From a virus (lineage: Duplodnaviria > Caudoviricetes): a stretch of 64,000 bases of DNA. A model generated the notes under the pieces. The model saw nothing but the letters and a program-made list of their open reading frames with translations. It ran no database searches and had not been told where the DNA came from. Below, one piece after another: positions 1 to 64,000 of this stretch (its first letter is position 1; every line of letters begins with the position of its first letter). The position numbers and the translations under genes are program-made. The stretch lies in the IMG/VR virus record IMGVR_UViG_3300014205_000185, positions 53,994 to 117,993 of that record. One strand, written 5' to 3'.

Positions 1-2
1 TG

Positions 3-653
3 CCCAGTGAGCCAGCCGTCGTGATGAATTCCGGTTACCTGGTCAATGAAGGAGCCGGGACAGCCGCTGTGGCGCCAGTCGGCGACCAGTTTCCAGTCGA
101 CCGCGGCGATGCCCGCGTTCGGATCCCAGGTAGCTACCGTGAGGGCCCCCTTCCAGCACATGATGCCGGTGGCATCAAGGTGCCCCTCGACGAAGGAGTC
201 GTCACCGATGACGTTCCAGTGCTCTCCGTTCGCACGGAACTCCACTTTGGACACGGACCACATGGTCTCGGCCTGCTGCATGGCCGTCACGTGAGTGCTC
301 ACATGATGAGGGAGCAACTCATCGTCGTCGCCAAGGAAGCCAACGAACTCACCCAGCGCCAGCCTGGACCCGAGCATCCACGGCACTGCTCCATTGGCAG
401 CCCTGGTGGCCGCGTTCTTCCAGGTGTCGTTGATCTCGATGAAGCGCACGCGCCGGCCCTGAGGGTCATAGCGGTGCTGACTCACGTACAGGTCGTGCAG
501 GCCCTCGTTTTCATCGCTGATGATGACGTGCTCGATCTTTCCGTCGTAGTCCTGGCGAAGGACTGACGGCATGCAGCGGCCGAGCAGCTCGTCCTCGCGG
601 CCGGGGATGGTCGGCGTAACGATCGAGACGAGCGGCCTACTTGGTTCGGTCAA
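3..653 (-). CDS. GT2-family glycosyltransferase (runs off the left edge)
   Basis: Not in ORF track; manual translation from TTG 653: MTEPSRPLVSIVTPTIPGREDELLGRCMPSVLRQDY...GEFVGFLGDDDELLPHH (GT-A fold start and DxD motif); no stop before position 1. Confidence 0.8.
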   Translation of the reverse strand, partial: MTEPSRPLVSIVTPTIPGREDELLGRCMPSVLRQDYDGKIEHVIISDENEGLHDLYVSQHRYDPQGRRVRFIEINDTWKNAATRAANGAVPWMLGSRLALGEFVGFLGDDDELLPHHVSTHVTAMQQAETMWSVSKVEFRANGEHWNVIGDDSFVEGHLDATGIMCWKGALTVATWDPNAGIAAVDWKLVADWRHSGCPGSFIDQVTGIHHDGWLTG

Positions 654-1596
654 GGTCGGCCTCGATCATCCGGCGAACGACTTCCTCGAACTTGACGGTG
701 GCCTCCCAGCCCAGGATGCGCTTTGCCTTGCGCGCGTCGGCCTGGAGCAGCTCTACGTCAGCTGGCCGGAAGAGACTCCGCTCGGAGACTACGTAGTCCT
801 GCCATTTGAGCCCGACGTAGCCGAATGCAGCCTCACACAACTCCGTAACGGAGTGGACTTCGCCAGTACCCAGGACGTAGTCCTCAGGCTCCTTCTGGGC
901 CGCCATGAGTGGCAGTGCCGCCATGAACTCGGGAGCCCAGCCCCAGTCACGTCGAGCTTCCATGTTGCCCAGCTGGAGCACGTAGTTACCGGTGCCAGCT
1001 CGATAGGCTGCCACCGCACCCCGGACCACCTTGCGAGTGACGAACTCGAACCCGCGCCGCGGCGACTCGTGGTTGAACATGATCGCTGCGGAGGCGTGGA
1101 TGCCGTAGGACTCGCGGTAGTTGATCACGGTGTGGTGTGCGAAGGCCTTGGCGACGCCATAGGGAGAGCGGGGGCTGAGCGGGGTCAGCTCGTCCTGTGG
1201 GACCTCGCGCACGGCTCCATACATTTCGGAGCTGGAGGCGTGAACCAGACGGATCTCGCGGTTCACGTTTCGGATCGCTTCCAGCATCCGTAGGACCCCG
1301 AGCCCAGTTACCTCCGACATGAGTGTGGGCTGGAGCCACGAGGCGCCGACGAACGTTAGGGCGCCAAGGTTGTAGACGACCTCAGGCTGAATCTGGGCAA
1401 GCAGGGTCTGTAGGCCCGACTGGTCGAGCAGGTCGCCCTCGACGAGGCGCAGCGTTGGCAATTCCTCTTGGAGCTGGTCCCTGGCGGGTCCCGGCCGCCC
1501 CCGGACCATGCCGTAGACCTCGTGCCGTTCCGCCAGGAGCTGCTGGGCAAGATAGAACCCGCTCTGGCCGGAGACTCCTGTGATCAGAACCCGCAT
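637..1596 (-). CDS. gmd: GDP-mannose 4,6-dehydratase
   Basis: LITGVSGQSGFYLA Rossmann motif, ASSSEMYG, SPYGVAK, FNHESPRRG, FVTRK, LGNMEARRDWG. Confidence 0.92.
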   Translation of the reverse strand: MRVLITGVSGQSGFYLAQQLLAERHEVYGMVRGRPGPARDQLQEELPTLRLVEGDLLDQSGLQTLLAQIQPEVVYNLGALTFVGASWLQPTLMSEVTGLGVLRMLEAIRNVNREIRLVHASSSEMYGAVREVPQDELTPLSPRSPYGVAKAFAHHTVINYRESYGIHASAAIMFNHESPRRGFEFVTRKVVRGAVAAYRAGTGNYVLQLGNMEARRDWGWAPEFMAALPLMAAQKEPEDYVLGTGEVHSVTELCEAAFGYVGLKWQDYVVSERSLFRPADVELLQADARKAKRILGWEATVKFEEVVRRMIEADLDRTK

Positions 1597-2273
1597 GTGG
1601 ATTCCCTATCTAGGTGGCATAGATACTCGAAGCTGGGGATGGCCGACGAGATGTCGTGACGGACCATCGGCTTGACTTCCGGTCGCGTGGTCATGGCCAG
1701 CTGGTACATGGTCTTGGCCCCGGTGCCCACCCAGCGAACGGCGTCGGTAATCGCGTCCTGGTGTACGGCGCTGTGGATGAGCTTGGCGATGACGTGGTCG
1801 CTGTCGCCGATCGTCCACATGTCAGTGAAGGCGCGCGGGTACTCGAAGGGGTCGCTGCGGAACGATGTCCTCAGGACCATGTAGCCGTGACGGTGCCGTT
1901 GGACTTCACGTTCGGCCTGAAGCTTGGTCGAGATGTAGAAGTTCCAGGGCTCCAGGACGCACTCAGTCGAGATGAGAATGATGGGACACCGCGCCGCGGA
2001 GACAAGGTTCCGGGTGCCTAGAACGTTGGTACGGAAGCATTCCCATGCAGCAGCCGGGTTGTTGTCGGGGGCGCGAGTATTGGTGTAGGCCGCTGCGTGG
2101 ACGATCAGGCTAGCGCCACTGCCCCAGACGTAGCTGTTCACCATGTCGGGGTCGGTGATGTCCAGCTCGCTCCGGCTAGGCGCTATGTAGTCGCCCAGCT
2201 GGAGCAGCTCCCTGCCGAGTTGGCCGGTACCGCCAGTGAGAAGGATGGCGCCGGTCCGCTCCGGTTGCCTCAC
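1584..2273 (-). CDS. RmlD-like NDP-4-keto-6-deoxyhexose reductase (SDR)
   Basis: LLTGGTGQLGREL, LDITD, IVHAAAYT, NVLGTRNL, ISTE, YxxxK; GTG start overlapping upstream stop. Confidence 0.8.
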   Translation of the reverse strand: MRQPERTGAILLTGGTGQLGRELLQLGDYIAPSRSELDITDPDMVNSYVWGSGASLIVHAAAYTNTRAPDNNPAAAWECFRTNVLGTRNLVSAARCPIILISTECVLEPWNFYISTKLQAEREVQRHRHGYMVLRTSFRSDPFEYPRAFTDMWTIGDSDHVIAKLIHSAVHQDAITDAVRWVGTGAKTMYQLAMTTRPEVKPMVRHDISSAIPSFEYLCHLDRESTCGF

Positions 2274-3478
2274 AGGAGTACCGGCACGGGGATCGGCACC
2301 AACCACTGACCCTGGAAAGCCTTCTCCCGCTGGAGCACGCCGGACAGGTAGTTCCAGATGCCCAGCAGGTAGACGTCGGGCGCCCGGCTATCCGACCGTG
2401 GGTCGATGATCGGGATGCCGGTGCCCGGGGTGTAGCGCCCATGCTTGGTCGGCGTGGTGTCCACGAAGTACTGGACTAGCTCGCGATCAATGCCACAGAA
2501 GTTCAGTAGCGTCGTCGACTTGGCCGAGGCGCCGTAGCCAGCGACCCGCTTTCCCTCACGCTTGAGTTCGAGCAGGAGCCCGAGCAGCTTCGCCTGGATC
2601 CGATCGGCGCGACCCTGAAGCCCGTCAAGAACGTGTTCGTCGCGCAGCCACTCCTCGTCGTGGAGTAGTCGGGCAACGCTGTACTCCGGCGGATACCCGA
2701 TCTCACGTCGACCGATGACCACCCGTAGGGAACCGCCCTGTGGATTTGTCTGGGTGACGTGCAGCGGCCGTAGGCCGTGCCGCTCCAGGGCGTAGGTGAG
2801 CGACGTCAGGGAGAAGAACTGCCGGTGTTCGTGGTAGACGTGGTCGATCTGATTGCCCGTCACGAGGTCGGCCAGGTACTGGAACTCGACGACGGCCTCA
2901 CCGTTAGGTGCCAACACGATGTTGAGGCCCTCGATGAAGTCATTGAGGTCGGCCACGTGGGCGATGACGTTGTTGGCGATCACCAGTCCCTGGTGTCCAT
3001 GTTGGACGACGATGCGTAACGCCGCATCGGTACCGAACCCTTCGACCCACACGTTGAGTCCGGCCTCCTGCGCTTTGATCGCAGGTCCCTGGGCCGGGTC
3101 GATGCCGAGCGTTGGATAGCCGGCTGCGGCAAAGCTCTTGAGCATGGTGCCGTCGTTACAGGCAATCTCCAGTACGCCCAGGCGGCACAGGTCCGGAAAC
3201 TTGGCCATGAGGTCTGCTGCGTATGCCTTCTGGTGCTCCACAGCTACCCAGGAAGAGCCTGTGTAGAATCCGTAGTCCCCGCCCCACAGGATGTCGTCGG
3301 GCACTACCTCGGTTAGCTGGACCAGCGTGCAGCGGTTGCACCGGAACAGCCCTAGCGGGTAGCGCTCCTGGACCTGGTCTGGGTCCGTCGGGAACTCATC
3401 CGCGAGAGGGCTATCGCAGAGGTACAGCACCTCATGAAGATTGGTCGAGTGGCAGCTGCCGCAAACCTCACGCCTCAT
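2270..3478 (-). CDS. NDP-hexose C3-methyltransferase (TylC3/EryBIII-like)
   Basis: N-terminal CxxC..CxxC Zn site, LEIACNDGTML, NNVIAHV, DHVYHEH, GGSLR, GYGASAKSTTLLN. Confidence 0.9.
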   Translation of the reverse strand: MRREVCGSCHSTNLHEVLYLCDSPLADEFPTDPDQVQERYPLGLFRCNRCTLVQLTEVVPDDILWGGDYGFYTGSSWVAVEHQKAYAADLMAKFPDLCRLGVLEIACNDGTMLKSFAAAGYPTLGIDPAQGPAIKAQEAGLNVWVEGFGTDAALRIVVQHGHQGLVIANNVIAHVADLNDFIEGLNIVLAPNGEAVVEFQYLADLVTGNQIDHVYHEHRQFFSLTSLTYALERHGLRPLHVTQTNPQGGSLRVVIGRREIGYPPEYSVARLLHDEEWLRDEHVLDGLQGRADRIQAKLLGLLLELKREGKRVAGYGASAKSTTLLNFCGIDRELVQYFVDTTPTKHGRYTPGTGIPIIDPRSDSRAPDVYLLGIWNYLSGVLQREKAFQGQWLVPIPVPVLL

Positions 3479-4434
3479 TGCCATGACCCTTCGTAGACGG
3501 CTTCCCACTTTGATACGTGTTTGTCGATCGTAAACTCCAGCGCCTTGAGCATGGCAGCATTGCTCATTTGCTCCCGGAGGGTGTCATCGGTAAGGGCGTG
3601 GAGGTACTTGGGCCAATCGTCAGGCTCGCGAACCAGGAATCCATTCACTCCGTGATCGATAATGTCGGCATACTCCCCGATGTCACTGGCGATGGCCGGG
3701 ACGCCCTGAGCGAAGTACTCCTTGACCTTGATTCCGCTCTTGCATTGGTTGAACGGAGTGTCGACCAGTGGGGCGATACCGATGCTGAAGTCCATCGCCT
3801 TCCAGTAGTTCTCCATGATGTCCCAGCCGGTGTAGCGCGCTCGCACGTGTGGGGCCATGTAGTTGGCCCCGATGCAGTGGAACCGAGCCCGCGGCTCATG
3901 GGCGGCATAGATCGCCAGCTGCTGGCCGACGCCGGGCCAGTCCTGCTGATGGAACATGCTGCCGGCCCAACCGACGATGACCTCGTCGCCCTGTTGATGG
4001 CGCACCGAGGCGATCCAGTCGGCCGGCAGGCAGTTGGGCAGCACTACGACATTGGGATTCAGCTCCCGCATCCGGGCGGCGAGTTTCGGCGTCGAGACCG
4101 TGACCACGTTGGCGAGCCGGATGTTGTTGGCGGTGTCGGCGGCGATCGGAGCGTAGATCGAGTACGGCAGCGAGTTGCTCGGGTCGACCTCTAGCAGGTT
4201 GTCGTCAAGGTCGTAGACCGCCAGGAGGTTGGGATTGGCGCACATCTCCTCCCAGGCCGTGTTCTTACCCGCGATTCGTTGACCTATAACGACATCACCT
4301 AGCGATGGGTCCGGCGGTGGCGGGGACCAGTGCACCTCGAAGCGACTCGGGTCGAGCTTGTTCAGCGGGTAGTGCAGACGGTACAGATAGCAGGCGGCGC
4401 CATCGGTGGCGATGGCAAAGATTCGAGTTACCAC
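3475..4434 (-). CDS. GT4-family glycosyltransferase
   Basis: YDLDD, VTVSTPKLA, VGWAGS, IGIAPLVDTPFNQCKSGIKVKEYFAQGVPAIASD, DHGVNGFLV. Confidence 0.88.
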   Translation of the reverse strand: MVTRIFAIATDGAACYLYRLHYPLNKLDPSRFEVHWSPPPPDPSLGDVVIGQRIAGKNTAWEEMCANPNLLAVYDLDDNLLEVDPSNSLPYSIYAPIAADTANNIRLANVVTVSTPKLAARMRELNPNVVVLPNCLPADWIASVRHQQGDEVIVGWAGSMFHQQDWPGVGQQLAIYAAHEPRARFHCIGANYMAPHVRARYTGWDIMENYWKAMDFSIGIAPLVDTPFNQCKSGIKVKEYFAQGVPAIASDIGEYADIIDHGVNGFLVREPDDWPKYLHALTDDTLREQMSNAAMLKALEFTIDKHVSKWEAVYEGSWQ

Positions 4435-5099
4435 GGCACATACCCCCAACGCTTACGGAATGCCTCGCGGTCCCGGCCGGTCTGTTCGCCGAGTCCGGGA
4501 ATGGTGTTGGTGTAGTCGCCCGGACGGCTGTTCGGGGCGGCCGGGCCGCCGACCATCACCATGCCGCCGTTGATCCGGCAGTCGAAGTCGACCGACGTGT
4601 CCTGCCACCACCAGTGCATCGTTTCGTCTGCCCTGATTCCCCTGTCGCCGTCAATGACGTAGGCCCAGCCGACCATCCGCCCGGCGATGTCGCTGTCGGG
4701 TGCCGTCTTGACCACAGGCGCATGCTGGCGCCCCCAGGGGTTAGCACAGCCGGCCGTGGCCCCCGTCTCGCGCATACCTGCCACCACTCGCGCGTACCAG
4801 TCGCCAGGAACGATGACGTCGTCGCAGAGCATCGCGATGTCTCGTGGCTCGTTGTGGGTGATGCTGGCCAGGAGGTCCCAGCCGATGTTCCACATCCGAG
4901 CGATGTTGGGCGGCTGTTCGGGCCAATAGAACGAGGCCACCCGTGAGTCCTTCGGGATGTCCGATGGCGGGCTAGAGGCGTTATCGAAGATCAGTAGCTG
5001 GTCTACCTGAGGCAAAATCGCCTCGATGCCGGCCCTTAGTAGCTCGGGCCGATTGTGGGTCAGGATCAAGGCGCAGCGCACGCGCTCGTCAGTAGTCAT
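4428..5099 (-). CDS. GT2-family glycosyltransferase
   Basis: ILTHNRPELL, IFDNAS, WNIG, MLCDDV, DREAFRKRW. Confidence 0.8.
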   Translation of the reverse strand: MTTDERVRCALILTHNRPELLRAGIEAILPQVDQLLIFDNASSPPSDIPKDSRVASFYWPEQPPNIARMWNIGWDLLASITHNEPRDIAMLCDDVIVPGDWYARVVAGMRETGATAGCANPWGRQHAPVVKTAPDSDIAGRMVGWAYVIDGDRGIRADETMHWWWQDTSVDFDCRINGGMVMVGGPAAPNSRPGDYTNTIPGLGEQTGRDREAFRKRWGYVPW

Positions 5100-5286
5100 C
5101 AGTGGCCAGCGCCTTGGCGATACGGCCCATGAGTGCAGCTACTTCGCCTGAGGTCCCGTGGAACTCGATCGTCGTCAACGTGTCCCTGTTCTCGATCACG
5201 AGATTGAACCTTCCCCACGACTCCTCGATCTGAACGCTGGAACCTTCAGCGGGGATCCGGAGGCGATCCATATGAGCCCGGCTCAT
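5089..5286 (-). CDS. hypothetical protein
   Basis: 65-aa ORF tightly overlapping both neighbours. Confidence 0.6.
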   Translation of the reverse strand: MSRAHMDRLRIPAEGSSVQIEESWGRFNLVIENRDTLTTIEFHGTSGEVAALMGRIAKALATDDY

Positions 5287-5705
5287 GCGCCGTACTCATC
5301 CGCAGTAGCGGCGTGAGCTGACTCCAGGATGCCCGCCGCCTCGTTGGGGCTGAGCCCGTGGTCGTCTACGAGCTGCTGGAACAGGTGCCGATAGACTTGC
5401 CACCAGCCGTAGGTCGACGTTGCGCCATCTCGCTCCATGATCGCCTGCTTTAGATAAAGCGCCATATCGAGCGCTTCTTCGTAGGCATCCTGAAGCGCAT
5501 CTCGTCCGTTGTGCGCCTGTAGATGACTGCCGTACTTCTCCGCCCGTCGACCGCAAAGCTCTTCGATGTCGGCAAGTACGCGATCCTTCACGAACGGGCC
5601 ATCGTGGACAATCGGCGGCGGTTGCGATGAATCACTCATGACAGGTCCAGCGGGGTCTCGGAATTTGCGAGCGATGTAGTCGAGGGCCTCAGTCTTGGTC
5701 ATCAT
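5283..5705 (-). CDS. phage protein with MazG-like all-helical motif
   Basis: KYGSHLQAHNGRDALQDAYEEALDMALYLKQAIMER. Confidence 0.55.
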   Translation of the reverse strand: MMTKTEALDYIARKFRDPAGPVMSDSSQPPPIVHDGPFVKDRVLADIEELCGRRAEKYGSHLQAHNGRDALQDAYEEALDMALYLKQAIMERDGATSTYGWWQVYRHLFQQLVDDHGLSPNEAAGILESAHAATADEYGA

Positions 5706-6087
5706 CGCCGACCTCGCCAGCGTCCTGGTCGGTGTCGAGCGTCAGCTTTAACCAGCGACGGCTCTCGCTCGTCAGGCCCTGGCTGATGGCCTCGGCCTTC
5801 GTCTTGAAGATGCGCCAGTCGACGTAGTCGCCATGGCAGCCCCAGCCAGTGGTGTCATTGCCGGCATGCACGGTGGCCCAGTCGCCGTTCTGTAGCTCCA
5901 CGAGTGCGGCTAAATCGGTGTCGTTATAGCCGTCGCCTCCGACGTCACTGGAGTACATGGCCCACACCTTGTAGACCTGCCCCAGAGTCACCTGTTCGCC
6001 ATCGCGGGGGTAGCTCTTACCTAGTACCTGCTGCCAGTCATAGGGCCCCCAGCCGGGCAGAGTCGGTAGCTCGCTGATCTCATCCAT
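5689..6087 (-). CDS. hypothetical protein
   Basis: 132-aa ORF overlapping both neighbours in the operon. Confidence 0.65.
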   Translation of the reverse strand: MDEISELPTLPGWGPYDWQQVLGKSYPRDGEQVTLGQVYKVWAMYSSDVGGDGYNDTDLAALVELQNGDWATVHAGNDTTGWGCHGDYVDWRIFKTKAEAISQGLTSESRRWLKLTLDTDQDAGEVGDDDQD

Positions 6088-7129
6088 TGCTTGCCTGCTG
6101 GATCTCGTAGGCCTTCGTCCAGGCCTCTAACCAGCGCCAGGAGTTCAGCTCGATAGTTTGCGTCCGCATATGTTCGCGGCCTCTCTCTCCCAGGTCCTTG
6201 CGAAGCGCGTCATCGTCCATCAGGCGCTTGATCTCTTTGTACCAGTCCTTGGGGCGGTCCACGAGGAGCCCCGCGCCTGATTCCGCGGCGAAGCGTCGGT
6301 ACTCGGTCCTGGGACTCGCCACCCAGGGAACGCCGGCCGCGGACGCTTCGATGACCTTTAATCGACTCTTCGAATGGTTGAACGGAGATATTTCCAGCGG
6401 GGCCATAGCCACCTTGAGCTTGGCGGTCTGCTCGACCCAGTTCTCCAGGGGAATGATCCCGGTTACATCGGGCTCCTCCTTGAGGCGCAGCGCGTCCTTC
6501 ACCTTGGAGGGGGGGCCGACCACCCGGAACTTGTACCCGTCGTCAATCAGCTCCTGCACAGCTCGACCGCAGGTCTGTAGGTCGACGGGGTGAGACTGCG
6601 TCGTCCCAGCCCAGCCGAAGACGTCGTCTGGCTCGACTTCGATGTCCAGATAACGCTGTGGCACGTAGTTGTCGATGACCATTCCTCGGTCATGCTTGGC
6701 GTAGACCTTGAGCAACGTCCTGGTCGAGAGAGTCACCAGCGTGGCGGCTGCGCAGGCGTACTCAGCGTTCTTCCAGGAGTACGGCGTATTCGACCGAGGA
6801 TGATAGTTCCCGTAAGCGGCGTTCTGCTTGTGGATCGCGGTGAGGTCGTCGTCCATGTCGATGACCACCGCTACGCCCTTCTTGCGAAGGAGCTTGATCA
6901 CGGCTGGATGCCAGTTATGGGCCACTCGCTGGAGCACGAGTACATCAGCACCTGTAGGTACCACCACGTCCACGACTTCTGCGTCAATGAACTTAATCTC
7001 CAGGCCAGAGCCGGTGTTAGGCCACTGGATCTCGATGTCGTGGCCCTGGCTGGCTAAGTGCTCGGCAGCCCAGATCAACCGGTAGTAGCCACAGCCTGCC
7101 GCGTCCGCGGGTATCACCAGAATCTTCAT
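6080..7129 (-). CDS. GT4-family glycosyltransferase (paralogue of 3475-4434)
   Basis: GCGYYRL, IDMDDD, FGWAGT, APLEISPFNHSKSRLKVIEASAAGVPWVAS. Confidence 0.88.
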   Translation of the reverse strand: MKILVIPADAAGCGYYRLIWAAEHLASQGHDIEIQWPNTGSGLEIKFIDAEVVDVVVPTGADVLVLQRVAHNWHPAVIKLLRKKGVAVVIDMDDDLTAIHKQNAAYGNYHPRSNTPYSWKNAEYACAAATLVTLSTRTLLKVYAKHDRGMVIDNYVPQRYLDIEVEPDDVFGWAGTTQSHPVDLQTCGRAVQELIDDGYKFRVVGPPSKVKDALRLKEEPDVTGIIPLENWVEQTAKLKVAMAPLEISPFNHSKSRLKVIEASAAGVPWVASPRTEYRRFAAESGAGLLVDRPKDWYKEIKRLMDDDALRKDLGERGREHMRTQTIELNSWRWLEAWTKAYEIQQASNG

Positions 7130-7198
7130 TTGGTCACCGTGCCCCTGTTGGGTTGCCCATTTGGCGAACCCTATTGCATCCGTCCCCCAGAAAGTGGA

Positions 7199-7477
7199 CT
7201 AGACCGGGCTCAGTACGTAGTTCTGAGTGAAGGTGGTCGGGTCCATAGTGAGCAGCGTGCTGCCCGATCGGATGATCCAGTTGTTAACCGGAACAGGGAT
7301 CGGAGCGTAGCCCGGGATGGTCGTCACCGGGACACCGGTCGGCTCCAGATACAGGACGCTGTCTCGGATGACTGCGTTGTTGATGACGCCAGAGTTCGCC
7401 CGGACGAACTGCCGCACCTCTATGACGTTGGTACCGAGCCACTGGAGGGCTTCGACGTAGGGAAGATATCTGACCAT
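7199..7477 (-). CDS. hypothetical protein
   Basis: 92-aa ORF immediately after tail genes. Confidence 0.65.
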   Translation of the reverse strand: MVRYLPYVEALQWLGTNVIEVRQFVRANSGVINNAVIRDSVLYLEPTGVPVTTIPGYAPIPVPVNNWIIRSGSTLLTMDPTTFTQNYVLSPV

Positions 7478-7480
7478 CTG

Positions 7481-8281
7481 TCAGTACCAGCCTCTCGCTT
7501 GCCACGAGCATCCCGCGATGAAGTTCGCTCCATGCTCAGAACGGAAGACGAGCGAAGTATATGGACCAGTAAGGAGGGCGATTCCGCCAACGTTGCGCTG
7601 CCATTGGTTAACGCCGAACGCCACCGCATTCGAGTTCGTTTCGAAGCTGGGGAAGAGGTAGCCAGGCCGATACCAGCCACTACAGACAATGTTGCCGCTA
7701 CCGTAGACAGTCGCCGTTGCCGCGGCCGTAGTCATGACGCCACAGTCGAAAGACGTCTGCGCATTGCCATTGATGGTAGAGGAGACACCCGAGGCAACCT
7801 GAGTTCCTTGGTAGAAGTACGAAGCAGTGCTGAGGTCATTTACTCGCATCAACATGGTCTCAGCCATGAAGCCGCCATAGTCGGTGCGGACTATCCAGTT
7901 GATCTGGAAGTTTTTAAGCGTGGCCGGGACGTTCATGGTCACAGTGGCCAAGGCCGAGTTCAGGAAAATGTTCTTGGTCCACTCCGCGGGAGTGGCATAG
8001 CCAACGATGAAGTTTCCTGACGGCGGGACCGAAATGACGTAGACCCGACCTCCGACGTTAAGAATATCCACCATTGGAACGGCTGTAATCGACTCCGTAT
8101 CTCCGTCTAGCAGAATGAGCGCAGACGTGATCGCATTTGTAACGCTATCCGCGGTCACCTTAACGACACTTGCCATCCTCAGTTCCCAGGTCAGCCCGAG
8201 CGCGTTTGCGTTACTGACGATCGCCCTTGCCTGCGCGGTGGCCAGCGGAGCCGGGTCGTTGGAAAGCGGAGGGCTGGTCAC
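7481..8281 (-). CDS. putative minor tail/tip protein
   Basis: Position at end of tail module; beta-rich, S/T/G/N-rich. Confidence 0.6.
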   Translation of the reverse strand: MTSPPLSNDPAPLATAQARAIVSNANALGLTWELRMASVVKVTADSVTNAITSALILLDGDTESITAVPMVDILNVGGRVYVISVPPSGNFIVGYATPAEWTKNIFLNSALATVTMNVPATLKNFQINWIVRTDYGGFMAETMLMRVNDLSTASYFYQGTQVASGVSSTINGNAQTSFDCGVMTTAAATATVYGSGNIVCSGWYRPGYLFPSFETNSNAVAFGVNQWQRNVGGIALLTGPYTSLVFRSEHGANFIAGCSWQARGWY

Positions 8282-9333
8282 CGGTATCCTCGCCGTAGCG
8301 TGTGAGACATGGGCTCTCCTGCCGTTAGGGTCAATGACCAGGCCACCTCAAGCCACAAGTCGTTTTGCCACTTAATGACGTTGTAGCTGTCGTGACGGGG
8401 GTCTGCTGCGGTCGATAGATTGGTCGTCTGGAACAGGAGGCGACGCTGCATGATGTTCTGCGCAATTGCAGTGCACTGGGCAATCGAACCAACCTGAAGG
8501 TTGGTCACTTCAGTGATCCTGAATCCGCGCTTCTCGAAAGAGTTCGGCGCGTTCACGGGGACGTCTGCAATGCCGTAGGTTGCAACACTGCGATCGGCTG
8601 ATGCAGTAGATGCGACGATGAATCTGTTGGGGGCGTTGAGAATGTTCGATGACTCAGTGATCGAATCTCTCATCACCTGATCGCCCTCGTCCCAGTCAAA
8701 GTCCGGGATCGCGAATGCCGGGTTGAAGTTGCGAATGAAACGCATCACGTCGGTGTTGTCGAACCATGGACTGAGGTAGTCGCCAGTCAGTGCCAATGAT
8801 TCGATAATGCTGCCTCGGCGGGCGCCGAATCCCCATGACTCAGTGGTGTCGTAGGGCGATGGCTCGATTGTGTACGTAATCGGAAAGTCGCGGATCAGAT
8901 TCTCAACCGCGACAGTGACGGCTGTGTTTGTCGCGAATCCTTCTTCTATCGGCTGGTCGATGATATACATGCGGTCATTCAAGGTGGCGTTGCCAAGACG
9001 GCCCGAAGTAAATAACCGTGACGTCTCATCAGAGAACAGGTAGCGACCCATCGGGTATTCGACCCCGCTGGGGAAGGTCATCTTTACCGTGACCTGATCG
9101 GTGATCGGATTGATTGCCGCGGTGTCGGCGCGACCAAAAGCCAATCGCAGCTGGCGCTTGATCGCCCGAGTCGTGTCATGGCTCAACGTTGCCGGCCGAA
9201 TCGGTGTGATCGTACCCAGATTCTCGCCGGAGACACCGTTGATGAGGTTGAACCGATAGCTGTACTGGCGCTGTCCAACCCATGGAGCAAGGTCCAGGAT
9301 CGGGTCATACGGAAAGTTAGTGAGCGCCGGCAT
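8278..9333 (-). CDS. minor tail (hub-like) protein
   Basis: Synteny; motifs VEYPMGRY, WFDNTDV, PNRFIV typical of actinophage minor tail proteins. Confidence 0.65.
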   Translation of the reverse strand: MPALTNFPYDPILDLAPWVGQRQYSYRFNLINGVSGENLGTITPIRPATLSHDTTRAIKRQLRLAFGRADTAAINPITDQVTVKMTFPSGVEYPMGRYLFSDETSRLFTSGRLGNATLNDRMYIIDQPIEEGFATNTAVTVAVENLIRDFPITYTIEPSPYDTTESWGFGARRGSIIESLALTGDYLSPWFDNTDVMRFIRNFNPAFAIPDFDWDEGDQVMRDSITESSNILNAPNRFIVASTASADRSVATYGIADVPVNAPNSFEKRGFRITEVTNLQVGSIAQCTAIAQNIMQRRLLFQTTNLSTAADPRHDSYNVIKWQNDLWLEVAWSLTLTAGEPMSHTLRRGYR

Positions 9334-12300
9334 CTATGGGCTCACCTGGCTTGCTGTATCGGTGACCTCGACGATCTGAACGGTCGCCTCGTAGAGTCGC
9401 CGCCGGTTACGCACCACGCCACTTGGCACGTTGATGCTAGCGAACCAGCGATTGCCGTCCTCGTCGCGAACGCAGACGTAGGAGACGTCCTCCCAAGCGA
9501 GGTCTCGGAAGGAGACGAAGTCGGCCAACGTCTCTGGCGCGATAGCTGCTGCCTGGACCAGTACCGTCCGCTCGAACTGCTCTCCGCCACGTTCCGTCGG
9601 TCGGAACGCAGTAAAGAAGTTCCGGTCATACATGGGCTGAAGTTGAGTGAAGCTTGCCTCCGGGAAGGTGAATGGTTCAGAGACTTCGCTCTCCCATACC
9701 GAGGAGTACGCCAGGTTCGAGCCACCATTCTGGTGCTCGTTGGTCGTGAAGATCAGTACGTGCGCGTTTTCGAGGCAGCTTCCGCTAACTCCCGGCGCAG
9801 CCATGGTCGTGGTGACGGTATCAGACCAAGGCCCCTCGAATCCGTACGACGACAGCCGCCGGATGCGATAGTACGTCTCGACGCCGACTCTTGCCTCATA
9901 GTCTTTGAAGCTCACAATGTACGGATCGTCGGACAACATGATGGTCTGCCAGTCGGTGATCTCATCGCTACGCTGAAGCTCGTACGTGATCTCATTGATC
10001 TCATTGACTGTATTGAGCTTGAACTCAGTAAGAGTAATGGTGTACGGGATGTTCGAGGCGTTTATAGTGAACCCGACTGCGACGGTGCCGCCAGTGAGAG
10101 GGATACCCGTATCAAAGGTGGCGACAGTCCATTCCTCTGGTTCATTGTTGCGCTGGTTCCATGCTTTTGCGCGTAGTACGCCACCGAGCGCCTGTGCCTT
10201 TAGTCGCCAGCTGGACGACTCAGTGGCATCGTACTGAATGCCCGGCACGTCGATCGCACCCGCCGATATTGTTAACGATGGATTGCGGTCGATATTCACT
10301 GAGCCATAATGAGTACCGGACCCGGGAAGATTTGGCGGCCCTAAAAGCATGTAGAATTTGTAATGCTCACTCGCGGTGTATCGCAGTCTGATCTCGGCGG
10401 TGATGTAGGACGTCGCCGCGAGAGCGGGCACAAGGGCCGGCGCGGTGAATGCGATCTCTACCTCCTGGTCCTTGGAGACCAGACCGCTAATTGGTGAGAC
10501 ACTGCCCTGGGGCGACGCGGAGTAACTGGTGATGAAGGCGCTAGATCCTGTGGTGCTCTGAGTGGCAGTTCCGGTTCCAGTTGCCCAGCTGTAGCCATAG
10601 TTTGTCGAACCGAGGCTACCGGTAACGGCAGGTCCGTCGAACGTGTCATAGATCGTGACAGTATTCGGGCCCCAAGTTAATTGATTGTAGTGAATGGCTG
10701 TTGGTATACCGCACGGATCGATTCCACAATTTTGGCCAATGCCAGTCACGGGCATGCTCATCTGCGTCACCGCAAATCCGGTAACGACAGGCATGTCTGG
10801 TCCGAATATGACCGAGACATCGGCCGATTGGTCCGGTGTCGCTGTCGCGTAATAAGGTCCCCACTGCGGCATCCAGGACTCGTAGACGGAAGCGCCAGAG
10901 ACGGGAGCGCCATAAGTGGCGGAATTTAGGCGCTGAGTCAAAGGCACTTGCGGGAATGCGGAGTTCGGCCCGAAGGGTGAATACACCACATAGATCGCAG
11001 TGCCCGATGCGGCGGGCGCATAGGCGCCAAGCACTTCCCATCTATTGCCCGATGTCTCACCAAAGGCCGACCACCGCCAAGTGGGGTTCAGGCCGGTGCC
11101 CATCTGCGGCGGACTCTCAAAACGAAGGACTATCTCTTTCCAGCCGTCGAGAATCTCGTCGAGCGCATCGAACTCGGCGGGCGTGATCTCAACCTGTTTT
11201 CCAATGCCAGTCAAGCTCGGGCTGTTCAGGCAGTCCACGCGGAGTGGTGCCGTAGTGGCGCCGAAACGGCGGGCATAGAACCGAATCCAGGGCCACGTCT
11301 GCAAGGAGCCAATGACACCATCGTCGATGGTCTGATACACGTAGTTGGTGCTGTAGACCTGGGCCGCCGACTGGCGACCGTAGACGTGACTCTCGGTCAA
11401 GGGGTTGCCACTCGGGGAGTGCAGAGTCAGCTGAGGCAGAAGATCTGTGCTTTCGACGGTGAATGTGCTTCCGATGATCTCCTCGTTCAACGGGAACGGG
11501 ATATTGACCTGAACTGCCTCATGCGACGGGATCTCATATAGCTGTCGTGCCTCGTTGAGGATTGGGTAAGGCTTAGATGTGTTCAGCGCCGACAGGGCGT
11601 CGCCATTGTTCGACTCGCTGAGGGTTACGACATATTCGCCAGACGCAATAGATGGGCTCAACGCTCCGGCCGGGGTTCGAAGGGCGATTGCGTTAGCGCC
11701 CAATACAAACGGACTGCGGGTGTTGAACTCGGACGCGATCGTCGGGCCCATGATGCGGCGAGTGCCGAAAGCCACTCTCCGCTCCTCGCAGTAGAACACC
11801 TCCAGGTACGCTGTATAGATTTGCAGCGTGGCGCCGATGGCAAGCGGAGCGACCGGATAGTAACTGGAATTGATCAGCATGAAGATTCGGTTAGCTGCGG
11901 TTCCCTCAAACCGCTGCAACTCTGTGAACGTCCATTGCTGAATGTTGGGGTTGTACGTGCTAAAGCCGCCGGTCATGCCTAAGGTCGGGTTAGCGTCACC
12001 CAGTCGTGTGCGAACTGTATGTAGTCCGGTCACTGTGGTGCTGTTCGCCAGTGGCGACATCTGGATAATGCCAAAGGTAGAGCCGTCTGGGAAAGACGTC
12101 AGAGTATCGTTCGACAGCCACATGTCTGTCGGGAAGTCGTACCCGTCGGTCGCCTGGCTCTGATCTATGTAGTACGAAACGACGAAGTCGACTCCGAGGA
12201 TCCGCTTGCCGCTGAGCAGGTTAGCGTAGTTGGTGACGGAAAAATGGAATTTGGCGTACTGGTTACTGAATCCGGGATTCCACTGTAGATAGCTGTCGTC

Positions 12301-12663
12301 ACCGCCGTCGAACATGGCTTCAGCCATGCTGGCGGTCTTAGTAAAAGATGGATAGAAGTACGTGTTCGAGTTGCCGGTAACGCTGCCGTTATTGCAGGGG
12401 AGCCGGATGGATCTGACTGGCCCTGACTGCTCTTCTAGGCCCTTGGGATAGATGCTCGCCGTAAACATACGGTTCCGGATGTAGTACTCCGGAAGAGTGT
12501 TCACGTAGAACTTCGCAGTAGGGATCGTCGTAGTCGCGTTTAGAAGAAAGGAATGGCCACGCTCGATAGAGTTGGCGAACGAGTTGAAGACGAGGTCTTC
12601 GTCTCGAATGGGAACCCATTCTTGCCCCAGAATCTGGGGGGCGCGAGGGTTGTATCTACCCAT
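9334..12663 (-). CDS. large minor tail protein (1109 aa)
   Basis: Directly after tape measure; C-terminal FKDYEARVGVETYYRIR distal-tail-like motif. Confidence 0.7.
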   Translation of the reverse strand: MGRYNPRAPQILGQEWVPIRDEDLVFNSFANSIERGHSFLLNATTTIPTAKFYVNTLPEYYIRNRMFTASIYPKGLEEQSGPVRSIRLPCNNGSVTGNSNTYFYPSFTKTASMAEAMFDGGDDSYLQWNPGFSNQYAKFHFSVTNYANLLSGKRILGVDFVVSYYIDQSQATDGYDFPTDMWLSNDTLTSFPDGSTFGIIQMSPLANSTTVTGLHTVRTRLGDANPTLGMTGGFSTYNPNIQQWTFTELQRFEGTAANRIFMLINSSYYPVAPLAIGATLQIYTAYLEVFYCEERRVAFGTRRIMGPTIASEFNTRSPFVLGANAIALRTPAGALSPSIASGEYVVTLSESNNGDALSALNTSKPYPILNEARQLYEIPSHEAVQVNIPFPLNEEIIGSTFTVESTDLLPQLTLHSPSGNPLTESHVYGRQSAAQVYSTNYVYQTIDDGVIGSLQTWPWIRFYARRFGATTAPLRVDCLNSPSLTGIGKQVEITPAEFDALDEILDGWKEIVLRFESPPQMGTGLNPTWRWSAFGETSGNRWEVLGAYAPAASGTAIYVVYSPFGPNSAFPQVPLTQRLNSATYGAPVSGASVYESWMPQWGPYYATATPDQSADVSVIFGPDMPVVTGFAVTQMSMPVTGIGQNCGIDPCGIPTAIHYNQLTWGPNTVTIYDTFDGPAVTGSLGSTNYGYSWATGTGTATQSTTGSSAFITSYSASPQGSVSPISGLVSKDQEVEIAFTAPALVPALAATSYITAEIRLRYTASEHYKFYMLLGPPNLPGSGTHYGSVNIDRNPSLTISAGAIDVPGIQYDATESSSWRLKAQALGGVLRAKAWNQRNNEPEEWTVATFDTGIPLTGGTVAVGFTINASNIPYTITLTEFKLNTVNEINEITYELQRSDEITDWQTIMLSDDPYIVSFKDYEARVGVETYYRIRRLSSYGFEGPWSDTVTTTMAAPGVSGSCLENAHVLIFTTNEHQNGGSNLAYSSVWESEVSEPFTFPEASFTQLQPMYDRNFFTAFRPTERGGEQFERTVLVQAAAIAPETLADFVSFRDLAWEDVSYVCVRDEDGNRWFASINVPSGVVRNRRRLYEATVQIVEVTDTASQVSP

Positions 12664-12682
12664 GTAGTGGCTCCTTTCTTCC

Positions 12683-14737
12683 TTAGACGGGCCAGATCAT
12701 GCTGCGGACGGCGAGGGCGATCTGGCGTTCCTCAATGGTCTTGGCGACCTGTGAAGCGACTGCGCCGCCGGTCATGTTCGCTTGGCTCTGGGTCGCGGGA
12801 GCGCCAGAGAAGTTGACCATGATTGCTCCCGCGCCGAAGCTGATGTTGCTGACCGCCCGGCTGCTGGCGTCCGCCAGGGCCGGAGCCTCCATGTCCATAC
12901 CGGTCGCGACTCGCTCGATGATCTTCTGGCCTGCGATGAGAGGGTCGCCCGAGCCTGATAGCGGTCCAGTCTTGGCCGGCGAGAAGGGCCAGTGGTCCCG
13001 GACTATCTTGGCGGCCCAGTCGACAGCGTCACCGAGCCAGGAGAACTTGCTCTTTATGCCCTCAACAAGCATGTCGACGATCTTCGCGCCAGCCTGATAC
13101 ATGGCGTCCCAGAGGCCCTTTAGCGCCTCTCCGATCTTGCCCGGGATCGACTGGATGAACTCGATCGCCTTATTCCACTCGCCGGTCAGGGCACTGAAGA
13201 TCGCCATACCGATAGTGGAGATGACCTCGAATATGCCCTTCAGGATTGCCCCGATACCTTCGACCAGTCCCTTCAGGAACGTGAAGAGCACCTTGTTGAC
13301 CAGGACGATCATGCTCCATACGAACTGGAAGAACTCCGCGAAGGCGGGGATGAGCCAGTACCGGACAAATTCGGCCGTTGACTCCAGTAGGGCGAAGACG
13401 GCGCCAATCCCTAGGAACAGGAACAGGAAGGCGTAGCCGAGCGCCTGAATGGTGTGAATGAGTCCCTCAAGGGCCGCGGCGCCAAGCTCTGACTTGAAGA
13501 ACTCGGACAAGATCTCGAACTGCTTGGTGATGTCCTCTAGGAACTTGTTCCCGCCGGCCTTGTCCAGCTCCGCCACAAAGTCCTTGATGCCGCCGACGAT
13601 CGCACTGATGGAATCGCCAAGCAGTCCGAGAGTTACCTTGACCCGCTCTAGCCAGGCCAAGAACTCTGGGTCGTTCTTCAGCTCCGAGAGCCATCTACCA
13701 AAGCCGGCCACCGCGGCATTGAACTTCTCGCCGAACCAGTTCATGAACGGCATTACCGTCGTGCCAAGCTCGGCAAATCCGATTAGCAGCGTCTGGAGTG
13801 CGGGCGTGAAGGTCTGAATCCACTTCACGGTGGACGGGATCAGCTCACTGACGAACTTCTGGAAGAACGGGTTGTTGAAGAAGGTAACGACACTTCGAGC
13901 CAGAGTGCCAAGCGCCTCAGCGATCTGACTAATGCCCCCAGTGCCGATGCTCTGGATGCCCTTGATGAAGACGCTTATGCCATCCCCGAAGGACTTGAAG
14001 AAGCCCTCCTGGGCTACCGCGGAGAACTCCTTGAACAGCTCCCTAAGGGGCAGCAGGGACTTGACGAACTCCTGTGCGGCTGGCGTCAGGCCTTCTATTG
14101 CCTTTTGTAGCTCGTCGGCATTCTTCGCCGCGAATGCACCCTGGATAGCGGTCCCTAGTCCCTTGAAGGCTAGGAACAGGACGCCAACTTGGAGAATGAT
14201 CGCGCCGAGCAGCCCCGGCACGATGTAGAGGAGCGCGATCAGCGCCTGTACGCCTTGGATGAGGCCGCCGATGAGCAGAGCGATCTCGCCGACCACGGGA
14301 ATGAGTAACGCGATCAACGGCGAGCGACCAGAAACGTTGAAGCCGGCGCCAACGGCATCACCGATGGCCTGTCCGACCTTCTTGAAGGCTCCGGTGACCT
14401 CTGGACTAAGCGCCTCGTGCTCGGCATCTCGTGCCGCCGTGCGGATCCAGCGCTTGACAACGTTGCCGTCGCGGTCGATTTCCCAGGTAGACCCGGTGAT
14501 ATGGATTCGACGGCTATTGAGGCCGTTCTGAAGCTCGACGGCTAAGTCTGAGCCTCGATGCCTAAGTTCTGGGCCCATGCCATCAGCGATGGCATCTCCC
14601 ATGTCCTTGCCGGTCTTCTTGAGCTGGGCGTCGCCATCTCTACCAATGGCATCCAGCGACTGCTTGACTTCGCGAGGGACGCGGCTGCTGTCGACCGTTA
14701 ATTGAGCAACGAGTTCAGCATCAGGAACGCCTGCCAC
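12683..14737 (-). CDS. tape measure protein
   Basis: Ala/Gly-rich helical, periodic aromatics, C-terminal WPFSPAKTGPLSG motif. Confidence 0.85.
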   Translation of the reverse strand: MAGVPDAELVAQLTVDSSRVPREVKQSLDAIGRDGDAQLKKTGKDMGDAIADGMGPELRHRGSDLAVELQNGLNSRRIHITGSTWEIDRDGNVVKRWIRTAARDAEHEALSPEVTGAFKKVGQAIGDAVGAGFNVSGRSPLIALLIPVVGEIALLIGGLIQGVQALIALLYIVPGLLGAIILQVGVLFLAFKGLGTAIQGAFAAKNADELQKAIEGLTPAAQEFVKSLLPLRELFKEFSAVAQEGFFKSFGDGISVFIKGIQSIGTGGISQIAEALGTLARSVVTFFNNPFFQKFVSELIPSTVKWIQTFTPALQTLLIGFAELGTTVMPFMNWFGEKFNAAVAGFGRWLSELKNDPEFLAWLERVKVTLGLLGDSISAIVGGIKDFVAELDKAGGNKFLEDITKQFEILSEFFKSELGAAALEGLIHTIQALGYAFLFLFLGIGAVFALLESTAEFVRYWLIPAFAEFFQFVWSMIVLVNKVLFTFLKGLVEGIGAILKGIFEVISTIGMAIFSALTGEWNKAIEFIQSIPGKIGEALKGLWDAMYQAGAKIVDMLVEGIKSKFSWLGDAVDWAAKIVRDHWPFSPAKTGPLSGSGDPLIAGQKIIERVATGMDMEAPALADASSRAVSNISFGAGAIMVNFSGAPATQSQANMTGGAVASQVAKTIEERQIALAVRSMIWPV

Positions 14738-14810
14738 AGCAACACCACCCCTCAAGACAAGATGCAGCGGAGTGGGTCAGCAGGGCCAGGCGCCACTCCA
14801 AGCAGTGTAT

Positions 14811-15458
14811 CTACTTGCCGAACGAAAGGAATGCGTCGGCGGTCATTTCCATTTCCTCTGCCTGCGCCTCGGCGCCAGGTGGCGGCATTTCCAGCTTCAT
14901 CGTGAACATGGTCGTGTCCTTCGCCTCCATGAACCGCATCATGAGAAGAAGAACCGAGTCGAGCCAGAGAGATAGCGATACCTTGCTGGCGTCGATTCCC
15001 TTGAAAGCCAATTCAGGTCCCAGGATGTGCCACGACTGTCGAGCTGCCTGGATTAGTCGGATAGCGACCCACCACCGTCGGGCTGCTACCTGCTCGAAGA
15101 GGCTCAAGATTGCCTCATAGAGCTTGTCCGCGCCTACGTGGAGGGCGTTGACCTCGTCTTCCAGTGCGGGCAGGAACTGCATCACGAACCCATCCATGTC
15201 GACCTCAGGCAACATGAAATAGGAGAGCCAGTCGGCCGCGGTGAGAGGCGGCACTTCGAACGAGACGCCCTCGATGATCAGCGTCGTTGACCATGGCCGC
15301 AGGGACCAGATGGGGTCCAGGATCAGGTTCGGGACAGGCGCTCTAGTCGCTGTCTCCGAGGCCGGCGAAGACGGCAACGACGACTGAGACGACGAACGCC
15401 TAGGAACGCTTGACCGGCGGACGCCCACGGCGCACCTTGGGCTTGATGTCCTCGCCAT
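14811..15458 (-). CDS. tail assembly chaperone, downstream part (start uncertain)
   Basis: Immediately before tape measure; overlaps the upstream chaperone ORF. Confidence 0.6.
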   Translation of the reverse strand: MARTSSPRCAVGVRRSSVPRRSSSQSSLPSSPASETATRAPVPNLILDPIWSLRPWSTTLIIEGVSFEVPPLTAADWLSYFMLPEVDMDGFVMQFLPALEDEVNALHVGADKLYEAILSLFEQVAARRWWVAIRLIQAARQSWHILGPELAFKGIDASKVSLSLWLDSVLLLMMRFMEAKDTTMFTMKLEMPPPGAEAQAEEMEMTADAFLSFGK

Positions 15459-15756
15459 CCTCGGTCTTAGTGAAGACCGTGACGAAGGAGATCAGCTCGG
15501 AGAGGTCTACCTCTCCCTCTACGATCATGTCCTCCAGGTACTCCCGGTCCTCGGGCTGGACGATGGCGGTTTGCAGAATCCGGAACATCCGGTCGACGCT
15601 TTCCAGCTTACGAGAGCCCTCTACGTCGTCCCGTTGCAGAATCTTCGACTCTCGGGCTAAGAGCATCATCTGGGCGTCGACAAGCTTGCGGATGACGATA
15701 TTGCGGCCGTGAACGAGGACTATGCGCGTCTCGCGACCTGGGTCAGCTGCATTCAT
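15400..15756 (-). CDS. tail assembly chaperone
   Basis: Size and position; acidic helical with basic C-terminal tail. Confidence 0.6.
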   Translation of the reverse strand: MNAADPGRETRIVLVHGRNIVIRKLVDAQMMLLARESKILQRDDVEGSRKLESVDRMFRILQTAIVQPEDREYLEDMIVEGEVDLSELISFVTVFTKTEDGEDIKPKVRRGRPPVKRS

Positions 15757-15776
15757 ACGGTCGACAATATACGTAC

Positions 15777-16274
15777 CTACAGGTCGTAGTTGATGAGCCG
15801 CATCTTATATTTCCGCGCAGCTAGTCGAAGAGGCTTGATGAGGAACCCTTTGCCCTTCACGCCAGGATGGGAGATGCCGACCTTGTGTGCTGCACCTGGC
15901 ACTTGCGGCATGTAGACAACCTCGCCGGCTTTCCGCCAGAAGAATTTCAACTGCGGTGCGCCAGCACGACCGAAACGGTAGATGTGCGGGGCGCCTTTCG
16001 GGAAGATGTCGTGAATCTTGGCGCCGCTCTCTACGATCTTGGCGTACGACTTCCGGCTACCAACGAATCCGGTGACTATCGTTCCGACCCGGACGGGACC
16101 TTCGGTCTCGATGCTCTTCATCAGGGCGCCAGTTGTATAGGAACCAGTGCCCGGGGCGACGAGGATTCGAGCTTCCCGCTGAACCTCGCGCATGATTCTC
16201 TTGAGCTTCCAGTTGGCGATGAGGGACGCATCCAGCTCTATCTGAACGTGGTGGATGCGGGTCTCGAATGGCAT
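15777..16274 (-). CDS. HK97 gp10-like neck/tail-completion protein
   Basis: TGALMKSI, YAKIVESG, HPG, FL motifs; ATG 16274 overlaps upstream stop. Confidence 0.7.
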   Translation of the reverse strand: MPFETRIHHVQIELDASLIANWKLKRIMREVQREARILVAPGTGSYTTGALMKSIETEGPVRVGTIVTGFVGSRKSYAKIVESGAKIHDIFPKGAPHIYRFGRAGAPQLKFFWRKAGEVVYMPQVPGAAHKVGISHPGVKGKGFLIKPLRLAARKYKMRLINYDL

Positions 16275-16846
16275 TAGCAGTCGCAGTTTGCGATCTGAGC
16301 GGTCAGCTGAAGCGAGCGCTCGACACAGCCGCCTTGAGGCAGGCCCTGATTCTGGCGCTCGATGACGACCGACATGCCTAGGAACAGGCCGCTGTTGGTC
16401 ACGACGAAATCCCGGAAGCAGCAAGCTGTGCGCCGCAGAGTCAGGGCATCGATGACGTTCTGACGAGCCGCGGTGTCCCACTCCAGGCAGCTCGGCGGGA
16501 AGTTCATGTCGCCGACCGGCACGCAGCGGATGAGTCCGATCTGGAAGCTGACACCCCAGGTGGGTGGCGCGCAGCTGGCCGCGGCCTGGCGGACGATGTC
16601 TGCCTCCGGAAAGGAGGTCGACGAGGGGTAGATGTCACCCAAGGAGACATACCCAATGCCCTCACAGCACAGGTCTTGCATGATGCCGCCATCATGGGCG
16701 ACGGTGCTGCCAATCCGGAAGCAGCAGTTCGCTGGCGGATTCGCTGCTCGTGCAGCTTGCTCACACAGGCACGAAAGCAGCTCGTCCATAAGCGTGCCGA
16801 CGAGCGGATCGGCGGTTGACAGCGGAAGCGGGGAGGTCACGGCCAC
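16274..16846 (-). CDS. putative tail terminator / head-tail protein
   Basis: Cys-rich; IGLIRC and PQGGC motifs; synteny. Confidence 0.6.
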   Translation of the reverse strand: MAVTSPLPLSTADPLVGTLMDELLSCLCEQAARAANPPANCCFRIGSTVAHDGGIMQDLCCEGIGYVSLGDIYPSSTSFPEADIVRQAAASCAPPTWGVSFQIGLIRCVPVGDMNFPPSCLEWDTAARQNVIDALTLRRTACCFRDFVVTNSGLFLGMSVVIERQNQGLPQGGCVERSLQLTAQIANCDC

Positions 16847-17634
16847 GTCACCTGTCGTGGGATCTGAAGGTCGGGCGAGTAGTACCGAGTGCGACCCTTG
16901 AGCCCGTATGGGTTGTAGGCCATGATGAGCTGGTCGAGCGCCCAGATGCCGGTAAGGCCGTTCTTCAGAACCTCTGCTATGTCAACGGCCGAGAAGCTGA
17001 CGCCCTGGCGCGCGATATTCTGAATCCGCATGGGCAGAGTGCAGGGCAGACTGAGGCACGCTCGCGCATATTGACACGCGAGGTCAGATGTTGCTGCGGC
17101 AAGGGCTGTCGGGACGGCCTTACCGCGCAGATAGGTGACCGTGAAGGCCTCTGGATCGTTGGGCGCCAGGTTCTGGTCAGAACACAAGGGCCAGCACTCG
17201 GTCGTATCGACGCGGACGAGCCAGACCTGGTCGAGCACGAAGTACGCGCCCGTTGCCGGCAACGTCTCTCCACCAAGCGTCACTGATTCGATGGAGTAGA
17301 CGGGGCCTGGGAGGTACACCTGGCACTCCGGCGCGCAACTCGTGCACGCCGGGCCTTGACCGCACCAGCAGTTGCGCCACTCGCCATTGAAGATGTAGGG
17401 CGTCCAGCCCCCCATACCGTCGTAGTAATAGCCCGTAGGGCAGTCGCTACAGATACGGCCACAGGGGCGCACTGTCAGTTCGCAAAGACCAAACTGACGT
17501 CCAGTGGCGGCCCAGACAATAGTCTTTGCGTAATCAAGCGCCTGTGCTTGCAACTCCGGAGAGAAGTCATCCCAGTTGTCACAGCACATCTGCGTCAGGT
17601 CGGGCCACGTGCAGGGCCCGGATTGAATTGTCAT
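16837..17634 (-). CDS. head-to-tail adaptor
   Basis: WAATGRQFGLC..VRPC, LPGPV, RQGVS, GLTGI..D, NPYGL. Confidence 0.75.
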   Translation of the reverse strand: MTIQSGPCTWPDLTQMCCDNWDDFSPELQAQALDYAKTIVWAATGRQFGLCELTVRPCGRICSDCPTGYYYDGMGGWTPYIFNGEWRNCWCGQGPACTSCAPECQVYLPGPVYSIESVTLGGETLPATGAYFVLDQVWLVRVDTTECWPLCSDQNLAPNDPEAFTVTYLRGKAVPTALAAATSDLACQYARACLSLPCTLPMRIQNIARQGVSFSAVDIAEVLKNGLTGIWALDQLIMAYNPYGLKGRTRYYSPDLQIPRQVTWP

Positions 17635-17711
17635 CGCCCCGGGCCCCCTAACTCTGAACTATTTCCGTTAGCAAATGTTGCTACGTCAATTGTTGCTATA
17701 GCAACTACTTC

Positions 17712-18407
17712 TTAGACGGCCGCGCAGCCACAGCTCGCCGCTGGTGGGTCCAGGCGAGTGATGAACATACGCGCATGCTGCGTAGATGTAATTGGCGTGA
17801 GCATCGGAATCGGATTATCCAATGTTCCGGCCGCATCCGATAGGTCAACGTTGTACGGACCAACGCCCCAGAGCGAGTTGTTCGTGGTCCTTGCGTTAAC
17901 AACAAAGTTGGCGACGCCGTTCTCTAGCGTCATGTCACCGATAGTTCCCTCAACAACAAACGGGAAGAGGAAGTATCCGTACTCCTGACCGCCAGTACAT
18001 AGCGCAGCCGTGCCGGACAACCGCGTCCAGGCCTCCAGGGCAAAGTTGACGCTGGCCGCCGAATCCTGATCGGTAGAGTAACCAATCTTTGTCGCAGCAC
18101 TGTCGTCAGACGTGTAGAGCGGTTCCGCGGCGACGATGTTGACAATGTCTGGATCGACGTTGCAGAAGGTGATGACCAGGTCGATCCACTTAAGAATCGG
18201 CGGGTTGGTCTCCCGGACGCAGAATGTGCCGTCACCGTTCTTGACGAAGAACTCTTCGCGATCCTCATAGTTCTTGGTCATCTCAATCGAGATGATGCCG
18301 TCAGTAACTACCTGAGAGCAGTCGCCAGTGACTACCTGCCCACAAGAGTTGAGTCGGGTCACCCGAACCCGGGGAACCTTGAATGGGGTAAAACAAACAG
18401 CAGTCAT
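17712..18407 (-). CDS. major tail protein
   Basis: RVTRLNSCG, FCNVDPD, FALEAWT, WGVGPYNV. Confidence 0.8.
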   Translation of the reverse strand: MTAVCFTPFKVPRVRVTRLNSCGQVVTGDCSQVVTDGIISIEMTKNYEDREEFFVKNGDGTFCVRETNPPILKWIDLVITFCNVDPDIVNIVAAEPLYTSDDSAATKIGYSTDQDSAASVNFALEAWTRLSGTAALCTGGQEYGYFLFPFVVEGTIGDMTLENGVANFVVNARTTNNSLWGVGPYNVDLSDAAGTLDNPIPMLTPITSTQHARMFITRLDPPAASCGCAAV

Positions 18408-18844
18408 TACGACTCCTCGCCATTCGAAGCGGAGGTGGACGTGACTTTCCGGGGGCGCCCCGGCCCTCGCTTCACGGGGAGTGGAACAAGATCCGGAGTT
18501 TCTTGCACACTCTCTCCAGTAGCAAGAACCGGCACCTCAACAACTTGGAAGGCGCGCTCCTCGGTTTCTAGCCCGACCGGCATCTCCAATGGAGCTTCGG
18601 CCACCTCTTCGATGGCCAGTTCGACCTCAGTCTCGGTCGTTGACGTAGCAACAGGTTCCCGATTTAGCGTGGACTGGTACCAGCGCTCAGCGAGAGCGGC
18701 CTCGGCCAAGATGACCCGGCCGGCGGTGCCATGAGCGACCTCAACGTGATTGGGGCTGTCGGCCATGACGAGAAGCTCTTGAACCACCTGGATCAAAAGC
18801 TCCTCGTCTACGACGATTTCAGTCCAGTCGCGCATCAGAGGCAT
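18407..18844 (-). CDS. acidic hypothetical protein with C-terminal AT-hook-like motif
   Basis: KRGPGRPRK. Confidence 0.6.
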   Translation of the reverse strand: MPLMRDWTEIVVDEELLIQVVQELLVMADSPNHVEVAHGTAGRVILAEAALAERWYQSTLNREPVATSTTETEVELAIEEVAEAPLEMPVGLETEERAFQVVEVPVLATGESVQETPDLVPLPVKRGPGRPRKVTSTSASNGEES

Positions 18845-18848
18845 CGGC

Positions 18849-19709
18849 TCATCGATCCGTCGTATTGAGCGTGACTTCGACAGCGGCCGAATAACAGTCG
18901 AATGACAGGACGTACTCGCGCTCCATGACCATGTTCAGGACGTTGGTAGCGCGATTGATGACCTGACCAAAAGGCGGCACGAACAGTTCCGAGTCCGGCG
19001 TCCGCCAGATGGCAACCTGGCCGGTTATGTAGATCCAGACGTTCGTTCCGCTAGGAACCTGGCCGGTGGGTCCGACTCCGGAGTAGTTACCAAAAGACAC
19101 CGACGTGTGCATCGGCGTCCGCCATACCTCGGAGCCGTAGTTCCCGCTCATCTCCATGGTGTAGGCGCCCATGAGGTACGCCTGCGCAGCAATAGGAGCG
19201 TGGATGACGCCCGGCAGTCCGTATCGGGCGTACAGCCACGACTCCAGCTTGCTGACCGCCTGTACTGGCCCCTGGGCGGTACCGAGGTTGGTAGCGCCGG
19301 CAAGGCTAGGAGACTGACCAAACTCGCCAGTTGAGAAGATGCGCTCGACTACGGCCTGCTCTCCAGCGACGAGCTGTTGGAACAGGTACTTGTTGATCGC
19401 CTCCTGGCCCAGGTTGGCTAGGCCGACCGGCGAGCACTCGATCGACGAATAGACGATGAACGGGTCACCGACGATCGTGTCGATCGGGTTATCCAAGTCC
19501 TTGTCACGAACGCCAACGGGATCTGTGGCGTCCTGGCAGGCGACCTCATAGCCGTCTGGCAGATCGCACGTAGAGAGCTGGTACTGGAGACCACCGCTAC
19601 GGGCATTGATGGGGAGGTCGAGCGGGCCGGTAGCAACGTTAAAGAGCCCGTACCGAGGCAGTACGGGATTAGGGGCCGGTACATAGACCGGACCAGTAAG
19701 TCTCGCCAT
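18849..19709 (-). CDS. capsid pentamer-type protein
   Basis: Follows the major capsid gene; PRYGLFNVA, PFIVY, YITGQV, ERxY resemble the second capsid protein of two-capsid-gene actinophages. Confidence 0.6.
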   Translation of the reverse strand: MARLTGPVYVPAPNPVLPRYGLFNVATGPLDLPINARSGGLQYQLSTCDLPDGYEVACQDATDPVGVRDKDLDNPIDTIVGDPFIVYSSIECSPVGLANLGQEAINKYLFQQLVAGEQAVVERIFSTGEFGQSPSLAGATNLGTAQGPVQAVSKLESWLYARYGLPGVIHAPIAAQAYLMGAYTMEMSGNYGSEVWRTPMHTSVSFGNYSGVGPTGQVPSGTNVWIYITGQVAIWRTPDSELFVPPFGQVINRATNVLNMVMEREYVLSFDCYSAAVEVTLNTTDR

Positions 19710-19732
19710 GACGTCACCTCCTTCCAGGTAGT

Positions 19733-19763
19733 TAGGGGCTGGGCCGAGTGACCCAGCCCCCTA
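19733..19763 (-). terminator. stem-loop after major capsid gene
   Basis: GGGGCTGGG...CCCAGCCCC inverted repeat; no clear U tract. Confidence 0.45.
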
Positions 19764-19770
19764 CGTCCTG

Positions 19771-21459
19771 CTAGCAGGTAACGGCGCGCTGTACGCCGGT
19801 CGAGCCGTTGGGGCAGATGGCGATGGTGTAGACGCGACTGATTGGACAGAACCGCATAGCGCGGAAACCGTCCTCAAGGAACAGCTGCGTCACTTTGTTG
19901 GTGGCCAAGTTGACGCTGTCGTAGATGGTGTCAAGCCGGATGACGTCCTGGCGAGCGACAACCCAGGTGCCCGAGGGGTATGCCAGGAAGCTGACCTCAA
20001 TCGGAAGCGCGCAGATCGGGGTGTCCGAGCCGGGGAATGGGCCACCGGAGACACCGGTCGAGGTGAACGAGTCCTGCCAGTCGTAGACCCACTGAGCGCG
20101 AGCGTTCCGGTTGCGCAGCATCGAGTCGATCATGGCATCGGTCAGGTCTGGGTCCATCGGGCCATTGCGCCGGATCCAGTCCGCGCGCATTTGAGCCTTC
20201 AGCCAGTATGGGAAGACGAACTCAATCGTCTGGTCGCGCCGTAGACGCAGCCGGTACTGGATGTCGACCGAGGCGACCTCGACTGCCGACATGACCTGGG
20301 AGACAACCGAACCGTCCGAGGCAAACGGAGCACACGTCATGGAGACCGCGGTCGAGTCCGACACGATGTCGGCGATGATCTGACGGTTCACGTTGTGCGC
20401 CTGGGCCGCGATGGCGCCCTGGACGAAGTCCGACACGAACTCGGGGTAGCCGCGGTTCTGAAGGATGTCACCGGTCAAGCAGAGCGCCGCGACCTTCAGC
20501 CGGTCGTCCACGAAGGACGGACATGGGATCGCCACACAGGTCTTGGTGGTGTCCGCGATGACCTGGGCCTCAGTGAGGATATTGAAGCCGGTGCCGGAAC
20601 CGAAGATCGTGTCGAACTGGATGCCCTGGTTGTGCCGGATGCCGCCACGACGGGCACCGATCTCGGGAACCGAGAGCAGACCATCGGTCGTGATCTGGTT
20701 GCAGGTCGTGTAGATGGTCTCGGACGGTGCACACCAGCCGACGCCGGCCAGAAGCGAGCCACCGGGGAGCCGGGTCTCGTCACGGGCGTAGTCGATCTTG
20801 GTCATGATCGTCACGTCGTCGTCGCCATCGCTGATCGCGAAGTCGTTGCCGAACTCGCGACGAATCGTGGCCACTGTGGACTGCTGGGCGGTACCACCGC
20901 CGTGAGTGCGCGAGCGTGCGACGAAGGCGCGAGCGACCTCAAGCCAGCCGTTCAGCTCGGCGCCGGCAGCGAAGCCGGTGTCGGCGGCGGCCAGGATCCG
21001 GAACTGCGGCGAGTTGTCCTCGCCGGAAACGATCTCGCCCTCAAGAGCCTGCGGAGTGGATGCCGCGATCTCGGTGACCGTAGGGATCTTGCTGCCAGTG
21101 TCCATGACGCTCATCTCTGTGGACTTGACCTTGGCAGCCTTCTTCGCGGCCGGGGCCTCTGCGGCTTCCTCGATTTCGTCGTCTGCCATCTCGTCGTCTG
21201 CGCTGTCCTCAAGCTCCATCTTGGTGAGAGCGTTGAAGCGCGACTGGCGAGCGCGACGTGCGCTAAGTTCGTCGTCGACAAGAACCATGAAGGACTTCAG
21301 GTCCTCAAGGTTGTCGAGGTCTTCGTCGGTGGCGTTCTCTGAAGTCAGAGACTCGCGTAGCGAATCGTAGGCGGCGGCAGCCTCAAGGCCCAGGTCGCGC
21401 AAAGCAGCAACCGTGAACCGAGGAAGGCTATTGGCATCTGGAATCTCAAACTCTTCCAT
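19771..21459 (-). CDS. major capsid (hexamer-type) protein
   Basis: GWCAPSETIY, RRGGI, KTCVAIPCP, ILQNRGYPE; acidic scaffold-like N-terminus. Confidence 0.85.
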   Translation of the reverse strand: MEEFEIPDANSLPRFTVAALRDLGLEAAAAYDSLRESLTSENATDEDLDNLEDLKSFMVLVDDELSARRARQSRFNALTKMELEDSADDEMADDEIEEAAEAPAAKKAAKVKSTEMSVMDTGSKIPTVTEIAASTPQALEGEIVSGEDNSPQFRILAAADTGFAAGAELNGWLEVARAFVARSRTHGGGTAQQSTVATIRREFGNDFAISDGDDDVTIMTKIDYARDETRLPGGSLLAGVGWCAPSETIYTTCNQITTDGLLSVPEIGARRGGIRHNQGIQFDTIFGSGTGFNILTEAQVIADTTKTCVAIPCPSFVDDRLKVAALCLTGDILQNRGYPEFVSDFVQGAIAAQAHNVNRQIIADIVSDSTAVSMTCAPFASDGSVVSQVMSAVEVASVDIQYRLRLRRDQTIEFVFPYWLKAQMRADWIRRNGPMDPDLTDAMIDSMLRNRNARAQWVYDWQDSFTSTGVSGGPFPGSDTPICALPIEVSFLAYPSGTWVVARQDVIRLDTIYDSVNLATNKVTQLFLEDGFRAMRFCPISRVYTIAICPNGSTGVQRAVTC

Positions 21460-21600
21460 TGCTGGACCTCTCGGATAGCACGTAGGTAGCACGCAGCTAG
21501 CCAGGCGGCCCTCAGCACAGCCCTGGATTCAATTGAACGCAGTGTAGATCTAGGCGATATATCTGTGCAAGCAAGGAACTGCTTCACAGTTCCTTTTTTT

Positions 21601-21753
21601 CTACTTCTTTTTGACTTCGATACGGCCGTTGTGCTTGGTGGCGGCGATATCGGCTGCCACCTTGGAGGCGAATTCTTCTTTGCGGCCATCAGCCCTGGTG
21701 ACCACGTAGGTCTCGGCTGGGTTCCCACTGCTCTTTCCGCAACTGCAAGCCAT
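21601..21753 (-). CDS. small MxCxCG protein (50 aa)
   Basis: Manual translation MACSCGKSSGNPAETYVVTRADGRKEEFASKVAADIAATKHNGRIEVKKK; typical position before capsid gene. Confidence 0.7.
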   Translation of the reverse strand: MACSCGKSSGNPAETYVVTRADGRKEEFASKVAADIAATKHNGRIEVKKK

Positions 21754-21755
21754 GT

Positions 21756-21977
21756 CTACTTTCCTCTCTCCATCAAGCTCACATATCCATTGCTCCAGCC
21801 TGCGAGCTTGCTGAATGCGTCAGCTGCCGAGGCCCCTAATCGCATTCTAGACACAAAGATCGCTCGTACTCGGTCACCGCTGAACGCAACGTTTCCATTC
21901 GCATCGAGGGTTACTGTGTCACCGGTCGGCCTGGGCGATTCACCGGTCTCGTCGATCAGTTCGAGGACTCTAGTCAT
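21756..21977 (-). CDS. small WSNGY-motif protein
   Basis: 73 aa, GGAGGG RBS, directly downstream of the giant gene. Confidence 0.7.
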   Translation of the reverse strand: MTRVLELIDETGESPRPTGDTVTLDANGNVAFSGDRVRAIFVSRMRLGASAADAFSKLAGWSNGYVSLMERGK

Positions 21978-22006
21978 CTGGTCCCTCCGTCTGGGAGACT
22001 CATGTT

Positions 22007-22186
22007 ATGGCCAAGGAATCAGAAACGATCATCATGAACGATGCCGACGGGAACCCGGTCAAGGACCCGAAGAAGGCAGCCACGGCCGAGATCACTCGGG
22101 TTGACGCCAACGGCAAGGTCCGGCGCACGCTCATGCTGGGACCAGATGCCGAGCGGCAGCAGCCGTCAAGCCCTGGCGGCTGGTAG
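22007..22186 (+). CDS. small protein antisense to the head operon (59 aa)
   Basis: Manual translation MAKESETIIMNDADGNPVKDPKKAATAEITRVDANGKVRRTLMLG...; GGGAG RBS; high-GC3 codons. Confidence 0.5.
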   Translation: MAKESETIIMNDADGNPVKDPKKAATAEITRVDANGKVRRTLMLGPDAERQQPSSPGGW

Positions 22187-25100
22187 GCCGTAGCCGGGCG
22201 ATCTCCGCCAGCTGGGCGGCAGCTGACTGCGGGAAGATCTGGTCGAGAACAGCCGCCCGCTCCGGGAACAAATCCCGGAACCAGATCGGCACCCATGCGT
22301 CCTCGCCTTCGGCGTCACGGAAGATGCCTTCGCCTACTTGGCCCGTGAAGTAGAGCGAAATGGCCTCGGCAAAGTCCTCATGGATGTCAGAGGTGCCATA
22401 GTTCGTGACTCCGCGAGGAACCGGACGCGACGCATCCGGCGTTCCCCGGATGTCGGCGCTTGGTCCCTCTCCGTTCGGAACGAACCGGCGCAGCTGAGCA
22501 CCGGGCCGGTCACTCCGCGCCGCCTGCTGCCACGCGGGCGAAGTCGAGCGCAGCCGTGGGGGGACGCCTTCCTCGATGTTGTGGCCTAGCTCGTGGTCCA
22601 GGTATCGCTTGAGTCGGTCACGATCGGCTGACAGCAAGCGGTCGGTCTGCCAGATGGCAACCTCACCGTCGCCGGCCGAGGCGGCTGACCAGAAGTCGGT
22701 CAGGCCATACTTCTCCGCCATCTCAGCGTCGTTGGGGTTCGCGCCCACCATGGCGTAGTAGGCCTTCTGGTAGCCCCGGGCATCCGGCGCCAGCGAGTCC
22801 TGGTACGCGATGAGGCGATCCCGCATGAGACGCGCGCTGGCCCGTCCTTCAGGAGTGTCCGGGTGCTCGACGGTGTAGTCGACGCCGTCGCGCTTCCAGT
22901 TCGTCGCGTTCTCGATCGTGTACCCGTCTACGACCTTGCCCTGGACCTTGGTTCCCATGCTCATTCGCCGCGGAGCCGGAGAGCCCTGTCTTGACGGTAC
23001 CGATCGGGCCTGGGCTCGGGCTGTTGGCGTAGCCCGAGGAACACTCGCCTGTCCGACTGCTCCAGTGGCTGGGCGCATTGTCGAGCCGCCCGGCGTCCGG
23101 GCCAGGATGGCATCAGCCCGACCGAGAGCCGCGTCGTACCAGTCCTCATGTCCGGCAGCGACAAACTCCGGCTTCATCTCAACGAGCTTCGTCCTGGCGT
23201 CCAGAACCTCCTCGCGAGTGAAAGGCATCTTGTCGGCCCACCGGGTGGTTCCGTTCGGAGCCTCTACGGTGGTGCCATAGTGCTGAGCAAACGGGTCAAA
23301 GGAGTTTGGCGTCTGAGGCATCTGCTCACCACGGTAGGAGACTGGCGCCCCCATGAAGCTAGCCGCGTGGTCGATGCCGTGCGCGTTGCCGTCCGCGTCA
23401 ATGATGATGTTGTCGTCGTGGCGGTCGACGTTGCCAGTGATGAGATCGAGCAGGTGCAGTCGGCGACCTCTGTCGCTAGCCACCGCCTTATCGAGTCGCT
23501 CCTGATCGGACCCGCCGGCTTGCCCTGGCACCAGGTCCATGAACACGGTGTCGTCGCTGGAGCGGTAGGTGGACGGGACGTCGGCACCCATGCTTCGTCC
23601 GTACTTTGAGGACAGATCCTCAGACAGAGCCTGGTCATTGGCCGAGTAGTCCCAACCAGGGCCGTCGTCGCGACCTGTCTTCTTGCGGATCATGGGTCGC
23701 CCGTCGGCCCCGGTTACTCGATGAACGGTTGAGTAACTGCGGTCGCTAAGCCTTCGGCCCACCCTCGGCTTCCCGCTCTCTACGCTGGCCTGGAGGTCGG
23801 CCGGCGTGGCGCTTCCCTCCTTCTTCGAGGGGGTCCGGAGGGTTGCCTTCTTGGCTGCCGGTGCGCCGACCAGCTTCTCAGCGAGGGCCCGACGCAGGGC
23901 TGGCTTCGGCTGGATCGGGTCCACGCCGACGGAATCCGCCACCTCGCGCATGATGTCGAGGCCGACGTTCTTGTCCTCCATCCACGCCTCTGCCTCGTCA
24001 GGGCTATTGAACCCCCGAATCCGCTCGGCCATTCCGTCCGGGGTGTCGGGCACACCCTCGCGTGTGATGCGAGGCTTCGACGGAGCAGCTGCCGGCGACG
24101 GAACTGAAGGAGCAGCCTCGGGAGCGTTGCCAGCCCGCAGACCCTTGATCCATTCGCGCATCTGAAGGTGGACGTCGTCGCCGTGCTTGCCACCGGTCGT
24201 AACCCGATCGGCAAGACCCCACATCCGGTAGGCGCCGTCCACGCTCTCGTGATAGGTACGCAGCGGCTTTGTGATGCTGTCTTCGGCGTTACCGAGGCTG
24301 ATCTCGCCCTTCTTTTCGTCGATCTCGCGAATCGCTCGGACGACTCGATCCAGGGCGGAATCTTCTTCGGTGGTGATCCCGTATAGATGATGTCCACGAG
24401 GAGCCCTAGCGACAGGGATCTTGTGCAGATTCTCGACTAGAGCGCGCAGTGCTGGTGGAGTTCCGTCCGGCAGATCCGGTAGGTCGCCCTTGGGGATGTC
24501 CAACTCCCTGATGGCCTGGTCGAGCTTCTTCTGGAGAGCGGGGTCAGTCTCGACCGACCGCAGTCTCTTCAGTTCCTCGACCATCCGCTGTGGACCGTCG
24601 AAGTCGTTAGCGTCGTCGCCACGGTTGGTGCTGATGGAGCGACGAAGCTCCATGATCTCGTTGGCAGTGCCGTTACGACCCTTCGCGGCGTAGGCCTGAG
24701 CTAGAGTCATGCTTCTGGAGTCGCCGTGCATGAGCGAGTTATCGCCCTCGGGATCCGTGACCAGCGGGACATCTTCCTTGATGGCCGAGGTGGCGGGAGC
24801 CGCCTTCGTCGGTGCGGCTTTACGCGGCGCCTTGCTCACGGTGACGTCGAGCTGCCGGATGCCGTCAACAGTCCGGTCACGGGTCACTGTCATCTGGAGC
24901 CCGCGCTCTAGCAGGATCTCCTTGTTCTGGTCGTCCTCCTCGCCGTATCCACCAAAGCGGATCGCCTTAATGCCCTTGGGCACGTCGAGGCGAAGCATGA
25001 TGCCAGGCTTCTTCGGGTCCATGCCACTGTCGGCATAGGTCCGGGAAATATCCCGATCCACCGAGGTGGACATGAAGCCGGGGTCATCGAAGACGCGGCC

Positions 25101-28100
25101 GACCAGTGATCCCTCTCCCTCAGGGAGGTCCTTGAACTGGTCGATACTGTGTGGACGGGCGATGCCACGCCACGTGCGGACAGAGACCGGCAGCGGTGAC
25201 TCGTCCATTACCTCGTCGATGAGCTTGGTGGCCTCTGTATCTCCAGCCTCACGAACCTTCCAGGGGGACGTGTCGCCGTCTTCGATGTTGTAGCCGTGCA
25301 ACGCCTTCTCGGCCTTGGCGAGCTTCTCTGTCGACCATCCCTTTGGCGGAGCCTCGAACTCGGTGGTCATCTCCATGTCCCAGATGGAGTCGGTCGGGCC
25401 TCTCTTGTCGCGGGTAATAGTCCGGACAGTTGGCACTGCCAATGCGTCGTCACCCTCGACGAATCCGGTTGAGGTCGCGGCAGGCGTGACCTTCCTCAGC
25501 TCGGCTGTGGCCGTAGCGTTCTCCACATTGGACTTCGCTACGCCTGCCTCAACGACCTCTGGAGTGACCTCTTCTGTCGGCTTCTTGCTGCCATTGAGTT
25601 CGTCGGCGATGTCACGCAGGCGCTTGGCGTCGGACCTGCCCATGGCCTGGCGCATGCTGCCCCTGGTCGTGGCGTGCGTGTCGAGGACGTCTCGGTTGAT
25701 GACGTCCCGCCTCTCCAGCGTGTCGGCCTGGGAGCGTAGGTCCCGAGCCACAACGGCCGGGTCTTCGCCGTTGGTGATTCGACGCATGGCCTCGTCACTG
25801 GAGCCCAGGCCCTGGACCGTCTGGATCTTGCCGTCGCGGGCCTCCAGGCGGTCCAGCATCTCGGTGTAGTTGTTGCGCCGCTCCACGCCAGCCCTATCAG
25901 GACGCGGGATAGCCGTCTTCTTGGGTGCGATCTTTCTGGCTGGCGCCGCCTTGGTTACGCGCGTGGGGCTCGGGGTCGCCTGCACGGTCGGTGGTTCACG
26001 CAGCGAAGCACCTGGGTTCGGGCGTGGCACCGGAGCAGTACGGGCGCCCTCGGGTACCTCGGAGACAATGGCTCCTCGGTTGAGGATCACGTACTGTTCG
26101 TTGGCCCCATTCACCGGATCGGTGCCGAAACCCTGAGTGCCCTGCGGGACGAAGATCGCGTCATAGCCGCGAGCCATGGCGTACCGGCCCGGGTCAGCGA
26201 AGGCGACCTTCTCCGGACTGTCGTCTTCCAGCGAGAACAGGTATCGGTTGTGCTCGCGGACCAGGTCATCCCATTCGATGATCTTCGCGTCCCTGCGCAT
26301 GCCGAATCGACCCAGCGAGCCCGGGGTCTTGTCGGCATAGCCGTTGGCATGACCAAACCGGCGGGTCATATAGGTGCCGTTGCCGAAGATGCCTTCGCCC
26401 ATCCGGTACGGGCCATCCCGGAACTCTTCGTGCACCTCTGCGGCCGGCTTGCCGTATTCGCCACCCTTGGCACCACGGAACAGTCGGAAGTCGACCTCCT
26501 TGGTGCGCAGCATCCGAGTGAACTCCTCCGGTGTGACCAAAGTGGTCGGCCGGTCGAAGCCCTGCTCGGCGGCGAGAGCCTCGCCGATCGCATCGCCGCC
26601 CGTCAGCGGCCCTTCAAGCTCACCGCTATCGCTACCCCAGCCGCGTGGCGGCTTGGCGCCTGAAGCCTTGGCTCGCTCGATCGCCCTGGCAGCCACGCCT
26701 GGCTCGGCGATCAGGTCGCGGGCAACTGTTGGCCTGGTCTCCAGCTCCGCTCGACGAGCCACGTCGATGTCCTCGAAGTGAGCGACGATGGCCCTCTTGA
26801 TATCCGGCGTCTTGGCATTGCTCTGGCCGTCGACTCCAAGGTCCTTGGCCAAGGTGCGCCACGTAGCGACCGGAATCGGTTGTCCATAACGCTCTCGCCC
26901 GCGGTACGGAGTCAGGCGCCGCATCTGCGCGTCGTACACCTCCAGCATGCGGGCCCTGGCGGCAGGACTTGGGGCCTGACTCAGGTCCCGAGTAATGCCC
27001 TCAGGGTTAGGCGTCCCATCCTGCCTGATCGGCCGACTCGCCAGCTCGGCCTCTTTTTCCGCCTTACGTGCCGCCTTCCGCGCGGCGATGCGCTCATCGA
27101 GCGCCTTCCGGTCGGCTTCGATCTGCTCAGGAGTTCGGGTGTCAGGCGCCGCCTTTGGTGGCTTCTTCGGCACAGTGGGCAGACCCGTATCAGCTAGTCG
27201 CTGGGCCCGCAGATCTGCCGTCTCGTTGTAGTCATCCAGGATCGCGGTCCGGACGTCTTCAGGGCTGGACCGGTCTAGACGGTGCCCGCCAAGGAGGCCG
27301 CGAGCCAAGGTGCGCCACTGGTTGTTGTTCAGCTCGCCCAGGTCGTCGAGGACTGCGGCGCGCTCTTCCGGCGTCTTTGCTTCGATCAGCTGCTGACGAA
27401 CCTTGACAGCGTTGACCGGACCACGGAGGGCTGGCTTCTTGACCGCGGCCGGCACTGCCTTGGCGAGTTCAGCAGTGGCCTGGTCAGTCTCCAAATTGGA
27501 CTTGGCGACGCCAGCCTTGGCGACCCTCGGAGTGACCTTTGCGACCGGCTTGCTTTCCGGCGCTCCCGATCCAAATATCTCAAGGCTGTGGACGATTTCG
27601 TCGCGGGTCCGCTCTCTATCTCCCCGCAGGCCAACCGGCAGCTTGATACCGGCTGCACGGGCAACAGCCCGTAGGTCGGCCTCGTTCAGATCCTTGAGAA
27701 CTTCCGCCTTGGCGGCACGGCCATCGGCCACAGACGCGGCGTCTGCGATCTCTGTGATGCGAGCCCGACGAACCTCGGGTCCCTGCCGCTTCGGTGCCGG
27801 CATGGGTCCAGAGGAGCCGCGCCGTGGGCCCTTCGCTCCATGGCGCTTCGCGATGGTCGCGATGAGCGCGTTCTTGTTGCTGGGAACGTCGGACACGTCG
27901 ACATCAAGCTCAGCGGCGACCTTCCTCAGCTCAGCGGAGGTGAGGTTCTGTCGGTCGAGTTCGCGAACGAGATAGGCCTCGTCGCTGCGGTAGCGCAGCG
28001 CGTCGGCAACCTGCGTCTCGTGATCCGCGGCCTTGGGCGCCGCCTTCTTGACGGCGATCTTCTTAGTAGGGGCCGACGCTCTGCCGCCGCGCGGTCGCAA

Positions 28101-31100
28101 CTGCACCCCGGACTCGGTCAGAACCCGGTGCACCCACGCATACGACCGGCCGGTGGAGTTGGCCAATTCTTGGATGCTCTCGCCCGAGACGTATCGCTTG
28201 ACCAGGTCCTTCGCCAACGTCGCGCGCTCGGGGCCGAGGATTCGTCGGCCCTTGTCGGTTGCGACGGCGGCAGTGGTCTTCTTGGCGGCGACTGTCTTCG
28301 TCGGCGTAGCGGCCTTCTTCGCTGGCACCGTCTTGCGTGCCGACGGAGCGAGCACCTCCGCGATCCGGTTCATCTTCTCGTCGTCGCCATCGCCACGTAG
28401 CAACGCGCGAGCCCGGGTCTTGCTGATCCGCTTCTTCTCGATACTGCCCTTCATGACGCCGACGTGGGCGCGCTGGAGCGGAGTCAGCTCATCCCAGGAC
28501 GTGCCGGCCTGCTGGAGAATCGGCTCAAGCTCGGCGCGATTGTCTGCCTCCATTGCCTCAAGCTGACGAGCGCCGGCCGCCCTGCGCTCCTCATCCCTCT
28601 CAGCACGAGTCTTACCGGGGCCACGGATCTCGCGACGGATTGCAGCCTTGGTCTCCCGGTCGACTTCCGCCTGAGTCCGTGGGGCCGCCTTCTCTGGAGC
28701 TGCCATCTTGGCGGGCGCGGCCTTGCGTGGGCGGGTGCTGATCGCGTCGCGAATCTGCTTGCGCTGGGCCGGAGTCAGGTCCCCGTCGTCTCTCAGTAGG
28801 CCCTTCATGGCCTGTCGGACGAAGTCTGGGTGACTGGCGTACAGGTCGTCGACCAGGTCCCGGGTCAGTGGCGTCCAGCCGACCTCCCGGATCTCGGTGC
28901 CGTCCTCGGGCCCCTTGAAGTCGACATTCGCTTCGTCGCCAACGAGGTGACGGTGGCTAGCGGTGGTCTCCATCCAGGCGTTGTCGGTGTTGCGCGGATC
29001 GTCGACATATCCCTTGTAGACCTCCCGAGCCCTCGACATGTCGAGGTCGGCGCCGGTCTCTTCCTTGAACTCGCGACCCAGCGCCCGCGAGACGGTCTCT
29101 CCGTCGTCGACCATGCCACCGGGAAGTGCTCTCTGAGGCTTTCCATCGACCAGCTCGCCGCGAGTGATGGTGGCGATCTCCAGTTCGCCAGTCTCCGGGT
29201 TGATGCGCGTGACGATGTTGTCCGCGGCCGGATTCGCGCCCCACTTGCCAAGCAGACCGCGACCCTGGACGCCGGTCCGGGTGTACGGGTTGCGGGGGCG
29301 TCCCTTTGCATCGAGGGTGACTTCGCCCTCAAGGCTCGTGAATGGACGGTCGACGGCGGCCACGTCCGGCGGATCCGCCCAGCCGCCCTTCTTCTTCGTC
29401 CGGTCGTTGTCCAGGACCGTCTTCGCGGTGTAGTCAGGTGGGTTGTAGCCAGGGAACGGCGTAAACCAGTCGGCCTTGATGCCCGGCGTCCGTTGCCGCT
29501 TCGGGTAACCCTCGGGCTGCTCAGTGCGGGACTTGACCGACCGAGCAACCCGCGCGTCGCGTTGCGCGGGAGTGAGCGCGCGAGCCTTCTTGGCGGGCGC
29601 GCTCTTCGCCTCCTGGTCAAAGGCTTCGATCTGGTCGGCTGCCTTGCGCAGGCTCGCCGCCGACTTGCGCATGCGCGCCTGCACGATGGGATCAGTCCGC
29701 CGCGAAGCGTCATCCTCCGTCCGGGCGGCTCGCTCACGCAGGAGGGCTGGATCCCGGTCCTGTTCAATGGCGTGCTTTACCGCAACGTCGCCCAAGACCG
29801 GTGTCGAGTGCTCGTACGCCAGCTGGTCAATGAACCGGTCGCGCGCCCGCTCCTGTGTGGACTTCCGGGGTGCAGCCTTCTTGGCAGGGGCGGCCTTAGC
29901 CGGAGCTGCGGCCTTAGCCTTGCGCCACGCCTCGACCTGAGTGAAGTTTGAGTCTGCGAAATCCTTAGCCTCGGCTGGCGTTAGTCCCTTCCTGTCGGCC
30001 AGGAGGTACTTCTTCTTCCAGTGCTCCGACGCTCCCTCGGGCAGCCCCCGCTCGCGCAACGCCTTGACAATGCGGTCCTTGATCTGAGTCTGAGTGAGAT
30101 GGCCACCCATGGCCTCGGGGATGCCGGCCTTACCAGCGACTTCACGCTGTCGGGCGCTAGGCAGTCCATGTAGGACGCGGCCGACGGCCAGAGTAAGCCC
30201 GATATCGCCAAGGTTGGCTGCATCGATATCCCGCAGCGCCTTACCAAGCTCATCATCGGTTGGTGGGACCCTGACGGGCCGTGGCGTCTCGGTGAACCGG
30301 CTTACCAGAGTTCGAGCTGAGGTGACATACGGAGCAGTCCCGCCACGAACGGTGGAACCCATGCTGTCCCGAAACGTCTGCGTGTCACCGCTGTCTGCGA
30401 TTCGGCGCAGGTTGGCCAGAACCTTAGTGCGTTCGTCGTCGGGTAGCGCATCGAAATCGACCCGGGACATGGACTCGCGCTGACGAACGTACGCCCGACG
30501 GTCCGTCGGGCGAGCGATCTCGCGTGGGAGTTCAGGCTCTCGCTCCGGTGTAACGTCGCCGGCACCCCGGCCGCCGATGTTGCCCTTGGCGAGGAAGAAC
30601 GCCTCATCGTGCTGGAGTCCCCGGTCGCGCCGGTCCTCGTAGATGGCGCGCTCGCGAGGCGTCAGGGTGTCGACCTGGCGCCGTTGGGCCGGGGTCAGTG
30701 TCCAGCGAGGGGTACCAGCCCTTGGCGCTGGAGGCTCTCCCAGATCGATTTCGCGTCGAGCTGCTCCGGTGTCGCCAGCCACTGGCCGACGGGGTGCCGA
30801 CTGAGCGCTCAGGGAGGCCGCGATCCGGTTCATCGGAGAATCGGTCGGCTCGTCAATACGACGGAGGCGACGAGCTGCCGCGTCCGGCGTGATGACCTCA
30901 CGGCGGACTTCGTCTCCGACCGCGGTCAGCGCAATGCGATCCATGTCGCCAAGGTCGGAGTTCTTGACCTGGGCGGACTTCAGCCAGCCGTCGGTGAGCT
31001 TCTTCGTGGCCCGCATCTCCAGACGGTCCCGGGCGGCAGCGACGCGCAGCTCTTGCGCGGACGGCAGGGCGGGAGCTGGAGCAGCTGCTCTCTTGGCTGC

Positions 31101-34100
31101 CTTCTTAGCCGGTACCTCAGGAGCAGCCTTCTTCGCAGGAGCTGCGGCCTTTTTAACCGCAGCCTTCTTGGCGGGAGGGGCCTCCGGTGCCTCGCGTGGG
31201 AATTTCCAGCTCGCCTGCCGTGCACCGGCTGGCCGGTAGTTGCGCTGGACGGTTCCCGCACGTGCTCCGGGGTTCTCCTCCATTTCCAGCAGGCCACGAC
31301 GTACCAACGTCCGAGCAGTCGCCGGCCGTGGGATATCGCGCTCGACGACCCATCCGCCACTGTCTTCCGGCTCGGTGCGCCGAGACTCGTTCGAGATCCT
31401 GGTAACCAGGTCCAAGGTCTCGCGCTGCTGCGGAGTAAGGCGTGGTTCTTCAGACGCGGCGGCCTTAGCCGCGACCTTCTTGGCTGGTGCCGCCTTCTTG
31501 ACAGGTACGGCCTTCGCTGCCGGGGCCGCAACCTTCTTGGCCGGTGCCGCCTTCTTGACGGCGACCTTCTTGGCTGGCGTCACCTTCGCGGCAGGGGCTG
31601 CCTTCTTAGCTGCCCTCTTCGCCTCGAATTGCCGCATGGTTTCGTTGTAGTCACGAATGTCGCTGACGATGCTGCTCTCCTGAGCAGTGCCCAGGTACTG
31701 CGGGTTCCCGTCCTCGAAATGCCAGCGGTTTCCGCGCGACTTTCCACCTGAGCCAGCGCGGACAATCTTGTTGAAGCGGGGACGGCCATAAGACGTGCCG
31801 AAGAAGTACATGCCCGGCCGAATGTCCTCGGGACCGGTAGCGATCTTCGCAGGGTCGATCCTCTGTGCCCGCATGGCTCGGGCGATCTGCGCGTACTTAG
31901 GTCCGTACTCACGCTCGTCATCCAGCCACTGCTGGCGCTCAACCTCTGCGGCTGTGGGCGCCTCAACGGCCGGCTCGGCTGCCTTCTTTGCTGGCGCCTT
32001 CTTAGCCGGTGCCGCCTTCTTGACAGCGACCTTCCTGGCGGGCGCAGCGCCAGTCGGGTTGGCGGGATTGAGCTTGATCCGCTTGTTGCGACGAGAGAGT
32101 TGCTCCGTCTGCTTCGGTAGCTCCCGGTCGCCCAGTGCCGATGGGTGGATGAACGACAGGTTCGGATCGGTGATGTCCACCCGTTCCTGGGTGTTCCCGT
32201 TATCCCAGGCGATAGTGACATCGCCGTTCTCGTCGCGCCGAATACGGCCACGGACGACATCACCGTCGGGGCCGGTCCAGACGGCGATGTCATTCGTCGT
32301 CGGCTGGTCGAGAGTCTTACGGTCGATAGCGCTGACCGGCTGCTCTTCGGACTCCAACGCCCGCTGTGCAGCGGGCGACGTCTCAGCCGCAGGCGCTGCC
32401 TTCTTGGCAGCCCTGGCCGGAGTGGTCTTCTTCGCGGGGGCCGGAGCCGCCTCCTCAGCGACCGCCTTTCGTGGCGCTACCTTCTTGGCCGGCGTCGCCT
32501 TGGCGGCCTTGGCTGCCTTCTTGGCAACCGGAACCTCGACGGGCTCAGCGATGGCTCTTGCGGCCTCGCGGGCGACACGAGCCTTCGCTGCCTTGGCCGC
32601 TCGTGTCTCTTGTAGACCTTCAGCGACCTTCTTCCAGGCTGCCTTCTCGGCCAGGCCCTTCTGGTCGACGCGATCGATGCTGTCGGCGTAGTCCTCGATC
32701 TCCTTGCCGAGCTTGACGCGGGACTCACCACGGTCGAGCCGGTTCTGATACTCGCGAGCGCGAGGAGAGTCCAGCGCTCCAGCATCGGTGCCAGCGAGTC
32801 GGCGGATGCCCGGCTTCTCTGCATCGCCAGGGGCAGGCGGTGCCTCCGGCCCGGTACGCATGGCCTTGGCGGGCGCCTTCTTGGCGACCTTTCGAGCAGT
32901 AGCAGCGCGGCGCCGTGGCTCGGGAGCGCCGGCCCTGACTCGGACCGCCATCTCGTCGAGAAGGTCTGCATCGCTGTTCTGGACGGCGCGCATGCCGGCG
33001 TCGTTCACGTCTACGCTGCTGTCGAGGCGGTCCTCAGTGGGATCGAGGAGATCGCCCTCGCGTAGCTCCTTGGCGTCCCGAGCCAGGCTGTCGGCAACGA
33101 AGTCAGGGAGCGCGCCATCGTTTAAGTCATAGGCTGCCGCTCGGATGACGTCGCGAGCCTTGTAGGTCTGAGCCCGAGCCTCATACTCGTCGACCTCGGC
33201 ATCAGAGATCGGCTTTGGCTCTGCCGCTGCCTTGGCGGCAGCCGCCTTCTGGGCCTTGGTGGCAGGGGCCTTCCTCGGGGCACGGGCCGCCTTCTTGGCA
33301 GAGGTCGCCCCTTCTTCTGCCTGAGGCTCTGGCTCCCGCTCCGGTGGAGGCGTGGCAATGCCAGCTCGGACCCGGTTGGCGCGCTCGTGGATCCGGCGCT
33401 CGTCGTCGTTGCGTGGATATGCGGCGCCGACTTGCTCTTGGAGTTGCTGGTCCCGGCGAACAACGGCAGCATCCCTCTCCGCCTCCTGGCGCTTGGCTTC
33501 AACCGTGGTGATTCGTGGTTGAGCCTCGCGCTGGCGACGGGCCTCGTTGCGCTGGCGCTGCTCCTCGACCTGCTCTCGGGTCTGAGTACTGGTGCCTGCG
33601 CGCTCCTTGCGGATCTGACGAGCCTGCTCCTTGATCCGACGCTCCCGCTCGTTGCGCGGGTAACCCTCCTCTTGGGACAGTTCGTAGTCCTCGGAGATGA
33701 TGAGGTCGTCGCGGTCCTCCTGGGTTGGTTCGGAGCCGGCCGTCTTGATGCGACGGTCCTCGATCCGCTTCTGGTCGCGCTTGGCTTGAGCCTCGATCTG
33801 CTGCCGCGTCTTGGCCGGAGGCGCCGCCTTCTTTGCGGGAGCTGCCGGTTGCTCCTGTTGTTGTGCCGCCTCGTCTACGCGCTTCTGGTCGCGGAGCGCG
33901 TCCAGCTCCATGCGGAGCCTGTCGTTCTCCTCGCGGTAGTTGTCGTTGTCCTCTCTGAGTTGCTTGTCGAGGCGTGCCTGAAGGTCGTCGAGGCGCTTCT
34001 CCCTCTCCAGCTGGACGCGCTCGCGCTCAAGGCGCAGCTTCTCGGCCTCGCGCTGGGCAGCGTCAGGGGCCGCCGGTTCGGCAACCCTCCGCTGGGCGGT

Positions 34101-35060
34101 AGACCTGTCTCCCGGGTTGTCGGCGACGCCTGTGTCTTCGAGCTGCTGTCGCTGCGCTTGGGACAGGTCTCCGCGCTCTACCGGCTTCTCGCCAGGGATG
34201 CCCGCTTCGCCGCGAGGAAGGACTGACCCCTTAGGAACCGGCTGGGGCGCCGTCTTAGGTCCCTCGACGGGATTGCCATTCGCGTCCAGTCCACGGCGAG
34301 CCAGCTCTTCGGGAGTGGCCTCGATCGCTGGCGCCTTCTCGCTCTCAGGCAACTCCCTGCCCAGGCCGCGGGCAACGCCAACACCTCGCTGCGGAGCCAC
34401 CGCAGCAATGACGTACTTACCTCCACCAGGCGCATCGTCAACTCGAATGATCTGGAGCTGGGTCTGCTGAGCCAGAATGACGTCACGGTTGCCGTTACCT
34501 ACGACAACGGCCTGTGTGCCCTTGGGGGCCAAGATTGACCAGGTGACGTGGTTCGGTCCACTCGGCACCGTCTCCGGCGTCGTGATGTTGGTGGGCGCGA
34601 AGCCCAGGTCCCGAACGAGCTTGCCGGTCCACTCCTCGACTTCATCCATCCGCTCCGGCGGCAGGCCGAAGGCGTCCGGACCGGTGACACGAGTGAGGAG
34701 CATGTCGTAAGGCAGCTCCTCCATCATGTCGTCCATGTCCTTGATTACGCCTGACGGACCACCCGGCTTCTTGGTGTCGTAGCCGGCGCGTAATGCGGTC
34801 TGGACGTCCTGATTGCCCTGCTCGGTGATGAAGTACTGAAGGCTTTCTTCCTGCTTTTCGGTCCGCTTCTTGCGGCGCGGCACCGCAGCCAAATAGCCGG
34901 CGCCATGGGCGTCGGACTTGAATTCGGCTGGATCGGCTCGCTTGAGTAGGGCGTCGACGAACTTGGCCATTGCACCAGAGATCTTCCACGAATCGCGGAA
35001 GCGACCCTTCTTATCCCGAGGGTGTAGCTCTGGCTTCCAACGACCGAGGTCGACGGCCAC
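22131..35060 (-). CDS. giant polyvalent head-module protein (ART-like x3, NUDT9-like Nudix, HTH, kinase, Zn peptidase)
   Basis: 4309-aa ORF; HPRDKKGRF; GGMVDDGE..REFKEETG; WRG..FMSTS..KEILL; GNVDRHDDN..GIDH; HELGH..EDFAE. Confidence 0.85.
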   Translation of the reverse strand: MAVDLGRWKPELHPRDKKGRFRDSWKISGAMAKFVDALLKRADPAEFKSDAHGAGYLAAVPRRKKRTEKQEESLQYFITEQGNQDVQTALRAGYDTKKPGGPSGVIKDMDDMMEELPYDMLLTRVTGPDAFGLPPERMDEVEEWTGKLVRDLGFAPTNITTPETVPSGPNHVTWSILAPKGTQAVVVGNGNRDVILAQQTQLQIIRVDDAPGGGKYVIAAVAPQRGVGVARGLGRELPESEKAPAIEATPEELARRGLDANGNPVEGPKTAPQPVPKGSVLPRGEAGIPGEKPVERGDLSQAQRQQLEDTGVADNPGDRSTAQRRVAEPAAPDAAQREAEKLRLERERVQLEREKRLDDLQARLDKQLREDNDNYREENDRLRMELDALRDQKRVDEAAQQQEQPAAPAKKAAPPAKTRQQIEAQAKRDQKRIEDRRIKTAGSEPTQEDRDDLIISEDYELSQEEGYPRNERERRIKEQARQIRKERAGTSTQTREQVEEQRQRNEARRQREAQPRITTVEAKRQEAERDAAVVRRDQQLQEQVGAAYPRNDDERRIHERANRVRAGIATPPPEREPEPQAEEGATSAKKAARAPRKAPATKAQKAAAAKAAAEPKPISDAEVDEYEARAQTYKARDVIRAAAYDLNDGALPDFVADSLARDAKELREGDLLDPTEDRLDSSVDVNDAGMRAVQNSDADLLDEMAVRVRAGAPEPRRRAATARKVAKKAPAKAMRTGPEAPPAPGDAEKPGIRRLAGTDAGALDSPRAREYQNRLDRGESRVKLGKEIEDYADSIDRVDQKGLAEKAAWKKVAEGLQETRAAKAAKARVAREAARAIAEPVEVPVAKKAAKAAKATPAKKVAPRKAVAEEAAPAPAKKTTPARAAKKAAPAAETSPAAQRALESEEQPVSAIDRKTLDQPTTNDIAVWTGPDGDVVRGRIRRDENGDVTIAWDNGNTQERVDITDPNLSFIHPSALGDRELPKQTEQLSRRNKRIKLNPANPTGAAPARKVAVKKAAPAKKAPAKKAAEPAVEAPTAAEVERQQWLDDEREYGPKYAQIARAMRAQRIDPAKIATGPEDIRPGMYFFGTSYGRPRFNKIVRAGSGGKSRGNRWHFEDGNPQYLGTAQESSIVSDIRDYNETMRQFEAKRAAKKAAPAAKVTPAKKVAVKKAAPAKKVAAPAAKAVPVKKAAPAKKVAAKAAASEEPRLTPQQRETLDLVTRISNESRRTEPEDSGGWVVERDIPRPATARTLVRRGLLEMEENPGARAGTVQRNYRPAGARQASWKFPREAPEAPPAKKAAVKKAAAPAKKAAPEVPAKKAAKRAAAPAPALPSAQELRVAAARDRLEMRATKKLTDGWLKSAQVKNSDLGDMDRIALTAVGDEVRREVITPDAAARRLRRIDEPTDSPMNRIAASLSAQSAPRRPVAGDTGAARREIDLGEPPAPRAGTPRWTLTPAQRRQVDTLTPRERAIYEDRRDRGLQHDEAFFLAKGNIGGRGAGDVTPEREPELPREIARPTDRRAYVRQRESMSRVDFDALPDDERTKVLANLRRIADSGDTQTFRDSMGSTVRGGTAPYVTSARTLVSRFTETPRPVRVPPTDDELGKALRDIDAANLGDIGLTLAVGRVLHGLPSARQREVAGKAGIPEAMGGHLTQTQIKDRIVKALRERGLPEGASEHWKKKYLLADRKGLTPAEAKDFADSNFTQVEAWRKAKAAAPAKAAPAKKAAPRKSTQERARDRFIDQLAYEHSTPVLGDVAVKHAIEQDRDPALLRERAARTEDDASRRTDPIVQARMRKSAASLRKAADQIEAFDQEAKSAPAKKARALTPAQRDARVARSVKSRTEQPEGYPKRQRTPGIKADWFTPFPGYNPPDYTAKTVLDNDRTKKKGGWADPPDVAAVDRPFTSLEGEVTLDAKGRPRNPYTRTGVQGRGLLGKWGANPAADNIVTRINPETGELEIATITRGELVDGKPQRALPGGMVDDGETVSRALGREFKEETGADLDMSRAREVYKGYVDDPRNTDNAWMETTASHRHLVGDEANVDFKGPEDGTEIREVGWTPLTRDLVDDLYASHPDFVRQAMKGLLRDDGDLTPAQRKQIRDAISTRPRKAAPAKMAAPEKAAPRTQAEVDRETKAAIRREIRGPGKTRAERDEERRAAGARQLEAMEADNRAELEPILQQAGTSWDELTPLQRAHVGVMKGSIEKKRISKTRARALLRGDGDDEKMNRIAEVLAPSARKTVPAKKAATPTKTVAAKKTTAAVATDKGRRILGPERATLAKDLVKRYVSGESIQELANSTGRSYAWVHRVLTESGVQLRPRGGRASAPTKKIAVKKAAPKAADHETQVADALRYRSDEAYLVRELDRQNLTSAELRKVAAELDVDVSDVPSNKNALIATIAKRHGAKGPRRGSSGPMPAPKRQGPEVRRARITEIADAASVADGRAAKAEVLKDLNEADLRAVARAAGIKLPVGLRGDRERTRDEIVHSLEIFGSGAPESKPVAKVTPRVAKAGVAKSNLETDQATAELAKAVPAAVKKPALRGPVNAVKVRQQLIEAKTPEERAAVLDDLGELNNNQWRTLARGLLGGHRLDRSSPEDVRTAILDDYNETADLRAQRLADTGLPTVPKKPPKAAPDTRTPEQIEADRKALDERIAARKAARKAEKEAELASRPIRQDGTPNPEGITRDLSQAPSPAARARMLEVYDAQMRRLTPYRGRERYGQPIPVATWRTLAKDLGVDGQSNAKTPDIKRAIVAHFEDIDVARRAELETRPTVARDLIAEPGVAARAIERAKASGAKPPRGWGSDSGELEGPLTGGDAIGEALAAEQGFDRPTTLVTPEEFTRMLRTKEVDFRLFRGAKGGEYGKPAAEVHEEFRDGPYRMGEGIFGNGTYMTRRFGHANGYADKTPGSLGRFGMRRDAKIIEWDDLVREHNRYLFSLEDDSPEKVAFADPGRYAMARGYDAIFVPQGTQGFGTDPVNGANEQYVILNRGAIVSEVPEGARTAPVPRPNPGASLREPPTVQATPSPTRVTKAAPARKIAPKKTAIPRPDRAGVERRNNYTEMLDRLEARDGKIQTVQGLGSSDEAMRRITNGEDPAVVARDLRSQADTLERRDVINRDVLDTHATTRGSMRQAMGRSDAKRLRDIADELNGSKKPTEEVTPEVVEAGVAKSNVENATATAELRKVTPAATSTGFVEGDDALAVPTVRTITRDKRGPTDSIWDMEMTTEFEAPPKGWSTEKLAKAEKALHGYNIEDGDTSPWKVREAGDTEATKLIDEVMDESPLPVSVRTWRGIARPHSIDQFKDLPEGEGSLVGRVFDDPGFMSTSVDRDISRTYADSGMDPKKPGIMLRLDVPKGIKAIRFGGYGEEDDQNKEILLERGLQMTVTRDRTVDGIRQLDVTVSKAPRKAAPTKAAPATSAIKEDVPLVTDPEGDNSLMHGDSRSMTLAQAYAAKGRNGTANEIMELRRSISTNRGDDANDFDGPQRMVEELKRLRSVETDPALQKKLDQAIRELDIPKGDLPDLPDGTPPALRALVENLHKIPVARAPRGHHLYGITTEEDSALDRVVRAIREIDEKKGEISLGNAEDSITKPLRTYHESVDGAYRMWGLADRVTTGGKHGDDVHLQMREWIKGLRAGNAPEAAPSVPSPAAAPSKPRITREGVPDTPDGMAERIRGFNSPDEAEAWMEDKNVGLDIMREVADSVGVDPIQPKPALRRALAEKLVGAPAAKKATLRTPSKKEGSATPADLQASVESGKPRVGRRLSDRSYSTVHRVTGADGRPMIRKKTGRDDGPGWDYSANDQALSEDLSSKYGRSMGADVPSTYRSSDDTVFMDLVPGQAGGSDQERLDKAVASDRGRRLHLLDLITGNVDRHDDNIIIDADGNAHGIDHAASFMGAPVSYRGEQMPQTPNSFDPFAQHYGTTVEAPNGTTRWADKMPFTREEVLDARTKLVEMKPEFVAAGHEDWYDAALGRADAILARTPGGSTMRPATGAVGQASVPRATPTARAQARSVPSRQGSPAPRRMSMGTKVQGKVVDGYTIENATNWKRDGVDYTVEHPDTPEGRASARLMRDRLIAYQDSLAPDARGYQKAYYAMVGANPNDAEMAEKYGLTDFWSAASAGDGEVAIWQTDRLLSADRDRLKRYLDHELGHNIEEGVPPRLRSTSPAWQQAARSDRPGAQLRRFVPNGEGPSADIRGTPDASRPVPRGVTNYGTSDIHEDFAEAISLYFTGQVGEGIFRDAEGEDAWVPIWFRDLFPERAAVLDQIFPQSAAAQLAEIARLRPTSRQGLTAAAARHLVPA

Positions 35061-35064
35061 TATG

Positions 35065-35301
35065 TCACTCCTCTGGAGGCGGCTCGATCACTGTATATTG
35101 CGCATTGAACTGCATATACAAGCGCTGTTGTGGTGTCACGACAATGCCATTCGGATCCTGCTTGAAATTCTCGTATTTGGTGTCCATCAGAGTCAACTGT
35201 GCAAGATCCCGCTGATACTTTTCTTCGGCCTTTTCTTCATCGAGACGAGCAAGCCGCTCGGTACGAGCGATGAGCGCAGCGTGGTCCTCAAGCTCCGTCA
35301 T
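35065..35301 (-). CDS. hypothetical protein
   Basis: 78-aa ORF filling the gap between protease and giant gene. Confidence 0.7.
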   Translation of the reverse strand: MTELEDHAALIARTERLARLDEEKAEEKYQRDLAQLTLMDTKYENFKQDPNGIVVTPQQRLYMQFNAQYTVIEPPPEE

Positions 35302-35305
35302 GCGC

Positions 35306-36391
35306 TTACCGAATGCCCAGGCCGAGCTGCTCGCGCTCTTCGTCGATAGCGGCCAGCTGCTCCATCCGACGACGCTGGTTGTGCTCTTCCAGCTCCTGGT
35401 CGATCTGAGCTAGACGCTCCATCCGCACTGACAGCTCGGCGGCGTCGTCCACCACGTCATCAGCCGGCACCTCGGTAGCGGCGGTGAAGCTCTCTGCCTC
35501 GCTCATGCTGAACTCTCCAATCGTGTCCTCCTGGCCCAGGACGCCGACAGCCATGAGGCTGAAGGCGTGTCCACCCTGCTCCCGATAGATAGGGAAGCCC
35601 GGGTTATTGACGGCCAGGGCAGCAATCAGTTCCAGATTTCCGTTGACCTCACGCCAGTCGCCGGACAGCGCAGAGGCGCGCAGCTCGGCAATCCGCTCTG
35701 GAGTCATGTTCGTGGTCAGTGCGCCGTTAACCCAGATGCCATGCCGGTCCTCGCCGACGTTGACAACCGCCGCGGCCCAGCCGGTGTTGTCGTAGTGCTC
35801 GCGGGAAGGCACGATGCCCCACTGGGCATTGGCGTGACCGGTCCCCAAAGTGATCTTCCCGATCGGCTTCTCGGCACCGTCGTCGCACCGGACGGTACCG
35901 ACCCGGAACAGGTTGTAGTTGGTACGGGTCTTAGGTGCCATTACGCAAGCGCGGCCGATGCCGACGTGGCAGACCTTCCATTGCGCCAGGTGGCCGAATA
36001 CCCGACCGTCGTCAGTGATGGTCAGCTTGGTGGGCGCCTTGAGCCCCGGATCTGCAAACCACGCGGACGGCGGGGCCAGGGGCGCAACCGACGCGAGCAG
36101 AGCAACGGCATCGTCTCGTAGCGAAACAGCATCAGCGCCCATTTCCCCGGTGTGCTCCGCCATCTCGATGCCATACTCCTTAGCCGCCTCTCGGATCCGA
36201 CCCCACATCAGCTTGAGCTGTTCGGCCGAGTACTTTTCCGCATTCTTCGGCATTGAGAGGTAGGCGATGGCTGCCAGGACGTGGGGCTCAGAGTCGATCG
36301 GATAGCGGGCAGTGCTCTCCCGGTATCCAGGGTCGGCGTACTTCACGTCGGCCTTAGGGCCGTACGGCGTCTTGACCTTGTTCATACCCAT
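35306..36391 (-). CDS. capsid maturation protease-like protein 2
   Basis: GGAG RBS at ATG 36391; YADPGY..RYPID..H N-domain; GRVFGHLAQW..CH, HYDNT, GEDRHGIW, LSGDWR, LELIAALAVNNPGFP. Confidence 0.75.
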   Translation of the reverse strand: MGMNKVKTPYGPKADVKYADPGYRESTARYPIDSEPHVLAAIAYLSMPKNAEKYSAEQLKLMWGRIREAAKEYGIEMAEHTGEMGADAVSLRDDAVALLASVAPLAPPSAWFADPGLKAPTKLTITDDGRVFGHLAQWKVCHVGIGRACVMAPKTRTNYNLFRVGTVRCDDGAEKPIGKITLGTGHANAQWGIVPSREHYDNTGWAAAVVNVGEDRHGIWVNGALTTNMTPERIAELRASALSGDWREVNGNLELIAALAVNNPGFPIYREQGGHAFSLMAVGVLGQEDTIGEFSMSEAESFTAATEVPADDVVDDAAELSVRMERLAQIDQELEEHNQRRRMEQLAAIDEEREQLGLGIR

Positions 36392-36401
36392 GGCGCTTCT
36401 C

Positions 36402-37613
36402 CTAGTACCCGCACTTTTCGCAGATACCGTCGGCGAATACGTGCTCGCCGTCGGCACCGTAGGCTTCCTTCTCTTCCTCCATGCTGTGCATTACGTCCAT
36501 AGGAGGAACCGTTGGTACGAAGGTAATGGTGATGTTGCTGATCGGCTGCATCGGACCGCCGAACATGAACGTGTTGGGGTTGGATCCGTTGGTGGTTATG
36601 GTGGCCGGCACTTGCTGAACTTCCATGACCTGCTCCTCGCTTACGGTGAATCCCTCGTCGCATCCGCAGTCTTCCTCTGCTTCAGCGGACGCACGTAGCG
36701 CTGGCTGGCCTTCGCCCTCCTGGAAAGGAGAGACCAGGTTGGGGTCATTGAACGCTTGAGCCATGGCCCCGTATATCTCGTTGATGACCGGCACCATCGC
36801 CTGCCTGTCTGCATCCGGGATATTCGGCAGTCCGCCGTGAGCCCCGGAGAGTAGGGCTGCGGCCGAATAGACGGCGTGATAGATGAGATGTGGCTCGTTG
36901 TTGATGATGTCGGCCAGTGGCAGCCGGAAGGAATCCTGCGCCAGGGAGTCGCCGGCCTGGTTGCCGTTTCGCCACAGGAAGGTCGAAGCGTACCGACCGA
37001 GGTCAGGCTGCTTGGAGCCGATGCCCGACCAGTAAGCGATGCGCTTGACGGCGTCATCCGCGTCGAATTTGTAGTCCCGTGGCGCCAGTGGCCACGTCTT
37101 CCAGCTTTCTGCGTTGACGTCGAAGGAGCCCCAGTCGCTCATGTCCACGCCAGCCGAAGCCAGGAGCGACTTCTCGACGTCGTTGTCAACGGACATGTGC
37201 ACCTGATGGAAGGCCGGCATCGGGACCAGAGTTACGCCGATGACGTTGTACTCCTTGAAGAGGCCCGCCTTCTTGTCGGGGCGGAGCGGATGCGCGATTG
37301 CCTCCACGGTGAAGTCCCGGTCTAAGTCGACGCTGGGTCCCATCACCTTGTTCTGGAGCATGTAGATGGCCTTGGTGACCTCAGGAACAACCTCGGGGTC
37401 AAGGAACGTGCCCTCGATCCAATAGCCACCTATGCCGGGGTAGACGTTGTCCACCTTGCCTACGACCGCAGCGCCATCGTGGCCGCCGGAGGTGAACCGA
37501 GCCAACAGCGGGAAGGGCGTTGGCCGATGGGTCAACTTTCCGGCCGCGAACATCCGACCATCGCCGGTCGGAACCTCGGTTGGGGCGGCTAAGCCCCTGA
37601 AGCGAATTGTCAT
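36402..37613 (-). CDS. capsid maturation protease-like protein 1
   Basis: PTGDGR, GHDGAAVVG, GPSVDLD, GVTLVPMPAF; ATGA overlap with MuF stop. Confidence 0.78.
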   Translation of the reverse strand: MTIRFRGLAAPTEVPTGDGRMFAAGKLTHRPTPFPLLARFTSGGHDGAAVVGKVDNVYPGIGGYWIEGTFLDPEVVPEVTKAIYMLQNKVMGPSVDLDRDFTVEAIAHPLRPDKKAGLFKEYNVIGVTLVPMPAFHQVHMSVDNDVEKSLLASAGVDMSDWGSFDVNAESWKTWPLAPRDYKFDADDAVKRIAYWSGIGSKQPDLGRYASTFLWRNGNQAGDSLAQDSFRLPLADIINNEPHLIYHAVYSAAALLSGAHGGLPNIPDADRQAMVPVINEIYGAMAQAFNDPNLVSPFQEGEGQPALRASAEAEEDCGCDEGFTVSEEQVMEVQQVPATITTNGSNPNTFMFGGPMQPISNITITFVPTVPPMDVMHSMEEEKEAYGADGEHVFADGICEKCGY

Positions 37614-38341
37614 GGCGTCACATCCAGAATCCGCAGGTTGCACCGACAGTTACAAACATTGGCTGGAGTGGCAGAGGGATCGCCCGGGAAAAGCAGGCTC
37701 TCACCGCCGACGTCGAATGGAGCGTTCAGCGTCCTGACTTGGTTATTGGCCAGTCGGTGCGCTGTCCTCTCCTTGTCGTCCATCGTCGTGTTCCACTGCT
37801 TCATGAGTAGCTTCTTGTCCTGGTTCTCGACTAGGAAGGCATGGGCCAACATGCTGCCCGAGAAGTGCCTTGTCGTTTCGGTCTGAGCTATAAGGCGAGC
37901 CCTAGCTGGCCAGTTCTCGCTACCTGTGTACGTCAGCACATTGTCCACGCGATTTGCGATTTGATCCAGCGTCTCGCCAGCGTTGGTGCCCTCAAGAATC
38001 TCCCTGACGACCAGGGAATGAACCTCTTTCGGGATGTTCACCAAAAGGTTCTTGGTCAGCGCGAGATTGGCCTGAATGAACGGATCAGCCGGGTCATAAG
38101 GCCGAGGCAGACTCGCTGCGGCCCAACCTTCCCGCTGAGCCGGTGTCAGTACCTGAAGAATCCGGTCTACCTGCTGCTCCCAGAACGGAACAGTCGCATA
38201 GATGGCGGCTGGATTGGGCTGTGCGCCGAACTGCTTGAAGGGGGCCATGACCGCGTCCCGGGCACGCTGGAGCCACAGCTTCAGGCCGTTTGATGCGACC
38301 TTGAAGATGCCCTCCTCGCCTGCTTTTCCGGGACTAGGCAT
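37610..38341 (-). CDS. MuF-like minor head protein
   Basis: RARLIAQTE, KQW, R.AH, PFDVGG, FPGDP, NCRC. Confidence 0.88.
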   Translation of the reverse strand: MPSPGKAGEEGIFKVASNGLKLWLQRARDAVMAPFKQFGAQPNPAAIYATVPFWEQQVDRILQVLTPAQREGWAAASLPRPYDPADPFIQANLALTKNLLVNIPKEVHSLVVREILEGTNAGETLDQIANRVDNVLTYTGSENWPARARLIAQTETTRHFSGSMLAHAFLVENQDKKLLMKQWNTTMDDKERTAHRLANNQVRTLNAPFDVGGESLLFPGDPSATPANVCNCRCNLRILDVTP

Positions 38342-40256
38342 GGATCACGCCATCTCGCTGCAAGGTCGCCAGCAGGTTCGGCGGATCGTGAGCGACGCTG
38401 CGGGTCAACAGGATCGTGCAGTAGCGAGAAAGGCTCTCTCTCAGCTTCTCGGTGGGGAAGTCGTCGGCGAAGAAGCTCGTCATCGACTCCAGCTGGTCCC
38501 AGGCGCCGGCCAGCAACCGGTTGGCATGCGCTGTGTCCTGCACTCGGATCCGGGTGTGCAGCTCGTGCGCCGGTACATCGGGCCAGCGGTTGCGGTTATG
38601 CCGGTCGAGCAACTGCTTGCCAGCGCGCTCCAGGCCGCGGCGAACGGTGGCCTCGGCCAGGACGACGACGCCCATCTCCTCGGCCGTGAAGGCGGACGCC
38701 TGTAGACCCGTGGGTGGAGCGCCTCCACCCGGTGGGGGGGCGCCGATCTTGTCTTGGGTATCCGGCATAGGCGGCGGCAGGCTGGTCTGAATGCCAGTTG
38801 GCGGCGGCGGAGGTGGCGGGGGAGGACCACCACTTCCGCCGCCGCCCATAGAAATGCTCTGGGCCGTAGGGGCGATCATCGCCGACTGCGGCAGGATTTC
38901 CTCGGTGATGCCGATGGCTTCACGAATGGCCTGGTTCTGGATCAGTTGAGGATCGCGGAGCACGACCTCTTGGAGGTACCGCTTACCGGATTCCTTGTCG
39001 TCCGGCTGCTGCGAGTCCCGGAAGAAGCCTTCCTCGCGCACGGCCTCGGCACTGATGATGCCCTTCTCGTACAGGTTCAGGGCGTCCTGGAGGCGTTGCG
39101 GCCGGAGAGTCAGTGGACTCGTATCGAACTGATAGGTGTACCGGCTCGGGTCCTCGTCCATGAGGCGCAGAGCCGGCACCAGGTAGGCCTCAGTCAAGGC
39201 CTGACAGATCCGGTTCATCAATGGCTCGATGTGAACCTTGATGCCATAGCCATCGATAAGGAAGCCGCTCCAGTGGTTCGTGTCGCCCATTCCGGACAAC
39301 ACCTCAGGAGGCATGTCCATACCGACGCCGAGGCGCTCGATAGCTTCCTTACGTAAGTCCATCGCCTGCTTGGACAGCTCCGACTCGAAGGTCAGAAGCT
39401 TCCAGCCCTCGGCATTATGAGACTCGACAATGTGTGGCAGTACGCCCAGCGCAGAGCCCTCCCCGCGAAGGCTCTGCGCGCCCGCGGTGGCCAGGCGCAT
39501 CATCAGTGACTCAGAAGCTGTGGTGTTCTCTTCGTCAGGCAGATCTACGTCGTCGGGCATGATGAGGATGCCCGCGCCCACGAGACGTGAATCGATCTGC
39601 GAGGCCACGTACTTAGTGAGCTGCTCCAGCTCCCGCAGGATCATTGAGCAGGATCGAGCTGGAGAGTCGGCGCACCAGACGCGCTCCGGGTCCGGTGTCC
39701 AGACCCGGGTGACGACGTTTCGTTCCAGGTCCAGGCGCATCGGGTTGCCCTTGGGCCCCCAGGCCCAGTCCCACTCGCCGTTACTGCCTTTGATCCGGCG
39801 GAACTCGGTAGGGGTGACGATGTACCAGCGGTCTCGGGCCGTCTCGTCGTCAGGACGGCCGACGATGTAGCACTCGCCGCTGATGGTCAAGTCAATGCCC
39901 ATCATGCGTAAGTGCTCGGCCTTGGACATCGGGCCACCGAGCAGGGTGTCACTCAGGGCCTGAATCTTTTTGTTTCTGGTTTCTCCCTGAATGCGCCCGA
40001 GCTGGTCCACATTAGCCACATAGATGCGCACCCGAGAGCAGCATTGGCCAACCCAGCTTGCTGCGGCCCGCAGTTCCGGCGTAATCCGATAGAGACGCCA
40101 CAGCTCTCGCTGCCATGCTTCGTCGCGGAATCGCCAGGTCGCATAACTGGCGTCGTCGAAGCGGAACCTAAGGGCCGACGCAACCAATGACCTAGGGACA
40201 GCTGACGCTACTGATGCAGTGAGCGCCGCTGGTGTCTTGCCCCTTAGGAACGCCAT
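38334..40256 (-). CDS. portal protein
   Basis: WQRELW, RVWTPDP, DSP, SRLVGAGIL, DMPPEVL, NHWS. Confidence 0.85.
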   Translation of the reverse strand: MAFLRGKTPAALTASVASAVPRSLVASALRFRFDDASYATWRFRDEAWQRELWRLYRITPELRAAASWVGQCCSRVRIYVANVDQLGRIQGETRNKKIQALSDTLLGGPMSKAEHLRMMGIDLTISGECYIVGRPDDETARDRWYIVTPTEFRRIKGSNGEWDWAWGPKGNPMRLDLERNVVTRVWTPDPERVWCADSPARSCSMILRELEQLTKYVASQIDSRLVGAGILIMPDDVDLPDEENTTASESLMMRLATAGAQSLRGEGSALGVLPHIVESHNAEGWKLLTFESELSKQAMDLRKEAIERLGVGMDMPPEVLSGMGDTNHWSGFLIDGYGIKVHIEPLMNRICQALTEAYLVPALRLMDEDPSRYTYQFDTSPLTLRPQRLQDALNLYEKGIISAEAVREEGFFRDSQQPDDKESGKRYLQEVVLRDPQLIQNQAIREAIGITEEILPQSAMIAPTAQSISMGGGGSGGPPPPPPPPPTGIQTSLPPPMPDTQDKIGAPPPGGGAPPTGLQASAFTAEEMGVVVLAEATVRRGLERAGKQLLDRHNRNRWPDVPAHELHTRIRVQDTAHANRLLAGAWDQLESMTSFFADDFPTEKLRESLSRYCTILLTRSVAHDPPNLLATLQRDGVIHA

Positions 40257-40556
40257 TTACTCTTGCTCCTCCAGGCGGGACAGCAGAATGGTTGCGTAGG
40301 ACATGCCCATCCATGCAGGCAGCATGAGCCACCACCAGTGCAGCGGCAACGTCAAGGAGCCCCACATAAAGGCTGCTGGAATAGCGATCCAGACACTGGC
40401 GCAAGCCCGGCAATGAAATAAGTAGCTAACTTCAGATTCGTCGCCGAACTTATCGACTACCCAGCGACGCAGAAAAAGCATGATGCGGTCAGCCGTCACC
40501 AGTCGCGTGACCCTGGCTACGGCTAGCGTCATAAGGATCAGCGAGGCCCATACCAT
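40257..40556 (-). CDS. DUF1360-like membrane protein
   Basis: ARVTRLVTAD and CxxCxSVW motifs, hydrophobic. Confidence 0.7.
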   Translation of the reverse strand: MVWASLILMTLAVARVTRLVTADRIMLFLRRWVVDKFGDESEVSYLFHCRACASVWIAIPAAFMWGSLTLPLHWWWLMLPAWMGMSYATILLSRLEEQE

Positions 40557-40618
40557 GCAATTATCTTAGGGGCAAGATCCGGCTTTACATATCGTTGCCC
40601 GTGCGTCAATTAAATGCA

Positions 40619-40632
40619 CCCCGTCATGGGGG
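40619..40632 (+). promoter_or_regulatory. palindromic operator-like motif copy 1
   Basis: CCCCGTCATGGGGG, 2 nt before TAGAGT -10-like hexamer. Confidence 0.6.
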
Positions 40633-40648
40633 TGTAGAGTTTCGGGGT

Positions 40649-40984
40649 ATGAAGATTGACCCTTGGGTGGTCTCCGTAGGGGAGGCCTTAATGTTCGTCT
40701 GCCCTACGTGTCAGGCTGCAATAGGGAAGCCGTGTCGATACGTAGGCACCCTGCCCCGACGGGGGAACCTCACCCGGAACGTGCACAGCTACCGCCGGAA
40801 CCTGGCCCGTCGAGCCCGACAGCACCCCGGCATACCGCCGGCCGAGTTTTACCAGCCTGAGTTCCCGGTGCCGTCCGCCGAGATCAGGTCGGCGGCTCAG
40901 GCCTTACGCGACTTCGATCTTGAGGAGCACCGCAAACTCCATGGCTGGCTGCGGCGCTACGGTCGCATACTTGTCGACGTGTAG
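40649..40984 (+). CDS. zinc-finger protein
   Basis: CPTCQAAIGKPC...H..R. Confidence 0.65.
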   Translation: MKIDPWVVSVGEALMFVCPTCQAAIGKPCRYVGTLPRRGNLTRNVHSYRRNLARRARQHPGIPPAEFYQPEFPVPSAEIRSAAQALRDFDLEEHRKLHGWLRRYGRILVDV

Positions 40985-40995
40985 AGTCTCCGGCC

Positions 40996-41286
40996 ATGAC
41001 TACGAGGAGTCTGGGCCTGAACCTACGTGGCGACGACCCGCGGCACGGAACCGTCAACGGGTACAGCAATCTCAAGTGCCGCTGCTTCGTGTGCAAGCAG
41101 GCCTGGACCGAGTACAACCGCGAGCAGCGGCTGGTCCGCTTCCTCCAGCTGACGCCCGACGACCCGCGGCACGGTAGCCGCAGCACGTACCTGAACTACG
41201 GATGTCGATGCGGTCTCTGTCGGACGGCAGCCAACACCTACAACCAGACGATCCGGAAAGCGAGGAGAGGTGCAGGAAAACCCTGA
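40996..41286 (+). CDS. protein with two HG-x-Y-CRCxxC Zn-binding repeats
   Basis: DDPRHGTVNGY..KCRCFVC and DDPRHGSRSTY..GCRCGLC. Confidence 0.75.
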   Translation: MTTRSLGLNLRGDDPRHGTVNGYSNLKCRCFVCKQAWTEYNREQRLVRFLQLTPDDPRHGSRSTYLNYGCRCGLCRTAANTYNQTIRKARRGAGKP

Positions 41287-42007
41287 GATCAACGTTCTGC
41301 TGCAAGGCATCGTTGGCTCTACTGCCTACGGCCTCGCCGGACCCGACTCCGATGTGGACAGACTCGGCGTCTTCGCCACACCTCTCGACCAGATCCTGAG
41401 CCTTGACCCGCCGGCCGACAGTATCGTGACTACGAAGCCAGACGTCACGATGCACGAGGCACTCAAGATGTGTCGGCTGCTCCTCAAGGGCAACCCGTCG
41501 GTGACCGAGCTGCTCTGGCTGCCCGAGGAGCTGTACGAGGTGAAGACAGAGCTGGGCGAGCAGCTCATCGCCATCCGTTCTGCCTTCCTCTCGGCATCCC
41601 AGGTCCGGGCTCGCTACCTCGGCTATGCCCGTTCCCAGTTCCATCGGCTCACGAAGCACGGAGACGGGGACGAAACCTTGGACCCTCGTAAGCACGTAGC
41701 GAAGCACGCCCGGCACCTCCTCCGCCTACTTGATCAAGGTCTGGTGCTGTACCAGACCGGCGAAGTTCAGGTGAGACTGGCCAATCCCCAGCGGTACTTC
41801 GACTTCGGCGAGATGGTCGCCAGGCGTCCCTCCTCGGCTGAGGAGTGGCTACTGCGGGCCGAGGAGCAGTTCGACTCCGCCGTCTCCGCACTGCCGAGCG
41901 AGCCGAACAAGGAGCTGGTGGAGGACTGGCTCTGGTCGGTACGGCACTATGCACCGCCGATCAAGCTCTCAGTTCCCGGTATGTGGGAGAGCGACAGAAC
42001 TGAATAG
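41270..42007 (+). CDS. Pol-beta superfamily nucleotidyltransferase (YcgL/RlaP-like)
   Basis: GSTAYGLAGPDSDVDRLGVF, GNPSVTELLW, HLLRLL. Confidence 0.85.
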   Translation: MQENPEINVLLQGIVGSTAYGLAGPDSDVDRLGVFATPLDQILSLDPPADSIVTTKPDVTMHEALKMCRLLLKGNPSVTELLWLPEELYEVKTELGEQLIAIRSAFLSASQVRARYLGYARSQFHRLTKHGDGDETLDPRKHVAKHARHLLRLLDQGLVLYQTGEVQVRLANPQRYFDFGEMVARRPSSAEEWLLRAEEQFDSAVSALPSEPNKELVEDWLWSVRHYAPPIKLSVPGMWESDRTE

Positions 42008-42054
42008 CCCCTGGTCCGCCCGGCGTTTTGCCCATAGGGCACAAGTTTTGTTTA

Positions 42055-42068
42055 CCCCGATGTGGGGG
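42055..42068 (+). promoter_or_regulatory. palindromic operator-like motif copy 2
   Basis: CCCCGATGTGGGGG, exact reverse complement of the copy at 58338. Confidence 0.55.
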
Positions 42069-42096
42069 TCGGGCGAATCTGTGCTTCGATGGGATT

Positions 42097-43410
42097 ATGA
42101 CCATGAACAAGACCCCTGGTCGGCACGCCGCATACGAGCCGCCGGCCGAGGACAACGTCACGGATCAATCCTGGAAAGACCGGTGGCTGCGTAACTGGAC
42201 TCCGCGCGAGCGGGTCATGGCCGCAGTCATGGCTCTCCTGGCGCCAGTCGCCCTGCTCGCGGGCGGCGGGATCGCCTGGGCGGCACTGCCAACGCAGAAC
42301 GCCACTCTGGCTCAGATCGGCTGCCCACCAGGGGTACCGCTGATCATCGAGCCGGACACCATGCTGGCTCACTGTGGAACGGACCCGAGTCCGACCGCAA
42401 CGACCAGCCCGTCGTCCTCGCCGAGTGCAACGGCAACATCGCCGGCACCTAGCCCGAGCACGACGACACCGCCACCTAGTCCGACAACGACCTCACCCGC
42501 GCCTAGCCCGACGACGACGAGTCCGTCGCCCAGCACGTCGCCCAGTACTTCACCGAGCCCGAGTACGACATCTCCACCCGCCGGGCCGCTGACGAACTGC
42601 TTCGGCGACGTGAAGTCGGTGCTCAACCAGGCGCGGCTGGCCGCATGTGGCTATCCGAACGAGAGCAATACTGGCGTCCCTGATGGCGTCCAGCTTTTCC
42701 CGGCGGCCGGACTGACGATCAACCAAACCGGTATCTACGTCAACAGAAACGTCACCGGTTGCGTCGTGGTCAACACCCAAGCCGGCCAGGAAGTGACGAT
42801 CCGGAACTTCCTGATCAACGCCACCGGCTGTGGACAGGGTGGCATCCAGCACTGGGGCGCGGGCAAGCTGACGGTCGAGGACACGACCGTCTACTGCACC
42901 CGGGCGAGCGGCCATGGGTTCTGGGTACAGAACACGACCGCAGTGCGGATCCACACGTACGGCTGCGAGAACGGGTTCGAATTGAACGCGAACTCGACGG
43001 TCCGCGATTCGATGATCGGTGGCTCGGAGGTTGGTAACAGCTCCGCTCACGGTGATGACATCCAGAGTCAGGGCGGCAACGACGTCTTCGTGTTGCACAA
43101 CACCTTCGTCGGCCTCAACCCCATCACGTCGTCCATCATCAGCAACCCGGACAACAACCGGCGCTGGACGATCCGCGACAACTTTTTCGCCGCTGGGGCA
43201 TACACCCTGTACTGCCCTGAGAACGTCGGCAACACCTGGATCGTGACCGGCAACCGGTTCTTCCCATACAGGAACGCTGCCGGCCAGCGACTCTATGCAG
43301 ACCTGGGCGACCTGCGCGCACCCGCGTACGGGTACACCGACGGCTGCGGCGGGGTCGGCACCTGGACGGGCAACTACCGAGACGACACCCTTGCCTCGGT
43401 CTCCCGTTAG
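42097..43410 (+). CDS. exported protein with Pro/Ser/Thr linker and beta-helix-like domain
   Basis: N-terminal hydrophobic segment, long P/S/T linker, GYPNESNTGVP, HGDDIQ. Confidence 0.75.
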   Translation: MTMNKTPGRHAAYEPPAEDNVTDQSWKDRWLRNWTPRERVMAAVMALLAPVALLAGGGIAWAALPTQNATLAQIGCPPGVPLIIEPDTMLAHCGTDPSPTATTSPSSSPSATATSPAPSPSTTTPPPSPTTTSPAPSPTTTSPSPSTSPSTSPSPSTTSPPAGPLTNCFGDVKSVLNQARLAACGYPNESNTGVPDGVQLFPAAGLTINQTGIYVNRNVTGCVVVNTQAGQEVTIRNFLINATGCGQGGIQHWGAGKLTVEDTTVYCTRASGHGFWVQNTTAVRIHTYGCENGFELNANSTVRDSMIGGSEVGNSSAHGDDIQSQGGNDVFVLHNTFVGLNPITSSIISNPDNNRRWTIRDNFFAAGAYTLYCPENVGNTWIVTGNRFFPYRNAAGQRLYADLGDLRAPAYGYTDGCGGVGTWTGNYRDDTLASVSR

Positions 43411-43421
43411 CCAGAAAACTC

Positions 43422-43450
43422 TTGACGCCACCCCGACGTCGGGGTAGTGT
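43422..43450 (+). promoter_or_regulatory. promoter of tRNA array with operator copy 3
   Basis: TTGACG-17 nt-TAGTGT; spacer contains perfect palindrome CCCCGACGTCGGGG. Confidence 0.7.
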
Positions 43451-43552
43451 TCCGGAAGTCATGAAAAAACCCCGAACCCCATTGCTGGGCAACGGGTGTA
43501 GGGCCTAGGCTCAGAACCGCGGCCGAATCTACTCAGTCGGAAGGGAGGGCAC

Positions 43553-43714
43553 ATGTTCGAGATCAATAAGCAGATCGCCAGCCGACAGAAGTCGGTGGGC
43601 GCGGAGCCTGTGTCCTCCCTCTCGGCCTGGGCCTTCCCGCTGTTGCCGTGTGGGCACTGGTTTGATTACCGGGCCAACGTGCGAACCCAGGGGGCACGAG
43701 TGGACAACGACTAG
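43553..43714 (+). CDS. putative leader peptide (53 aa)
   Basis: GGGAGG RBS; MFEINKQIASRQK...; followed by a hairpin. Confidence 0.45.
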   Translation: MFEINKQIASRQKSVGAEPVSSLSAWAFPLLPCGHWFDYRANVRTQGARVDND

Positions 43715-43732
43715 CTAGCAGAAGCGCAAGCT

Positions 43733-43777
43733 AGAGCCGCTCCCCGGGACACTCGGATCAGGGCGGCTCTTGTGTTG
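43733..43777 (+). terminator. terminator/attenuator-like hairpin before first tRNA
   Basis: AGAGCCGC...GCGGCTCT followed by TGTGTTGT. Confidence 0.5.
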
Positions 43778-43791
43778 TAGGACAACTTCAT

Positions 43792-43864
43792 TGGGGTGTA
43801 GCACAACTGGTCGTGCGTCGGTCTCCAAAACCGAAGGTTGCAGGTTCGAGCCCTGTCACCCCTG
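43792..43864 (+). tRNA. tRNA-Trp(CCA)
   Basis: cloverleaf; TCGGT-CTCCAAA-ACCGA. Confidence 0.9.
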
Positions 43865-43976
43865 CTTGGGTTCTGAGGAATCGGGACCTAGTTTCTTGAA
43901 AAGTCCACAGTGGAACAGCATGTGTTAAGACGCGGGGCCCCGACTCCTTCTTTCTTGGGGTCGGGCCTCCGCGCCT

Positions 43977-44051
43977 CGGGATGTAGCTCAGCTTGGTCAG
44001 AGTGTCTGGTTTGGGGCCAGAAAGCCGCAGGTTCGAATCCTGTCATCCCGA
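43977..44051 (+). tRNA. tRNA-Pro(TGG)
   Basis: TCTGG-TTTGGGG-CCAGA. Confidence 0.9.
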
Positions 44052-44059
44052 CGCAGCAA

Positions 44060-44132
44060 GGGCTCATAGCTCAATTGGTTGAGCACCTCTCTGGCAGGGA
44101 GGAGGTTTCGGGTTCAAATCCCGATGGGTCCA
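44060..44132 (+). tRNA. tRNA-Ala(GGC)
   Basis: CCTCT-CTGGCAG-GGAGG; G3:U70. Confidence 0.9.
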
Positions 44133-44184
44133 CGTCGAGGTGAGGAAACTCCGGGGCGAGTAACCCCGCCTCCCTCGGCTCCAT

Positions 44185-44257
44185 GGGGATATAGCTCAGC
44201 CGGTAGAGCGCTGTGTTCGCAACGCAGAGGCCCGCGGTTCGAATCCGCGTATCTCCA
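44185..44257 (+). tRNA. tRNA-Ala(CGC)
   Basis: CTGTG-TTCGCAA-CGCAG. Confidence 0.9.
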
Positions 44258-44263
44258 CCCCTT

Positions 44264-44336
44264 GCCCCCTTAGCTGAGATGGTTCAAGCGTTGGTCTGAA
44301 AAACCTGAGACGGCGGTTCGAGTCCGCCAGGGGGCA
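44264..44336 (+). tRNA. tRNA-Phe(GAA)
   Basis: loop CTGAAAA; GTTCGAGTC T arm. Confidence 0.85.
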
Positions 44337-44349
44337 CGCAGCAAAACCT

Positions 44350-44421
44350 GCACCGTTGGAGGAATGGGAACTCGTCTGCCCCTCAAGCAGAAGAATGCCG
44401 GTTCGACCCCGGCACGGTGTA
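44350..44421 (+). tRNA. tRNA-Glu(CTC)
   Basis: TCTGC-CCCTCAA-GCAGA. Confidence 0.8.
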
Positions 44422-44569
44422 CGTCCTCATCCCGGGCATGCCGCAGTCGACAGCGGTAAGGGATGTTGTGGGACCCGACGAATGCTCTCCCTTATTGAGG
44501 AGGGGGTGTGTATGCGGCAGTCGCCCTCCGCCACAGCCGAGTAGCGCTCCAGGATCCGGGTCCCATGAT

Positions 44570-44641
44570 GCGGGTGTAGCTCAATGGTCCGAGCATCTGG
44601 CTTCCAACCAGAGGATCAGGGTTCGATTCCCTGTACCCGTT
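44570..44641 (+). tRNA. tRNA-Gly(TCC)
   Basis: TCTGG-CTTCCAA-CCAGA. Confidence 0.9.
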
Positions 44642-44650
44642 CTCGTTCGT

Positions 44651-44723
44651 TGGCAGCTGGTCTAATTGGTAGGACGCCGGGCTTTGGTCTCGGATGGTAG
44701 AAGTTCGAGTCTTCTGCTGCCAG
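44651..44723 (+). tRNA. tRNA-Gln(TTG)
   Basis: CCGGG-CTTTGGT-CTCGG. Confidence 0.85.
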
Positions 44724-44742
44724 CTCGACCCTGGAGGGAAGC

Positions 44743-45012
44743 ATGATCAATTGTTTTAGGTGCGATCAGGCCATGAAGCCAGCCTTTCCGAGTGAGTTGG
44801 ACTTACCGCAGCCGGCTCATGGAGTCATGTTTACAGCTCATGGCAACTTCGGAAGTCGGGTCTTCGATCCGATATCCAGCTCCCCGTCGCTGCTCATTCT
44901 GATCTGCGACAACTGCCTGTTGGCGAACAAGGAGCAGGTCATGACCGCTCGTCTCAAGCAGGAGACGAGGCACGAATACGGGCCCTGGGATCCCCAGGCG
45001 GCCTACAACTAG
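44743..45012 (+). CDS. hypothetical Zn-ribbon protein
   Basis: GGAGGG RBS; CFRC...GNFGSRVFD...ICDNC. Confidence 0.75.
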   Translation: MINCFRCDQAMKPAFPSELDLPQPAHGVMFTAHGNFGSRVFDPISSSPSLLILICDNCLLANKEQVMTARLKQETRHEYGPWDPQAAYN

Positions 45013-45086
45013 CCGTTCTATCCCAATCGGTAGAGGAAGCGGACTCAAAAACCGTCAACGTCACAGTTCGAATCTGTGGAGCGGCA
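45012..45086 (+). tRNA. tRNA-Leu(CAA), short variable arm
   Basis: loop CTCAAAA. Confidence 0.85.
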
Positions 45087-45093
45087 CATACAT

Positions 45094-45166
45094 GCCCTCA
45101 AAGCTCACGAGGTGGAGCGCCGCCATGGTAAGGCGGAGGCTGTCGGTTCGAATCCGACTGGGGGCT
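45094..45166 (+). tRNA. tRNA-Thr(GGT)
   Basis: CCGCC-ATGGTAA-GGCGG. Confidence 0.85.
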
Positions 45167-45241
45167 CGCGCGGTAGTTTAATGAGGTTAAAACCCCTGGC
45201 TGATAACCAGAGAGAAACGGGTTCGAGGCCCGTCGGCGCAA
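45167..45241 (+). tRNA. tRNA-Ile(GAT)-like, degenerate acceptor stem
   Basis: loop CTGATAA; C1:A72 and G6:G67 mismatches. Confidence 0.6.
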
Positions 45242-45246
45242 CGCAT

Positions 45247-45320
45247 GCGGATGTAGCTCAGTTGGTCAGAGTGCAACCTTGCCAAGGTTGAGGTCGCCGG
45301 TTCGACCCCGGTCATCCGCT
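45247..45320 (+). tRNA. tRNA-Gly(GCC)
   Basis: CAACC-TTGCCAA-GGTTG. Confidence 0.92.
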
Positions 45321-45362
45321 CGTTATATGGAAGCTCGCTCGCCTCACAAATAGGATGTAGGA

Positions 45363-45569
45363 ATGTTGGACACCGCGCAGCCCGAGTTAATCCGATCGTG
45401 GCACAAGCCACGACGGTGCGAATCTTCAGTTTGTGTGGAAGTGACCTTCCCGGAAGAGAAGGAGATCGTCGGCGTCCGAACGTCGTCGATGCAGCTTCCT
45501 ATCGTTTTCGACTATCACGAGTGGCGCGAGTTCATCGCTGGCGTCAAGCGCGGAGAGTACGACATCTGA
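45363..45569 (+). CDS. DUF397-like protein
   Basis: WHK..RC....CVEV, VGVR.S, EWREFIAGVKRGEYD. Confidence 0.8.
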   Translation: MLDTAQPELIRSWHKPRRCESSVCVEVTFPEEKEIVGVRTSSMQLPIVFDYHEWREFIAGVKRGEYDI

Positions 45570-45617
45570 TCGTCGAACCGCGCTGCACCCTGCACCTAGC
45601 AAAGGAAGGTGATCCCA

Positions 45618-46058
45618 GTGCAGGCGGTTCAGGTTCTCAATGCTGATCTCGGATACCTACACCGGGTCAGCCTTCGGCACGCGATCCGGATGCTCTGCCG
45701 CAACGTGGCAGAGGTCCATGAAGCGGAGCCTGACATATGGCTCGGGCCATTCCCGATGCCAAAGGTCGTCCGTCTGGTGCGCTACGTCGTCACCAGGTGG
45801 CGTTACAGCGAAGGTCCGGCCTGGTCGCGGGCGGGCGTCATCCGTCGGGACGTCGGGGTCTGTGGCTACTGTGGCCGACCCGGTAACACCGTCGACCACG
45901 TCCTGCCGACTTCCCGTGGCGGCAAGAACACGTGGGCCAATACGGTTTGCAGCTGCGATAGCTGCAATCAGAGCAAGGGCGACATGACGCCGAGCGAGGC
46001 ACACATGAGCCTGCGGATCAAGCCCACATCGCCTAGCTGGGCATCGATGGCGCACTAG
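45618..46058 (+). CDS. HNH endonuclease
   Basis: VLNAD, RD..CGYCG, TVDHVLPTSRGG.NTWAN.V..C..CN..K. Confidence 0.9.
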   Translation: MQAVQVLNADLGYLHRVSLRHAIRMLCRNVAEVHEAEPDIWLGPFPMPKVVRLVRYVVTRWRYSEGPAWSRAGVIRRDVGVCGYCGRPGNTVDHVLPTSRGGKNTWANTVCSCDSCNQSKGDMTPSEAHMSLRIKPTSPSWASMAH

Positions 46059-46080
46059 TTCCTGGAGGAGGAGCGCAGCC

Positions 46081-46389
46081 ATGAAGTACGAGGAGGCGCT
46101 CCAACTCTGGGGTGCGAAGAAGTTGAGCGAGGTGTACCCACGTCTCGCAATCGACTCAGCTACGGTCCACGTCGGCATGCAGTTCGACAAGGGCTACGTC
46201 TGCTGCGGCGGGCGAGACCCGGACTGCTACTGCTCCCGCGCTGAGTCGCCATCGGCAAGCGTTCGGATTACGGCGTGGACACGGGACATGTCCCGTCAGG
46301 CGTCGGTCGACATTGACGCCGAGGACTTCGACTTCGCAACGGTACTCAGCGAAATCATCGCCGTCAGCGATGGGGCACTAACTGCATAG
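46081..46389 (+). CDS. hypothetical protein
   Basis: GGAGGAGG RBS, 102 aa. Confidence 0.75.
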   Translation: MKYEEALQLWGAKKLSEVYPRLAIDSATVHVGMQFDKGYVCCGGRDPDCYCSRAESPSASVRITAWTRDMSRQASVDIDAEDFDFATVLSEIIAVSDGALTA

Positions 46390-46410
46390 AGCCCAGGAGA
46401 GAGGCTCAAG

Positions 46411-46614
46411 ATGAACTGCGATACATACTGCTCCCACGGCGGTGTGTGCGTGTTATCCCAGGGGCACGAAGGATTGCACGACTCGAACTACTGCACGTGG
46501 GCCGACGAGGAAAGCATCAGTCGAGATGAGGCCAATGAGAAGTTGGCCGACGTAAGTCCGCTTGGCCGAGCGCTGTCGCTTCTCTGGGAGGCCGCAGTTC
46601 CCAGAGAAGATTGA
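46411..46614 (+). CDS. hypothetical Cys/His-rich protein
   Basis: C.L..GHEGLH motif; RBS. Confidence 0.65.
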   Translation: MNCDTYCSHGGVCVLSQGHEGLHDSNYCTWADEESISRDEANEKLADVSPLGRALSLLWEAAVPRED

Positions 46615-46675
46615 TGGCGCCGAACCAGACTTCTGGGCCCCGCTTACTGTGAGGGGGGCGGGGCCCAGAACTCAT

Positions 46676-46746
46676 TCCCGGATCGTCTAACGGTAGGACG
46701 CCTGGCTCTGAACCAGGCAATTGAGGTTCGAATCCTTGTCCGGGAG
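46676..46746 (+). tRNA. tRNA-Gln(CTG)
   Basis: CCTGG-CTCTGAA-CCAGG. Confidence 0.9.
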
Positions 46747-46833
46747 CGTAGTTAGGGGCGCGCAAGCGCTGGGCTCGGGAGTGCACCCCAATGGGCCCGG
46801 GAACTGAGTTCGCGACAAGGGGACCCCGTTTTC

Positions 46834-46909
46834 GTCTGAGTGGGCAAATTGGCAAAGCCGCCAGCTTGAGGGGCTGGAGATGCTGCGGGTTCGACTCCCG
46901 CCTTGGACA
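46834..46909 (+). tRNA. tRNA-Leu(GAG)
   Basis: CCAGC-TTGAGGG-GCTGG. Confidence 0.85.
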
Positions 46910-47007
46910 CGCAGTTGCTACAGAACCTGCCTGTACTGGCGGTGGTTCCAGGTAAACCAATAATCTTCGTGACGGCCCTGGACTTTGCGTCCGCCCAACT
47001 GCACTAT

Positions 47008-47081
47008 GCCGACTTAGCTCAGTTGGTCAGAGCGTCCGCCTTGTAAGCGGAGGGTCGGGAGTTCGATCCTCCCAGTCGGCT
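47008..47081 (+). tRNA. tRNA-Thr(TGT)
   Basis: TCCGC-CTTGTAA-GCGGA. Confidence 0.9.
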
Positions 47082-47086
47082 CGCTT

Positions 47087-47159
47087 GCCCTTGTAGCTCA
47101 GCTGGTAGAGCGTCGCACTCGTAATGCGAAGGTACCCGGTTCGAGTCCGGGCTTGGGCT
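47087..47159 (+). tRNA. tRNA-Thr(CGT)
   Basis: TCGCA-CTCGTAA-TGCGA. Confidence 0.9.
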
Positions 47160-47252
47160 CCGTACACAGTGGACATGGAGGTGATCACGATGACCGCTAA
47201 CCGGCGCTAGTCCAGGCGAAAGACGCCTGGCGGCCGAGGACGAGGTCGTTAC

Positions 47253-47648
47253 ATGTCCAGAACCGACGTGCACGCACCGTACTGGGTCAAGCAACTCGAT
47301 CCAGCATGGCGTGATCACTTCCAGGAGGTTCACCATCACCAAGATGGTGTCTGCACCCTCCAGGACTACTTCGAGTCGCTCCGTCGCAATGGGAGAAGCT
47401 GGGGAGACTGCTTCATCCAGCCCGTCTCTCGGGGACGCAACATCCATTGTGGATGCTGGATGTGCAGTGAAGGCTACAGCCGCTCGCTCCGGCGTCGCAC
47501 TGAACGGCACCAGATAAAGCAAGCGCTCCGCTCAGGTCAGTGGGAAGATCCTACGCCTCAGGTGCGGGAGCGATACTGGATCAGCAATAGGCCGTCCACC
47601 TGGGTCGGCTATCAGCGACAGAAGGCGTTGACTGAGACCGAGGAATAG
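47253..47648 (+). CDS. hypothetical basic His/Cys protein
   Basis: MSRTDVHAPYWV...CGCWMC...RRRTER. Confidence 0.7.
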   Translation: MSRTDVHAPYWVKQLDPAWRDHFQEVHHHQDGVCTLQDYFESLRRNGRSWGDCFIQPVSRGRNIHCGCWMCSEGYSRSLRRRTERHQIKQALRSGQWEDPTPQVRERYWISNRPSTWVGYQRQKALTETEE

Positions 47649-47681
47649 AAAACTAGGCCTACGTCAAAGGCGTAGGCATTC

Positions 47682-47754
47682 GGGCCCTTAGCTCATTTGG
47701 TAGAGCATCTCTTTTGCAAGGAGAAGGCGGCCGGTTCAAATCCGGCAGGGTCCA
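47682..47754 (+). tRNA. tRNA-Ala(TGC)
   Basis: TCTCT-TTTGCAA-GGAGA. Confidence 0.9.
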
Positions 47755-47756
47755 CC

Positions 47757-47882
47757 CCGGAGGGCAGTAATGGAGGATAAGCCGCCGCGCAACTCGACGG
47801 GGTTGGCGCTCTAGCCTGGGGTCCGGACCTTGGGGCTGGCGCGAAAGCGGAGTTGTGGGTTCGAGTCCCACCCGGATACCAA
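47757..47882 (+). ncRNA. tRNA-like RNA with anticodon loop replaced by a multi-hairpin insert
   Basis: T arm GTGGG-TTCGAGT-CCCAC, 3' ACCA, D-like GGC..GCC, CCGC/GCGG stem closing a ~60-nt insert. Confidence 0.5.
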
Positions 47883-47956
47883 GCCGACGCACGCTGATGG
47901 CTCAAGCGGCCTGACCTAGGATCAGGTGTTTGTGAGTTCGAATCTCACCGTCGGTA
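47883..47956 (+). tRNA. tRNA-Leu(TAG)
   Basis: CCTGA-CCTAGGA-TCAGG. Confidence 0.8.
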
Positions 47957-47968
47957 CGTTATGACAGT

Positions 47969-48049
47969 GCCCGAGTGATGAAATGGCAGCCATGCTGGCC
48001 TTAAAAGCCGGTGCCGAGAGGCGTGCGGGTTCGAATCCCGTCTTGGGTA
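47969..48049 (+). tRNA. tRNA-Leu(TAA)
   Basis: loop CTTAAAA, long variable arm. Confidence 0.9.
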
Positions 48050-48059
48050 CGATAGACAA

Positions 48060-48139
48060 GGGGTCGGACGGTTTCGTCGGGTAGCTAGAACCGCACGTCG
48101 GAAGTTGCCTGCACCCGGGTTCGATTCCCGGCGGCTCCA
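48060..48139 (+). ncRNA. mini-tmRNA (tRNA-like domain only)
   Basis: 5' GGGGTCGGACGGTTTCG and 3' CCGGGTTCGATTCCCGGCGGCTCCA match tmRNA termini; G3:U70; only a short helix between them. Confidence 0.7.
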
Positions 48140-48151
48140 CGCAAGAAGCAA

Positions 48152-48227
48152 GGTCTGTTAGCTTAGCCTGGTTTAAAGCGCCACCCTGTCACGGTGGAGA
48201 TCACGGGTTCGAATCCCGTACAGATCG
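48152..48227 (+). tRNA. tRNA-Asp(GTC)
   Basis: CCACC-CTGTCAC-GGTGG. Confidence 0.92.
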
Positions 48228-48302
48228 CGGACCTAGAGGATAGCGAGATCGTATGCTCGCGTATCGCTAGGACAAGGCGGACCCTTCGGTGGTCCGCCCC
48301 AA

Positions 48303-48391
48303 GGAGATGTGGCAGAGTCCGGTTTATCGCGCAGTCCTGCTAAGACTGTGACCCCTAAAAAGGTCCCCGAGTTCAAATCTCGGCATCTCCG
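48303..48391 (+). tRNA. tRNA-Ser(GCT)
   Basis: CAGTC-CTGCTAA-GACTG, long variable arm. Confidence 0.9.
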
Positions 48392-48446
48392 CGCAGCTCG
48401 CTGGCCGTTCGATTCGGCCATAAACTTGGCGTTCTAGCGAGCCCTT

Positions 48447-48521
48447 GGGAACGTAACTCAGTCCGGTTAGAGTTCCGATCTGATACGTCGGCGGTCAGAG
48501 GTTCAAATCCTCTCGTTCCCA
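48447..48521 (+). tRNA. tRNA-Ile(GAT)
   Basis: CCGAT-CTGATAC-GTCGG. Confidence 0.88.
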
Positions 48522-48539
48522 CGCAGCAAGAGTTCGTAT

Positions 48540-48613
48540 GTCCCAGTAGCTCAATTGGACAGAGCGCTAGCCTACGAAGCTAGAGGTTGCAGGTTCGAGT
48601 CCTGCTTGGGATA
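48540..48613 (+). tRNA. tRNA-Arg(ACG)
   Basis: CTAGC-CTACGAA-GCTAG. Confidence 0.92.
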
Positions 48614-48618
48614 CGTAG

Positions 48619-48693
48619 CGGGATATAGCTCAGCTTGGTTAGAGCGCCGGTCTGGGGGACCGGAGGCCGTCGGTTCAAATCCGGCTCTCCCGA
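48619..48693 (+). tRNA. tRNA-Pro(GGG)
   Basis: CCGGT-CTGGGGG-ACCGG. Confidence 0.9.
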
Positions 48694-48698
48694 CGCAT

Positions 48699-48782
48699 GG
48701 TAGGCATCCGGCTGGATGAGGGGCCGCGTTCGAAGTGCGGTAGCGGGTCAAACCGTTGTGGGTTCGAGTCCTACGCCTACCG
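48699..48782 (+). tRNA. tRNA-Ser(CGA)
   Basis: CCGCG-TTCGAAG-TGCGG, long variable arm. Confidence 0.8.
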
Positions 48783-48789
48783 CGTACCT

Positions 48790-48876
48790 GGAAGATGACC
48801 GGTTGGTCGAGGGAGCACGGTTGGAAGTCGTGTACGTCGCGTGAGCGGCGCCGGAGTTCGAATCTCCGATCTTCCG
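48790..48876 (+). tRNA. tRNA-Ser(GGA)
   Basis: CACGG-TTGGAAG-TCGTG, long variable arm. Confidence 0.8.
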
Positions 48877-48990
48877 CGTGATCAAGAGATGGTTCAATCG
48901 ATGCTGGCCACAGTATCGGCTATGCGTTCGTCCCTGGTGCCTGCGCGGGCAGGCTTACGACCACCGCTGCTACAGGCACCAGGAATTGCC

Positions 48991-49812
48991 CTAGTCGGTT
49001 AACCGTCCGGCCTCCTCGTCGACTACGGCGTCGGCGACCGCGGCGATGGCGGCGGGCGTTAGGTCCACTGGCCCCGCACTGGAACCTCCGTCAGAGTCGC
49101 TGGCGAAGTAGCCAAAGAAGGTCGGGTCGACATCGAATACCGTTACCCATGGCTCGTTCGGTAGAGAGATCGAGCCGACAACTGTGGAGTAGATCGGCTT
49201 GAAGACATCGCCGCCTGGAGCGTGGCTGGCGTTGGTCTGTCGCCCCGACCACCACCAACCCTGACCGGCCATGGCGGCGGCGTCTCCGACGACAGCAATC
49301 TGCCCGCCCAGCGGGACTCGGTAATACACGCCGTTCATGCGGCAGAAGATGGTTGGCTGCACGTCGTCCTCCTCGATCGGGGGTAAGGGTGGAACCGGCG
49401 GTGTTGGCGTAATGGCAACATATCGATAGGCCTTGTAGCCAGGAGTAATGCGCTTGATCTCTCGTCGGACGGGGCCATTTACCCCGCCAGCCTGCTCCCA
49501 GATGTGGAGACCATTTGTAGTCCAGCCGTCGAAGAGCTGGATATGACCATCGTCGCCCGCGGTGCCTGGGCCGCAGAGACCGATAGCATCGCCCGGCTGT
49601 AGGTCGCTGACAGGAATTTCCTTCATAAAGCCCCGGGTAACAAGCGTGACCGTGTTTTCCCCGGGCGGTGGCGTCTTCCAGCACATGGAGACATAGCCGG
49701 AGCAGTCCTGGCGATATCCGTCCGGCTGGTGAACGAGAGCCTGGCTATATGGCACAGACCTCGGAGGCCAAATAGTGGCGGCCCTGACTAAGACTTCAGA
49801 ACGAGCGACCAT
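48991..49812 (-). CDS. endolysin-like NlpC/P60 peptidoglycan hydrolase
   Basis: YRQDCSGYVSMCW, LQPGDAI, GHIQLF; Pro linker; C-terminal IAAVADAVVDE. Confidence 0.8.
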   Translation of the reverse strand: MVARSEVLVRAATIWPPRSVPYSQALVHQPDGYRQDCSGYVSMCWKTPPPGENTVTLVTRGFMKEIPVSDLQPGDAIGLCGPGTAGDDGHIQLFDGWTTNGLHIWEQAGGVNGPVRREIKRITPGYKAYRYVAITPTPPVPPLPPIEEDDVQPTIFCRMNGVYYRVPLGGQIAVVGDAAAMAGQGWWWSGRQTNASHAPGGDVFKPIYSTVVGSISLPNEPWVTVFDVDPTFFGYFASDSDGGSSAGPVDLTPAAIAAVADAVVDEEAGRLTD

Positions 49813-49888
49813 TCAAGACCTCCTTGGCGGGCGCTAATGGTCAGACGGTACCGCATTAGCTGACAGTTTCGAGGCACTTGATAGACAT

Positions 49889-49975
49889 GGAGACGCCAGC
49901 CGATAGGCCGCCGGCCGCGAGTTTGAAGCTCGTTAGGGGTTAACGCCCGTGAGAGTTCGAGTCTCTCCGTCTCCG
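49889..49975 (+). tRNA. tRNA-Ser(TGA)
   Basis: GCGAG-TTTGAAG-CTCGT, long variable arm. Confidence 0.8.
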
Positions 49976-49987
49976 CCCAGAGGGCTC

Positions 49988-50017
49988 TTGACCGAACCTG
50001 AAGGTCCGGGGTACTCT
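49988..50017 (+). promoter_or_regulatory. putative promoter
   Basis: TTGACC-18 nt-TACTCT upstream of 50053. Confidence 0.5.
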
Positions 50018-50052
50018 GTACCCGGACATCCCCCTACAGGATCGGAACAGTC

Positions 50053-50526
50053 ATGAACACGAAGATCAAGGAATGGCTCGCGACCGCCGGATGGGTCATC
50101 GCCATCCTGCTCATCGTCCTGGTCGGCACGCTCGCATCCCGCAACCTCCAGGTCACGCCTTCCGGCTTCAAGGCCATCGCACAACAGACGTTCAAGGAAG
50201 TCCAGGTTCGCTTCGTCGTCAAGGTCGAGGAGCCGACTACCTGGATGGAGGTTCGGCTGTACGAGCTGGGCGAAAGCCCAAGCTCACTGGAGGAGACCCG
50301 GTCGACGCCGTTCATGACGGCGCGGGACTGGTCGTACACCGTGACCATGCGCAACGACATGTATACGGTCATCTGGCCGCTTCTCTACACCGGCATCGCT
50401 GGGCAGTCGGCCGGCGGCCGAGGGGTGTGCTGGGTCGAGGTTGACGGAGTCGAGGTCCCGGGCAGTCGGACCCAGATACCGTCCGGCAGCATCGTCCTGG
50501 CAAAGTGCGAGTACCGGGTCGACTGA
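50053..50526 (+). CDS. membrane-anchored MmpS-like protein
   Basis: N-terminal TM; C-terminal CWVEVDG...AKCEY disulfide pattern. Confidence 0.65.
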   Translation: MNTKIKEWLATAGWVIAILLIVLVGTLASRNLQVTPSGFKAIAQQTFKEVQVRFVVKVEEPTTWMEVRLYELGESPSSLEETRSTPFMTARDWSYTVTMRNDMYTVIWPLLYTGIAGQSAGGRGVCWVEVDGVEVPGSRTQIPSGSIVLAKCEYRVD

Positions 50527-50557
50527 CAGGAAGTCGCTCGCCATTGGCGAGCGCAAT

Positions 50558-50628
50558 GGGCCGTTAGCTGAGTGGTTTAGCTCCGGGCTCTTAACTCGGA
50601 GAGGAAGGTTCGATTCCTTCACGGCCTA
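50558..50628 (+). tRNA. tRNA-Lys(CTT)
   Basis: CCGGG-CTCTTAA-CTCGG. Confidence 0.88.
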
Positions 50629-50655
50629 CGCAACAAACTCCCTGGAGGAGGAAAC

Positions 50656-50742
50656 ATGTGGTGTCTAGGGCTGCTCTGCCTGGTCCTAGTGCTCATCGTC
50701 GTCGGAGCGTTCAGCAGACCTGACGACAGAGGGCCCCTGTAG
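50656..50742 (+). CDS. 28-aa membrane micropeptide
   Basis: GGAGGAGG RBS; MWCLGLLCLVLVLIVVGAFSRPDDRGPL. Confidence 0.5.
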   Translation: MWCLGLLCLVLVLIVVGAFSRPDDRGPL

Positions 50743-50806
50743 CTCAACGGATAGAGCCGCGGGCTTCTACCCCGCGAGTGTGCGGGTTCGAGTCCTGCCA
50801 GGGGCG
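50733..50806 (+). tRNA. tRNA-Arg(TCT)
   Basis: GCGGG-CTTCTAC-CCCGC. Confidence 0.9.
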
Positions 50807-50807
50807 C

Positions 50808-50879
50808 GTGCCGTGAGCATGGATGGTTATGCTCCGAACTTTTAATTCGGAGAGCAGGGTTCGAGTCCCTGGCGGCGCA
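50808..50879 (+). tRNA. tRNA-Lys(TTT)
   Basis: CCGAA-CTTTTAA-TTCGG. Confidence 0.85.
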
Positions 50880-50916
50880 CGACACAGGCCGCTATGCTTG
50901 CACGGCAACACATCGA

Positions 50917-50993
50917 CGCGGAGTAGAGCAGCTCGGCAGCTCGCTAGGCTCATAACCTAGAGGTCATCGGTTCGAATCCGATCTCCGCTACCA
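50917..50993 (+). tRNA. tRNA-Met(CAT), initiator-like
   Basis: loop CTCATAA; unpaired C1:U72; encoded CCA. Confidence 0.9.
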
Positions 50994-51057
50994 TGCTGGT
51001 CCCGGCACGAGGAGTGTCGGGCGTAAGCGCGGCATACACTCCGCGGCCCGCAGCAGT

Positions 51058-51129
51058 GCCCGTATAGCTCAGTGGCGGAGCATCTCTATGACACGGAGAA
51101 GGCCCCTGGTTCAAGTCCAGGTGCGGGTA
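51058..51129 (+). tRNA. tRNA-Val(GAC)
   Basis: TCTCT-ATGACAC-GGAGA. Confidence 0.88.
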
Positions 51130-51140
51130 CGTCAGTCGAT

Positions 51141-51215
51141 GGGGTCGTAGACTAATTTGGATAGGTCTCCGCTCTTTCAAAGCGGAAGGTGCCGGATCGT
51201 GCCCGGTCGACCCTA
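51141..51215 (+). tRNA. tRNA-Glu(TTC), atypical T loop
   Basis: CCGCT-CTTTCAA-AGCGG; T loop ATCGTGC. Confidence 0.75.
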
Positions 51216-51228
51216 CGCACAACTTCAT

Positions 51229-51302
51229 TCCCCGGTAGCTCAGCTGGTAGATGCATCCGCCTGTTAAGCGGAAGGTCCCTAGTTCGAATCTAGGTCGGGG
51301 AG
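51229..51302 (+). tRNA. tRNA-Asn(GTT)
   Basis: TCCGC-CTGTTAA-GCGGA. Confidence 0.88.
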
Positions 51303-51315
51303 CGCGGGCGTCAAT

Positions 51316-51388
51316 GCACCGAACCATCCGGTAGATGGATCCGATCCTTATAAGTTCGGAGGGGCGGGTTCGACTCCCCCTCGGTGTA
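51316..51388 (+). tRNA. atypical tRNA with TAT anticodon (Ile?)
   Basis: GCACCGA/TCGGTGT acceptor; CCGATC-CTTATAA-GTTCGG. Confidence 0.65.
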
Positions 51389-51397
51389 CATAATCAA

Positions 51398-51470
51398 GCA
51401 GATGTGGCCAAGCGGCTAAGGCCCCTCTTTCACACAGAGGAAATCAAAGGTTCGAGTCCTTTCATCTGCA
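51398..51470 (+). tRNA. tRNA-Val(CAC)
   Basis: CCTCT-TTCACAC-AGAGG. Confidence 0.88.
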
Positions 51471-51493
51471 CGTCGAGCCAAGGAGGCTCCACG

Positions 51494-51733
51494 ATGGACA
51501 CTGGCTGGAACACTGTCAGCACCGAGACTCTGGAGTTGTTGCGTAACAACTTGATCCAGGGCCTGAAGAAGGTGGCCGCGCACATCGCGGCCGGGACGTT
51601 CGAGGAGATCCCGCCTGGGAAGTCCTCGCCTCCGTCCCAGTCGGGCCAGCTAACCCTGGCCTTGCTCAACGAAATAGAAGCCGAACTGGCCGACCGGATT
51701 GCACATGTGAACACGGGTGACCAGGTAATGTGA
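51494..51733 (+). CDS. hypothetical protein
   Basis: AGGAGG RBS before MDTGWNTVST. Confidence 0.7.
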   Translation: MDTGWNTVSTETLELLRNNLIQGLKKVAAHIAAGTFEEIPPGKSSPPSQSGQLTLALLNEIEAELADRIAHVNTGDQVM

Positions 51734-51737
51734 ACCC

Positions 51738-52157
51738 ATGCCGATGGCGACCAAGGAAGAGCAACGCAACTATCAGCGCGAGTGGCGCAGTCAAAGACGC
51801 TTGGAGTGGATCCAAGCACACGGACCCTGTGTCCACTGTGGGGCATCGGAAGAGTTAGAAGTCGATCATATCGACCATAAGGAAAAGTTGCTAAATCCTT
51901 CTTACTTATGGTCTTTATCTAGAACAAATCCAAAAAGAATCGCGGAACTGGCTAAATGCCAGGTGCTATGCAAGAGATGTCATGACGCCAAGACCCTTGA
52001 ACAGCTAAAGACCTACAGGGGATATTGCCGACAGGGGCATCAGTTGGTTCAAGAGAACGTCTACCTCCATCCTGGATCTAGACGTAGGGAATGTCTTATC
52101 TGTAAAAAGACTCGCCGCAGGGCGAATGTCCATGGTGGCCGTAGCTCAATTGGTTAG
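51738..52157 (+). CDS. HNH endonuclease with C-terminal Zn finger
   Basis: CVHCG..LEVDHID...ELAKCQVLCKRCHDAKT; CRQGH..RREC.IC; lower GC than flanks. Confidence 0.85.
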   Translation: MPMATKEEQRNYQREWRSQRRLEWIQAHGPCVHCGASEELEVDHIDHKEKLLNPSYLWSLSRTNPKRIAELAKCQVLCKRCHDAKTLEQLKTYRGYCRQGHQLVQENVYLHPGSRRRECLICKKTRRRANVHGGRSSIG

Positions 52158-52208
52158 AGTGCTGGGCTGTGAACCCGGAGGTTGCGTGTTCGAACCACGT
52201 CGGTCACC
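52134..52208 (+). tRNA. tRNA-His(GTG)
   Basis: CTGGG-CTGTGAA-CCCGG; G-1:C73. Confidence 0.9.
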
Positions 52209-52252
52209 CTCCACATTGCACCTCCCTACAACAGCACATGAAATGGACCCCG

Positions 52253-52705
52253 ATGTTCTTCAATCGCCGTCTAGCCGTCTTCATGGCGGCAACCTGCATG
52301 GCCGTCTCGGTGGCCGGCTGTGAGCCGATTCAGCAGGGCGCGTCCAAGCCGGGCACACCCGAGGTCGTCTTCGAGATAAGGTCCAGCCCGCCGGGGCTGC
52401 TCGCGAGCATCCACATCGACGCCACGTACCCGGACGGGAGCCCCGTCCTCAACGCCGATACCGGCATGCCGTACCCGATGGACGTAGGCCGACGGACGCC
52501 GTACAAGCACACGTTCGCCTATGAGCCCGGCGCCTACGCGGTACTCAAGGTCGTGGCCATCGTCGTCGGCGAGCCGGGCGATGTCGTCTCCTGTTCGATC
52601 ACGGACGACGGATTCACGATCGAACGACCGCAACCGAAGCCGGTCGCCGAGATCCCCCCCGGAGTGATGGGGGCAGAGGTGGTCTGCATCTACACCACCA
52701 AGTAG
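52253..52705 (+). CDS. MmpS-like lipoprotein
   Basis: lipobox VAGC; TPY, SCSITDDG...VVCIY. Confidence 0.7.
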   Translation: MFFNRRLAVFMAATCMAVSVAGCEPIQQGASKPGTPEVVFEIRSSPPGLLASIHIDATYPDGSPVLNADTGMPYPMDVGRRTPYKHTFAYEPGAYAVLKVVAIVVGEPGDVVSCSITDDGFTIERPQPKPVAEIPPGVMGAEVVCIYTTK

Positions 52706-52799
52706 GCGTCCCTAGTCGGGGTCACATCCGACGCACCGCGGGACCGTCGGGGCGAAGCTCACCTGGCACCTTGTGGTGACGAGCTGAGCCCCGACGTAC

Positions 52800-52883
52800 G
52801 GGAGAGTTGGGCAATTGGTTTGGCCCAGCGGACTGTAAATCCGCCCCAGAAATGGCATGCAGGTTCGAGTCCTGTCTCTCCCA
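52800..52883 (+). tRNA. tRNA-Tyr(GTA)
   Basis: GCGGA-CTGTAAA-TCCGC, long variable arm. Confidence 0.9.
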
Positions 52884-52884
52884 C

Positions 52885-52958
52885 GTCATGTCAGGTAGCT
52901 CAACTGGAAGAGCACGCGACGGCGAAGATGGTCGGTTCGAGTCCGATCCTGACATGAC
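52885..52958 (+). ncRNA. anticodon-less tRNA mimic
   Basis: 11-bp GTCATGTCAGG/CCTGACATGAC stem, canonical D and T arms, anticodon arm only CGC-GACG-GCG. Confidence 0.6.
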
Positions 52959-52967
52959 CTCATACAT

Positions 52968-53044
52968 ATCCCTGTAGCTCAATTGGACAGAGCATCGGCC
53001 TCCGAAGCCGAAGGTTAGCGGTTCGAATCCGCTTAGGGATACCA
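52968..53044 (+). tRNA. tRNA-Arg(CCG)
   Basis: TCGGC-CTCCGAA-GCCGA; encoded CCA. Confidence 0.92.
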
Positions 53045-53065
53045 CTATCCACAAAGGAGGGAACC

Positions 53066-53668
53066 ATGGGAACGTGGTTCACGGCCGATACACACTTCGG
53101 CCATGCTCGCATCATCGAGCTGTGTAACCGGCCGTTCAAAACGGTCGAGGAGATGAACGAGAAGCTCGTCGAGAACTGGAACGAACGAGTCAGCCCCAAT
53201 GACGAGGTCTTCATATTGGGGGACCTGGCACTGGGAAAGCTCGACGAGAGCTTGACCTGGGTCGGGCTGCTCAACGGCACCAAGCACCTGGTGCCGGGCA
53301 ATCATGACCGCGTCTGGGAGGGGCACCCGAAGAAGGGCAAGCCCGTCCGGCCGGAGGACATCGTCAGGTACGAGGCGGCTGGGCTCAACATCATGCCCGG
53401 CACCATGAACTTCATCCCCGAGGGAGAATCTTTCCGGGATCCATGGATCTTGTGTCATTTCCCGGACGTGGGCGATAGCCACGATGCGGACCGGTACGAC
53501 AGCTGGCGGCCGAAGCCCAAGGTGGGTCAGGCCCTGATCCACGGTCACGTGCACGAAAAGTGGCTCACGAACGGCCCCAGAATCAACGTGGGCGTTGATG
53601 TATGGGACTACCGCCCCGTACATCAGGACGAGGTCGCCGTCCTCGCTACCGTGGCCCTGAGGGGCTAG
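53066..53668 (+). CDS. calcineurin-like metallophosphoesterase
   Basis: DTHFGH, LGD, GNHD, CHFP, HGHVH, INVGVD. Confidence 0.9.
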   Translation: MGTWFTADTHFGHARIIELCNRPFKTVEEMNEKLVENWNERVSPNDEVFILGDLALGKLDESLTWVGLLNGTKHLVPGNHDRVWEGHPKKGKPVRPEDIVRYEAAGLNIMPGTMNFIPEGESFRDPWILCHFPDVGDSHDADRYDSWRPKPKVGQALIHGHVHEKWLTNGPRINVGVDVWDYRPVHQDEVAVLATVALRG

Positions 53669-54643
53669 TTAGCCTGTCACGGTTAGAAGTGACTCGCTGT
53701 AGATGGTGGCGGCCGATCCTTGGATGTTGACACCGACCCAATACTGTCCGGCCGGAACCTGGGTCGATACCTGAGCATGTAGCTCGGTCGGAGTTTGCGA
53801 GCCGGTAATCGTCAATCGGTACGTGTCGTTTGATGGCCCCAGAAGATAGACCTTGTTCGGGGAGTTGAATCCGTCGCCGCTGATCGTGAGCGAGGTTCCG
53901 CGGGTTGCCGTGGTGGGACTGAAACTGGTTACGTGGATGGCAGTATCGACCGCATCCACGGTGCAACTGCACACAGTCCACGCATAGCCAGGAGCATGCA
54001 GGGCTGGTATCCAGGTTCCCACAGAGAGCGGAGGCGTGGAGACTGCCACTTCTCCCGGGTTGTGTGGAGTGAAGGCCACTGCCTCAAGGATGGCGCCCGT
54101 AGCCTGGTCGGTGAATTGAATGCCATCAACCGCATTGATCTCGAAGCTACCCGACAGAATCAGAACCTCCACGGAATGAGCGGAGATGGACGTCGGGCTC
54201 ACTCCCGTCAACGCAGGAGCGGTGCCGGGATCTGGGTTCGGGGTCGTGGGGTCGTAGCACGAGATGATTGGCACCACGTAGACCTCAGACGTAAGCCCGG
54301 TGGTTTGATCCGTGAGGACGACGAGGAATGTGTGTCCGTCGGAGCCGTAGTTGTGTTCGTAATCGTCTCCATCCACAACCCCAGTAGTCGTGGTCCCGTC
54401 GCCCCAATCAATGGTTGCCGTATTGGGCGTAGATACGTGCACGCCGAGCGTCTGCCCGTCGTCGGCATGAAGGTGCAGGATGGAGGGGCCGCCATCTAGA
54501 GTGAGAGACGCGACGTCTCCTGGGCCAGCGCTAGTGGCCTGCGTCCGGCCAACGTGATAGGCACTCAGGATGTTGGGCCCTTCGTCAATAAGCCGAAGCG
54601 CACCTTTAGTGGCCATGATGCTGCCCGGGATGACGATGGACAT
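53669..54643 (-). CDS. PKD/IPT-TIG domain protein, possibly virion-associated
   Basis: IDWGDGT PKD motif; two IPT-like repeats (LTGVSPT, VTSFSPT...LTISGDGF). Confidence 0.7.
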   Translation of the reverse strand: MSIVIPGSIMATKGALRLIDEGPNILSAYHVGRTQATSAGPGDVASLTLDGGPSILHLHADDGQTLGVHVSTPNTATIDWGDGTTTTGVVDGDDYEHNYGSDGHTFLVVLTDQTTGLTSEVYVVPIISCYDPTTPNPDPGTAPALTGVSPTSISAHSVEVLILSGSFEINAVDGIQFTDQATGAILEAVAFTPHNPGEVAVSTPPLSVGTWIPALHAPGYAWTVCSCTVDAVDTAIHVTSFSPTTATRGTSLTISGDGFNSPNKVYLLGPSNDTYRLTITGSQTPTELHAQVSTQVPAGQYWVGVNIQGSAATIYSESLLTVTG

Positions 54644-54867
54644 ATTGCGACCATTGCTGTTGGTTTCAATGAGATGCGCGTCCTCTCTGGCCCAGGCCAG
54701 GACTCGGCCGGCAATGTGTCTCACGAACTGTGGGTACTCGGCGATGATCCTGAAATATCCACAGCCCATGACGCACCTCTGTCCCGTATTGCACACTTCC
54801 CCCTGTAGCATCCCACCGTCGGTGACCAATAGCTAACCCTTGCGGAAGTCGACAATCTGATTAGCAA

Positions 54868-54941
54868 GCCGATGTGCCTGAGTGGTCCAAAGGGGGCGCC
54901 TGCAAAGCGCCTATTCGCCGGTTCGAATCCGGCCTTCGGCT
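54868..54941 (+). tRNA. tRNA-Cys(GCA)
   Basis: GGCGC-CTGCAAA-GCGCC. Confidence 0.9.
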
Positions 54942-54969
54942 CAAGAAGTGCTGTTCTGCTGTGGGCCTT

Positions 54970-55037
54970 GGCGAGGGATCAGGGATCAACGGTTACTCAT
55001 AATGACCGTCGGCCGGGATCAATACCCGGACTCGCTA
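54970..55037 (+). tRNA. compact atypical tRNA with CAT anticodon
   Basis: ACGGTTA-CTCATAA-TGACCGT 7-bp stem; tiny D arm GATC-AGG-GATC; T loop ATCAATA. Confidence 0.55.
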
Positions 55038-55038
55038 C

Positions 55039-55608
55039 GTGAGCAATTCATCTGACGACCTTCCGGGGTCGATGCGAGAGGCTTATCAACGTCTCAGCAG
55101 CGAGAACTCGATCAAAGATCCTCGCGTAGCTGTCGCTTACGGCGGTGGCATGTGTCCTGAACAGCACTACGGACACCTGTTGGACGGCCGACCGTTCTAT
55201 CTCCGGCTGCGCAGCTCATGGGCGGAGCTTCAGGTCGGGCCGCCGGGCTCCAAGGAGGAGGATCTACCTCTCACCAATCCGCTATGGGTCCGAGACGATT
55301 TCGAGGCCGCCCTGGCGGCCGGCGAGGAGTATCCACACTCGTTCTGGCTACAGCCAAGACCAAGCATCCAGGTGTACCCGATCGAGGAGATCGGGGGCTC
55401 GTTCCGCACCGACGAGGATCTCCAGGAGACATTCACCAAGCTCCTGGACATGGCGCTCGACGAGCTGGGGCAACAGATCGCCGTCGAGTACGCCACGGTC
55501 GACCGGACCGCACATCAGACCGCGGTGGCCGCCGCATTCGATCGGATCATGGCCGACCCGAAGCAGGTTGAACTGCTCCGACGGTTGGGCGAGAACCCAG
55601 ACGCTTGA
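55039..55608 (+). CDS. hypothetical protein
   Basis: CPEQHYG.L.DGRPFYLRLR motif. Confidence 0.7.
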   Translation: MSNSSDDLPGSMREAYQRLSSENSIKDPRVAVAYGGGMCPEQHYGHLLDGRPFYLRLRSSWAELQVGPPGSKEEDLPLTNPLWVRDDFEAALAAGEEYPHSFWLQPRPSIQVYPIEEIGGSFRTDEDLQETFTKLLDMALDELGQQIAVEYATVDRTAHQTAVAAAFDRIMADPKQVELLRRLGENPDA

Positions 55609-55634
55609 CCCTGACATGGGGGTGCAGCTAGCAT
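55605..55634 (+). promoter_or_regulatory. promoter with operator copy 4
   Basis: TTGACC-18 nt-TAGCAT; CCCTGACATGGGGG; ATG 6 nt after -10. Confidence 0.6.
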
Positions 55635-55640
55635 CACAGG

Positions 55641-55829
55641 ATGGGATCTCGCGGATACGACCCAGATCTGATGCTGCTCAAAGGATCGTTGGCCTTCTGG
55701 ACAGTCGTCGTCACCACTGCCGCTCGCGCGAAGGCGAACGCGACATCCCCGTCAGGCGTCTTCGACCCTGACCAGTACGCAACGGACTACGAGACTGCCG
55801 CTGACCACCTGGAGGCGGTACATCCATGA
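55641..55829 (+). CDS. hypothetical protein
   Basis: Apparently leaderless start; ATGA overlap with next gene. Confidence 0.55.
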   Translation: MGSRGYDPDLMLLKGSLAFWTVVVTTAARAKANATSPSGVFDPDQYATDYETAADHLEAVHP

Positions 55830-56086
55830 GTCCGCTCTGGTCATTCTTCCTTGCCACGATCGGTATTACGGGGCTGTTTATTGCAGCCAATCGACCTCGG
55901 GTCGGGTGGTGGTTCAACATAGCCGCACAGGTCGCCTGGCTGGTCTATGCGATCGGCACACGCCAGTGGGGATTTCTTCTCACAGCTGTCGCCTACGCGC
56001 TCGTCTACATCCGCCTGCTGCGGCGGGCATACGCCGAAGCCGAGTACCGAGCGCGGGAGGACGACGAAGAGGCCCGCGATGCCTGA
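55826..56086 (+). CDS. small multi-pass membrane protein
   Basis: three hydrophobic segments; GWW..Q.AW..YA...QWGF. Confidence 0.7.
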   Translation: MSPLWSFFLATIGITGLFIAANRPRVGWWFNIAAQVAWLVYAIGTRQWGFLLTAVAYALVYIRLLRRAYAEAEYRAREDDEEARDA

Positions 56087-56399
56087 TGCCGACGGTCTAC
56101 ATCTCCTTGTTGAAATGCACCCGATCATCGCGGTAGTACGTAGCGCCAAGGAGGACGACGAAGCCTTCGCTCGCCTGGCTGCCGCGAGCCTAAAGCGACA
56201 GGACTACGACTATGACCCCGCCGAATGGGTCGTAGCTCCACCAGAGTGGGGTTGGTTTCGAATCAACCCCTGTAATTGCGGCGAGCATGCCTGGCATATC
56301 GCCACAGTCGATGGACCGGGACGGGGGCGGTGGCGCGGCTCGTATGTGCGCGTAATGCAGCGCTCCACCGCTGTCTCCGAACCTACAGGAGGTCCATGA
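56079..56399 (+). CDS. hypothetical protein
   Basis: MPDADGLHLL...WFRINPCNCGEH; overlaps neighbours. Confidence 0.65.
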   Translation: MPDADGLHLLVEMHPIIAVVRSAKEDDEAFARLAAASLKRQDYDYDPAEWVVAPPEWGWFRINPCNCGEHAWHIATVDGPGRGRWRGSYVRVMQRSTAVSEPTGGP

Positions 56400-56686
56400 T
56401 GTCCAGTATCGACAGCAAGTCCCGACTGCGGGAAAAGCTAGCCGCGGCGGGACTAGGAGGCAACGACCAGCCAGGCTATGGCGTCGCGACTGACGACGAG
56501 ATCGCTGAACGGGTGCTTACGATCGTCGCCGACTGGCTACGCGATGAAGCTGTCGAGTTGTTCGCAGCGGCCGAGCGTCTAAATTCGCGCGCTCCGGGCG
56601 TTGCCACCGCCTTCAGGCATAAGGCGTTTGCTCTTGAGCAGCGCGCCGTCGCCATTGAGTCACAAGAGGATCGCGATGACTACTGA
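56396..56686 (+). CDS. hypothetical protein
   Basis: AGGAGG RBS, ATGA overlap. Confidence 0.65.
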   Translation: MMSSIDSKSRLREKLAAAGLGGNDQPGYGVATDDEIAERVLTIVADWLRDEAVELFAAAERLNSRAPGVATAFRHKAFALEQRAVAIESQEDRDDY

Positions 56687-57206
56687 CTGCGTCTTCTGCC
56701 GCATCATCAGCGGTGACGAACCGGCCACGATGGTCTATCAAGACGGCGAAGCCGTCGGCATCGTGCCACTCACCGGCCAGGGATCTGTGTCGCATGTGCA
56801 CGGCCAAGGAGACGCCGTGACCCTGCATGAGGACATCAAGGCCGCCGTCGAGAGGCGGCTGGCGGCGGCGCGGGCAGCCACGCCGGGGCCGTGGGCAGCA
56901 CGAACTGGCTATCCACAATGCGTCGTTTCGCCACTCTGGCGAGAAGGTGAACCGGAAGATAGTCCGTACGTCTGGCTCATATCAACCACGCTCACCGATA
57001 AGCCGGATGTCGACGCCGAGTTCATCGCGGCCAATGGCCCCGACCGGATCATCCGAGACTGCCAGCGGGACCTGAAGACGCTCGCGAGGCACGTGCCGAC
57101 AGGGCTGGAGTCGTACGCATCGGGGCGCCCCGACGACTGTATGTCGTGCTCTGAGCGGATGCCTTGTGACGAGATTTGTGATCTTGCTGATGATTACGAC
57201 ATCTAA
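56676..57206 (+). CDS. truncated HIT N-terminus fused to DUF6221-like protein
   Basis: DCVFCRII.G.EPA..VY then ARAATPGPW...DAEFIAANGPDRI; internal RBS+GTG at 56817. Confidence 0.6.
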   Translation: MTTDCVFCRIISGDEPATMVYQDGEAVGIVPLTGQGSVSHVHGQGDAVTLHEDIKAAVERRLAAARAATPGPWAARTGYPQCVVSPLWREGEPEDSPYVWLISTTLTDKPDVDAEFIAANGPDRIIRDCQRDLKTLARHVPTGLESYASGRPDDCMSCSERMPCDEICDLADDYDI

Positions 57207-57370
57207 ATAAGCGTCCCTGGACAGCAGAAGCTTGCCGAGTCCAGTTCCAAGACGTACTACGAGGCGCTGTTTCATGAAATCCGAGAGGGGACGCGCGTAG
57301 ATCCGGACCTGTGGCTCAATCCAGATTCTGGCGAAGTCGAGCCCCGCGCTGGATGGTGTGCACCAAGCCC

Positions 57371-57766
57371 ATGAACTGGCATGAGGAGTTGCGAGCCGCC
57401 ATACAGGCTCGTACGACGACGGCGAAGAAGGTCCGGCCCAGGCGCTGGCGCCAGTACAACGGCAATGGCGGTCTCCAGGGAGTCCACGATATCTTTGCCG
57501 TCCATCACAGGGACATGCGCAGCTTCGATCCAGGAGAAGAGGGGCTGGCTTTCATGGTCGGAAACGACCCAGCCCGCATCCTCCGTGACTGCATCGAAGA
57601 TCTCGACGTATTCACCAGACACGAACGAGACGAGAAGGTACCTGGGAACTGCTTCTGGTGTAGCGAGGACGGCTTCACGCCCATCAACGTCCCGTGGCCA
57701 TGTCCCGAGATCAGGTCGCTGGCGCGGCGCTACGCAATCACAATCGAGTCTCCGTCTCTTGACTGA
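57371..57766 (+). CDS. DUF6221-like protein
   Basis: DPARILRDC, C..C, WPCPEIRSLARRY. Confidence 0.65.
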   Translation: MNWHEELRAAIQARTTTAKKVRPRRWRQYNGNGGLQGVHDIFAVHHRDMRSFDPGEEGLAFMVGNDPARILRDCIEDLDVFTRHERDEKVPGNCFWCSEDGFTPINVPWPCPEIRSLARRYAITIESPSLD

Positions 57767-57788
57767 CCCCCTCATGGGGGTATAGATT
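57759..57788 (+). promoter_or_regulatory. promoter with operator copy 5
   Basis: TTGACT-18 nt-TAGATT; CCCCCTCATGGGGG; ATG 7 nt after -10. Confidence 0.7.
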
Positions 57789-57795
57789 CATCGAC

Positions 57796-58323
57796 ATGAG
57801 AGCCCTTACACTCGCGCTGCTTGCGCTGTTCACTTTGGCCGCGTGCGGCCCCATGGACGGCTCCTCGAACGGAGCCCCGTTCCCGCCGGCCTCAGACGGA
57901 GCCGGTGCCCCGATCGAGCGCACAGTCGGCATTCGTGTCACCGTCTACGGCGCCTCAACGGCCGCGAACGCACCAGGACCCGAGGTCCCGAAGCTGGTAC
58001 GGCTGACGCTCACCGGCATGGGTGTCAACGGCCGGGATGCGATCGTCCTCGACGAGCGCACGGGCGCCGAGGCCACCAAGCTGGAGGAGTACGTCCAGAC
58101 ACCGCATATCCACTGGGTGACCCTCGGTCCCGGCATGGTCAGCATCAACGCATCCATCGAGCACATCGGCCCCGCTGGCGAGGTCAACGTCGGCGAGCAA
58201 CTCGCCTGCTGGATCGTTGACGAGCACGAAGTCGAGATCCGCGGCACGAGAGACATGAAGCCGGTGACCTCGGGCAGCAACGGTCTCTACGGCGCCGTCG
58301 TCCGCTGCGGCTTTTCCTACTAG
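57796..58323 (+). CDS. MmpS-like lipoprotein
   Basis: lipobox LAAC; QTPH, LACWIVDE...VVRCGF. Confidence 0.7.
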   Translation: MRALTLALLALFTLAACGPMDGSSNGAPFPPASDGAGAPIERTVGIRVTVYGASTAANAPGPEVPKLVRLTLTGMGVNGRDAIVLDERTGAEATKLEEYVQTPHIHWVTLGPGMVSINASIEHIGPAGEVNVGEQLACWIVDEHEVEIRGTRDMKPVTSGSNGLYGAVVRCGFSY

Positions 58324-58329
58324 CTCCCC

Positions 58330-58359
58330 TTGCACTACCCCCACATCGGGGTGTAACGT
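58330..58359 (+). promoter_or_regulatory. promoter with operator copy 6
   Basis: TTGCAC-18 nt-TAACGT; CCCCCACATCGGGG. Confidence 0.65.
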
Positions 58360-58428
58360 TCCTCGGGTCAGTGGCCCCAGTGCCGCGCCCACGTGAAGTC
58401 CATAACTCCCTACCGAAAGCGGGACCCA

Positions 58429-59166
58429 GTGGCCAACCTCAAGCTCAATCAGATCATCGCCTTGCAGAAGGGCGCCAAGGCGGCCGGCGAGGGCGCACTC
58501 ACCAAGGCGTACCACGACCTCCAGAAGTCGACTCTTCTGACCGGCCTCACCAAGACCTATAAGTCCCGCGACGACGAGGGCGAGAGCCTTCCGTCCGAAG
58601 GGGTCAAGCTCCAGCTCCGGACCAGCGAGGTGCTCAGCGACCTGAAGGCTCCGCTGAAGCGGCTGCTGGATCTGACCGCCACCCTCGACGCCGGCAACCA
58701 GCAGGCCAGGGCCGACGTGGTCGTGGACGACGTGGTCGTGCTGCCCGGAGTCCCGGTGACCACCCTGCTGACACTGGAGAAGAAGCTGGTCGACCTGACC
58801 ACCTTCGTGTCCAAGCTGCCGGTGCTCGACGCAAGCGAGAACTGGCACGCCGATTCGACCAGCGGCGCCTACAAGACCGAGCCCGACGTCAAGACGCGCA
58901 GTAAGAAGGTTCCGCGCAACCACCTCAAGGCCGCCGCCACGGACAAGCACCCGGCCCAGGTCGAGATGTACTACGAGGACGTCGTCGTCGGCGACTGGAC
59001 CACGACCAAGTTCTCCGGCGCCATCCCCGAGGAGATGCGTCGGGACCTGCTCGCCAAGGTCACGAAGCTGGCTGCCGCGATCAAGGTCGCTCGCGAGGCG
59101 GCGAACATGACCGAGGTCGCGGACGTGAAGATCGGTGACTCCATCTTCACCTACCTCGGCTGGTAG
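58429..59166 (+). CDS. conserved uncharacterised coiled-coil protein (DUF7873-like, from memory)
   Basis: KLNQIIA.QKG.K, LL.LEK.L, KKVPRNH.KA.ATDKHPAQV...EDV.VG.W...FSGA, A.K.ARE.AN; strongly biased codons. Confidence 0.8.
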   Translation: MANLKLNQIIALQKGAKAAGEGALTKAYHDLQKSTLLTGLTKTYKSRDDEGESLPSEGVKLQLRTSEVLSDLKAPLKRLLDLTATLDAGNQQARADVVVDDVVVLPGVPVTTLLTLEKKLVDLTTFVSKLPVLDASENWHADSTSGAYKTEPDVKTRSKKVPRNHLKAAATDKHPAQVEMYYEDVVVGDWTTTKFSGAIPEEMRRDLLAKVTKLAAAIKVAREAANMTEVADVKIGDSIFTYLGW

Positions 59167-59239
59167 GACTGCTACGCTGCAAACGGCCGGGGTTCCCGCG
59201 GGTCCCCGGCCCCCAAAACTCCCACCTCTAGGGTGGGTT

Positions 59240-59612
59240 GGCACAAGCTCAAGCTGAATGTAGTGGCGTTCGAGGTGGCCCAATGAGGGTGGTGCACCCG
59301 TAATACCTCGACTAAAAGCACCAGAAACTGAAGTTCTTGCCACAAACTCAAGCATTGCCGCAATTCGCTACATCGAACGAACGTGATCAAACCAACCGAA
59401 GGCTCCGGTTCAAATCCGGACGGCGCCGCCAAACCATGGCGCCGTAGCTTAGTGGCAGAGCGTCGGTTCCGCAGACCTTAGACACGTTCTTAAATGTTGG
59501 TAGCGATCCAAATTGGCGGTACCCCGAATCACATGTAGCGCAATGGATAGCGCGACAGCCACAACAGCTGTAGTTGCCGGTTCGAGTCCGGCCATGTATT
59601 ACACATTCGGTT
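59240..59612 (+). ncRNA. large structured RNA with permuted tRNA domain and second tRNA mimic
   Basis: T arm 59404-59420, looped acceptor stem, D arm 59444-59461, long nested helices; second cloverleaf-like unit 59527-59600. Confidence 0.7.
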
Positions 59613-59643
59613 GGGGGGCGTCTCCGGCTATGAGGCGCCCCCC
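59613..59643 (+). terminator. GC-rich hairpin closing the ncRNA
   Basis: GGGGGGCGTCTC...GAGGCGCCCCCC. Confidence 0.6.
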
Positions 59644-59655
59644 TCTCTAGCTTTA

Positions 59656-59677
59656 TCCCCATGTGGGGGTGTAGAGT
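59656..59677 (+). promoter_or_regulatory. operator copy 7 with -10
   Basis: TCCCCATGTGGGGG-TG-TAGAGT; ATG at 59684. Confidence 0.55.
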
Positions 59678-59804
59678 GGTCGCATGACCTCACAAAACCC
59701 CTACGGATCGTCGCTCCTGGCCTCGTTCAACGAGCTGGCGGACGCAAACGCCACTGGCGATCGCGAGCACATCAAGGCCGCAGAACTGAAATGCGCTGTC
59801 AGAC

Positions 59805-60302
59805 TCAGACGTCCGGGGTGACTTCCTCCGGAGCGCCAGCCACGATCTCGACGCGCTGAGCGTCGCCAGCGACGACGCTGATGAGCAGGTCGCCGGTCAC
59901 CGTGGTAGCGCCGTCAACGGCCTCCACGTGAACGGTGGCGTTGCCTAACGTGCCGGTGGCAGCGGCCACGGCCGTACCGTCACCGTTGTCGGTGAGGTTG
60001 ATGATGGTCGGGTCATCCACCGTGTAGGTGACGACTGCGCCGGCCGGCGGCGCGGGTACGGGGTTGCCTACCTCGTCGGTGTACTGAACCGAGAGCGCAA
60101 CCTTCTTGTCTGCCTGGAGATCCATGGCGACATCGAACCTTCCTGTTGTGTTCTGGTAATACGGGGGTGGGGCAATTACTCGATCCTCAGGAACTGTTTC
60201 CCGAGGAACACCAATACGCCAGGCCAGTTTGTAAGTCTGGACCTGGCAACATTTCGGGTCCAGGGTCAGGCGCAATACGGTGCCGCCGAGGTCTATCTCC
60301 AC
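59805..60302 (-). CDS. Ig-like beta-rich protein (alternative start 60125)
   Basis: V/T/G/D-rich: YTDEVGNPV...LTDNGDGTAVAAATG. Confidence 0.65.
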   Translation of the reverse strand: MEIDLGGTVLRLTLDPKCCQVQTYKLAWRIGVPRETVPEDRVIAPPPYYQNTTGRFDVAMDLQADKKVALSVQYTDEVGNPVPAPPAGAVVTYTVDDPTIINLTDNGDGTAVAAATGTLGNATVHVEAVDGATTVTGDLLISVVAGDAQRVEIVAGAPEEVTPDV

Positions 60303-60494
60303 GGCACCAGCTTAAGGCAGTCAATCGTTGATCGCGAGATAACGGAAAATGACTATATGGCAAGAATGGCAGGCAACGTGCACCCCGATTGGTGTCCTTA
60401 TTGCCACACGCCACCCGGGCCCGACTGTCCAAATGTAGGAAAAGATGGCCGGACTATTCGGCGCCGACTAAAGAAAGACCTGCAAAAAGAAATC

Positions 60495-63400
60495 CTAGAA
60501 GCCACCACTGTTGTAACTGCCCGCGTCCTGCCATAGCGATTGCAGCGTGGATGAGAGAGCGTCGCGCGGACTCGCGATCCGAGCTTCTTTCTTCTCGCCA
60601 TCCATGAGGTAGCGGCAGGCGTGGACAAGGGCATCCAGGCGGTCTGGTGACTCGTTGGTTCCCCAGCCGGTGAAGGTCGACATCTGGTCTTCGAGCTTGG
60701 GCATGTGGCCCACCATGTGCAGTCGCCCTTGCTCGCAGCGCATGGCCACGGGCTCGGCGCGCGTCTTCTTGCCGATCTTCGTGTCGATGCGGACCAGGGG
60801 CGGCTTACTGCCGGCGGGGAACAGGCCCTGGCCGACCAGCTCGAAGTAGGCGTCGTGGAATACCTGCTGCATCCAGCGCTTGCCGAGGTTCTCCTCGCAC
60901 ACGAGCTTGTCGGCGCCGAACTCGGCCACGATGCGCCAGGCGGCCAGCGCCGCGGCCCTACCTACCGCCATGGCGGACTTGTCGGCCTGGACGTAGAGGT
61001 GCTTCTGACGGTCGCGAGAGACCACCACAATGCCCATCTCGTCGTCTTCGCCAGTGAGGCTCGGGTCCACGCCTACAACGGTGGCGATGATGTCGTCCGG
61101 GATGTCATCGACGCGGCCGTTCTCGATGTCGAGGCGGGCGAACAGGGCTCCGTCGAATGCCTCGATGACTTCGCCGTACAGCTCCTGGCGGCCGACCGCA
61201 GTGCCCTCGTAGCGACGCTTCAGCTCCTGGATCACCAGCGCCGATAAGTTCGCCTGGTTGTCGAATGTCGAGCCGCGCATGAGATGGACCGTGCCGTCGT
61301 CGCGCTTGAGCCATTCCTGGATCAGGTCGATCGGCTTCGGGGTGGTGGTGACGAATGCCCGGGGGTGGTCTCCGACGAGGTCTGCCCGCAGAGACGGCAT
61401 GATGCCCTCGTACCAGGAGCGTCGAGGGGTTCGCCACTTTACACAGTTATGGACTAAGAGGCCGCCAGCGAAGAACTCTGGCTGGCCGTCGATTGTCAGG
61501 TCATAGACCTTCGCGGGAGCGGAGACCTTCTCGACGGCGAGCACGCGCGTCTGACTGAGCTTTGCGCTGGGCGGCGGATCGGCACGACTGCCCGCACCAC
61601 TTGGCGCGCATGCCGGTGCTGAGGTAAACCACTCCGCACTCCGCGCAGACAACTTCCCTAGGCTCGCGCCGCTGCCAATAGGCAGTAAGGCCAGCGCTGG
61701 TTCGTTCAGATCTCCCCTCAGTCCAGGCGGGATCATCTCGTTGCGCGCAAGTGAGTCGTTGGTGTGCTGCAACAGTAAGGAGTTCGAGGTTCTCCAGGCG
61801 ATCGTCCCACCGGCAGCGATTGATGTGATTGACCTCGTGGCCGTCCGGGATCGGGCCGTGGACTTTGATCCAGAGAGACCGGTGAAGGAGGGAGCCGGCT
61901 CGATTGAGGTGATAGCCCATGCGCTTGTTGAAGTACCAGCGTTCGCCGTCCCAGTCATAGAAGGCGGGCTCGGCGCTGGCGACAGGGGGTTCGTATCCAT
62001 TTGGCGAAGACATGTAACCATGCTATCGCCAGGGACTACGTCCTTGGCGTTTTTCCAGCCGCGGTGAGTCCAGACCAAATGGGTCGGCGTCACGACCACG
62101 GCACCAGAATCGGTCACGATGCGGATGACAGACGTGCTTTCGGATACGACCCATGCGTCCGTTACGCGCCGGAAGCCTGCGCGAGTTAGGGCCAGATCGC
62201 CGATTCTGACCTGCTCGATGGGGATGGCGCCGCGGGCGGTCGTAACTAGCTCGCCCTCGGCTACGCACTCATCAAGCCAGGCGCCCGATGCGTTGTAGCC
62301 ACGGCCTACGTCAGGGTCATCGGCGCCCTCGGTGTAGATCTTCGCGCCGGATGGGAACAGCACCATCGGACGTGGCGACATCTTGTAGCGGTGCCGGATC
62401 TTGCGCCGGTTAAGGACCTGGAGAATGCCCGCCGGCCCCTCCATGCAAATGGTGCGGGCGTCAGAGAGCGTCTCGGCAATGACGAGCCATTCGGTCGAGG
62501 CACCGCGGTTGTCGTAGGGGTGCTTCAGGACCTGATTCACGACCCACTCGGATCCGGCTCGACTGTTGTGGGTCGGAATCATCGACTCACCGATCAGATA
62601 CATGGAATTCGGCGAGTCGACCGTGATGCAGCGCATCGGGGTCGGATCGATGGGTTCGACGGCCGTGATCATCCGATGGTGATTGCGCAGGCTTTGGCTG
62701 TTTGTCGGTGCGTACTTAGCTGCTTTGCGCGGGCTGCTGAATGGATTGAAGGTAGGGCGCCAGGTCACCCTGAAGCTTGGTCCATGATCAACGCCGTTGA
62801 GTATGGCTCGACCTTCGTGCAGCACTGCTTTTTGACTAAGAGAGCGGGCCAAGAAGGCGACAGCTTCGGCCAGCTCTCGACGCACCGAAGAGAACTCCAC
62901 CTTGGATGCCTCGCCGTAGCCATCCGAGTCCATGAGTCCAGCCAACAGCTCCATGCGCTGTCGAGGAGATGCCCAGAGGTACTGCTCCGGGACATGTTTC
63001 ATGCCAAGTACGCCCAGCTTCCGAAGCAAAGTCACCAGTCCGTAGGGACTGCCGCGGAAAGACCCTCCGGACTCCTGAGTCAATCGAGCATCAAACTGTC
63101 CGGCGACAATGCGCCGCTGAACATGGTCCGCGTCCTGGGCATTCCCGACTAGCTCGCCGCTGTTGGTGCTGCCGTTGCCCAGCCAGTAGCCCAGGAGCCA
63201 GGGATCTATAGGGAGATCGGCGTCAGGCAGTTGGAGGGGACCTGCGACCGGGATGCAGTGATTGAGATCGCCGCGGGAGCCATAGGTCATCGTGTTGACG
63301 ATGTCCTGGGTCGTTCGTATCCGGGGACCGGCGCCACTCTCGTCGCGACGTAGCGTCGCCCCTCGTTGGCGCAGGGGGCGCCAGTTGGCCCAGTCAGTCG

Positions 63401-63863
63401 GGAACCGAGTCACGTCACCTTCGTGGCTGGAGCGTAGGAAGGACTTCCTGTCGCGGTGCTCCCAAGTCACCCATTGATGCTCGGAGCAGGCGTCAATGGT
63501 GGAGCCGTCAGAGAACGTGATCCGGTAGGCGGTCGCTGGAGTCTGATTAAAGACGGCAGTGACCGTACATGGCGCCCCGGTCTCATCGAAGACTTGATCC
63601 CCAATCTCAAGGTCGCCCATCTTCCTGAACCCACTGGGCGTTGGGATCGGGGTAGAGAGAGCCACTGCCTTGCCCCACCCGCGCCCGGCGAGTGCCAGAC
63701 AGACGAACCAGTTGCCAGGCGGAGGAACCTGCTCGGGACGAGCTACCCACCACCATTCCCCCCGGGCCATTTCCTCGACGAGATATGGCGGTTGTTGAGT
63801 GAGCCAGTCGAGGCGTTCCCTTTCGGGTAATGCCGCAACTCGATCCTGTAATGACAGCCCCAT
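60495..63863 (-). CDS. terL: terminase large subunit with two inteins
   Basis: LAGRGWGK|S Walker A, AWLDE Walker B, TTTPKP, GSTFDN, GRQELYGE, VGVDP, SPDRLDALVHA. Confidence 0.93.
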   Translation of the reverse strand: MGLSLQDRVAALPERERLDWLTQQPPYLVEEMARGEWWWVARPEQVPPPGNWFVCLALAGRGWGKAVALSTPIPTPSGFRKMGDLEIGDQVFDETGAPCTVTAVFNQTPATAYRITFSDGSTIDACSEHQWVTWEHRDRKSFLRSSHEGDVTRFPTDWANWRPLRQRGATLRRDESGAGPRIRTTQDIVNTMTYGSRGDLNHCIPVAGPLQLPDADLPIDPWLLGYWLGNGSTNSGELVGNAQDADHVQRRIVAGQFDARLTQESGGSFRGSPYGLVTLLRKLGVLGMKHVPEQYLWASPRQRMELLAGLMDSDGYGEASKVEFSSVRRELAEAVAFLARSLSQKAVLHEGRAILNGVDHGPSFRVTWRPTFNPFSSPRKAAKYAPTNSQSLRNHHRMITAVEPIDPTPMRCITVDSPNSMYLIGESMIPTHNSRAGSEWVVNQVLKHPYDNRGASTEWLVIAETLSDARTICMEGPAGILQVLNRRKIRHRYKMSPRPMVLFPSGAKIYTEGADDPDVGRGYNASGAWLDECVAEGELVTTARGAIPIEQVRIGDLALTRAGFRRVTDAWVVSESTSVIRIVTDSGAVVVTPTHLVWTHRGWKNAKDVVPGDSMVTCLRQMDTNPLSPAPSPPSMTGTANAGTSTSAWAITSIEPAPSFTGLSGSKSTARSRTATRSITSIAAGGTIAWRTSNSLLLQHTNDSLARNEMIPPGLRGDLNEPALALLPIGSGASLGKLSARSAEWFTSAPACAPSGAGSRADPPPSAKLSQTRVLAVEKVSAPAKVYDLTIDGQPEFFAGGLLVHNCVKWRTPRRSWYEGIMPSLRADLVGDHPRAFVTTTPKPIDLIQEWLKRDDGTVHLMRGSTFDNQANLSALVIQELKRRYEGTAVGRQELYGEVIEAFDGALFARLDIENGRVDDIPDDIIATVVGVDPSLTGEDDEMGIVVVSRDRQKHLYVQADKSAMAVGRAAALAAWRIVAEFGADKLVCEENLGKRWMQQVFHDAYFELVGQGLFPAGSKPPLVRIDTKIGKKTRAEPVAMRCEQGRLHMVGHMPKLEDQMSTFTGWGTNESPDRLDALVHACRYLMDGEKKEARIASPRDALSSTLQSLWQDAGSYNSGGF
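61446..62267 (-). mobile_element. intein 2 (274 aa) at Walker B
   Basis: CVAEGELVTT...TPTH...VYDLTIDGQPEFFAGGLLVHN|C. Confidence 0.9.
61501..62013 (-). CDS. HNH homing endonuclease overprinted in intein 2
   Basis: LHRSLW...GPIPDGHEVNHINRCRWDDRLENLELL...H; C-terminal CAECG..WCGQSC. Confidence 0.8.
   Translation of the reverse strand: MSSPNGYEPPVASAEPAFYDWDGERWYFNKRMGYHLNRAGSLLHRSLWIKVHGPIPDGHEVNHINRCRWDDRLENLELLTVAAHQRLTCAQRDDPAWTEGRSERTSAGLTAYWQRREPREVVCAECGVVYLSTGMRAKWCGQSCRSAAQRKAQSDARARRREGLRSREGL
62565..63668 (-). mobile_element. intein 1 (368 aa), class 3-type, LAGLIDADG, in Walker A
   Basis: AVALSTPIPTP; HQW; LLGYWLGNG and LLAGLMDSDG; RCITVD...PTHN|S. Confidence 0.9.
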
Positions 63864-64000
63864 ATCCCCCAAGTTAAACCCCAAACCCAACCCTTGTCGA
63901 TCTTCAACCCAACAAACCTCGCGCCCACTTTCCCCTACCCCCTTCCTCCCGGAAGTTGATCTCCCAGGACTTGATCTTTCAGGAATAGCGTTTCGGTGCT

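What the first reader, a model, noticed from the sequence alone, without database searches (positions are those of the whole stretch)
3..7129. Phage-encoded branched-sugar biosynthesis plus four glycosyltransferases at the end of the virion operon
Seen: co-oriented, mostly overlapping genes for Gmd, an NDP-sugar C3-methyltransferase, an RmlD-like reductase, 2 GT2 and 2 GT4, directly downstream of the tail genes. Known: some actinophages glycosylate their virions with phage GTs; dehydratase, C3-methyltransferase and 4-ketoreductase together make 6-deoxy-3-C-methylhexoses (evalose/virenose type). Inference: this phage makes its own rare branched sugar from GDP-mannose to coat the virion, or to modify DNA or the host surface.
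Basis: partly seen in the sequence, partly recalled or inferred. Interest (0 to 1): 0.8.

Follow-up and report, generated by a model that had tools for sequence, protein, structure and literature searches.

The report
Phage branched-sugar and glycosyltransferase island
An uncultured 118-kb phage of actinobacteria ends its tail-gene operon with enzymes that should turn the host's GDP-mannose into a rare methyl-branched deoxy-sugar, plus five sugar-attaching enzymes; the sugar chain probably goes on the virus particle, but no evidence here shows the target.

Summary
On the minus strand, right after the tail genes, lie a GT-B transferase, three small ORFs, a GT-A transferase (shown by fold only), a second GT-B, a TylC3/TcaB9-type sugar C-methyltransferase, a short RmlD-like reductase, a true Gmd and a GT2. 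The island runs past the window edge to a fifth transferase, an NlpC/P60-like lysin and a strong terminator.

In 56 related viral contigs a three-transferase core sits at the same spot. The C-methyltransferase, Gmd, reductase, O-methyltransferase and FAD-oxidoreductase genes come and go. Gmd lies beside the C-methyltransferase in several relatives, in an unrelated actinophage contig (there right after its capsid gene) and in cyanophage DSL-LC02. This supports a GDP-route branched sugar.

No island protein has a membrane segment. The genome has no hydroxymethylase, tyrosine integrase or sugar-1-phosphate nucleotidyltransferase. Virion glycosylation is therefore the best reading, but it is unproven, and the transferases show no detectable homology to those of Che8, Corndog or Myrna.

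I found no paper describing a phage C-methyl sugar module. This scan has already noted the same module on other DNA (e1-3448391, e1-5785297, e1-3066956). Verdict: a new variant of a known kind, of moderate interest.

The parts
6080..7129 (-). GT4a: GT-B glycosyltransferase (349 aa), first gene of the island; part of the family-wide core
   Evidence: Pfam Glyco_trans_1_4, Glycos_transf_1 and Glyco_trans_1_2. Homologues at 37-76% identity in nearly all related loci with enough downstream flank. 36% identical to Arthrobacter phage Atuin gp165.
5689..6087 (-). 132-aa ORF of unknown function, start/stop-coupled to its neighbours
   Evidence: No Pfam, NCBIfam or PHROG hit. A homologue only in L026, at 60% identity.
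5283..5705 (-). 140-aa ORF of unknown function
   Evidence: Residues 56-95 match PHROGs of unknown function (phrog_11184, phrog_7609). Two partial matches lie at two places in the island of L009.
5089..5286 (-). 65-aa ORF of unknown function
   Evidence: No hits. Not found in relatives.
4428..5099 (-). u223: GT-A fold glycosyltransferase (223 aa) with an invariant DD motif; part of the family-wide core
   Evidence: No Pfam hit. AF2 model pLDDT 91, and all top Foldseek matches are GT-A transferases. Best profile match in PDB sequences is GmaR, E 2e-4. 34% identical to the transferases Zuko gp108 and KimJongPhill gp109. Invariant D93 and D94 in alignment A4.
3475..4449 (-). GT4b: second GT-B glycosyltransferase (up to 324 aa; start uncertain); accessory. 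A Glyco_tranf_2_5 transferase lies just before the C-methyltransferase in L003, L004 and L006
   Evidence: Pfam Glyco_trans_1_4 and Glycos_transf_1. Distribution.
2270..3478 (-). NDP-4-keto-sugar C-methyltransferase of the TylC3/TcaB9/MtmC type (402 aa as called)
   Evidence: Pfam Methyltransf_13, Methyltransf_23 and Methyltransf_14. PDB sequence matches 4rv9, 3ndi and 5t6b at E about 1e-66, aligned end to end, with Cys4, the His and the YxEH motif conserved.
1584..2273 (-). Short RmlD-like SDR (229 aa as called): predicted NDP-4-ketosugar reductase
   Evidence: Pfam RmlD_sub_bind over the N-terminal 150 aa only. GxxGxxG, STE and YxxxK are kept. More than 85 homologous clusters, all of about 213 aa. 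AF2 pLDDT 93; best folds are RmlD structures at TMq 0.74-0.78, and Rmd 2pk3 at 0.67.
637..1596 (-). GDP-mannose 4,6-dehydratase (Gmd, 319 aa, short form)
   Evidence: PF16363 E 5e-103, full length. P. aeruginosa Gmd 1rpn E 9e-90 over 315 aa; the S-x-E and YxxxK motifs are visible in the printed alignment. TIGR01472 scores 316.6 bits, below the 415 cut-off but far above the dTDP-glucose dehydratase model at 100.7.
1..653 (-). GT2a: GT2 glycosyltransferase (224 aa; its first 7 codons lie outside the window). Downstream outside the window follow GT2b (L001:811-1458), an NlpC/P60-like lysin (L001:166-627) and a terminator (L001 137..101)
   Evidence: Pfam Glycos_transf_2 for GT2a and GT2b. Lysin by ESM Atlas features and structure. 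Hairpin with a 16-bp stem and T-rich tail.

Best explanation
This is a late-expressed, fully cytoplasmic glycan-building island.

Proposed steps (all inferred):
1. Gmd converts host GDP-mannose to GDP-4-keto-6-deoxymannose.
2. The TylC3-type methyltransferase adds a methyl group from SAM to a carbon next to the keto group, most likely C3.
3. The short RmlD-like reductase reduces C4. The product is a GDP-6-deoxy-C-methylhexose of the evalose/virenose class, of unknown stereochemistry.
4. Five soluble transferases (two GT-B, three GT-A) assemble a glycan containing this sugar on a protein acceptor. The most likely acceptors are virion proteins made at the same time, as in mycobacteriophages Che8, Corndog and Myrna.

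Shown here: gene identities, intact catalytic motifs, folds, operon structure, conservation and the modular make-up across relatives.
For: Enzymes:
- Identities and motifs.
- Reductase fold.
- GT-A fold of u223.

Coupling:
- The genes overlap by 4-22 nt.
- No minus-strand terminator-like site occurs before the 16-bp hairpin that follows the lysin.
- The C-methyltransferase is directly followed by Gmd in L004, L007 and L008, and in the unrelated phage contig L012, where the module sits right after the capsid gene.
- Cyanophage DSL-LC02 has Gmd, C-methyltransferase, GDP-fucose synthase, then a run of six transferases and an FkbM methyltransferase.
- Gmd copies are far more divergent between cassettes than the methyltransferases (47% against 68% for window and L004). 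This fits repeated recruitment of Gmd.
- The short reductase shares contigs with the methyltransferase in at least 20 metagenome cases (equal contig lengths). It also occurs with the methyltransferase but without Gmd in L005 and L006.

Target:
- A GT4a + u223 + GT2b core lies after the tail genes in almost all of the 56 related loci that have enough downstream flank. phiAsp2 also has transferase-methyltransferase-transferase genes there.
- No island protein has a membrane segment.
- The genome has no thymidylate-synthase-type hydroxymethylase, no tyrosine integrase and no NTP_transferase.
- Published precedent: glycans on the C-termini of the capsid and tail tube of mycobacteriophages (Freeman et al. 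2023, as cited in PMC12619734, PMC11600133 and PMC12363180).
Against: - All characterised members of the methyltransferase family use dTDP-sugars (PMC3539893). No sequence feature here shows GDP specificity.
- The methyltransferase occurs without Gmd in at least 10 related loci. Gmd is therefore not obligatory.
- Some family members (NovU, CloU) methylate C5 (my own knowledge).
- The transferases have no tblastn match (E 1e-3) to any Mycobacterium phage. The link to Che8/Corndog/Myrna is analogy, not homology.
- The capsid protein has no Ser/Thr-rich C-terminal tail, and the tail tube of this phage ends in a short CGCAAV.
- Soluble transferases can also act on lipid-linked acceptors.
Confidence: 0.55

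Rival explanations
1. There are two separate sugars, not one pathway. Gmd plus the short reductase make a plain GDP-6-deoxyhexose (D-rhamnose or 6-deoxytalose type). The C-methyltransferase independently methylates a host dTDP-4-keto-6-deoxyhexose.
For: All characterised family members use dTDP-sugars. The methyltransferase is common without Gmd in relatives. The reductase fold also resembles GDP-4-keto-6-deoxymannose reductase 2pk3.
Against: The reductase travels with the methyltransferase rather than with Gmd: it is present in L005 and L006, which lack Gmd, and absent in L004, L007 and L008, which have Gmd. Methyltransferase-Gmd adjacency recurs in three unrelated phage backgrounds.
Confidence: 0.2
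2. The glycan is built on a lipid-linked or cell-wall precursor and changes the infected cell's envelope, for example to stop progeny binding debris or to block superinfection. It does not go on the virion.
For: Peripheral GT-A and GT-B enzymes without membrane segments commonly act on polyprenol-linked acceptors (general knowledge). GT2a and GT2b give weak hits to WcaA, TuaG and PglI models. The island lies next to the lysis gene.
Against: No flippase, polymerase, initiating phosphoglycosyltransferase or membrane protein is in the island. No tyrosine integrase was found. The island sits in the late operon after the tail genes, and in L012 right after the capsid gene.
Confidence: 0.15
3. The transferases glycosylate phage DNA, using a hypermodified base as acceptor, to evade restriction.
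For: Phage transferases that hypermodify DNA with multi-sugar glycans are known (Pyle et al. 2024, cited in PMC12619734).
Against: No thymidylate-synthase-like hydroxymethylase is in the genome. The genes are in the late virion/lysis operon rather than among replication genes. The same module lies beside a capsid gene in L012.
Confidence: 0.05

Closest known systems
Virion glycosylation of mycobacteriophages Che8 (cluster F), Corndog (cluster O) and Myrna (cluster C) (Freeman et al. 2023, Cell Host Microbe 31:1216; known here only through citing papers PMC11600133, PMC12363180, PMC12619734)
   Same: Actinobacteriophage. Several soluble phage-encoded transferases, with methyltransferases, lie in or beside the virion operon. 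[quoted passage not shown]
   Different: No detectable sequence homology of the transferases. Those cassettes, as described in the papers I could read, hold an O-methyltransferase but no Gmd, C-methyltransferase or ketoreductase. Glycosylated virions have not been shown for this phage family.
Proposed GDP route to virenose (6-deoxy-3-C-methylgulose) in Coxiella burnetii: Gmd, the TylCIII-like product of CBU_0691, and an epimerase/reductase (PMC3539893, PMC3204966)
   Same: The same three-enzyme logic starting from GDP-mannose. The C-methyltransferase family is the same.
   Different: That pathway is bacterial and feeds LPS O-antigen, and its own methylation and reduction steps are only predicted. 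Here the reductase is a short RmlD-like SDR rather than a GMER/Fcl type, and the context is a phage late operon.
Synechococcus phage DSL-LC02 (OR032571; metagenome-assembled) sugar cluster
   Same: Gmd, a TylC3-like methyltransferase, a reductase (GDP-fucose synthase), then a run of six transferases and an FkbM methyltransferase, in one phage operon.
   Different: It is a T4-like cyanophage. Its methyltransferase is only 27% identical and its reductase is of the Fcl type. Its paper reads the genes as GDP-fucose synthesis and does not mention the C-methyltransferase in the passages searched (PMC10611076).
TylC3 / EryBIII / TcaB9 / MtmC / KijD1 dTDP-sugar C3-methyltransferases of antibiotic pathways
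   Same: Same three-domain architecture. The Zn Cys4 site, SAM motif and His/YxEH catalytic residues are kept. E about 1e-66 over the full length.
   Different: Those enzymes act on dTDP-4-keto-2,6-dideoxy or 3-amino sugars in actinomycete secondary metabolism. Here the neighbour is Gmd and there is no RmlA or RmlB.
Glycosyltransferase sets of Actinoplanes phage phiAsp2 (pas33-35), Streptomyces phages Zuko and KimJongPhill, and Arthrobacter phages Atuin, Mimi, Racecar and Talia1610
   Same: Homologous transferases in Zuko/KimJongPhill and the Arthrobacter phages: u223 34%, GT2b 35-42%, GT4a 36%. The phiAsp2 cassette lies right after the tail genes, as here.
   Different: These are annotated only as transferases or methyltransferases. 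None has a C-methyltransferase, Gmd or reductase in the regions inspected. I know of no functional data.

Membership tests
GDP-mannose 4,6-dehydratase (Gmd) | Full-length match to the family model, with best solved relatives all Gmd | tested here: met
   PF16363 E 5e-103, profile positions 1-332 of 332. The top 11 PDB sequences are Gmd; 1rpn E 9e-90.
GDP-mannose 4,6-dehydratase (Gmd) | Score above the NCBIfam equivalog cut-off (TIGR01472, 415 bits) | tested here: not met
   316.6 bits. It is a short form like the 323-aa P. aeruginosa enzyme, and it still scores three times the dTDP-glucose dehydratase model.
GDP-mannose 4,6-dehydratase (Gmd) | Catalytic Ser/Thr-x-Glu and Tyr-x3-Lys | tested here: met
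   'SSSEMYG' and 'YGVAK' align to the same motifs of 1rpn. Residue roles are as listed in PMC3539893.
TylC3/TcaB9-type NDP-hexose C-methyltransferase | Zn-ribbon, class I SAM domain and C-terminal Methyltransf_14 domain | tested here: met
   PF08421, PF13489 and PF08484, all above cut-off.
TylC3/TcaB9-type NDP-hexose C-methyltransferase | Four Zn cysteines, active-site His and Tyr-x-Glu-His | tested here: met
   CxxC...CxxC, 'IAHV' and 'YHEH' align with MtmC. They are invariant or nearly so in 14 homologues. Residue roles are from my recollection of the TcaB9 work.
TylC3/TcaB9-type NDP-hexose C-methyltransferase | dTDP-linked 4-keto sugar substrate; methylation at C3 | not testable with these tools
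   Only gene context bears on this. Gmd adjacency argues for a GDP-sugar. C3 against C5 is unknown.
RmlD (dTDP-4-dehydrorhamnose reductase) | Rossmann GxxGxxG and catalytic Ser/Thr, Tyr, Lys | tested here: met
   'TGGTGQLG', 'ISTE' and 'YISTK'. Invariant Y113 and K117 in alignment A2.
RmlD (dTDP-4-dehydrorhamnose reductase) | Full-length (about 290 aa) match above the TIGR01214 cut-off (224 bits) | tested here: not met
   50 bits, profile positions 2-148 only. The protein is 229 aa and its family is about 213 aa. It is RmlD-like in fold (TMq 0.78) but not an RmlD orthologue.
Actinophage virion glycosylation systems (Che8/Corndog/Myrna type) | Phage-encoded soluble transferases in or beside the virion operon | tested here: met
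Actinophage virion glycosylation systems (Che8/Corndog/Myrna type) | Transferases homologous to the proven ones (Che8 gp110, Corndog gp38, etc.) | tested here: not met
   tblastn of GT4a, u223 and GT2b against 50,697 phage records gave no Mycobacterium phage match at E 1e-3. GT2a and GT4b were not searched in this way.
Actinophage virion glycosylation systems (Che8/Corndog/Myrna type) | Glycan on capsid and tail-tube subunits | not testable with these tools
   Sequence gives only weak hints. Tail-tube C-termini in relatives carry short Ser/Thr/Pro-rich tails after a conserved PPxxxCGC. The capsid has none.
Serotype-converting / envelope-modifying phage transferases (GtrABC type) | Membrane transferase and flippase; temperate phage | tested here: not met
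   No membrane-like segment in any island protein. No tyrosine integrase. Serine integrases were not searched.
Phage DNA glycosylation (T4 alpha/beta-GT type) | Hydroxymethylated base pathway and early or replication-module location | tested here: not met
   No PF00303 match in the genome. The island is in the late operon. Other acceptor bases were not searched.

The most novel reading that the evidence does not exclude
A large family of uncultured actinophages coats its particles with a glycan that contains a C-methyl-branched 6-deoxyhexose made by a GDP route. This would be the first branched-chain sugar known in any virus and the first GDP-dependent TylC3-type C-methyltransferase. The tailoring genes are swapped between relatives like O-antigen genes, which implies selection for glycan diversity on virions.
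Probability: 0.4. Interest if true: 0.7.

Novelty: new variant of a known kind. Interest (0 to 1): 0.55.

Why it matters
Virion glycosylation in phages was shown only in 2023, for three mycobacteriophages. There it reduces antibody binding and neutralising-antibody production, which matters for phage therapy.

This island suggests the phenomenon is widespread in soil actinophages. It also suggests that it uses sugar chemistry (C-methyl branching) so far linked to antibiotics and to Coxiella LPS, and that it evolves as a swappable module.

The island also offers a compact, soluble three-enzyme set to test whether TylC3-type methyltransferases can work on GDP-sugars. That step is still unproven in the proposed virenose pathway.

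Tried and rejected
- Megablast of 1-7200 against GenBank phages found no match.
- Single-protein pattern scans found nothing for the methyltransferase in genome contigs or for the 1109-aa tail protein in viral contigs. Profile queries then worked.
The contexts of the many metagenome homologues could therefore be inferred only from equal contig lengths.
- Freeman et al. 2023 is not held. Its content is used only through citing papers.
- hhalign of the u223 profile against the GT2b profile was weak (probability 23%). The GT-A assignment of u223 therefore rests on the fold and on homology to annotated phage transferases.
[quoted passage not shown] Nothing convincing appeared in this phage.
- A presence/absence correlation between the island and virion-protein C-termini was not possible, because almost every relative has the transferase core.
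- The 80-aa ORF between GT2b and the lysin looks like an off-frame artefact (Arg/Pro/Ala-rich) and was dropped.


Full report
**Context.** The window is bases 53994-117993 of a 117,993-bp IMG/VR virus record that CheckV rates as complete. PHROG matches identify a long minus-strand late operon. It runs from the terminase (60495-63890) through the portal (38334-40256), a 4309-aa protein, the major capsid protein (19771-21492), the major tail protein (17712-18407) and the tape measure (12683-14755). It continues with a 1109-aa tail protein, a tail protein at 8278-9333 and two small ORFs. The capsid protein is most similar to actinophage capsids; the best match is Actinoplanes phage phiAsp2 at 44%. 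The phage context of the finding is therefore real.

**Observation.** After a 69-nt gap at 7130-7198, the same strand carries ten ORFs in the window. They overlap by 4-22 nt.
- GT4a, 6080-7129: Glycos_transf_1 family, GT-B.
- Three small ORFs with no informative match, 5089-6087.
- u223, 4428-5099.
- GT4b, 3475-4449: GT-B.
- A C-methyltransferase, 2270-3478.
- A short SDR, 1584-2273.
- Gmd, 637-1596.
- GT2a, 1-653.

The whole-genome ORF map and Pfam show that GT2a starts 21 nt before the window. It is followed by a fifth transferase, GT2b (L001:811-1458), and then a 153-aa protein. The ESM Atlas places that protein with NlpC/P60/CHAP peptidases by features and by structure, so it is the likely endolysin. 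A hairpin with a 16-bp stem and a T-rich tail follows it (L001 137..101, minus strand). No other minus-strand terminator-like site lies within the island. The island is thus the tail end of the late operon, between the tail genes and the lysin.

**The enzymes.**
- *Gmd.* It aligns end to end with P. aeruginosa Gmd (1rpn, E 9e-90), and the Ser-x-Glu and Tyr-x3-Lys motifs are present. It scores below the TIGR01472 cut-off (316.6 against 415 bits) but far above any other dehydratase model.
- *C-methyltransferase.* It has the Zn-ribbon, SAM and Methyltransf_14 domains. It aligns over its full length with MtmC, TcaB9 and KijD1 (E about 1e-66). The four cysteines, the His and the YxEH motif are kept.
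- *Short SDR.* It keeps GxxGxxG, Ser/Thr and YxxxK, but only its first 150 residues align with RmlD. It is not a truncation: more than 85 metagenome clusters at 50-59% identity are all about 213 aa long. Its AF2 model (pLDDT 93) is closest to RmlD structures (TMq 0.74-0.78). It also resembles GDP-4-keto-6-deoxymannose reductase.
- *u223.* It has no Pfam hit. Its model (pLDDT 91) matches only GT-A transferases, and it has an invariant DD motif. It is 34% identical to annotated transferases of Streptomyces phages Zuko and KimJongPhill.

The genome has five transferases in the island.

**Relatives.** Seven IMG/VR contigs carry the methyltransferase at 61-71% identity, always after homologous tail genes. 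A profile of the tail protein retrieved 56 loci of this phage family.
- Nearly all loci with enough downstream sequence have GT4a, u223 and GT2b homologues at the same place.
- About 16 have the methyltransferase.
- About 5 have Gmd, always together with the methyltransferase.
- The short reductase was detected in only one of the 56 (L028, the same contig as L009). It is also in L005 and L006, which came from the methyltransferase search.

Other loci carry different tailoring genes in the island:
- a Methyltransf_24 O-methyltransferase with an FAD oxidoreductase;
- a UDP-glucose/GDP-mannose dehydrogenase;
- further SAM methyltransferases;
- extra GT2 or Glyco_tranf_2_5 transferases.

Amidase_2 or GH25 lysins follow. 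phiAsp2 also has transferase, O-methyltransferase and transferase genes right after its tail genes. The picture is a conserved transferase core with swappable sugar-tailoring modules.

**Evidence for a GDP route.**
- The methyltransferase gene is directly followed by Gmd in L004, L007 and L008.
- The same order, followed by a GT2a homologue, occurs on a contig binned with a Jiangellaceae MAG (L012).
  - That contig is a phage of a different lineage, with phrog_9 terminase, phrog_12 portal and a phrog_10 capsid.
  - There the module begins right after the capsid gene.
- The metagenome-assembled cyanophage DSL-LC02 has Gmd, a 27%-identical C-methyltransferase and GDP-fucose synthase, then a run of six transferases and an FkbM methyltransferase.
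  - Its paper discusses only GDP-fucose.
- Gmd copies differ much more between cassettes than the methyltransferases do: 47% against 68% for the window and L004. This is compatible with repeated recruitment of Gmd next to the methyltransferase.
- The short reductase shares contigs with the methyltransferase in at least 20 metagenome cases, judged from equal contig lengths.
  - It also occurs with the methyltransferase but without Gmd in L005 and L006. It is thus more likely the partner of the methyltransferase than of Gmd.
- The genome has no sugar-1-phosphate nucleotidyltransferase, so GDP-mannose must come from the host.

Against this:
- Every characterised family member uses dTDP-sugars (PMC3539893).
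- Many relatives have the methyltransferase without Gmd.
- C3 against C5 methylation, and the stereochemistry, cannot be read from sequence.

**Target.**
- No island protein has a membrane-like segment. There is no flippase, polymerase or initiating transferase.
- The genome lacks a thymidylate-synthase-type hydroxymethylase and a tyrosine integrase.
- The late-operon position, the placement beside a capsid gene in L012, and the published glycosylation of capsid and tail-tube C-termini in Che8, Corndog and Myrna (citing papers) make virion proteins the most likely acceptor.

This is analogy only. GT4a, u223 and GT2b give no tblastn match to any Mycobacterium phage. The capsid C-terminus is a conserved ICPNGSTGxQRxVTC with no tail. 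The tail tube of this phage ends in CGCAAV, although many relatives carry short Ser/Thr/Pro-rich tails after a conserved PPxxxCGC.

**Origin.** The closest methyltransferases in 185,579 species genomes are the two Jiangellaceae-MAG contigs (49-51%). One of them (L012) is shown to be phage-like; the other (L015) was not examined. All others are 35-39% identical. More than 100 metagenome clusters are 50-72% identical. This looks like an established phage clade rather than a recent host capture. Among 50,697 deposited phage records, only seven have any homologue (all at 33% identity or less), and none is an actinophage.

**Novelty.**
- Phage virion glycosylation and virus-encoded Gmd are known. 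The three-step logic has been proposed for Coxiella virenose (PMC3539893, PMC3204966).
- My literature searches found no description of a phage C-methyl sugar module.
- This scan has already reported the same module on other DNA (e1-3448391, e1-5785297/5312, e1-3066956). It is recurrent rather than unique to this genome.
- I class it as a new variant of a known kind.

**Limits.** Freeman et al. 2023 could not be read.

Noticed in passing
L001:166-627 (minus; genome 52659-53120, just left of the window): A 153-aa protein at the end of the operon resembles NlpC/P60/CHAP peptidases in ESM Atlas features (0.96) and structure (TM 0.76-0.79). It is the likely endolysin. A hairpin with a 16-bp stem follows at L001 137..101. 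No Amidase_2 is present anywhere in the genome.
   Followed up: partly
L012 (DASTNZ010000192.1, Jiangellaceae MAG contig) 5-10743: This contig, binned as bacterial, is a phage or prophage piece: terminase, portal, protease and an HK97-like capsid. Right after the capsid gene follow two transferases, a C-methyltransferase (49%), Gmd (52%) and a GT2a homologue. It gives a possible host hint and shows that the module moves between unrelated virion operons.
   Followed up: partly
L010 (Synechococcus phage DSL-LC02, OR032571.1) 5980-15227: The operon holds Gmd, a TylC3-like C-methyltransferase (annotated only as 'methyltransferase domain-containing protein'), GDP-fucose synthase, then a run of six transferases and an FkbM methyltransferase. 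The published description treats it as GDP-fucose synthesis.
   Followed up: partly
window 17712-18407 (major tail protein) and homologues in L026-L081: Tail-tube C-termini share a conserved ...TRLAPP(T/A)xxCGC motif. Short variable Ser/Thr/Pro-rich tails follow (for example TTLSSLTPS). Distant members have NITTTPPPTPPxxCGA. These could be acceptor sites, but that is untested.
   Followed up: partly
window 5283-5705: The 140-aa ORF inside the island has a 40-residue segment matching several PHROGs of unknown function. Two partial matches lie at two separate places in the island of L009. It may be a small mobile or regulatory gene.
   Followed up: no
L003:11164-12740, L005:12012-13552, L026:16038-17596: In relatives without Gmd, the methyltransferase (plus the short reductase in L005) is followed by a Methyltransf_24 O-methyltransferase and a DAO-family FAD oxidoreductase. 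This is an alternative tailoring module of unknown chemistry.
   Followed up: partly
L034:14009-18914: This variant island holds a divergent C-methyltransferase (30%), a UDP-glucose/GDP-mannose dehydrogenase and another SAM methyltransferase.
   Followed up: no
window 60495-63890: The terminase large subunit ORF is 1131 aa. Its terminase matches are split (residues 66-458 and 825-1124) around a middle part that hits helicase and head-protein PHROGs. It may hold an intein or an inserted domain.
   Followed up: no
window 2270-3478: The collection holds the window's own methyltransferase on two contigs, the longer of 129,883 bp. That is longer than this 117,993-bp record, so another assembly of this phage may extend further.
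   Followed up: no

Follow-up and report, generated by a model that had tools for sequence, protein, structure and literature searches.

The locus described here raises the question of what an uncultured phage might gain from a Nudix domain of the human NUDT9 type placed in the interior of a giant protein, and on which substrate such a domain would act. The window analysed is a stretch of 64,000 nucleotides, to which all coordinates refer, taken from a complete 118-kb IMG/VR virus record of a landfill metagenome; the sequence is present in three DNA sequencing runs (two from landfill and one from groundwater), and no RNA run is listed.

A NUDT9-type domain in a giant phage ORF

The window contains a giant multidomain ("polyvalent") ORF of 4309 aa on the minus strand (22131..35060; a single open frame with a GC3 of 0.75), which carries the only Nudix domain of the phage genome. 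By homology, this domain extends over 28791..29543 (minus strand; aa ~1840-2090), with an HMM envelope of 28737-29606 and BLAST limits against phage relatives of aa 1836-2090. It is composed of an N-terminal cap subdomain (29241..29543, minus strand; aa ~1840-1940) and a predicted catalytic core of the Nudix fold (28791..29240, minus strand; aa ~1941-2090). A sequence-only reading had placed an ADP-ribose (ADPR) pyrophosphatase domain at 28810-29470, an interval that covers the whole Nudix core and the greater part of the cap, although the domain defined by homology is somewhat larger. The motifs quoted in that reading were all recovered in one minus-strand frame between aa 1920 and 2077 of the ORF, namely GRPRNP (29286-29303; aa 1920-1925), GRGLLGKWG (aa 1933-1941), PGGMVD (aa 1980-1985), REFKEE (29058-29075; aa 1996-2001) and, within the core, YKGYVDDPRNTDNAWMET (28965-29018; aa 2015-2032, including DPRNTDNAW) and LYASH (28830-28844; aa 2073-2077). 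The Nudix box, read from the translation at 29049..29117 (minus strand; aa 1982-2004), is G MVDDG E TVSRALG REFKEETGA (G1982, E1988, R1996, A2004) and shows zero deviations from GX5EX7REUXEEXGU.

When PDB sequences were searched with phmmer, human NUDT9 (1q33) was the best match (E 1.1e-32 over 240 residues, chain residues 7-272), followed by the NUDT9-H domains of TRPM2 (S. rosetta chanzyme, E 2.5e-30; N. vectensis, E 6.8e-23; human TRPM2 scored below NUDT9 and the chanzymes), and the best Nudix protein outside the NUDT9 type reached only 5e-5. The Pfam NUDIX model matched with an E of 1.9e-11 and, at aa 1969-2081 of the ORF, of 3.9e-10, and PF25969 was precomputed on all homologues of the domain. 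The agreement with the NUDT9 family, in motifs as well as in homology, is far above chance. Membership in the T4 NudE-like or NadM-like clades was rejected: the PHROG MutT/NUDIX match was only 1.2e-8 and covered the core only, and the NCBIfam NudE model (0.015) and the NadM-type models (1e-3 to 7e-2) stayed far under their cut-offs.

The cap subdomain was checked through structure comparison. The AlphaFold (AF2) model of the domain is confident throughout (pLDDT 95, pTM 0.90), and Foldseek aligned it with NUDT9 (1qvj, E 2e-22, TM 0.73/0.71). With VIA-align, model residues 1-275 were superposed on NUDT9 residues 61-346 (Z 25.2, rmsd 3.0, 244 aligned), the S. rosetta TRPM2 chanzyme reached a Z of ~24.4, and generic Nudix proteins ~15 with the core alone. 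Model residues 1-100, i.e., the cap, were matched by NUDT9 and TRPM2 NUDT9-H chains only, generic Nudix proteins aligning from ~101 onwards; phage Nudix and NMNAT-Nudix proteins in BFVD gave core-level fold matches only (TMq <= 0.41).

NUDT9 is a specific ADPRase built of cap and core, in which RIL or KK substitutions in the Nudix box abolish activity (PMC8145809). The box of the phage domain reads REFKEE and is not degenerate (REF to RIL with loss of key glutamates), so the non-catalytic type of vertebrate TRPM2 NUDT9-H was rejected. The view that the domain is of the NUDT9 type, not a generic Nudix, is borne out by sequence, conservation and predicted structure, whereas the implied foreignness to bacteria is not, as the family is widely prokaryotic (2612 cluster representatives at E<=1e-3). 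As part of the explanation developed below, the segment probably encodes a catalytically competent NUDT9-type domain of cap and core, with the activity and specificity expected from its family, a Mg2+-dependent hydrolysis of ADPR that would yield AMP and ribose-5-phosphate.

Conservation and relatives of the domain

Conservation was tabulated over 115 cellular and 14 phage-clade homologues, with columns conserved at >=85% in the cellular set taken as reference. The residues R1996, E1997, E2000 and E2001 are invariant in all of them. The phage domain matches every reference column except for T in place of V at 1858, T in place of G at 1927, G in place of D at 1973 and E-I in place of D-A at 2056-2057, and the reference columns are kept in nearly all 14 phage-clade sequences as well. 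The cap positions Y/P/R/W/WADP/GRPxNPxGRTG are retained, and the family motifs outside the Nudix box (GRPxNPxGRTG..GRGxLGxWGxNxAAD, YxGYxDDPRNTDNAW and LYAxH) are all present. One clade-specific change distinguishes the phage clade, the "DA" of the family being replaced by "E-I/V" at aa 2056-2057. Among the domains of the phage relatives dN/dS is 0.08-0.15, and the phage domain is under purifying selection.

The nearest domains (51-65% identity) occur in other giant phage proteins, several of which are fused to MuF, portal or ADP-ribosyltransferase (ART) domains (Phage_Mu_F in P0124, P0133 and P0200; Phage_portal in P0123). In phylogenetic trees, the phage-clade domains form one group (FastTree 96, IQ-TREE SH-aLRT 90), with a support that is moderate in the better (mixture) model, being 90 and not >=95. 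A comparison with NUDT9 by phylogeny, which had been proposed together with the first reading, placed the phage domain with phage and bacterial members and outside the eukaryotic NUDT9/TRPM2 clade. Planctomycetota/Myxococcota appeared as its sister group with FastTree but not under the mixture model; no donor lineage is claimed. The domain also matches 51 actinobacterial plasmids at only ~34% identity; these plasmid Nudix genes were rejected as its source because they sit on a long, distant branch in the trees and are ordinary stand-alone genes. A tblastn search with the domain gave no match at E<=1e-5 in 50,697 GenBank phage records, from which the window's own or near-identical records were possibly excluded. 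The "eukaryotic" NUDT9/TRPM2 module is thus part of a broad prokaryotic and viral family, the cellular members of which are in part fused to NMNAT, NAPRTase, NadE, nucleoside hydrolase or inositol-monophosphatase-like domains.

Head-module context and possible roles

The giant ORF lies within a head module with the gene order portal, MuF, giant ORF and major capsid, a synteny shared with the relatives L005 and L006, which encode homologous giant ORFs of at least 2146 and at least 6448 aa, respectively. The portal gene (38334..40256, minus strand) matches phrog_776 (E 1.5e-140) and its product is 72% identical to the L005 portal; the MuF-like head morphogenesis gene upstream of the giant ORF (37610..38341, minus strand) matches Pfam Phage_Mu_F (E 8.5e-9) and PHROG head-morphogenesis families; the major capsid gene directly downstream (19771..21492, minus strand) matches the phrog_777 major head protein (E 4.8e-123), with 44% identity to the major head protein of the Actinoplanes phage phiAsp2. 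Polyvalent proteins are encoded in the head module or fused to its MuF or portal proteins, and both traits are found here, the first in the position of the gene and the second in its relatives. The giant ORF itself is separate from MuF and portal, so the case for packaging rests on gene position and homologues.

Several unrelated effector domains, another trait of polyvalent proteins, are joined in the giant ORF by A/K/P-rich linkers. Apart from NUDIX, significant matches were obtained for HTH_58, a helix-turn-helix domain that is the next module after the Nudix domain (28080..28256, minus strand; aa 2269-2327; PF19575, E 3.1e-23), and for ADPrib_exo_Tox (E 1.9e-14), which corresponds to an R-S-E type ART with intact WRG, MSTS and NKE motifs (24798..25382, minus strand; aa 3227-3421; clade HMM 5.6e-71 with motif alignment); the protein that houses the Nudix domain is therefore ART-bearing, as had been noticed from the letters. 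Two further regions gave weak matches, a degenerate ART-like region at the N-terminus (34425..34871, minus strand; aa ~64-212; Pfam ADPrib_exo_Tox E 0.0032, under the family cut-off; clade ART HMM domain E 0.015) and a C-terminal kinase-like and HExxH (zincin) region (22134..23963, minus strand; aa 3700-4309; HELGH at 22581-22595; Pfam PI3_PI4_kinase E 4e-4, under cut-off), of which aa 3771-4307 share 34% identity with the C-terminal end of the giant ORF in L006.

We favour, as the probable explanation, that the domain serves as an active, ADPR-specific pyrophosphatase within a polyvalent effector packaged in the virion, and so takes part in the conflict with the host over NAD+ and ADP-ribose. 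The giant protein would most likely be packed in the capsid and enter the cell with the DNA, and the hydrolase would work on the host ADP-ribose pool, and possibly on close ADPR derivatives, as soon as infection begins. Defence NADases and the host enzymes that take phage-made ADP-ribosylation off its targets have ADPR as their common product, and ADPR is also the ligand of ADPR-sensing regulators; its removal would dampen the host responses that depend on it at the time when the ART domains act on their host targets. It is not obvious what the phage would gain, because an ADPR hydrolase restores no NAD+ and would even compete with the ADPR-recycling NARP1 pathway, although the phage genome has no NAPRTase-family gene. 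Free ADPR, ADPR-derived immune signals, ADP-ribosylated macromolecules and limitation of self-toxicity had all been offered as targets or roles of the domain, and among these the specificity of the family favours free ADPR as the putative substrate.

It is unlikely, in our estimate, that the relevant substrates are instead ADPR-derived immune messengers (2'/3'cADPR of type I Thoeris, His-ADPR or N7-cADPR), with the injected domain cutting the pyrophosphate and stopping TIR signalling. All these signals retain the ADPR pyrophosphate, and Manik et al. (bioRxiv 10.1101/2022.05.07.491051) pointed out that its cleavage in 2'cADPR would yield pRib-AMP and suggested Nudix enzymes for this step; delivery by the virion would suit an immediate counter-defence, Iyer et al. 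2022 (PMC9503650) propose packaged Nudix proteins against NAD+-derived signals, and the clade-specific change adjoins conserved motifs of the substrate region. NUDT9 is, however, highly specific for ADPR, binding of O-acetyl-ADPR being 500-fold weaker (PMC8145809), the substrate-region residues of the phage domain are identical to those of housekeeping cellular homologues, and the EVADES preprint, which deals with anti-defence proteins of phages, mentions neither Nudix nor ADPR in its text. A wider proposal, doubtful as well but with somewhat better prospects, is that the phage-clade domains are a virion-delivered "signal eraser", in which the pyrophosphate cut would silence both the TIR-type messengers and free ADPR as the inducer through which hosts are predicted to detect ADP-ribosylation by phages (ARG operons under NrtR-like or WYL regulators), and so guard the activity of the co-injected ART payload. 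If true, it would be the first counter-defence of the pyrophosphatase class to be directed against ADPR signalling.

The frequent presence of ARTs beside the domain could also mean that the two act together on macromolecule-bound ADPR, the AMP being removed and a phosphoribosyl stub left that would resist the macrodomain and ARH erasers of the host. Such a two-step modification would be analogous to that of Legionella SidE, with its ART and phosphodiesterase. In most proteins of the phage clade, an ART stands beside the NUDT9 domain (P0124, P0125/L002, P0126/L003, P0133, P0144 and the protein described here), in varying order, and a review lists NUDT9 and NUDT16 as cutting the phosphodiester of protein-linked PAR with phosphoribose left (PMC6414514). 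ART co-occurrence is nevertheless weak evidence, since no enzymatic domain is commoner in polyvalent proteins than the ART, and the domain is also carried by giant relatives in which an ART was undetected (L006, P0123, P0137 and P0200; in the L006 giant ORF of at least 6448 aa, Pfam found NUDIX only). The presence of the domain in such proteins (L006, P0123, P0137) argues against an obligatory in-cis coupling of Nudix and ARTs, to judge from their domain content; in addition, the cap that positions free ADPR is fully kept, and cellular homologues fused to NAD-salvage enzymes show the same sequence features. We regard an action on bound ADPR as quite unlikely.

That the domain serves metabolic salvage at a late stage of infection is less probable again. 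The cellular fusions listed above point to a salvage enzyme, and a late cytoplasmic role is conceivable because the giant gene lies within the late structural operon. The repeated fusion to MuF and portal proteins in the phage clade is, however, hard to square with a purely cytoplasmic enzyme, and the phage genome encodes no further gene for NAD salvage from the NAPRTase family. The search of the phage genome gave no NAPRTase-family (NARP1/NARP2) gene, by which a phage pathway rebuilding NAD+ was ruled out as explanation for the domain; macrodomains were likewise absent from the genome search.

Least probable by far is that the domain is a non-catalytic ADPR sensor or an in-cis antidote to ART toxicity in the producing cell. 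Vertebrate NUDT9-H does bind ADPR without hydrolysis (PMC8145809), and MuF-fused toxins, e.g., Bxa, are neutralised by adjacent immunity proteins that include an ADP-ribosylhydrolase (PMC11699363). Against the sensor stands the Nudix box, which has the full canonical form (REFKEE instead of RIL) and does not vary within the clade. Self-immunity is the weakest of the roles first offered, because a pyrophosphatase brings back neither NAD+ nor the target in its unmodified state and would make a poor antidote; no small immunity-like ORF was identified beside the giant gene, its neighbours being the MuF-associated and capsid genes.

The favoured reading, an injected ADPR pyrophosphatase, belongs to a field in which NAD+/ADPR chemistry is a main battleground between bacteria and their phages (Thoeris, SIR2/TIR NADases, DarTG and NARP pathways, with Tad and RyDEP as counter-measures). 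The domain (~250 aa) is well defined and easily expressed, and its model is confident, which makes it suited to a test of the destruction of ADPR or ADPR signals at infection.

Comparison with known systems

Human mitochondrial NUDT9 (1Q33/1QVJ) has the same cap and core and is 35-39% identical to the phage domain over ~245-290 aligned positions; both share the canonical box (REFGEE in NUDT9, REFKEE in the phage), GRPRNP...GRGLLG.WG.N.AAD, DPRNTDNAWMET and LYASH. NUDT9 is a stand-alone eukaryotic housekeeping enzyme, whereas the phage domain is one module in 4309 aa and is without two NUDT9 insertions (gaps in the phmmer alignment). The NUDT9-H domains of invertebrate TRPM2 chanzymes (S. rosetta 8SR7 etc.; N. 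vectensis 6CO7) are likewise embedded in a larger protein and have a canonical box, and their ADPRase activity is documented (PMC8145809). They are, however, located at the C-terminus of a eukaryotic ion channel with a SLOG/MHR ADPR site, while the phage protein has neither channel nor SLOG domain and is encoded in a head module.

The closest precedent for the whole protein is found in the polyvalent proteins of Iyer et al. 2017 (PMC5512222) and 2022 (PMC9503650), which are likewise giant, encoded in the head-gene block and equipped with ART and Nudix domains, with relatives fused to MuF or portal. These authors argued that MuF/portal-fused ARTs and Nudix domains are packaged in the head and injected against NAD+-derived signals, and predicted that host ARG operons are induced by released ADPr via Nudix/WYL regulators. 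The concept of a virion-packaged Nudix and ART is thus already published. In their 2022 survey (PMC9503650), most phage Nudix domains fall into the T4 NudE-like and NadM-like clades and NUDT9 is never mentioned, whereas the domain described here is of the NUDT9 type with a cap; our literature searches turned up no paper that describes domains of the NUDT9 type in phages, for which the clade is not yet reported. What is added is a separate, strongly conserved NUDT9-type clade, cap included, that uncultured phages have recruited into giant effectors of the head module, often together with ARTs.

The MuF-fused polymorphic toxins of prophages (the Bxa ART and Apk2; PMC11699363) share the head-module location and the ADPrib_exo_Tox-type ART, but they are two-domain proteins with separate immunity genes, whereas in this phage MuF has a gene of its own upstream, the effector is built of many modules and an immunity gene was not recognised. 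The RyDEP glycosidase from actinophages, which opens a ribose-ribose bond to yield ADPR (PMC13232231), and the NARP1 enzymes Adps/Namat act on the same family of metabolites in the NAD+/ADPR conflict. NARP1, however, rebuilds ADPR into NAD+, whereas a NUDT9-type enzyme would destroy ADPR.

The NUDT9-type domain and its catalytic box

The giant ORF (4309 codons with no interruption, 22131-35060, minus strand, GC3 0.75) contains a Nudix domain that a sequence-only reading had placed at 28810-29470 and assigned to the NUDT9 family from its motifs, all of which were found, in order, at aa 1920-2077 (28830-29303, minus strand). By homology, the domain extends over aa ~1840-2090 (28791-29543; HMM envelope 28737-29606); the interval first proposed covers the core and most of the cap and misses ~70 nt of the N-terminal cap. 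The preference for NUDT9 over generic Nudix proteins was borne out in sequence and structure searches. Using phmmer against all PDB sequences, the 281-aa domain query matched human NUDT9 best (1q33, E 1.1e-32, chain residues 7-272 aligned), followed by the NUDT9-H domains of Nematostella and Salpingoeca TRPM2 (2.5e-30 and 6.8e-23) and human TRPM2 (4.8e-20), whereas the best non-NUDT9 Nudix reached only 5e-5. A generic NUDIX core was recognised by Pfam, and the MutT, NudE and NadM-type models of NCBIfam and PHROG matched only the Nudix box region, far under their cut-offs. The AlphaFold2 model of the domain (115 homologues as input; pLDDT 95, pTM 0.90) had 1qvj as its top Foldseek rank (E 2e-22, TM 0.73/0.71, 290 columns); in VIA-align, NUDT9 scored Z 25.2 (rmsd 3.0, 244 aligned) and the chanzyme, the invertebrate TRPM2 channel of S. 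rosetta with an active NUDT9-H domain, Z ~24.4, compared with Z ~15 for generic Nudix proteins. As generic Nudix proteins align only from model residue ~101, and the first 100 residues find counterparts only in NUDT9 and TRPM2 NUDT9-H chains, the phage domain has the cap subdomain characteristic of NUDT9 (PMC8145809).

The Nudix signature is intact (G-MVDDG-E-TVSRALG-REFKEETGA, aa 1982-2004, without deviation), and the box is canonical; RIL or KK substitutions in it abolish NUDT9 activity, and the vertebrate TRPM2 domains that carry changes of this kind show no activity (PMC8145809). In one profile alignment of 14 phage-clade domains and 115 cellular homologues, the columns conserved in at least 85% of the cellular set were all kept in the phage clade with scattered exceptions only, the sole clade-specific change being the family 'D-A' to 'E-I/V' at aa 2056-2057. 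The domain is under purifying selection (dN/dS 0.08-0.15 between phage relatives) and is the best conserved module of the giant proteins (51-65% identity vs 30-44% for other shared parts), a pattern that matches the expectation for a working enzyme. That it serves as a non-catalytic sensor, or as an antidote in cis, we regard as very improbable: the canonical box argues against the former, and against the latter, damage by ADP-ribosyltransferases (ARTs) is not reversible by a pyrophosphatase and MuF toxins rely on separate immunity proteins, including an ADP-ribosylhydrolase (PMC11699363).

Distribution and relatives of the domain

The family has both prokaryotic and eukaryotic members: an exhaustive HMMER search yielded 2612 cluster representatives, of which 318 scored E<=1e-30, and genome matches were spread over Patescibacteria, Myxococcota, Thermodesulfobacteriota, Planctomycetota, Chlamydiota, Bacteroidota, Omnitrophota and some Actinomycetota. 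The frequent fusion partners of cellular members (NMNAT, nucleoside hydrolase, inositol-monophosphatase-like, NAPRTase, NadE or SLOG) suggest that their native contexts are salvage of ADPR/NAD+ and sensing of ADPR; for the phage domain, late metabolic salvage seems to us quite unlikely. Two metagenomic proteins (P0243, 2927 aa; P0244, 4008 aa) carry two or three NUDT9-type domains together with NAD synthase, NAPRTase, NMNAT, isochorismatase-like, radical-SAM and HAD domains; they resemble an entire NAD pathway on a single polypeptide, or could be gene-calling fusions. Tandem duplications, with two full copies of the complete domain per protein, were found in candidate-phyla-radiation bacteria (P0127, P0128 and P0130 of Patescibacteria/Saccharimonadales; loci L055 and L059). 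Large Omnitrophota ORFs with an embedded domain (at least 3369 aa in the MAG locus L029, domain at aa 2635-2912; 2201 aa in Ca. Omnitrophus magneticus, L052) could encode either polyvalent proteins of prophages or giant proteins of the cell. Large Streptomyces plasmids repeatedly carry a divergent NUDT9-like Nudix on a long branch (~34% identity), which is present on the S. anulatus linear plasmid NZ_CP108662.1 (locus L012, 110748-111818, beside genes for an ATP-binding and a GGDEF protein) and 50 other actinobacterial plasmids.

The phage sequences formed one group both in the FastTree phylogeny of 111 domains (support 96) and, including the homologue P0200, under the IQ-TREE mixture model with 59 domains (SH-aLRT 90). 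Eukaryotic NUDT9/TRPM2-like sequences clustered apart with good support in either tree, together with two giant-virus sequences, and the Streptomyces plasmid proteins formed a long distant branch. No tblastn match at E<=1e-5 was obtained among 50,697 GenBank phage records (the window's own or near-identical records possibly excluded), and the BFVD viral structure library gave core-level Nudix matches only.

The phage clade is recurrently fused to MuF, portal and ART domains. A word-indexed search limited to longer proteins placed the closest domains (61-64% identity) in 1463-1976-aa proteins with Phage_Mu_F, Phage_portal, ADPrib_exo_Tox or PI3_PI4_kinase domains, e.g., P0124 (MuF 130-251, NUDT9 395-646, ART 942-1089). 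Ten loci were found by an IMG/VR scan. One of them, L005, shows synteny to the window, with 72% identity for the portal and 62% for MuF. Another, L006 (L006:20-19366, on the 158-kb contig IMGVR_UViG_3300037483_001116), encodes a protein of 6448 aa or more in an ORF whose 5' end is open in the locus as retrieved; this ORF contains the NUDT9 domain (3334-3614) and a duplicated kinase/zincin-like C-terminus, shared with the window's giant ORF, has a capsid gene (62% identity) downstream, and ranks with the largest phage ORFs known to us. Pfam detected no ART in it. Conversion of ART-made protein-ADPR to phosphoribose by the domain would suit the co-occurring ARTs and the listing of NUDT9 among PAR-processing Nudix enzymes in a review (PMC6414514), yet relatives without a detectable ART (L006, P0123, P0137) weaken this reading, which we consider unlikely.

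Genomic setting and other modules of the giant protein

The source record (117,993 bp, inverted terminal repeats, 100% complete by CheckV), of which the window is the second half, has near-identical DNA in landfill metagenomes and partly in one groundwater metagenome. The giant ORF lies in the head module, the minus-strand order being portal (38334-40256), MuF (37610-38341), two ORFs (36402-37643 and 35306-36457, with a 56-nt overlap), giant ORF, major capsid gene (19771-21492) and, further on, the tape measure. MuF and the two intervening ORFs match successive parts of one 807-aa PHROG (phrog_859), and in L005 the latter two are fused into a single 966-aa ORF (L005:4220-7120, 66-73% identity), followed by a giant ORF of at least 2146 aa; the arrangement at 35306-37643 reflects a true split, programmed frameshifting or misassembly. 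The host is likely actinobacterial, because the matches of the capsid protein are all from actinophages (nearest isolate, Actinoplanes phage phiAsp2, 44%). Neither a NAPRTase-family gene nor a macrodomain was found in the phage genome, which rules out a phage NAD+-rebuilding pathway as the context of the domain.

As first read, the domain resides in an ART-bearing protein: the same ORF encodes an intact R-S-E ART (aa 3227-3421, minus strand; motifs WRG, MSTS and NKE; Pfam 1.9e-14). Its catalytic Glu is retained and the first position of N-K-E (24906-24926, aa 3379-3385) differs from the E-R-E, E-G-E or D-T-E of relatives in other phage proteins, a difference that may alter target specificity. 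Further modules are an HTH_58 domain, a weak N-terminal ART-like region, a weak PI3/PI4-kinase-like match and a HELGH motif. At least nine A/K/P-rich linkers of 'PAKKA'-type low complexity separate modules (~27390-33310, aa 584-2557), and shorter stretches of the same kind flank the Nudix domain on both sides; the linkers, which resemble the basic tails of actinobacterial nucleoid proteins, could bind packaged DNA. The N-terminus carries the motif HPRDKKGRF (34998-35024, aa 13-21); over its first 289 aa the ORF has 44% identity to the beginning of its L005 counterpart, and a match to L006 covers aa 192-297. The module (aa 1-289) is thus conserved; it overlaps the degenerate ART-like region and might be the capsid-targeting part.

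Proposed role and published predictions

By the family's established biochemistry, the domain would hydrolyse ADPR specifically, in a Mg2+-dependent manner, to AMP and ribose-5-phosphate. Gene position, homologue architectures and the published polyvalent-protein model (PMC5512222, PMC9503650) suggest that the protein is packaged in the capsid and released into the host with the DNA. ADPR is produced by defence NADases and by host erasers stripping phage-made ADP-ribosylation, and host ARG operons are predicted to be derepressed once repressors of the Nudix or WYL type have bound the ADPr set free (Iyer et al. 2022, PMC9503650). We consider it reasonably probable that an injected ADPR-specific hydrolase travels with the ARTs and removes ADPR, the biological purpose being the least certain step. 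ADPR-derived immune signals are attractive as the true substrates, but rather unlikely given the narrow specificity of NUDT9 and the reported stability of 2'/3'cADPR.

The 2022 survey, which placed most phage Nudix domains in NudE-like and NadM-like clades, makes no mention of NUDT9 (PMC9503650), and a NUDT9-type, cap-bearing Nudix clade in phages is absent from PMC5512222, PMC9503650 and other searchable literature. What the giant protein shares with the published prediction is the multidomain layout of a head-module effector that combines ART and Nudix modules (PMC5512222, PMC9503650); that concept was already available as a prediction, and the new element is the NUDT9-type, cap-bearing clade, which is of value chiefly because it offers a clean and testable candidate for an injected counter-measure that degrades ADPR.

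Follow-up and report, generated by a model that had tools for sequence, protein, structure and literature searches.

[quoted passage not shown] Judged from its sequence and that of its relatives, the locus is most likely a functional gene, encoding a tag-less tmRNA of the TLD-only kind carried by Mycobacterium phage DS6A. A TLD-only phage tmRNA has already been described in DS6A, and such RNAs are common in phages. The window copy itself brings little novelty, being a divergent member of the family in a tRNA-rich phage that also encodes a GGQ-domain protein.

A tmRNA reduced to its tRNA-like domain

All the elements read in the initial annotation are present in the letters: the acceptor stem with the G3:U70 pair, the D loop, the T arm and a 9-bp helix 2a (Table 1). 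The same holds for the total length of 80 nt and for the lack of a tag reading frame and of pseudoknots. The RNA has the 7-bp acceptor stem, G3:U70, A73 and a T loop of the GGUUCGAnUCC type that characterize a tmRNA TLD, together with a D-loop analogue of the ..GGnUUCGAC type with one departure, as it reads UUCGUC instead of the usual UUCGAC, and no D stem. The T arm is preceded by GCAC, whereas GGAC is found in most tmRNAs and in most family members. CCA is not encoded, and the trailer is CGC. The mRNA-like domain (resume codon, tag reading frame and stop codon) is absent, helix 2a enclosing just 16 nt, and pseudoknots PK1 to PK4 are absent as well, there being no sequence to form them. In place of pseudoknot 1, the tag frame and pseudoknots 2 to 4 stands a cap. 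Its length of 16 nt had been given correctly, but it is not a plain loop: it consists of an A-rich internal loop and a 3-bp hairpin, the hairpin being conserved and covarying in the family, and in the Rfam alignment the 3-bp stem falls on the next helix-2 segment of the tmRNA model. The RNA is the TLD plus helix 2a plus the first turn beyond it, closed where pseudoknot 1 would begin.

Table 1. Coordinates of the mini-tmRNA, its parts and selected neighbours in the window (RNA position i is window coordinate 48059 + i)
Feature	Window position	RNA position	Strand	Remarks
Acceptor stem, 5' strand, GGGGTCG	48060-48066	1-7	+	Holds G3 of the G3:U70 alanine identity pair
tmRNA-type D-loop analogue, GACGGTTTCGT	48067-48077	8-18	+	Aligns to Rfam consensus GAucuGGaUUCGAC
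Helix 2a, 5' strand, CGGGTAGCT	48078-48086	19-27	+	9 bp with 48103-48111
Cap, 16 nt	48087-48102	28-43	+	AGAA internal loop, hairpin CCG-CACGT-CGG, then A
Helix 2a, 3' strand, AGTTGCCTG	48103-48111	44-52	+	Pairs with the 5' strand
Linker CAC	48112-48114		+	Reads GCAC with the preceding G
T arm, CCGGG-TTCGATT-CCCGG	48115-48131	56-72	+	From the Rfam alignment
Acceptor stem, 3' strand, CGGCTCC, and discriminator A	48132-48139	73-79 and A80	+	A80 is A73 in tRNA numbering
tRNA-Leu(taa)	47969-48050		+	Upstream neighbour, 9 nt before the mini-tmRNA
tRNA-Asp(gtc)	48152-48228		+	Downstream neighbour, 12 nt after the mini-tmRNA
RlaP-family "RNA repair pathway" nucleotidyltransferase	41270-42007		+	PF10127, E 1.7e-25; heads the tRNA island
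Calcineurin-like metallophosphoesterase	53066-53668		+	Within the tRNA island

A 4-bp D-like stem (GACG/CGTC) is possible in the window copy alone. As its relatives cannot form this pairing, the unpaired, tmRNA-type D loop is the supported reading. The folding energy of the single window sequence is unremarkable (z-score of -0.72), which is usual for tRNA-like RNAs, and the support for the structure rests on covariation, not on folding energy.

Comparison with the tmRNA covariance models, as proposed in the initial annotation, gave a match to Rfam RF00023 that spans model positions 1 to 374 except for 294 deleted in the middle, which supports the view of a TLD without an mRNA-like domain. The score was 48.4 bits (E 4.6e-16) in the window, and also 48.4 bits in a search of the whole genome, compared to a curated gathering threshold of 47 bits. 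The same stretch scored 39.8 bits in a short-region run with other filter settings, so the match is borderline, at the threshold. A family model (R1), built from 60 RNAs of the same architecture with the window copy included and DS6A left out, scores the RNA at 67.7 bits, the window sequence being one of its 60 training rows. ARAGORN called 42 tRNAs in the window, and the mini-tmRNA is not among them.

Two other identities were considered and rejected. An ordinary tRNA-Ala does not fit, as there is no anticodon arm and ARAGORN makes no call. A two-piece (permuted) tmRNA would need a coding piece elsewhere, which the initial annotation had left as an option, and RF04321 found no such piece across the 118-kb genome. 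Over the window, the permuted models gave one sub-threshold partial match, which runs into the next tRNA. No full-length tmRNA was found in the whole genome, where RF00023 recovered the mini-tmRNA locus and weak tRNA-Ala look-alikes.

Homologues of the RNA and their covariation

For the homologue search we used a pattern that specified the D-loop analogue and the T loop and left the acceptor stem free. A scan of IMG/VR gave at least 113 stretches. About 67 of the 98 distinct IMG/VR pattern matches listed are mini-tmRNAs, and the others are ordinary tRNAs or unrelated sequence. BLAST with the window RNA gave matches of the same length in the Streptomyces phages GiJojo, LuckySocke and Shaeky. 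Altogether there are at least 67 distinct RNAs with the full architecture, namely, at least 63 from IMG/VR, those of the three Streptomyces phages and the window copy. These at least 67 sequences are 62 to 92 nt long, mostly 75 to 82 nt. The closest relative of the window copy among the matches listed is only about 79% identical.

In a MAFFT alignment, compensatory changes occur at 8 of the 11 predicted pairs. In a model-based alignment of 56 distinct rows, 91.3% of the cells pair, compared to 65.8% in shuffles; changes on both sides of a pair occur in 306 cells versus 108 in shuffles and affect 14 of the 21 pairs. The covariation score is 0.60, against 0.13 for shuffles and at most 0.11 for controls in which the partner was slid; pairing drops to 52% or less when the partner is moved by one to three columns. 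An alignment of this type is fitted to the model and therefore biased toward the structure, but the slid controls and the MAFFT alignment are free of that bias and agree with it. For helix 2a, six pairs were modelled; 96% of their cells pair and five of the six show changes on both sides. In the T stem, all cells (100%) pair and such changes are found at three of five pairs. The 3-bp hairpin of the cap (helix 3) is also conserved and covarying across the family. The A-rich 5' internal loop and two C:G pairs of this hairpin are nearly invariant, and the capping loops are mostly of stable tetraloop types (CACG, GCAA, CATG and CTTG), which suggests a structural cap. GGTTTCG is invariant in one alignment (A2), but it is part of the search pattern. 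The structure is under purifying selection.

These data bear directly on whether the locus is a non-functional remnant, a phage or host tmRNA that decayed after an internal deletion or the leftover of an attP site in ssrA. Many phages do carry the 3' part of tmRNA as attachment-site homology, in the form of short matches to the T arm and acceptor, and the Rfam score of the window copy is barely above the threshold. We nevertheless regard such an origin as very improbable. The acceptor stem is intact on both strands, as are the D-loop analogue and helix 2a; the tRNAs on both sides are tightly spaced, at 9 and 12 nt; and the phage looks like a lytic type, with no integrase among the subset of ORFs that was scanned. 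Compensatory changes in every helix across at least 67 homologues of like size mean that the RNA is not a deletion remnant, for which the initial annotation had expected no homologues of the same length.

In most members, UUCG-A-C and G-G-AC flank helix 2a and are placed for tandem G/A mismatches. Three members (the window copy, L105 and L119) have U with C at this mismatch site, and two have C with U. Members of this U/C type score 42.8 to 48.4 bits with RF00023, compared to 55 to 81 bits for most of the family, and the correlated change in D loop and linker accounts for the lower Rfam score of the subgroup. The change may be an isosteric replacement.

The published precedent is the entry "Mycobacterium phage DS6A (TLD only)" in the list of Hudson, Lau and Williams 2014 (PMC4131195), which is tmID 11587 of the tmRNA Website. 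The initial annotation had named only mitochondrial tag-less forms and had missed this phage precedent. The DS6A element, at positions 28478 to 28560 of its record, scores 43.2 bits with RF00023 and 51.1 bits with R1, which was built without it. It shares with the window RNA a phage-encoded length of about 80 nt without a tag frame, G3:U70, A73, the tmRNA-type D loop and the T arm, as well as a helix 2a whose cap is made of an A-rich internal loop and a CCGCACG(N)CGG hairpin (AAAACCGCACGCGG-type, in a CCGCACGCGG design). Like the window copy, it has GCAC and not GGAC before the T arm. The two RNAs are only about 70% identical over the aligned length, and the D-loop analogue is GGTGGTCGAC in DS6A and GGTTTCGTC in the window copy. 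They also differ in setting: DS6A is a temperate phage of 60 kb in which the RNA stands alone between gp33 and the DNA polymerase III gene, whereas the window copy lies inside an array of 42 tRNA genes in a phage of 118 kb. Given the alignment with the shared hairpin motif and the R1 score of the DS6A element, the window RNA is a member of the DS6A kind.

The RNAs of GiJojo, LuckySocke and Shaeky have the same architecture and length as the window RNA, score 57 to 59 bits with RF00023 and are also located in tRNA arrays. Their identity to the window RNA is about 74%, and the capsid protein of the window phage is not close to theirs. The position within the array differs as well, the gene being invariably flanked by tRNA-Val(tac) and tRNA-Ser(gct) in GiJojo-type phages and by tRNA-Leu(taa) and tRNA-Asp(gtc) here. 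In GiJojo, gene 44, a "hypothetical protein" CDS (L004:3004-3246), overlaps the mini-tmRNA (L004:3006-3086, RF00023 57.4 bits) and was probably annotated in error. The mini-tmRNAs of LuckySocke and Shaeky are unannotated.

Full-length tmRNAs, including those of phages Wildcat and Annadreamy, have the same TLD and helix 2a and adjoin tRNA genes. Unlike the mini-tmRNA, they have PK1 to PK4, a resume codon, a tag frame and a stop codon, with about 290 nt inside helix 2a instead of 16. Direct descent from phage full-length tmRNAs was considered, and we draw no conclusion on origin: the Wildcat and Annadreamy RNAs share the TLD and are without the A-rich loop and hairpin sequence.

The window phage and the other carriers

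The source record is 117,993 bp long and rated 100% complete, and the window is its last 64 kb. DNA metagenome runs, from landfill and groundwater, are the only ones listed that contain the stretch. The terminase, portal, major head and tape-measure genes are on the minus strand, and the major capsid protein shares at most 44% identity with its counterparts in cultured actinophages, for example those of Actinoplanes, Microbacterium, Rhodococcus, Gordonia and Mycobacterium. This similarity points to an actinobacterium as the host. Two features of the minus strand may be mentioned here. A 1131-aa large terminase (60495-63890, -) has its PHROG matches split into residues 66 to 458 and 825 to 1124 with an unrelated middle, which is consistent with an intein or another insertion, and the structural module contains, downstream of the portal and head-maturation genes, a single ORF of 4309 aa (22131-35060, -).

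The plus strand carries an island from about 41 to 60 kb with 42 tRNA genes that cover all 20 amino acids. The tRNA genes lie on one strand (43792-59602, +) and form a set that is unusually complete for a phage of 118 kb. No promoter-like site and no plus-strand terminator-like site was found between 46600 and 50100, and together with the tightly spaced tRNA neighbours this weakly suggests that the mini-tmRNA may be cotranscribed with the array and processed as tRNAs are. The nucleotidyltransferase at the head of the island (Table 1), a 460-aa ORF without a family match in the same region near its start (41270-43410, +) and the metallophosphoesterase resemble a gene set of the tRNA-repair type. 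A gap of 126 nt (47757-47882, +) separates tRNA-Ala(tgc) from tRNA-Leu(tag) and contains a T-arm-like sequence, GGGTTCGAGTCCCAC; R1 matches it partially at 47855-47871 and neither ARAGORN nor Rfam makes a call. It may be an unusual tRNA-like element or one in decay. A gene for a 257-aa protein (58393-59166, +) that matches DUF7873 with an E value of 4.7e-93 lies shortly before the last tRNA-Leu(caa) (59528-59602).

No SmpB gene was found in the phage genome, and the phage has no detectable Pth gene. With no SmpB, no full-length tmRNA and no permuted coding piece, the phage would be dependent on host factors. Outside the window, the genome encodes a stand-alone RF-1/GGQ-domain protein of 129 aa (G000:C1:15442-15831, or L129:1456-1845, +), which matches PF00472 at 50 bits and phrog_3122 at an E value of 1.7e-34 and has weak similarity to PrfH and ArfB. 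From these matches, it could be a stop-codon-independent peptidyl-tRNA hydrolase. We considered it as a conserved partner of the mini-tmRNA and rejected this, as the gene is absent from 53 other carriers, that is, from all four cultured mini-tmRNA phages checked and from all 49 IMG/VR carrier records, 10 of which are at least 90% complete.

The array setting of the window copy is not general in the family, as 16 of 67 members have a tRNA within 2 kb and 51 do not. CCA is encoded in 14 of the 67, and ARAGORN misses 65. In the 49 carrier records, the mini form is the only tmRNA-like match, and in 43 of them it passes the Rfam cut-off. The carriers include temperate phages (DS6A and Shaeky) and large tRNA-rich phages; GiJojo, LuckySocke and DS6A also carry RNA ligases. 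The same pattern, applied to one genome per bacterial species, gave 120 stretches, and among the first 80, which were scored with R1, there were one strong match and three weak ones. On this count the family appears to be essentially viral. The strong match is a 68-nt RNA of 49.8 bits on a contig of a Candidatus Saccharibacteria MAG (L184:8-75, +), which is a bacterial tmRNA without a CDS or else a copy in a prophage.

What the RNA may do in the infected cell

We lean, at somewhat better than even chances, towards a role in which the mini-tmRNA competes with the host tmRNA for SmpB and so lowers trans-translation. The RNA would be transcribed with the phage tRNA array, excised by the tRNA-processing enzymes of the host and provided with CCA. 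It would then take the fold of a tRNA's upper half, extended by helix 2a, bind host SmpB and be charged with alanine by the host AlaRS by way of G3:U70 and A73. In this form it could compete with the full-length tmRNA of the host for SmpB, and probably also for EF-Tu and for the empty A site of stalled ribosomes, and as a consequence trans-translation and ssrA tagging would fall during infection. We infer every one of these steps, from expression and processing through SmpB binding and charging to the host effect. The initial annotation had put forward both a decoy of this kind and the addition of alanine without a tag, and the decoy is how the literature reads the DS6A-type RNA (PMC4131195, PMC11915505). 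In PMC4131195, with reference to Mao et al. 2009, tmRNA in E. coli is said to be inhibited by "a similar molecule", possibly through titration of SmpB, whereas in the 2025 tmRNA database paper (PMC11915505), citing an earlier test, it was the DS6A form itself that was expressed in E. coli. The tested RNA thus differs between the two citing papers, and in both the host is E. coli, not an actinobacterium. That an RNA of this design can bind SmpB is known from an engineered Thermus thermophilus TLD fragment (5' 25 nt and 3' 34 nt joined by UUCG), which binds SmpB in crystals (PMC3985003, PDB 2CZJ). Its design is that of the phage RNAs, with the TLD, the beginning of helix 2 and a stable tetraloop to close it. 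It is artificial, however, and helix 2a is longer in the natural family, which also has the conserved A-rich internal loop. Against the decoy stands the fact that the window copy departs from the near-universal GGAC (it has GCAC) and UUCGAC (it has UUCGUC).

G1:C72, G2:C71, G3:U70 and A73 are invariant in all 68 members (DS6A included), while four to five pair types occur at pairs 4 to 6 and the acceptor stem comes in 24 distinct versions. A change of U to C, which would give a more stable G:C at 3:70, is never seen in the 68 members. The alanine identity elements are under purifying selection. Because the acceptor was outside the search pattern and G3:U70 and A73 are nevertheless fixed, charging by AlaRS is likely to matter. 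The absolute conservation of G3:U70 would be unexpected if the RNA simply titrated SmpB, whether or not it is chargeable, and it points to a need for charging and, probably, to action on the ribosome. Such a need blurs the line between a decoy and a tag-less form of rescue.

In such a rescue, the alanine-charged mini-tmRNA would, with host SmpB and EF-Tu, enter ribosomes stalled on broken mRNAs and accept the nascent chain. The outcome would be the addition of one alanine and no degradation tag, after which drop-off or a hydrolase would free the peptidyl-RNA and the ribosomes. This overlaps with the decoy model, the difference being whether recycling is productive or not. We consider this main rival rather unlikely, even if the strict G3:U70 and A73 in an otherwise freely varying acceptor stem argue for the importance of charging. 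Also in its favour, jakobid mitochondria have kept CDS-less tmRNAs alongside SmpB, and there are plastid forms of about 65 bp in Mallomonadaceae (PMC11915505). These organellar forms, retained with SmpB, are natural tmRNAs reduced to the TLD, as the phage RNA is, but they descend vertically from the ssrA of the endosymbiont, whereas the phage family is a separate viral lineage. The stand-alone 129-aa GGQ protein of the window phage could hydrolyse the peptidyl-RNA, but it is not a conserved partner, since the 4 cultured and 49 IMG/VR carriers do not have it, and the phage has no Pth gene. The one experiment cited is reported in PMC4131195 as inhibition and not as rescue. A more far-reaching proposal, to which we give little credence, is that the charged RNA and the GGQ hydrolase form a two-part, tag-free rescue system that would replace host trans-translation during infection, the RNA taking over the nascent chain and the GGQ protein releasing it; more broadly, the family would act on the ribosome and not as a passive SmpB sponge.

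The RNA might also be a decoy for another target, serving as bait or shield for defence proteins or nucleases, such as RNase R, restriction systems with SmpB-like domains or toxins that target tRNAs. SmpB-like domains do occur in the CoCoNuT defence systems (PMC11090510), and fragments of tmRNA and tRNA act in an anti-CRISPR complex (PMC11662646). The island of the window phage holds the RlaP-family nucleotidyltransferase and the metallophosphoesterase, and GiJojo, LuckySocke and DS6A have their RNA ligases. This context of tRNAs and RNA repair is not general, however, as 51 of 67 members have no tRNA within 2 kb, and no specific defence partner is known. The features that are conserved are exactly those of the TLD that AlaRS and SmpB use. 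A role of this kind seems improbable to us, and competition for SmpB remains the reading that we prefer.

Trans-translation is the main ribosome-rescue pathway of bacteria and a drug target. A compact natural phage RNA directed against it would be useful as a tool and as a lead, and would mean that manipulation of ribosome rescue is routine among phages. DS6A, the one published case, gives too modest an impression of these RNAs: there are at least 63 distinct examples in IMG/VR, almost all invisible to ARAGORN, and even in cultured Streptomyces phages the gene has gone unannotated or lies under a probably spurious CDS.
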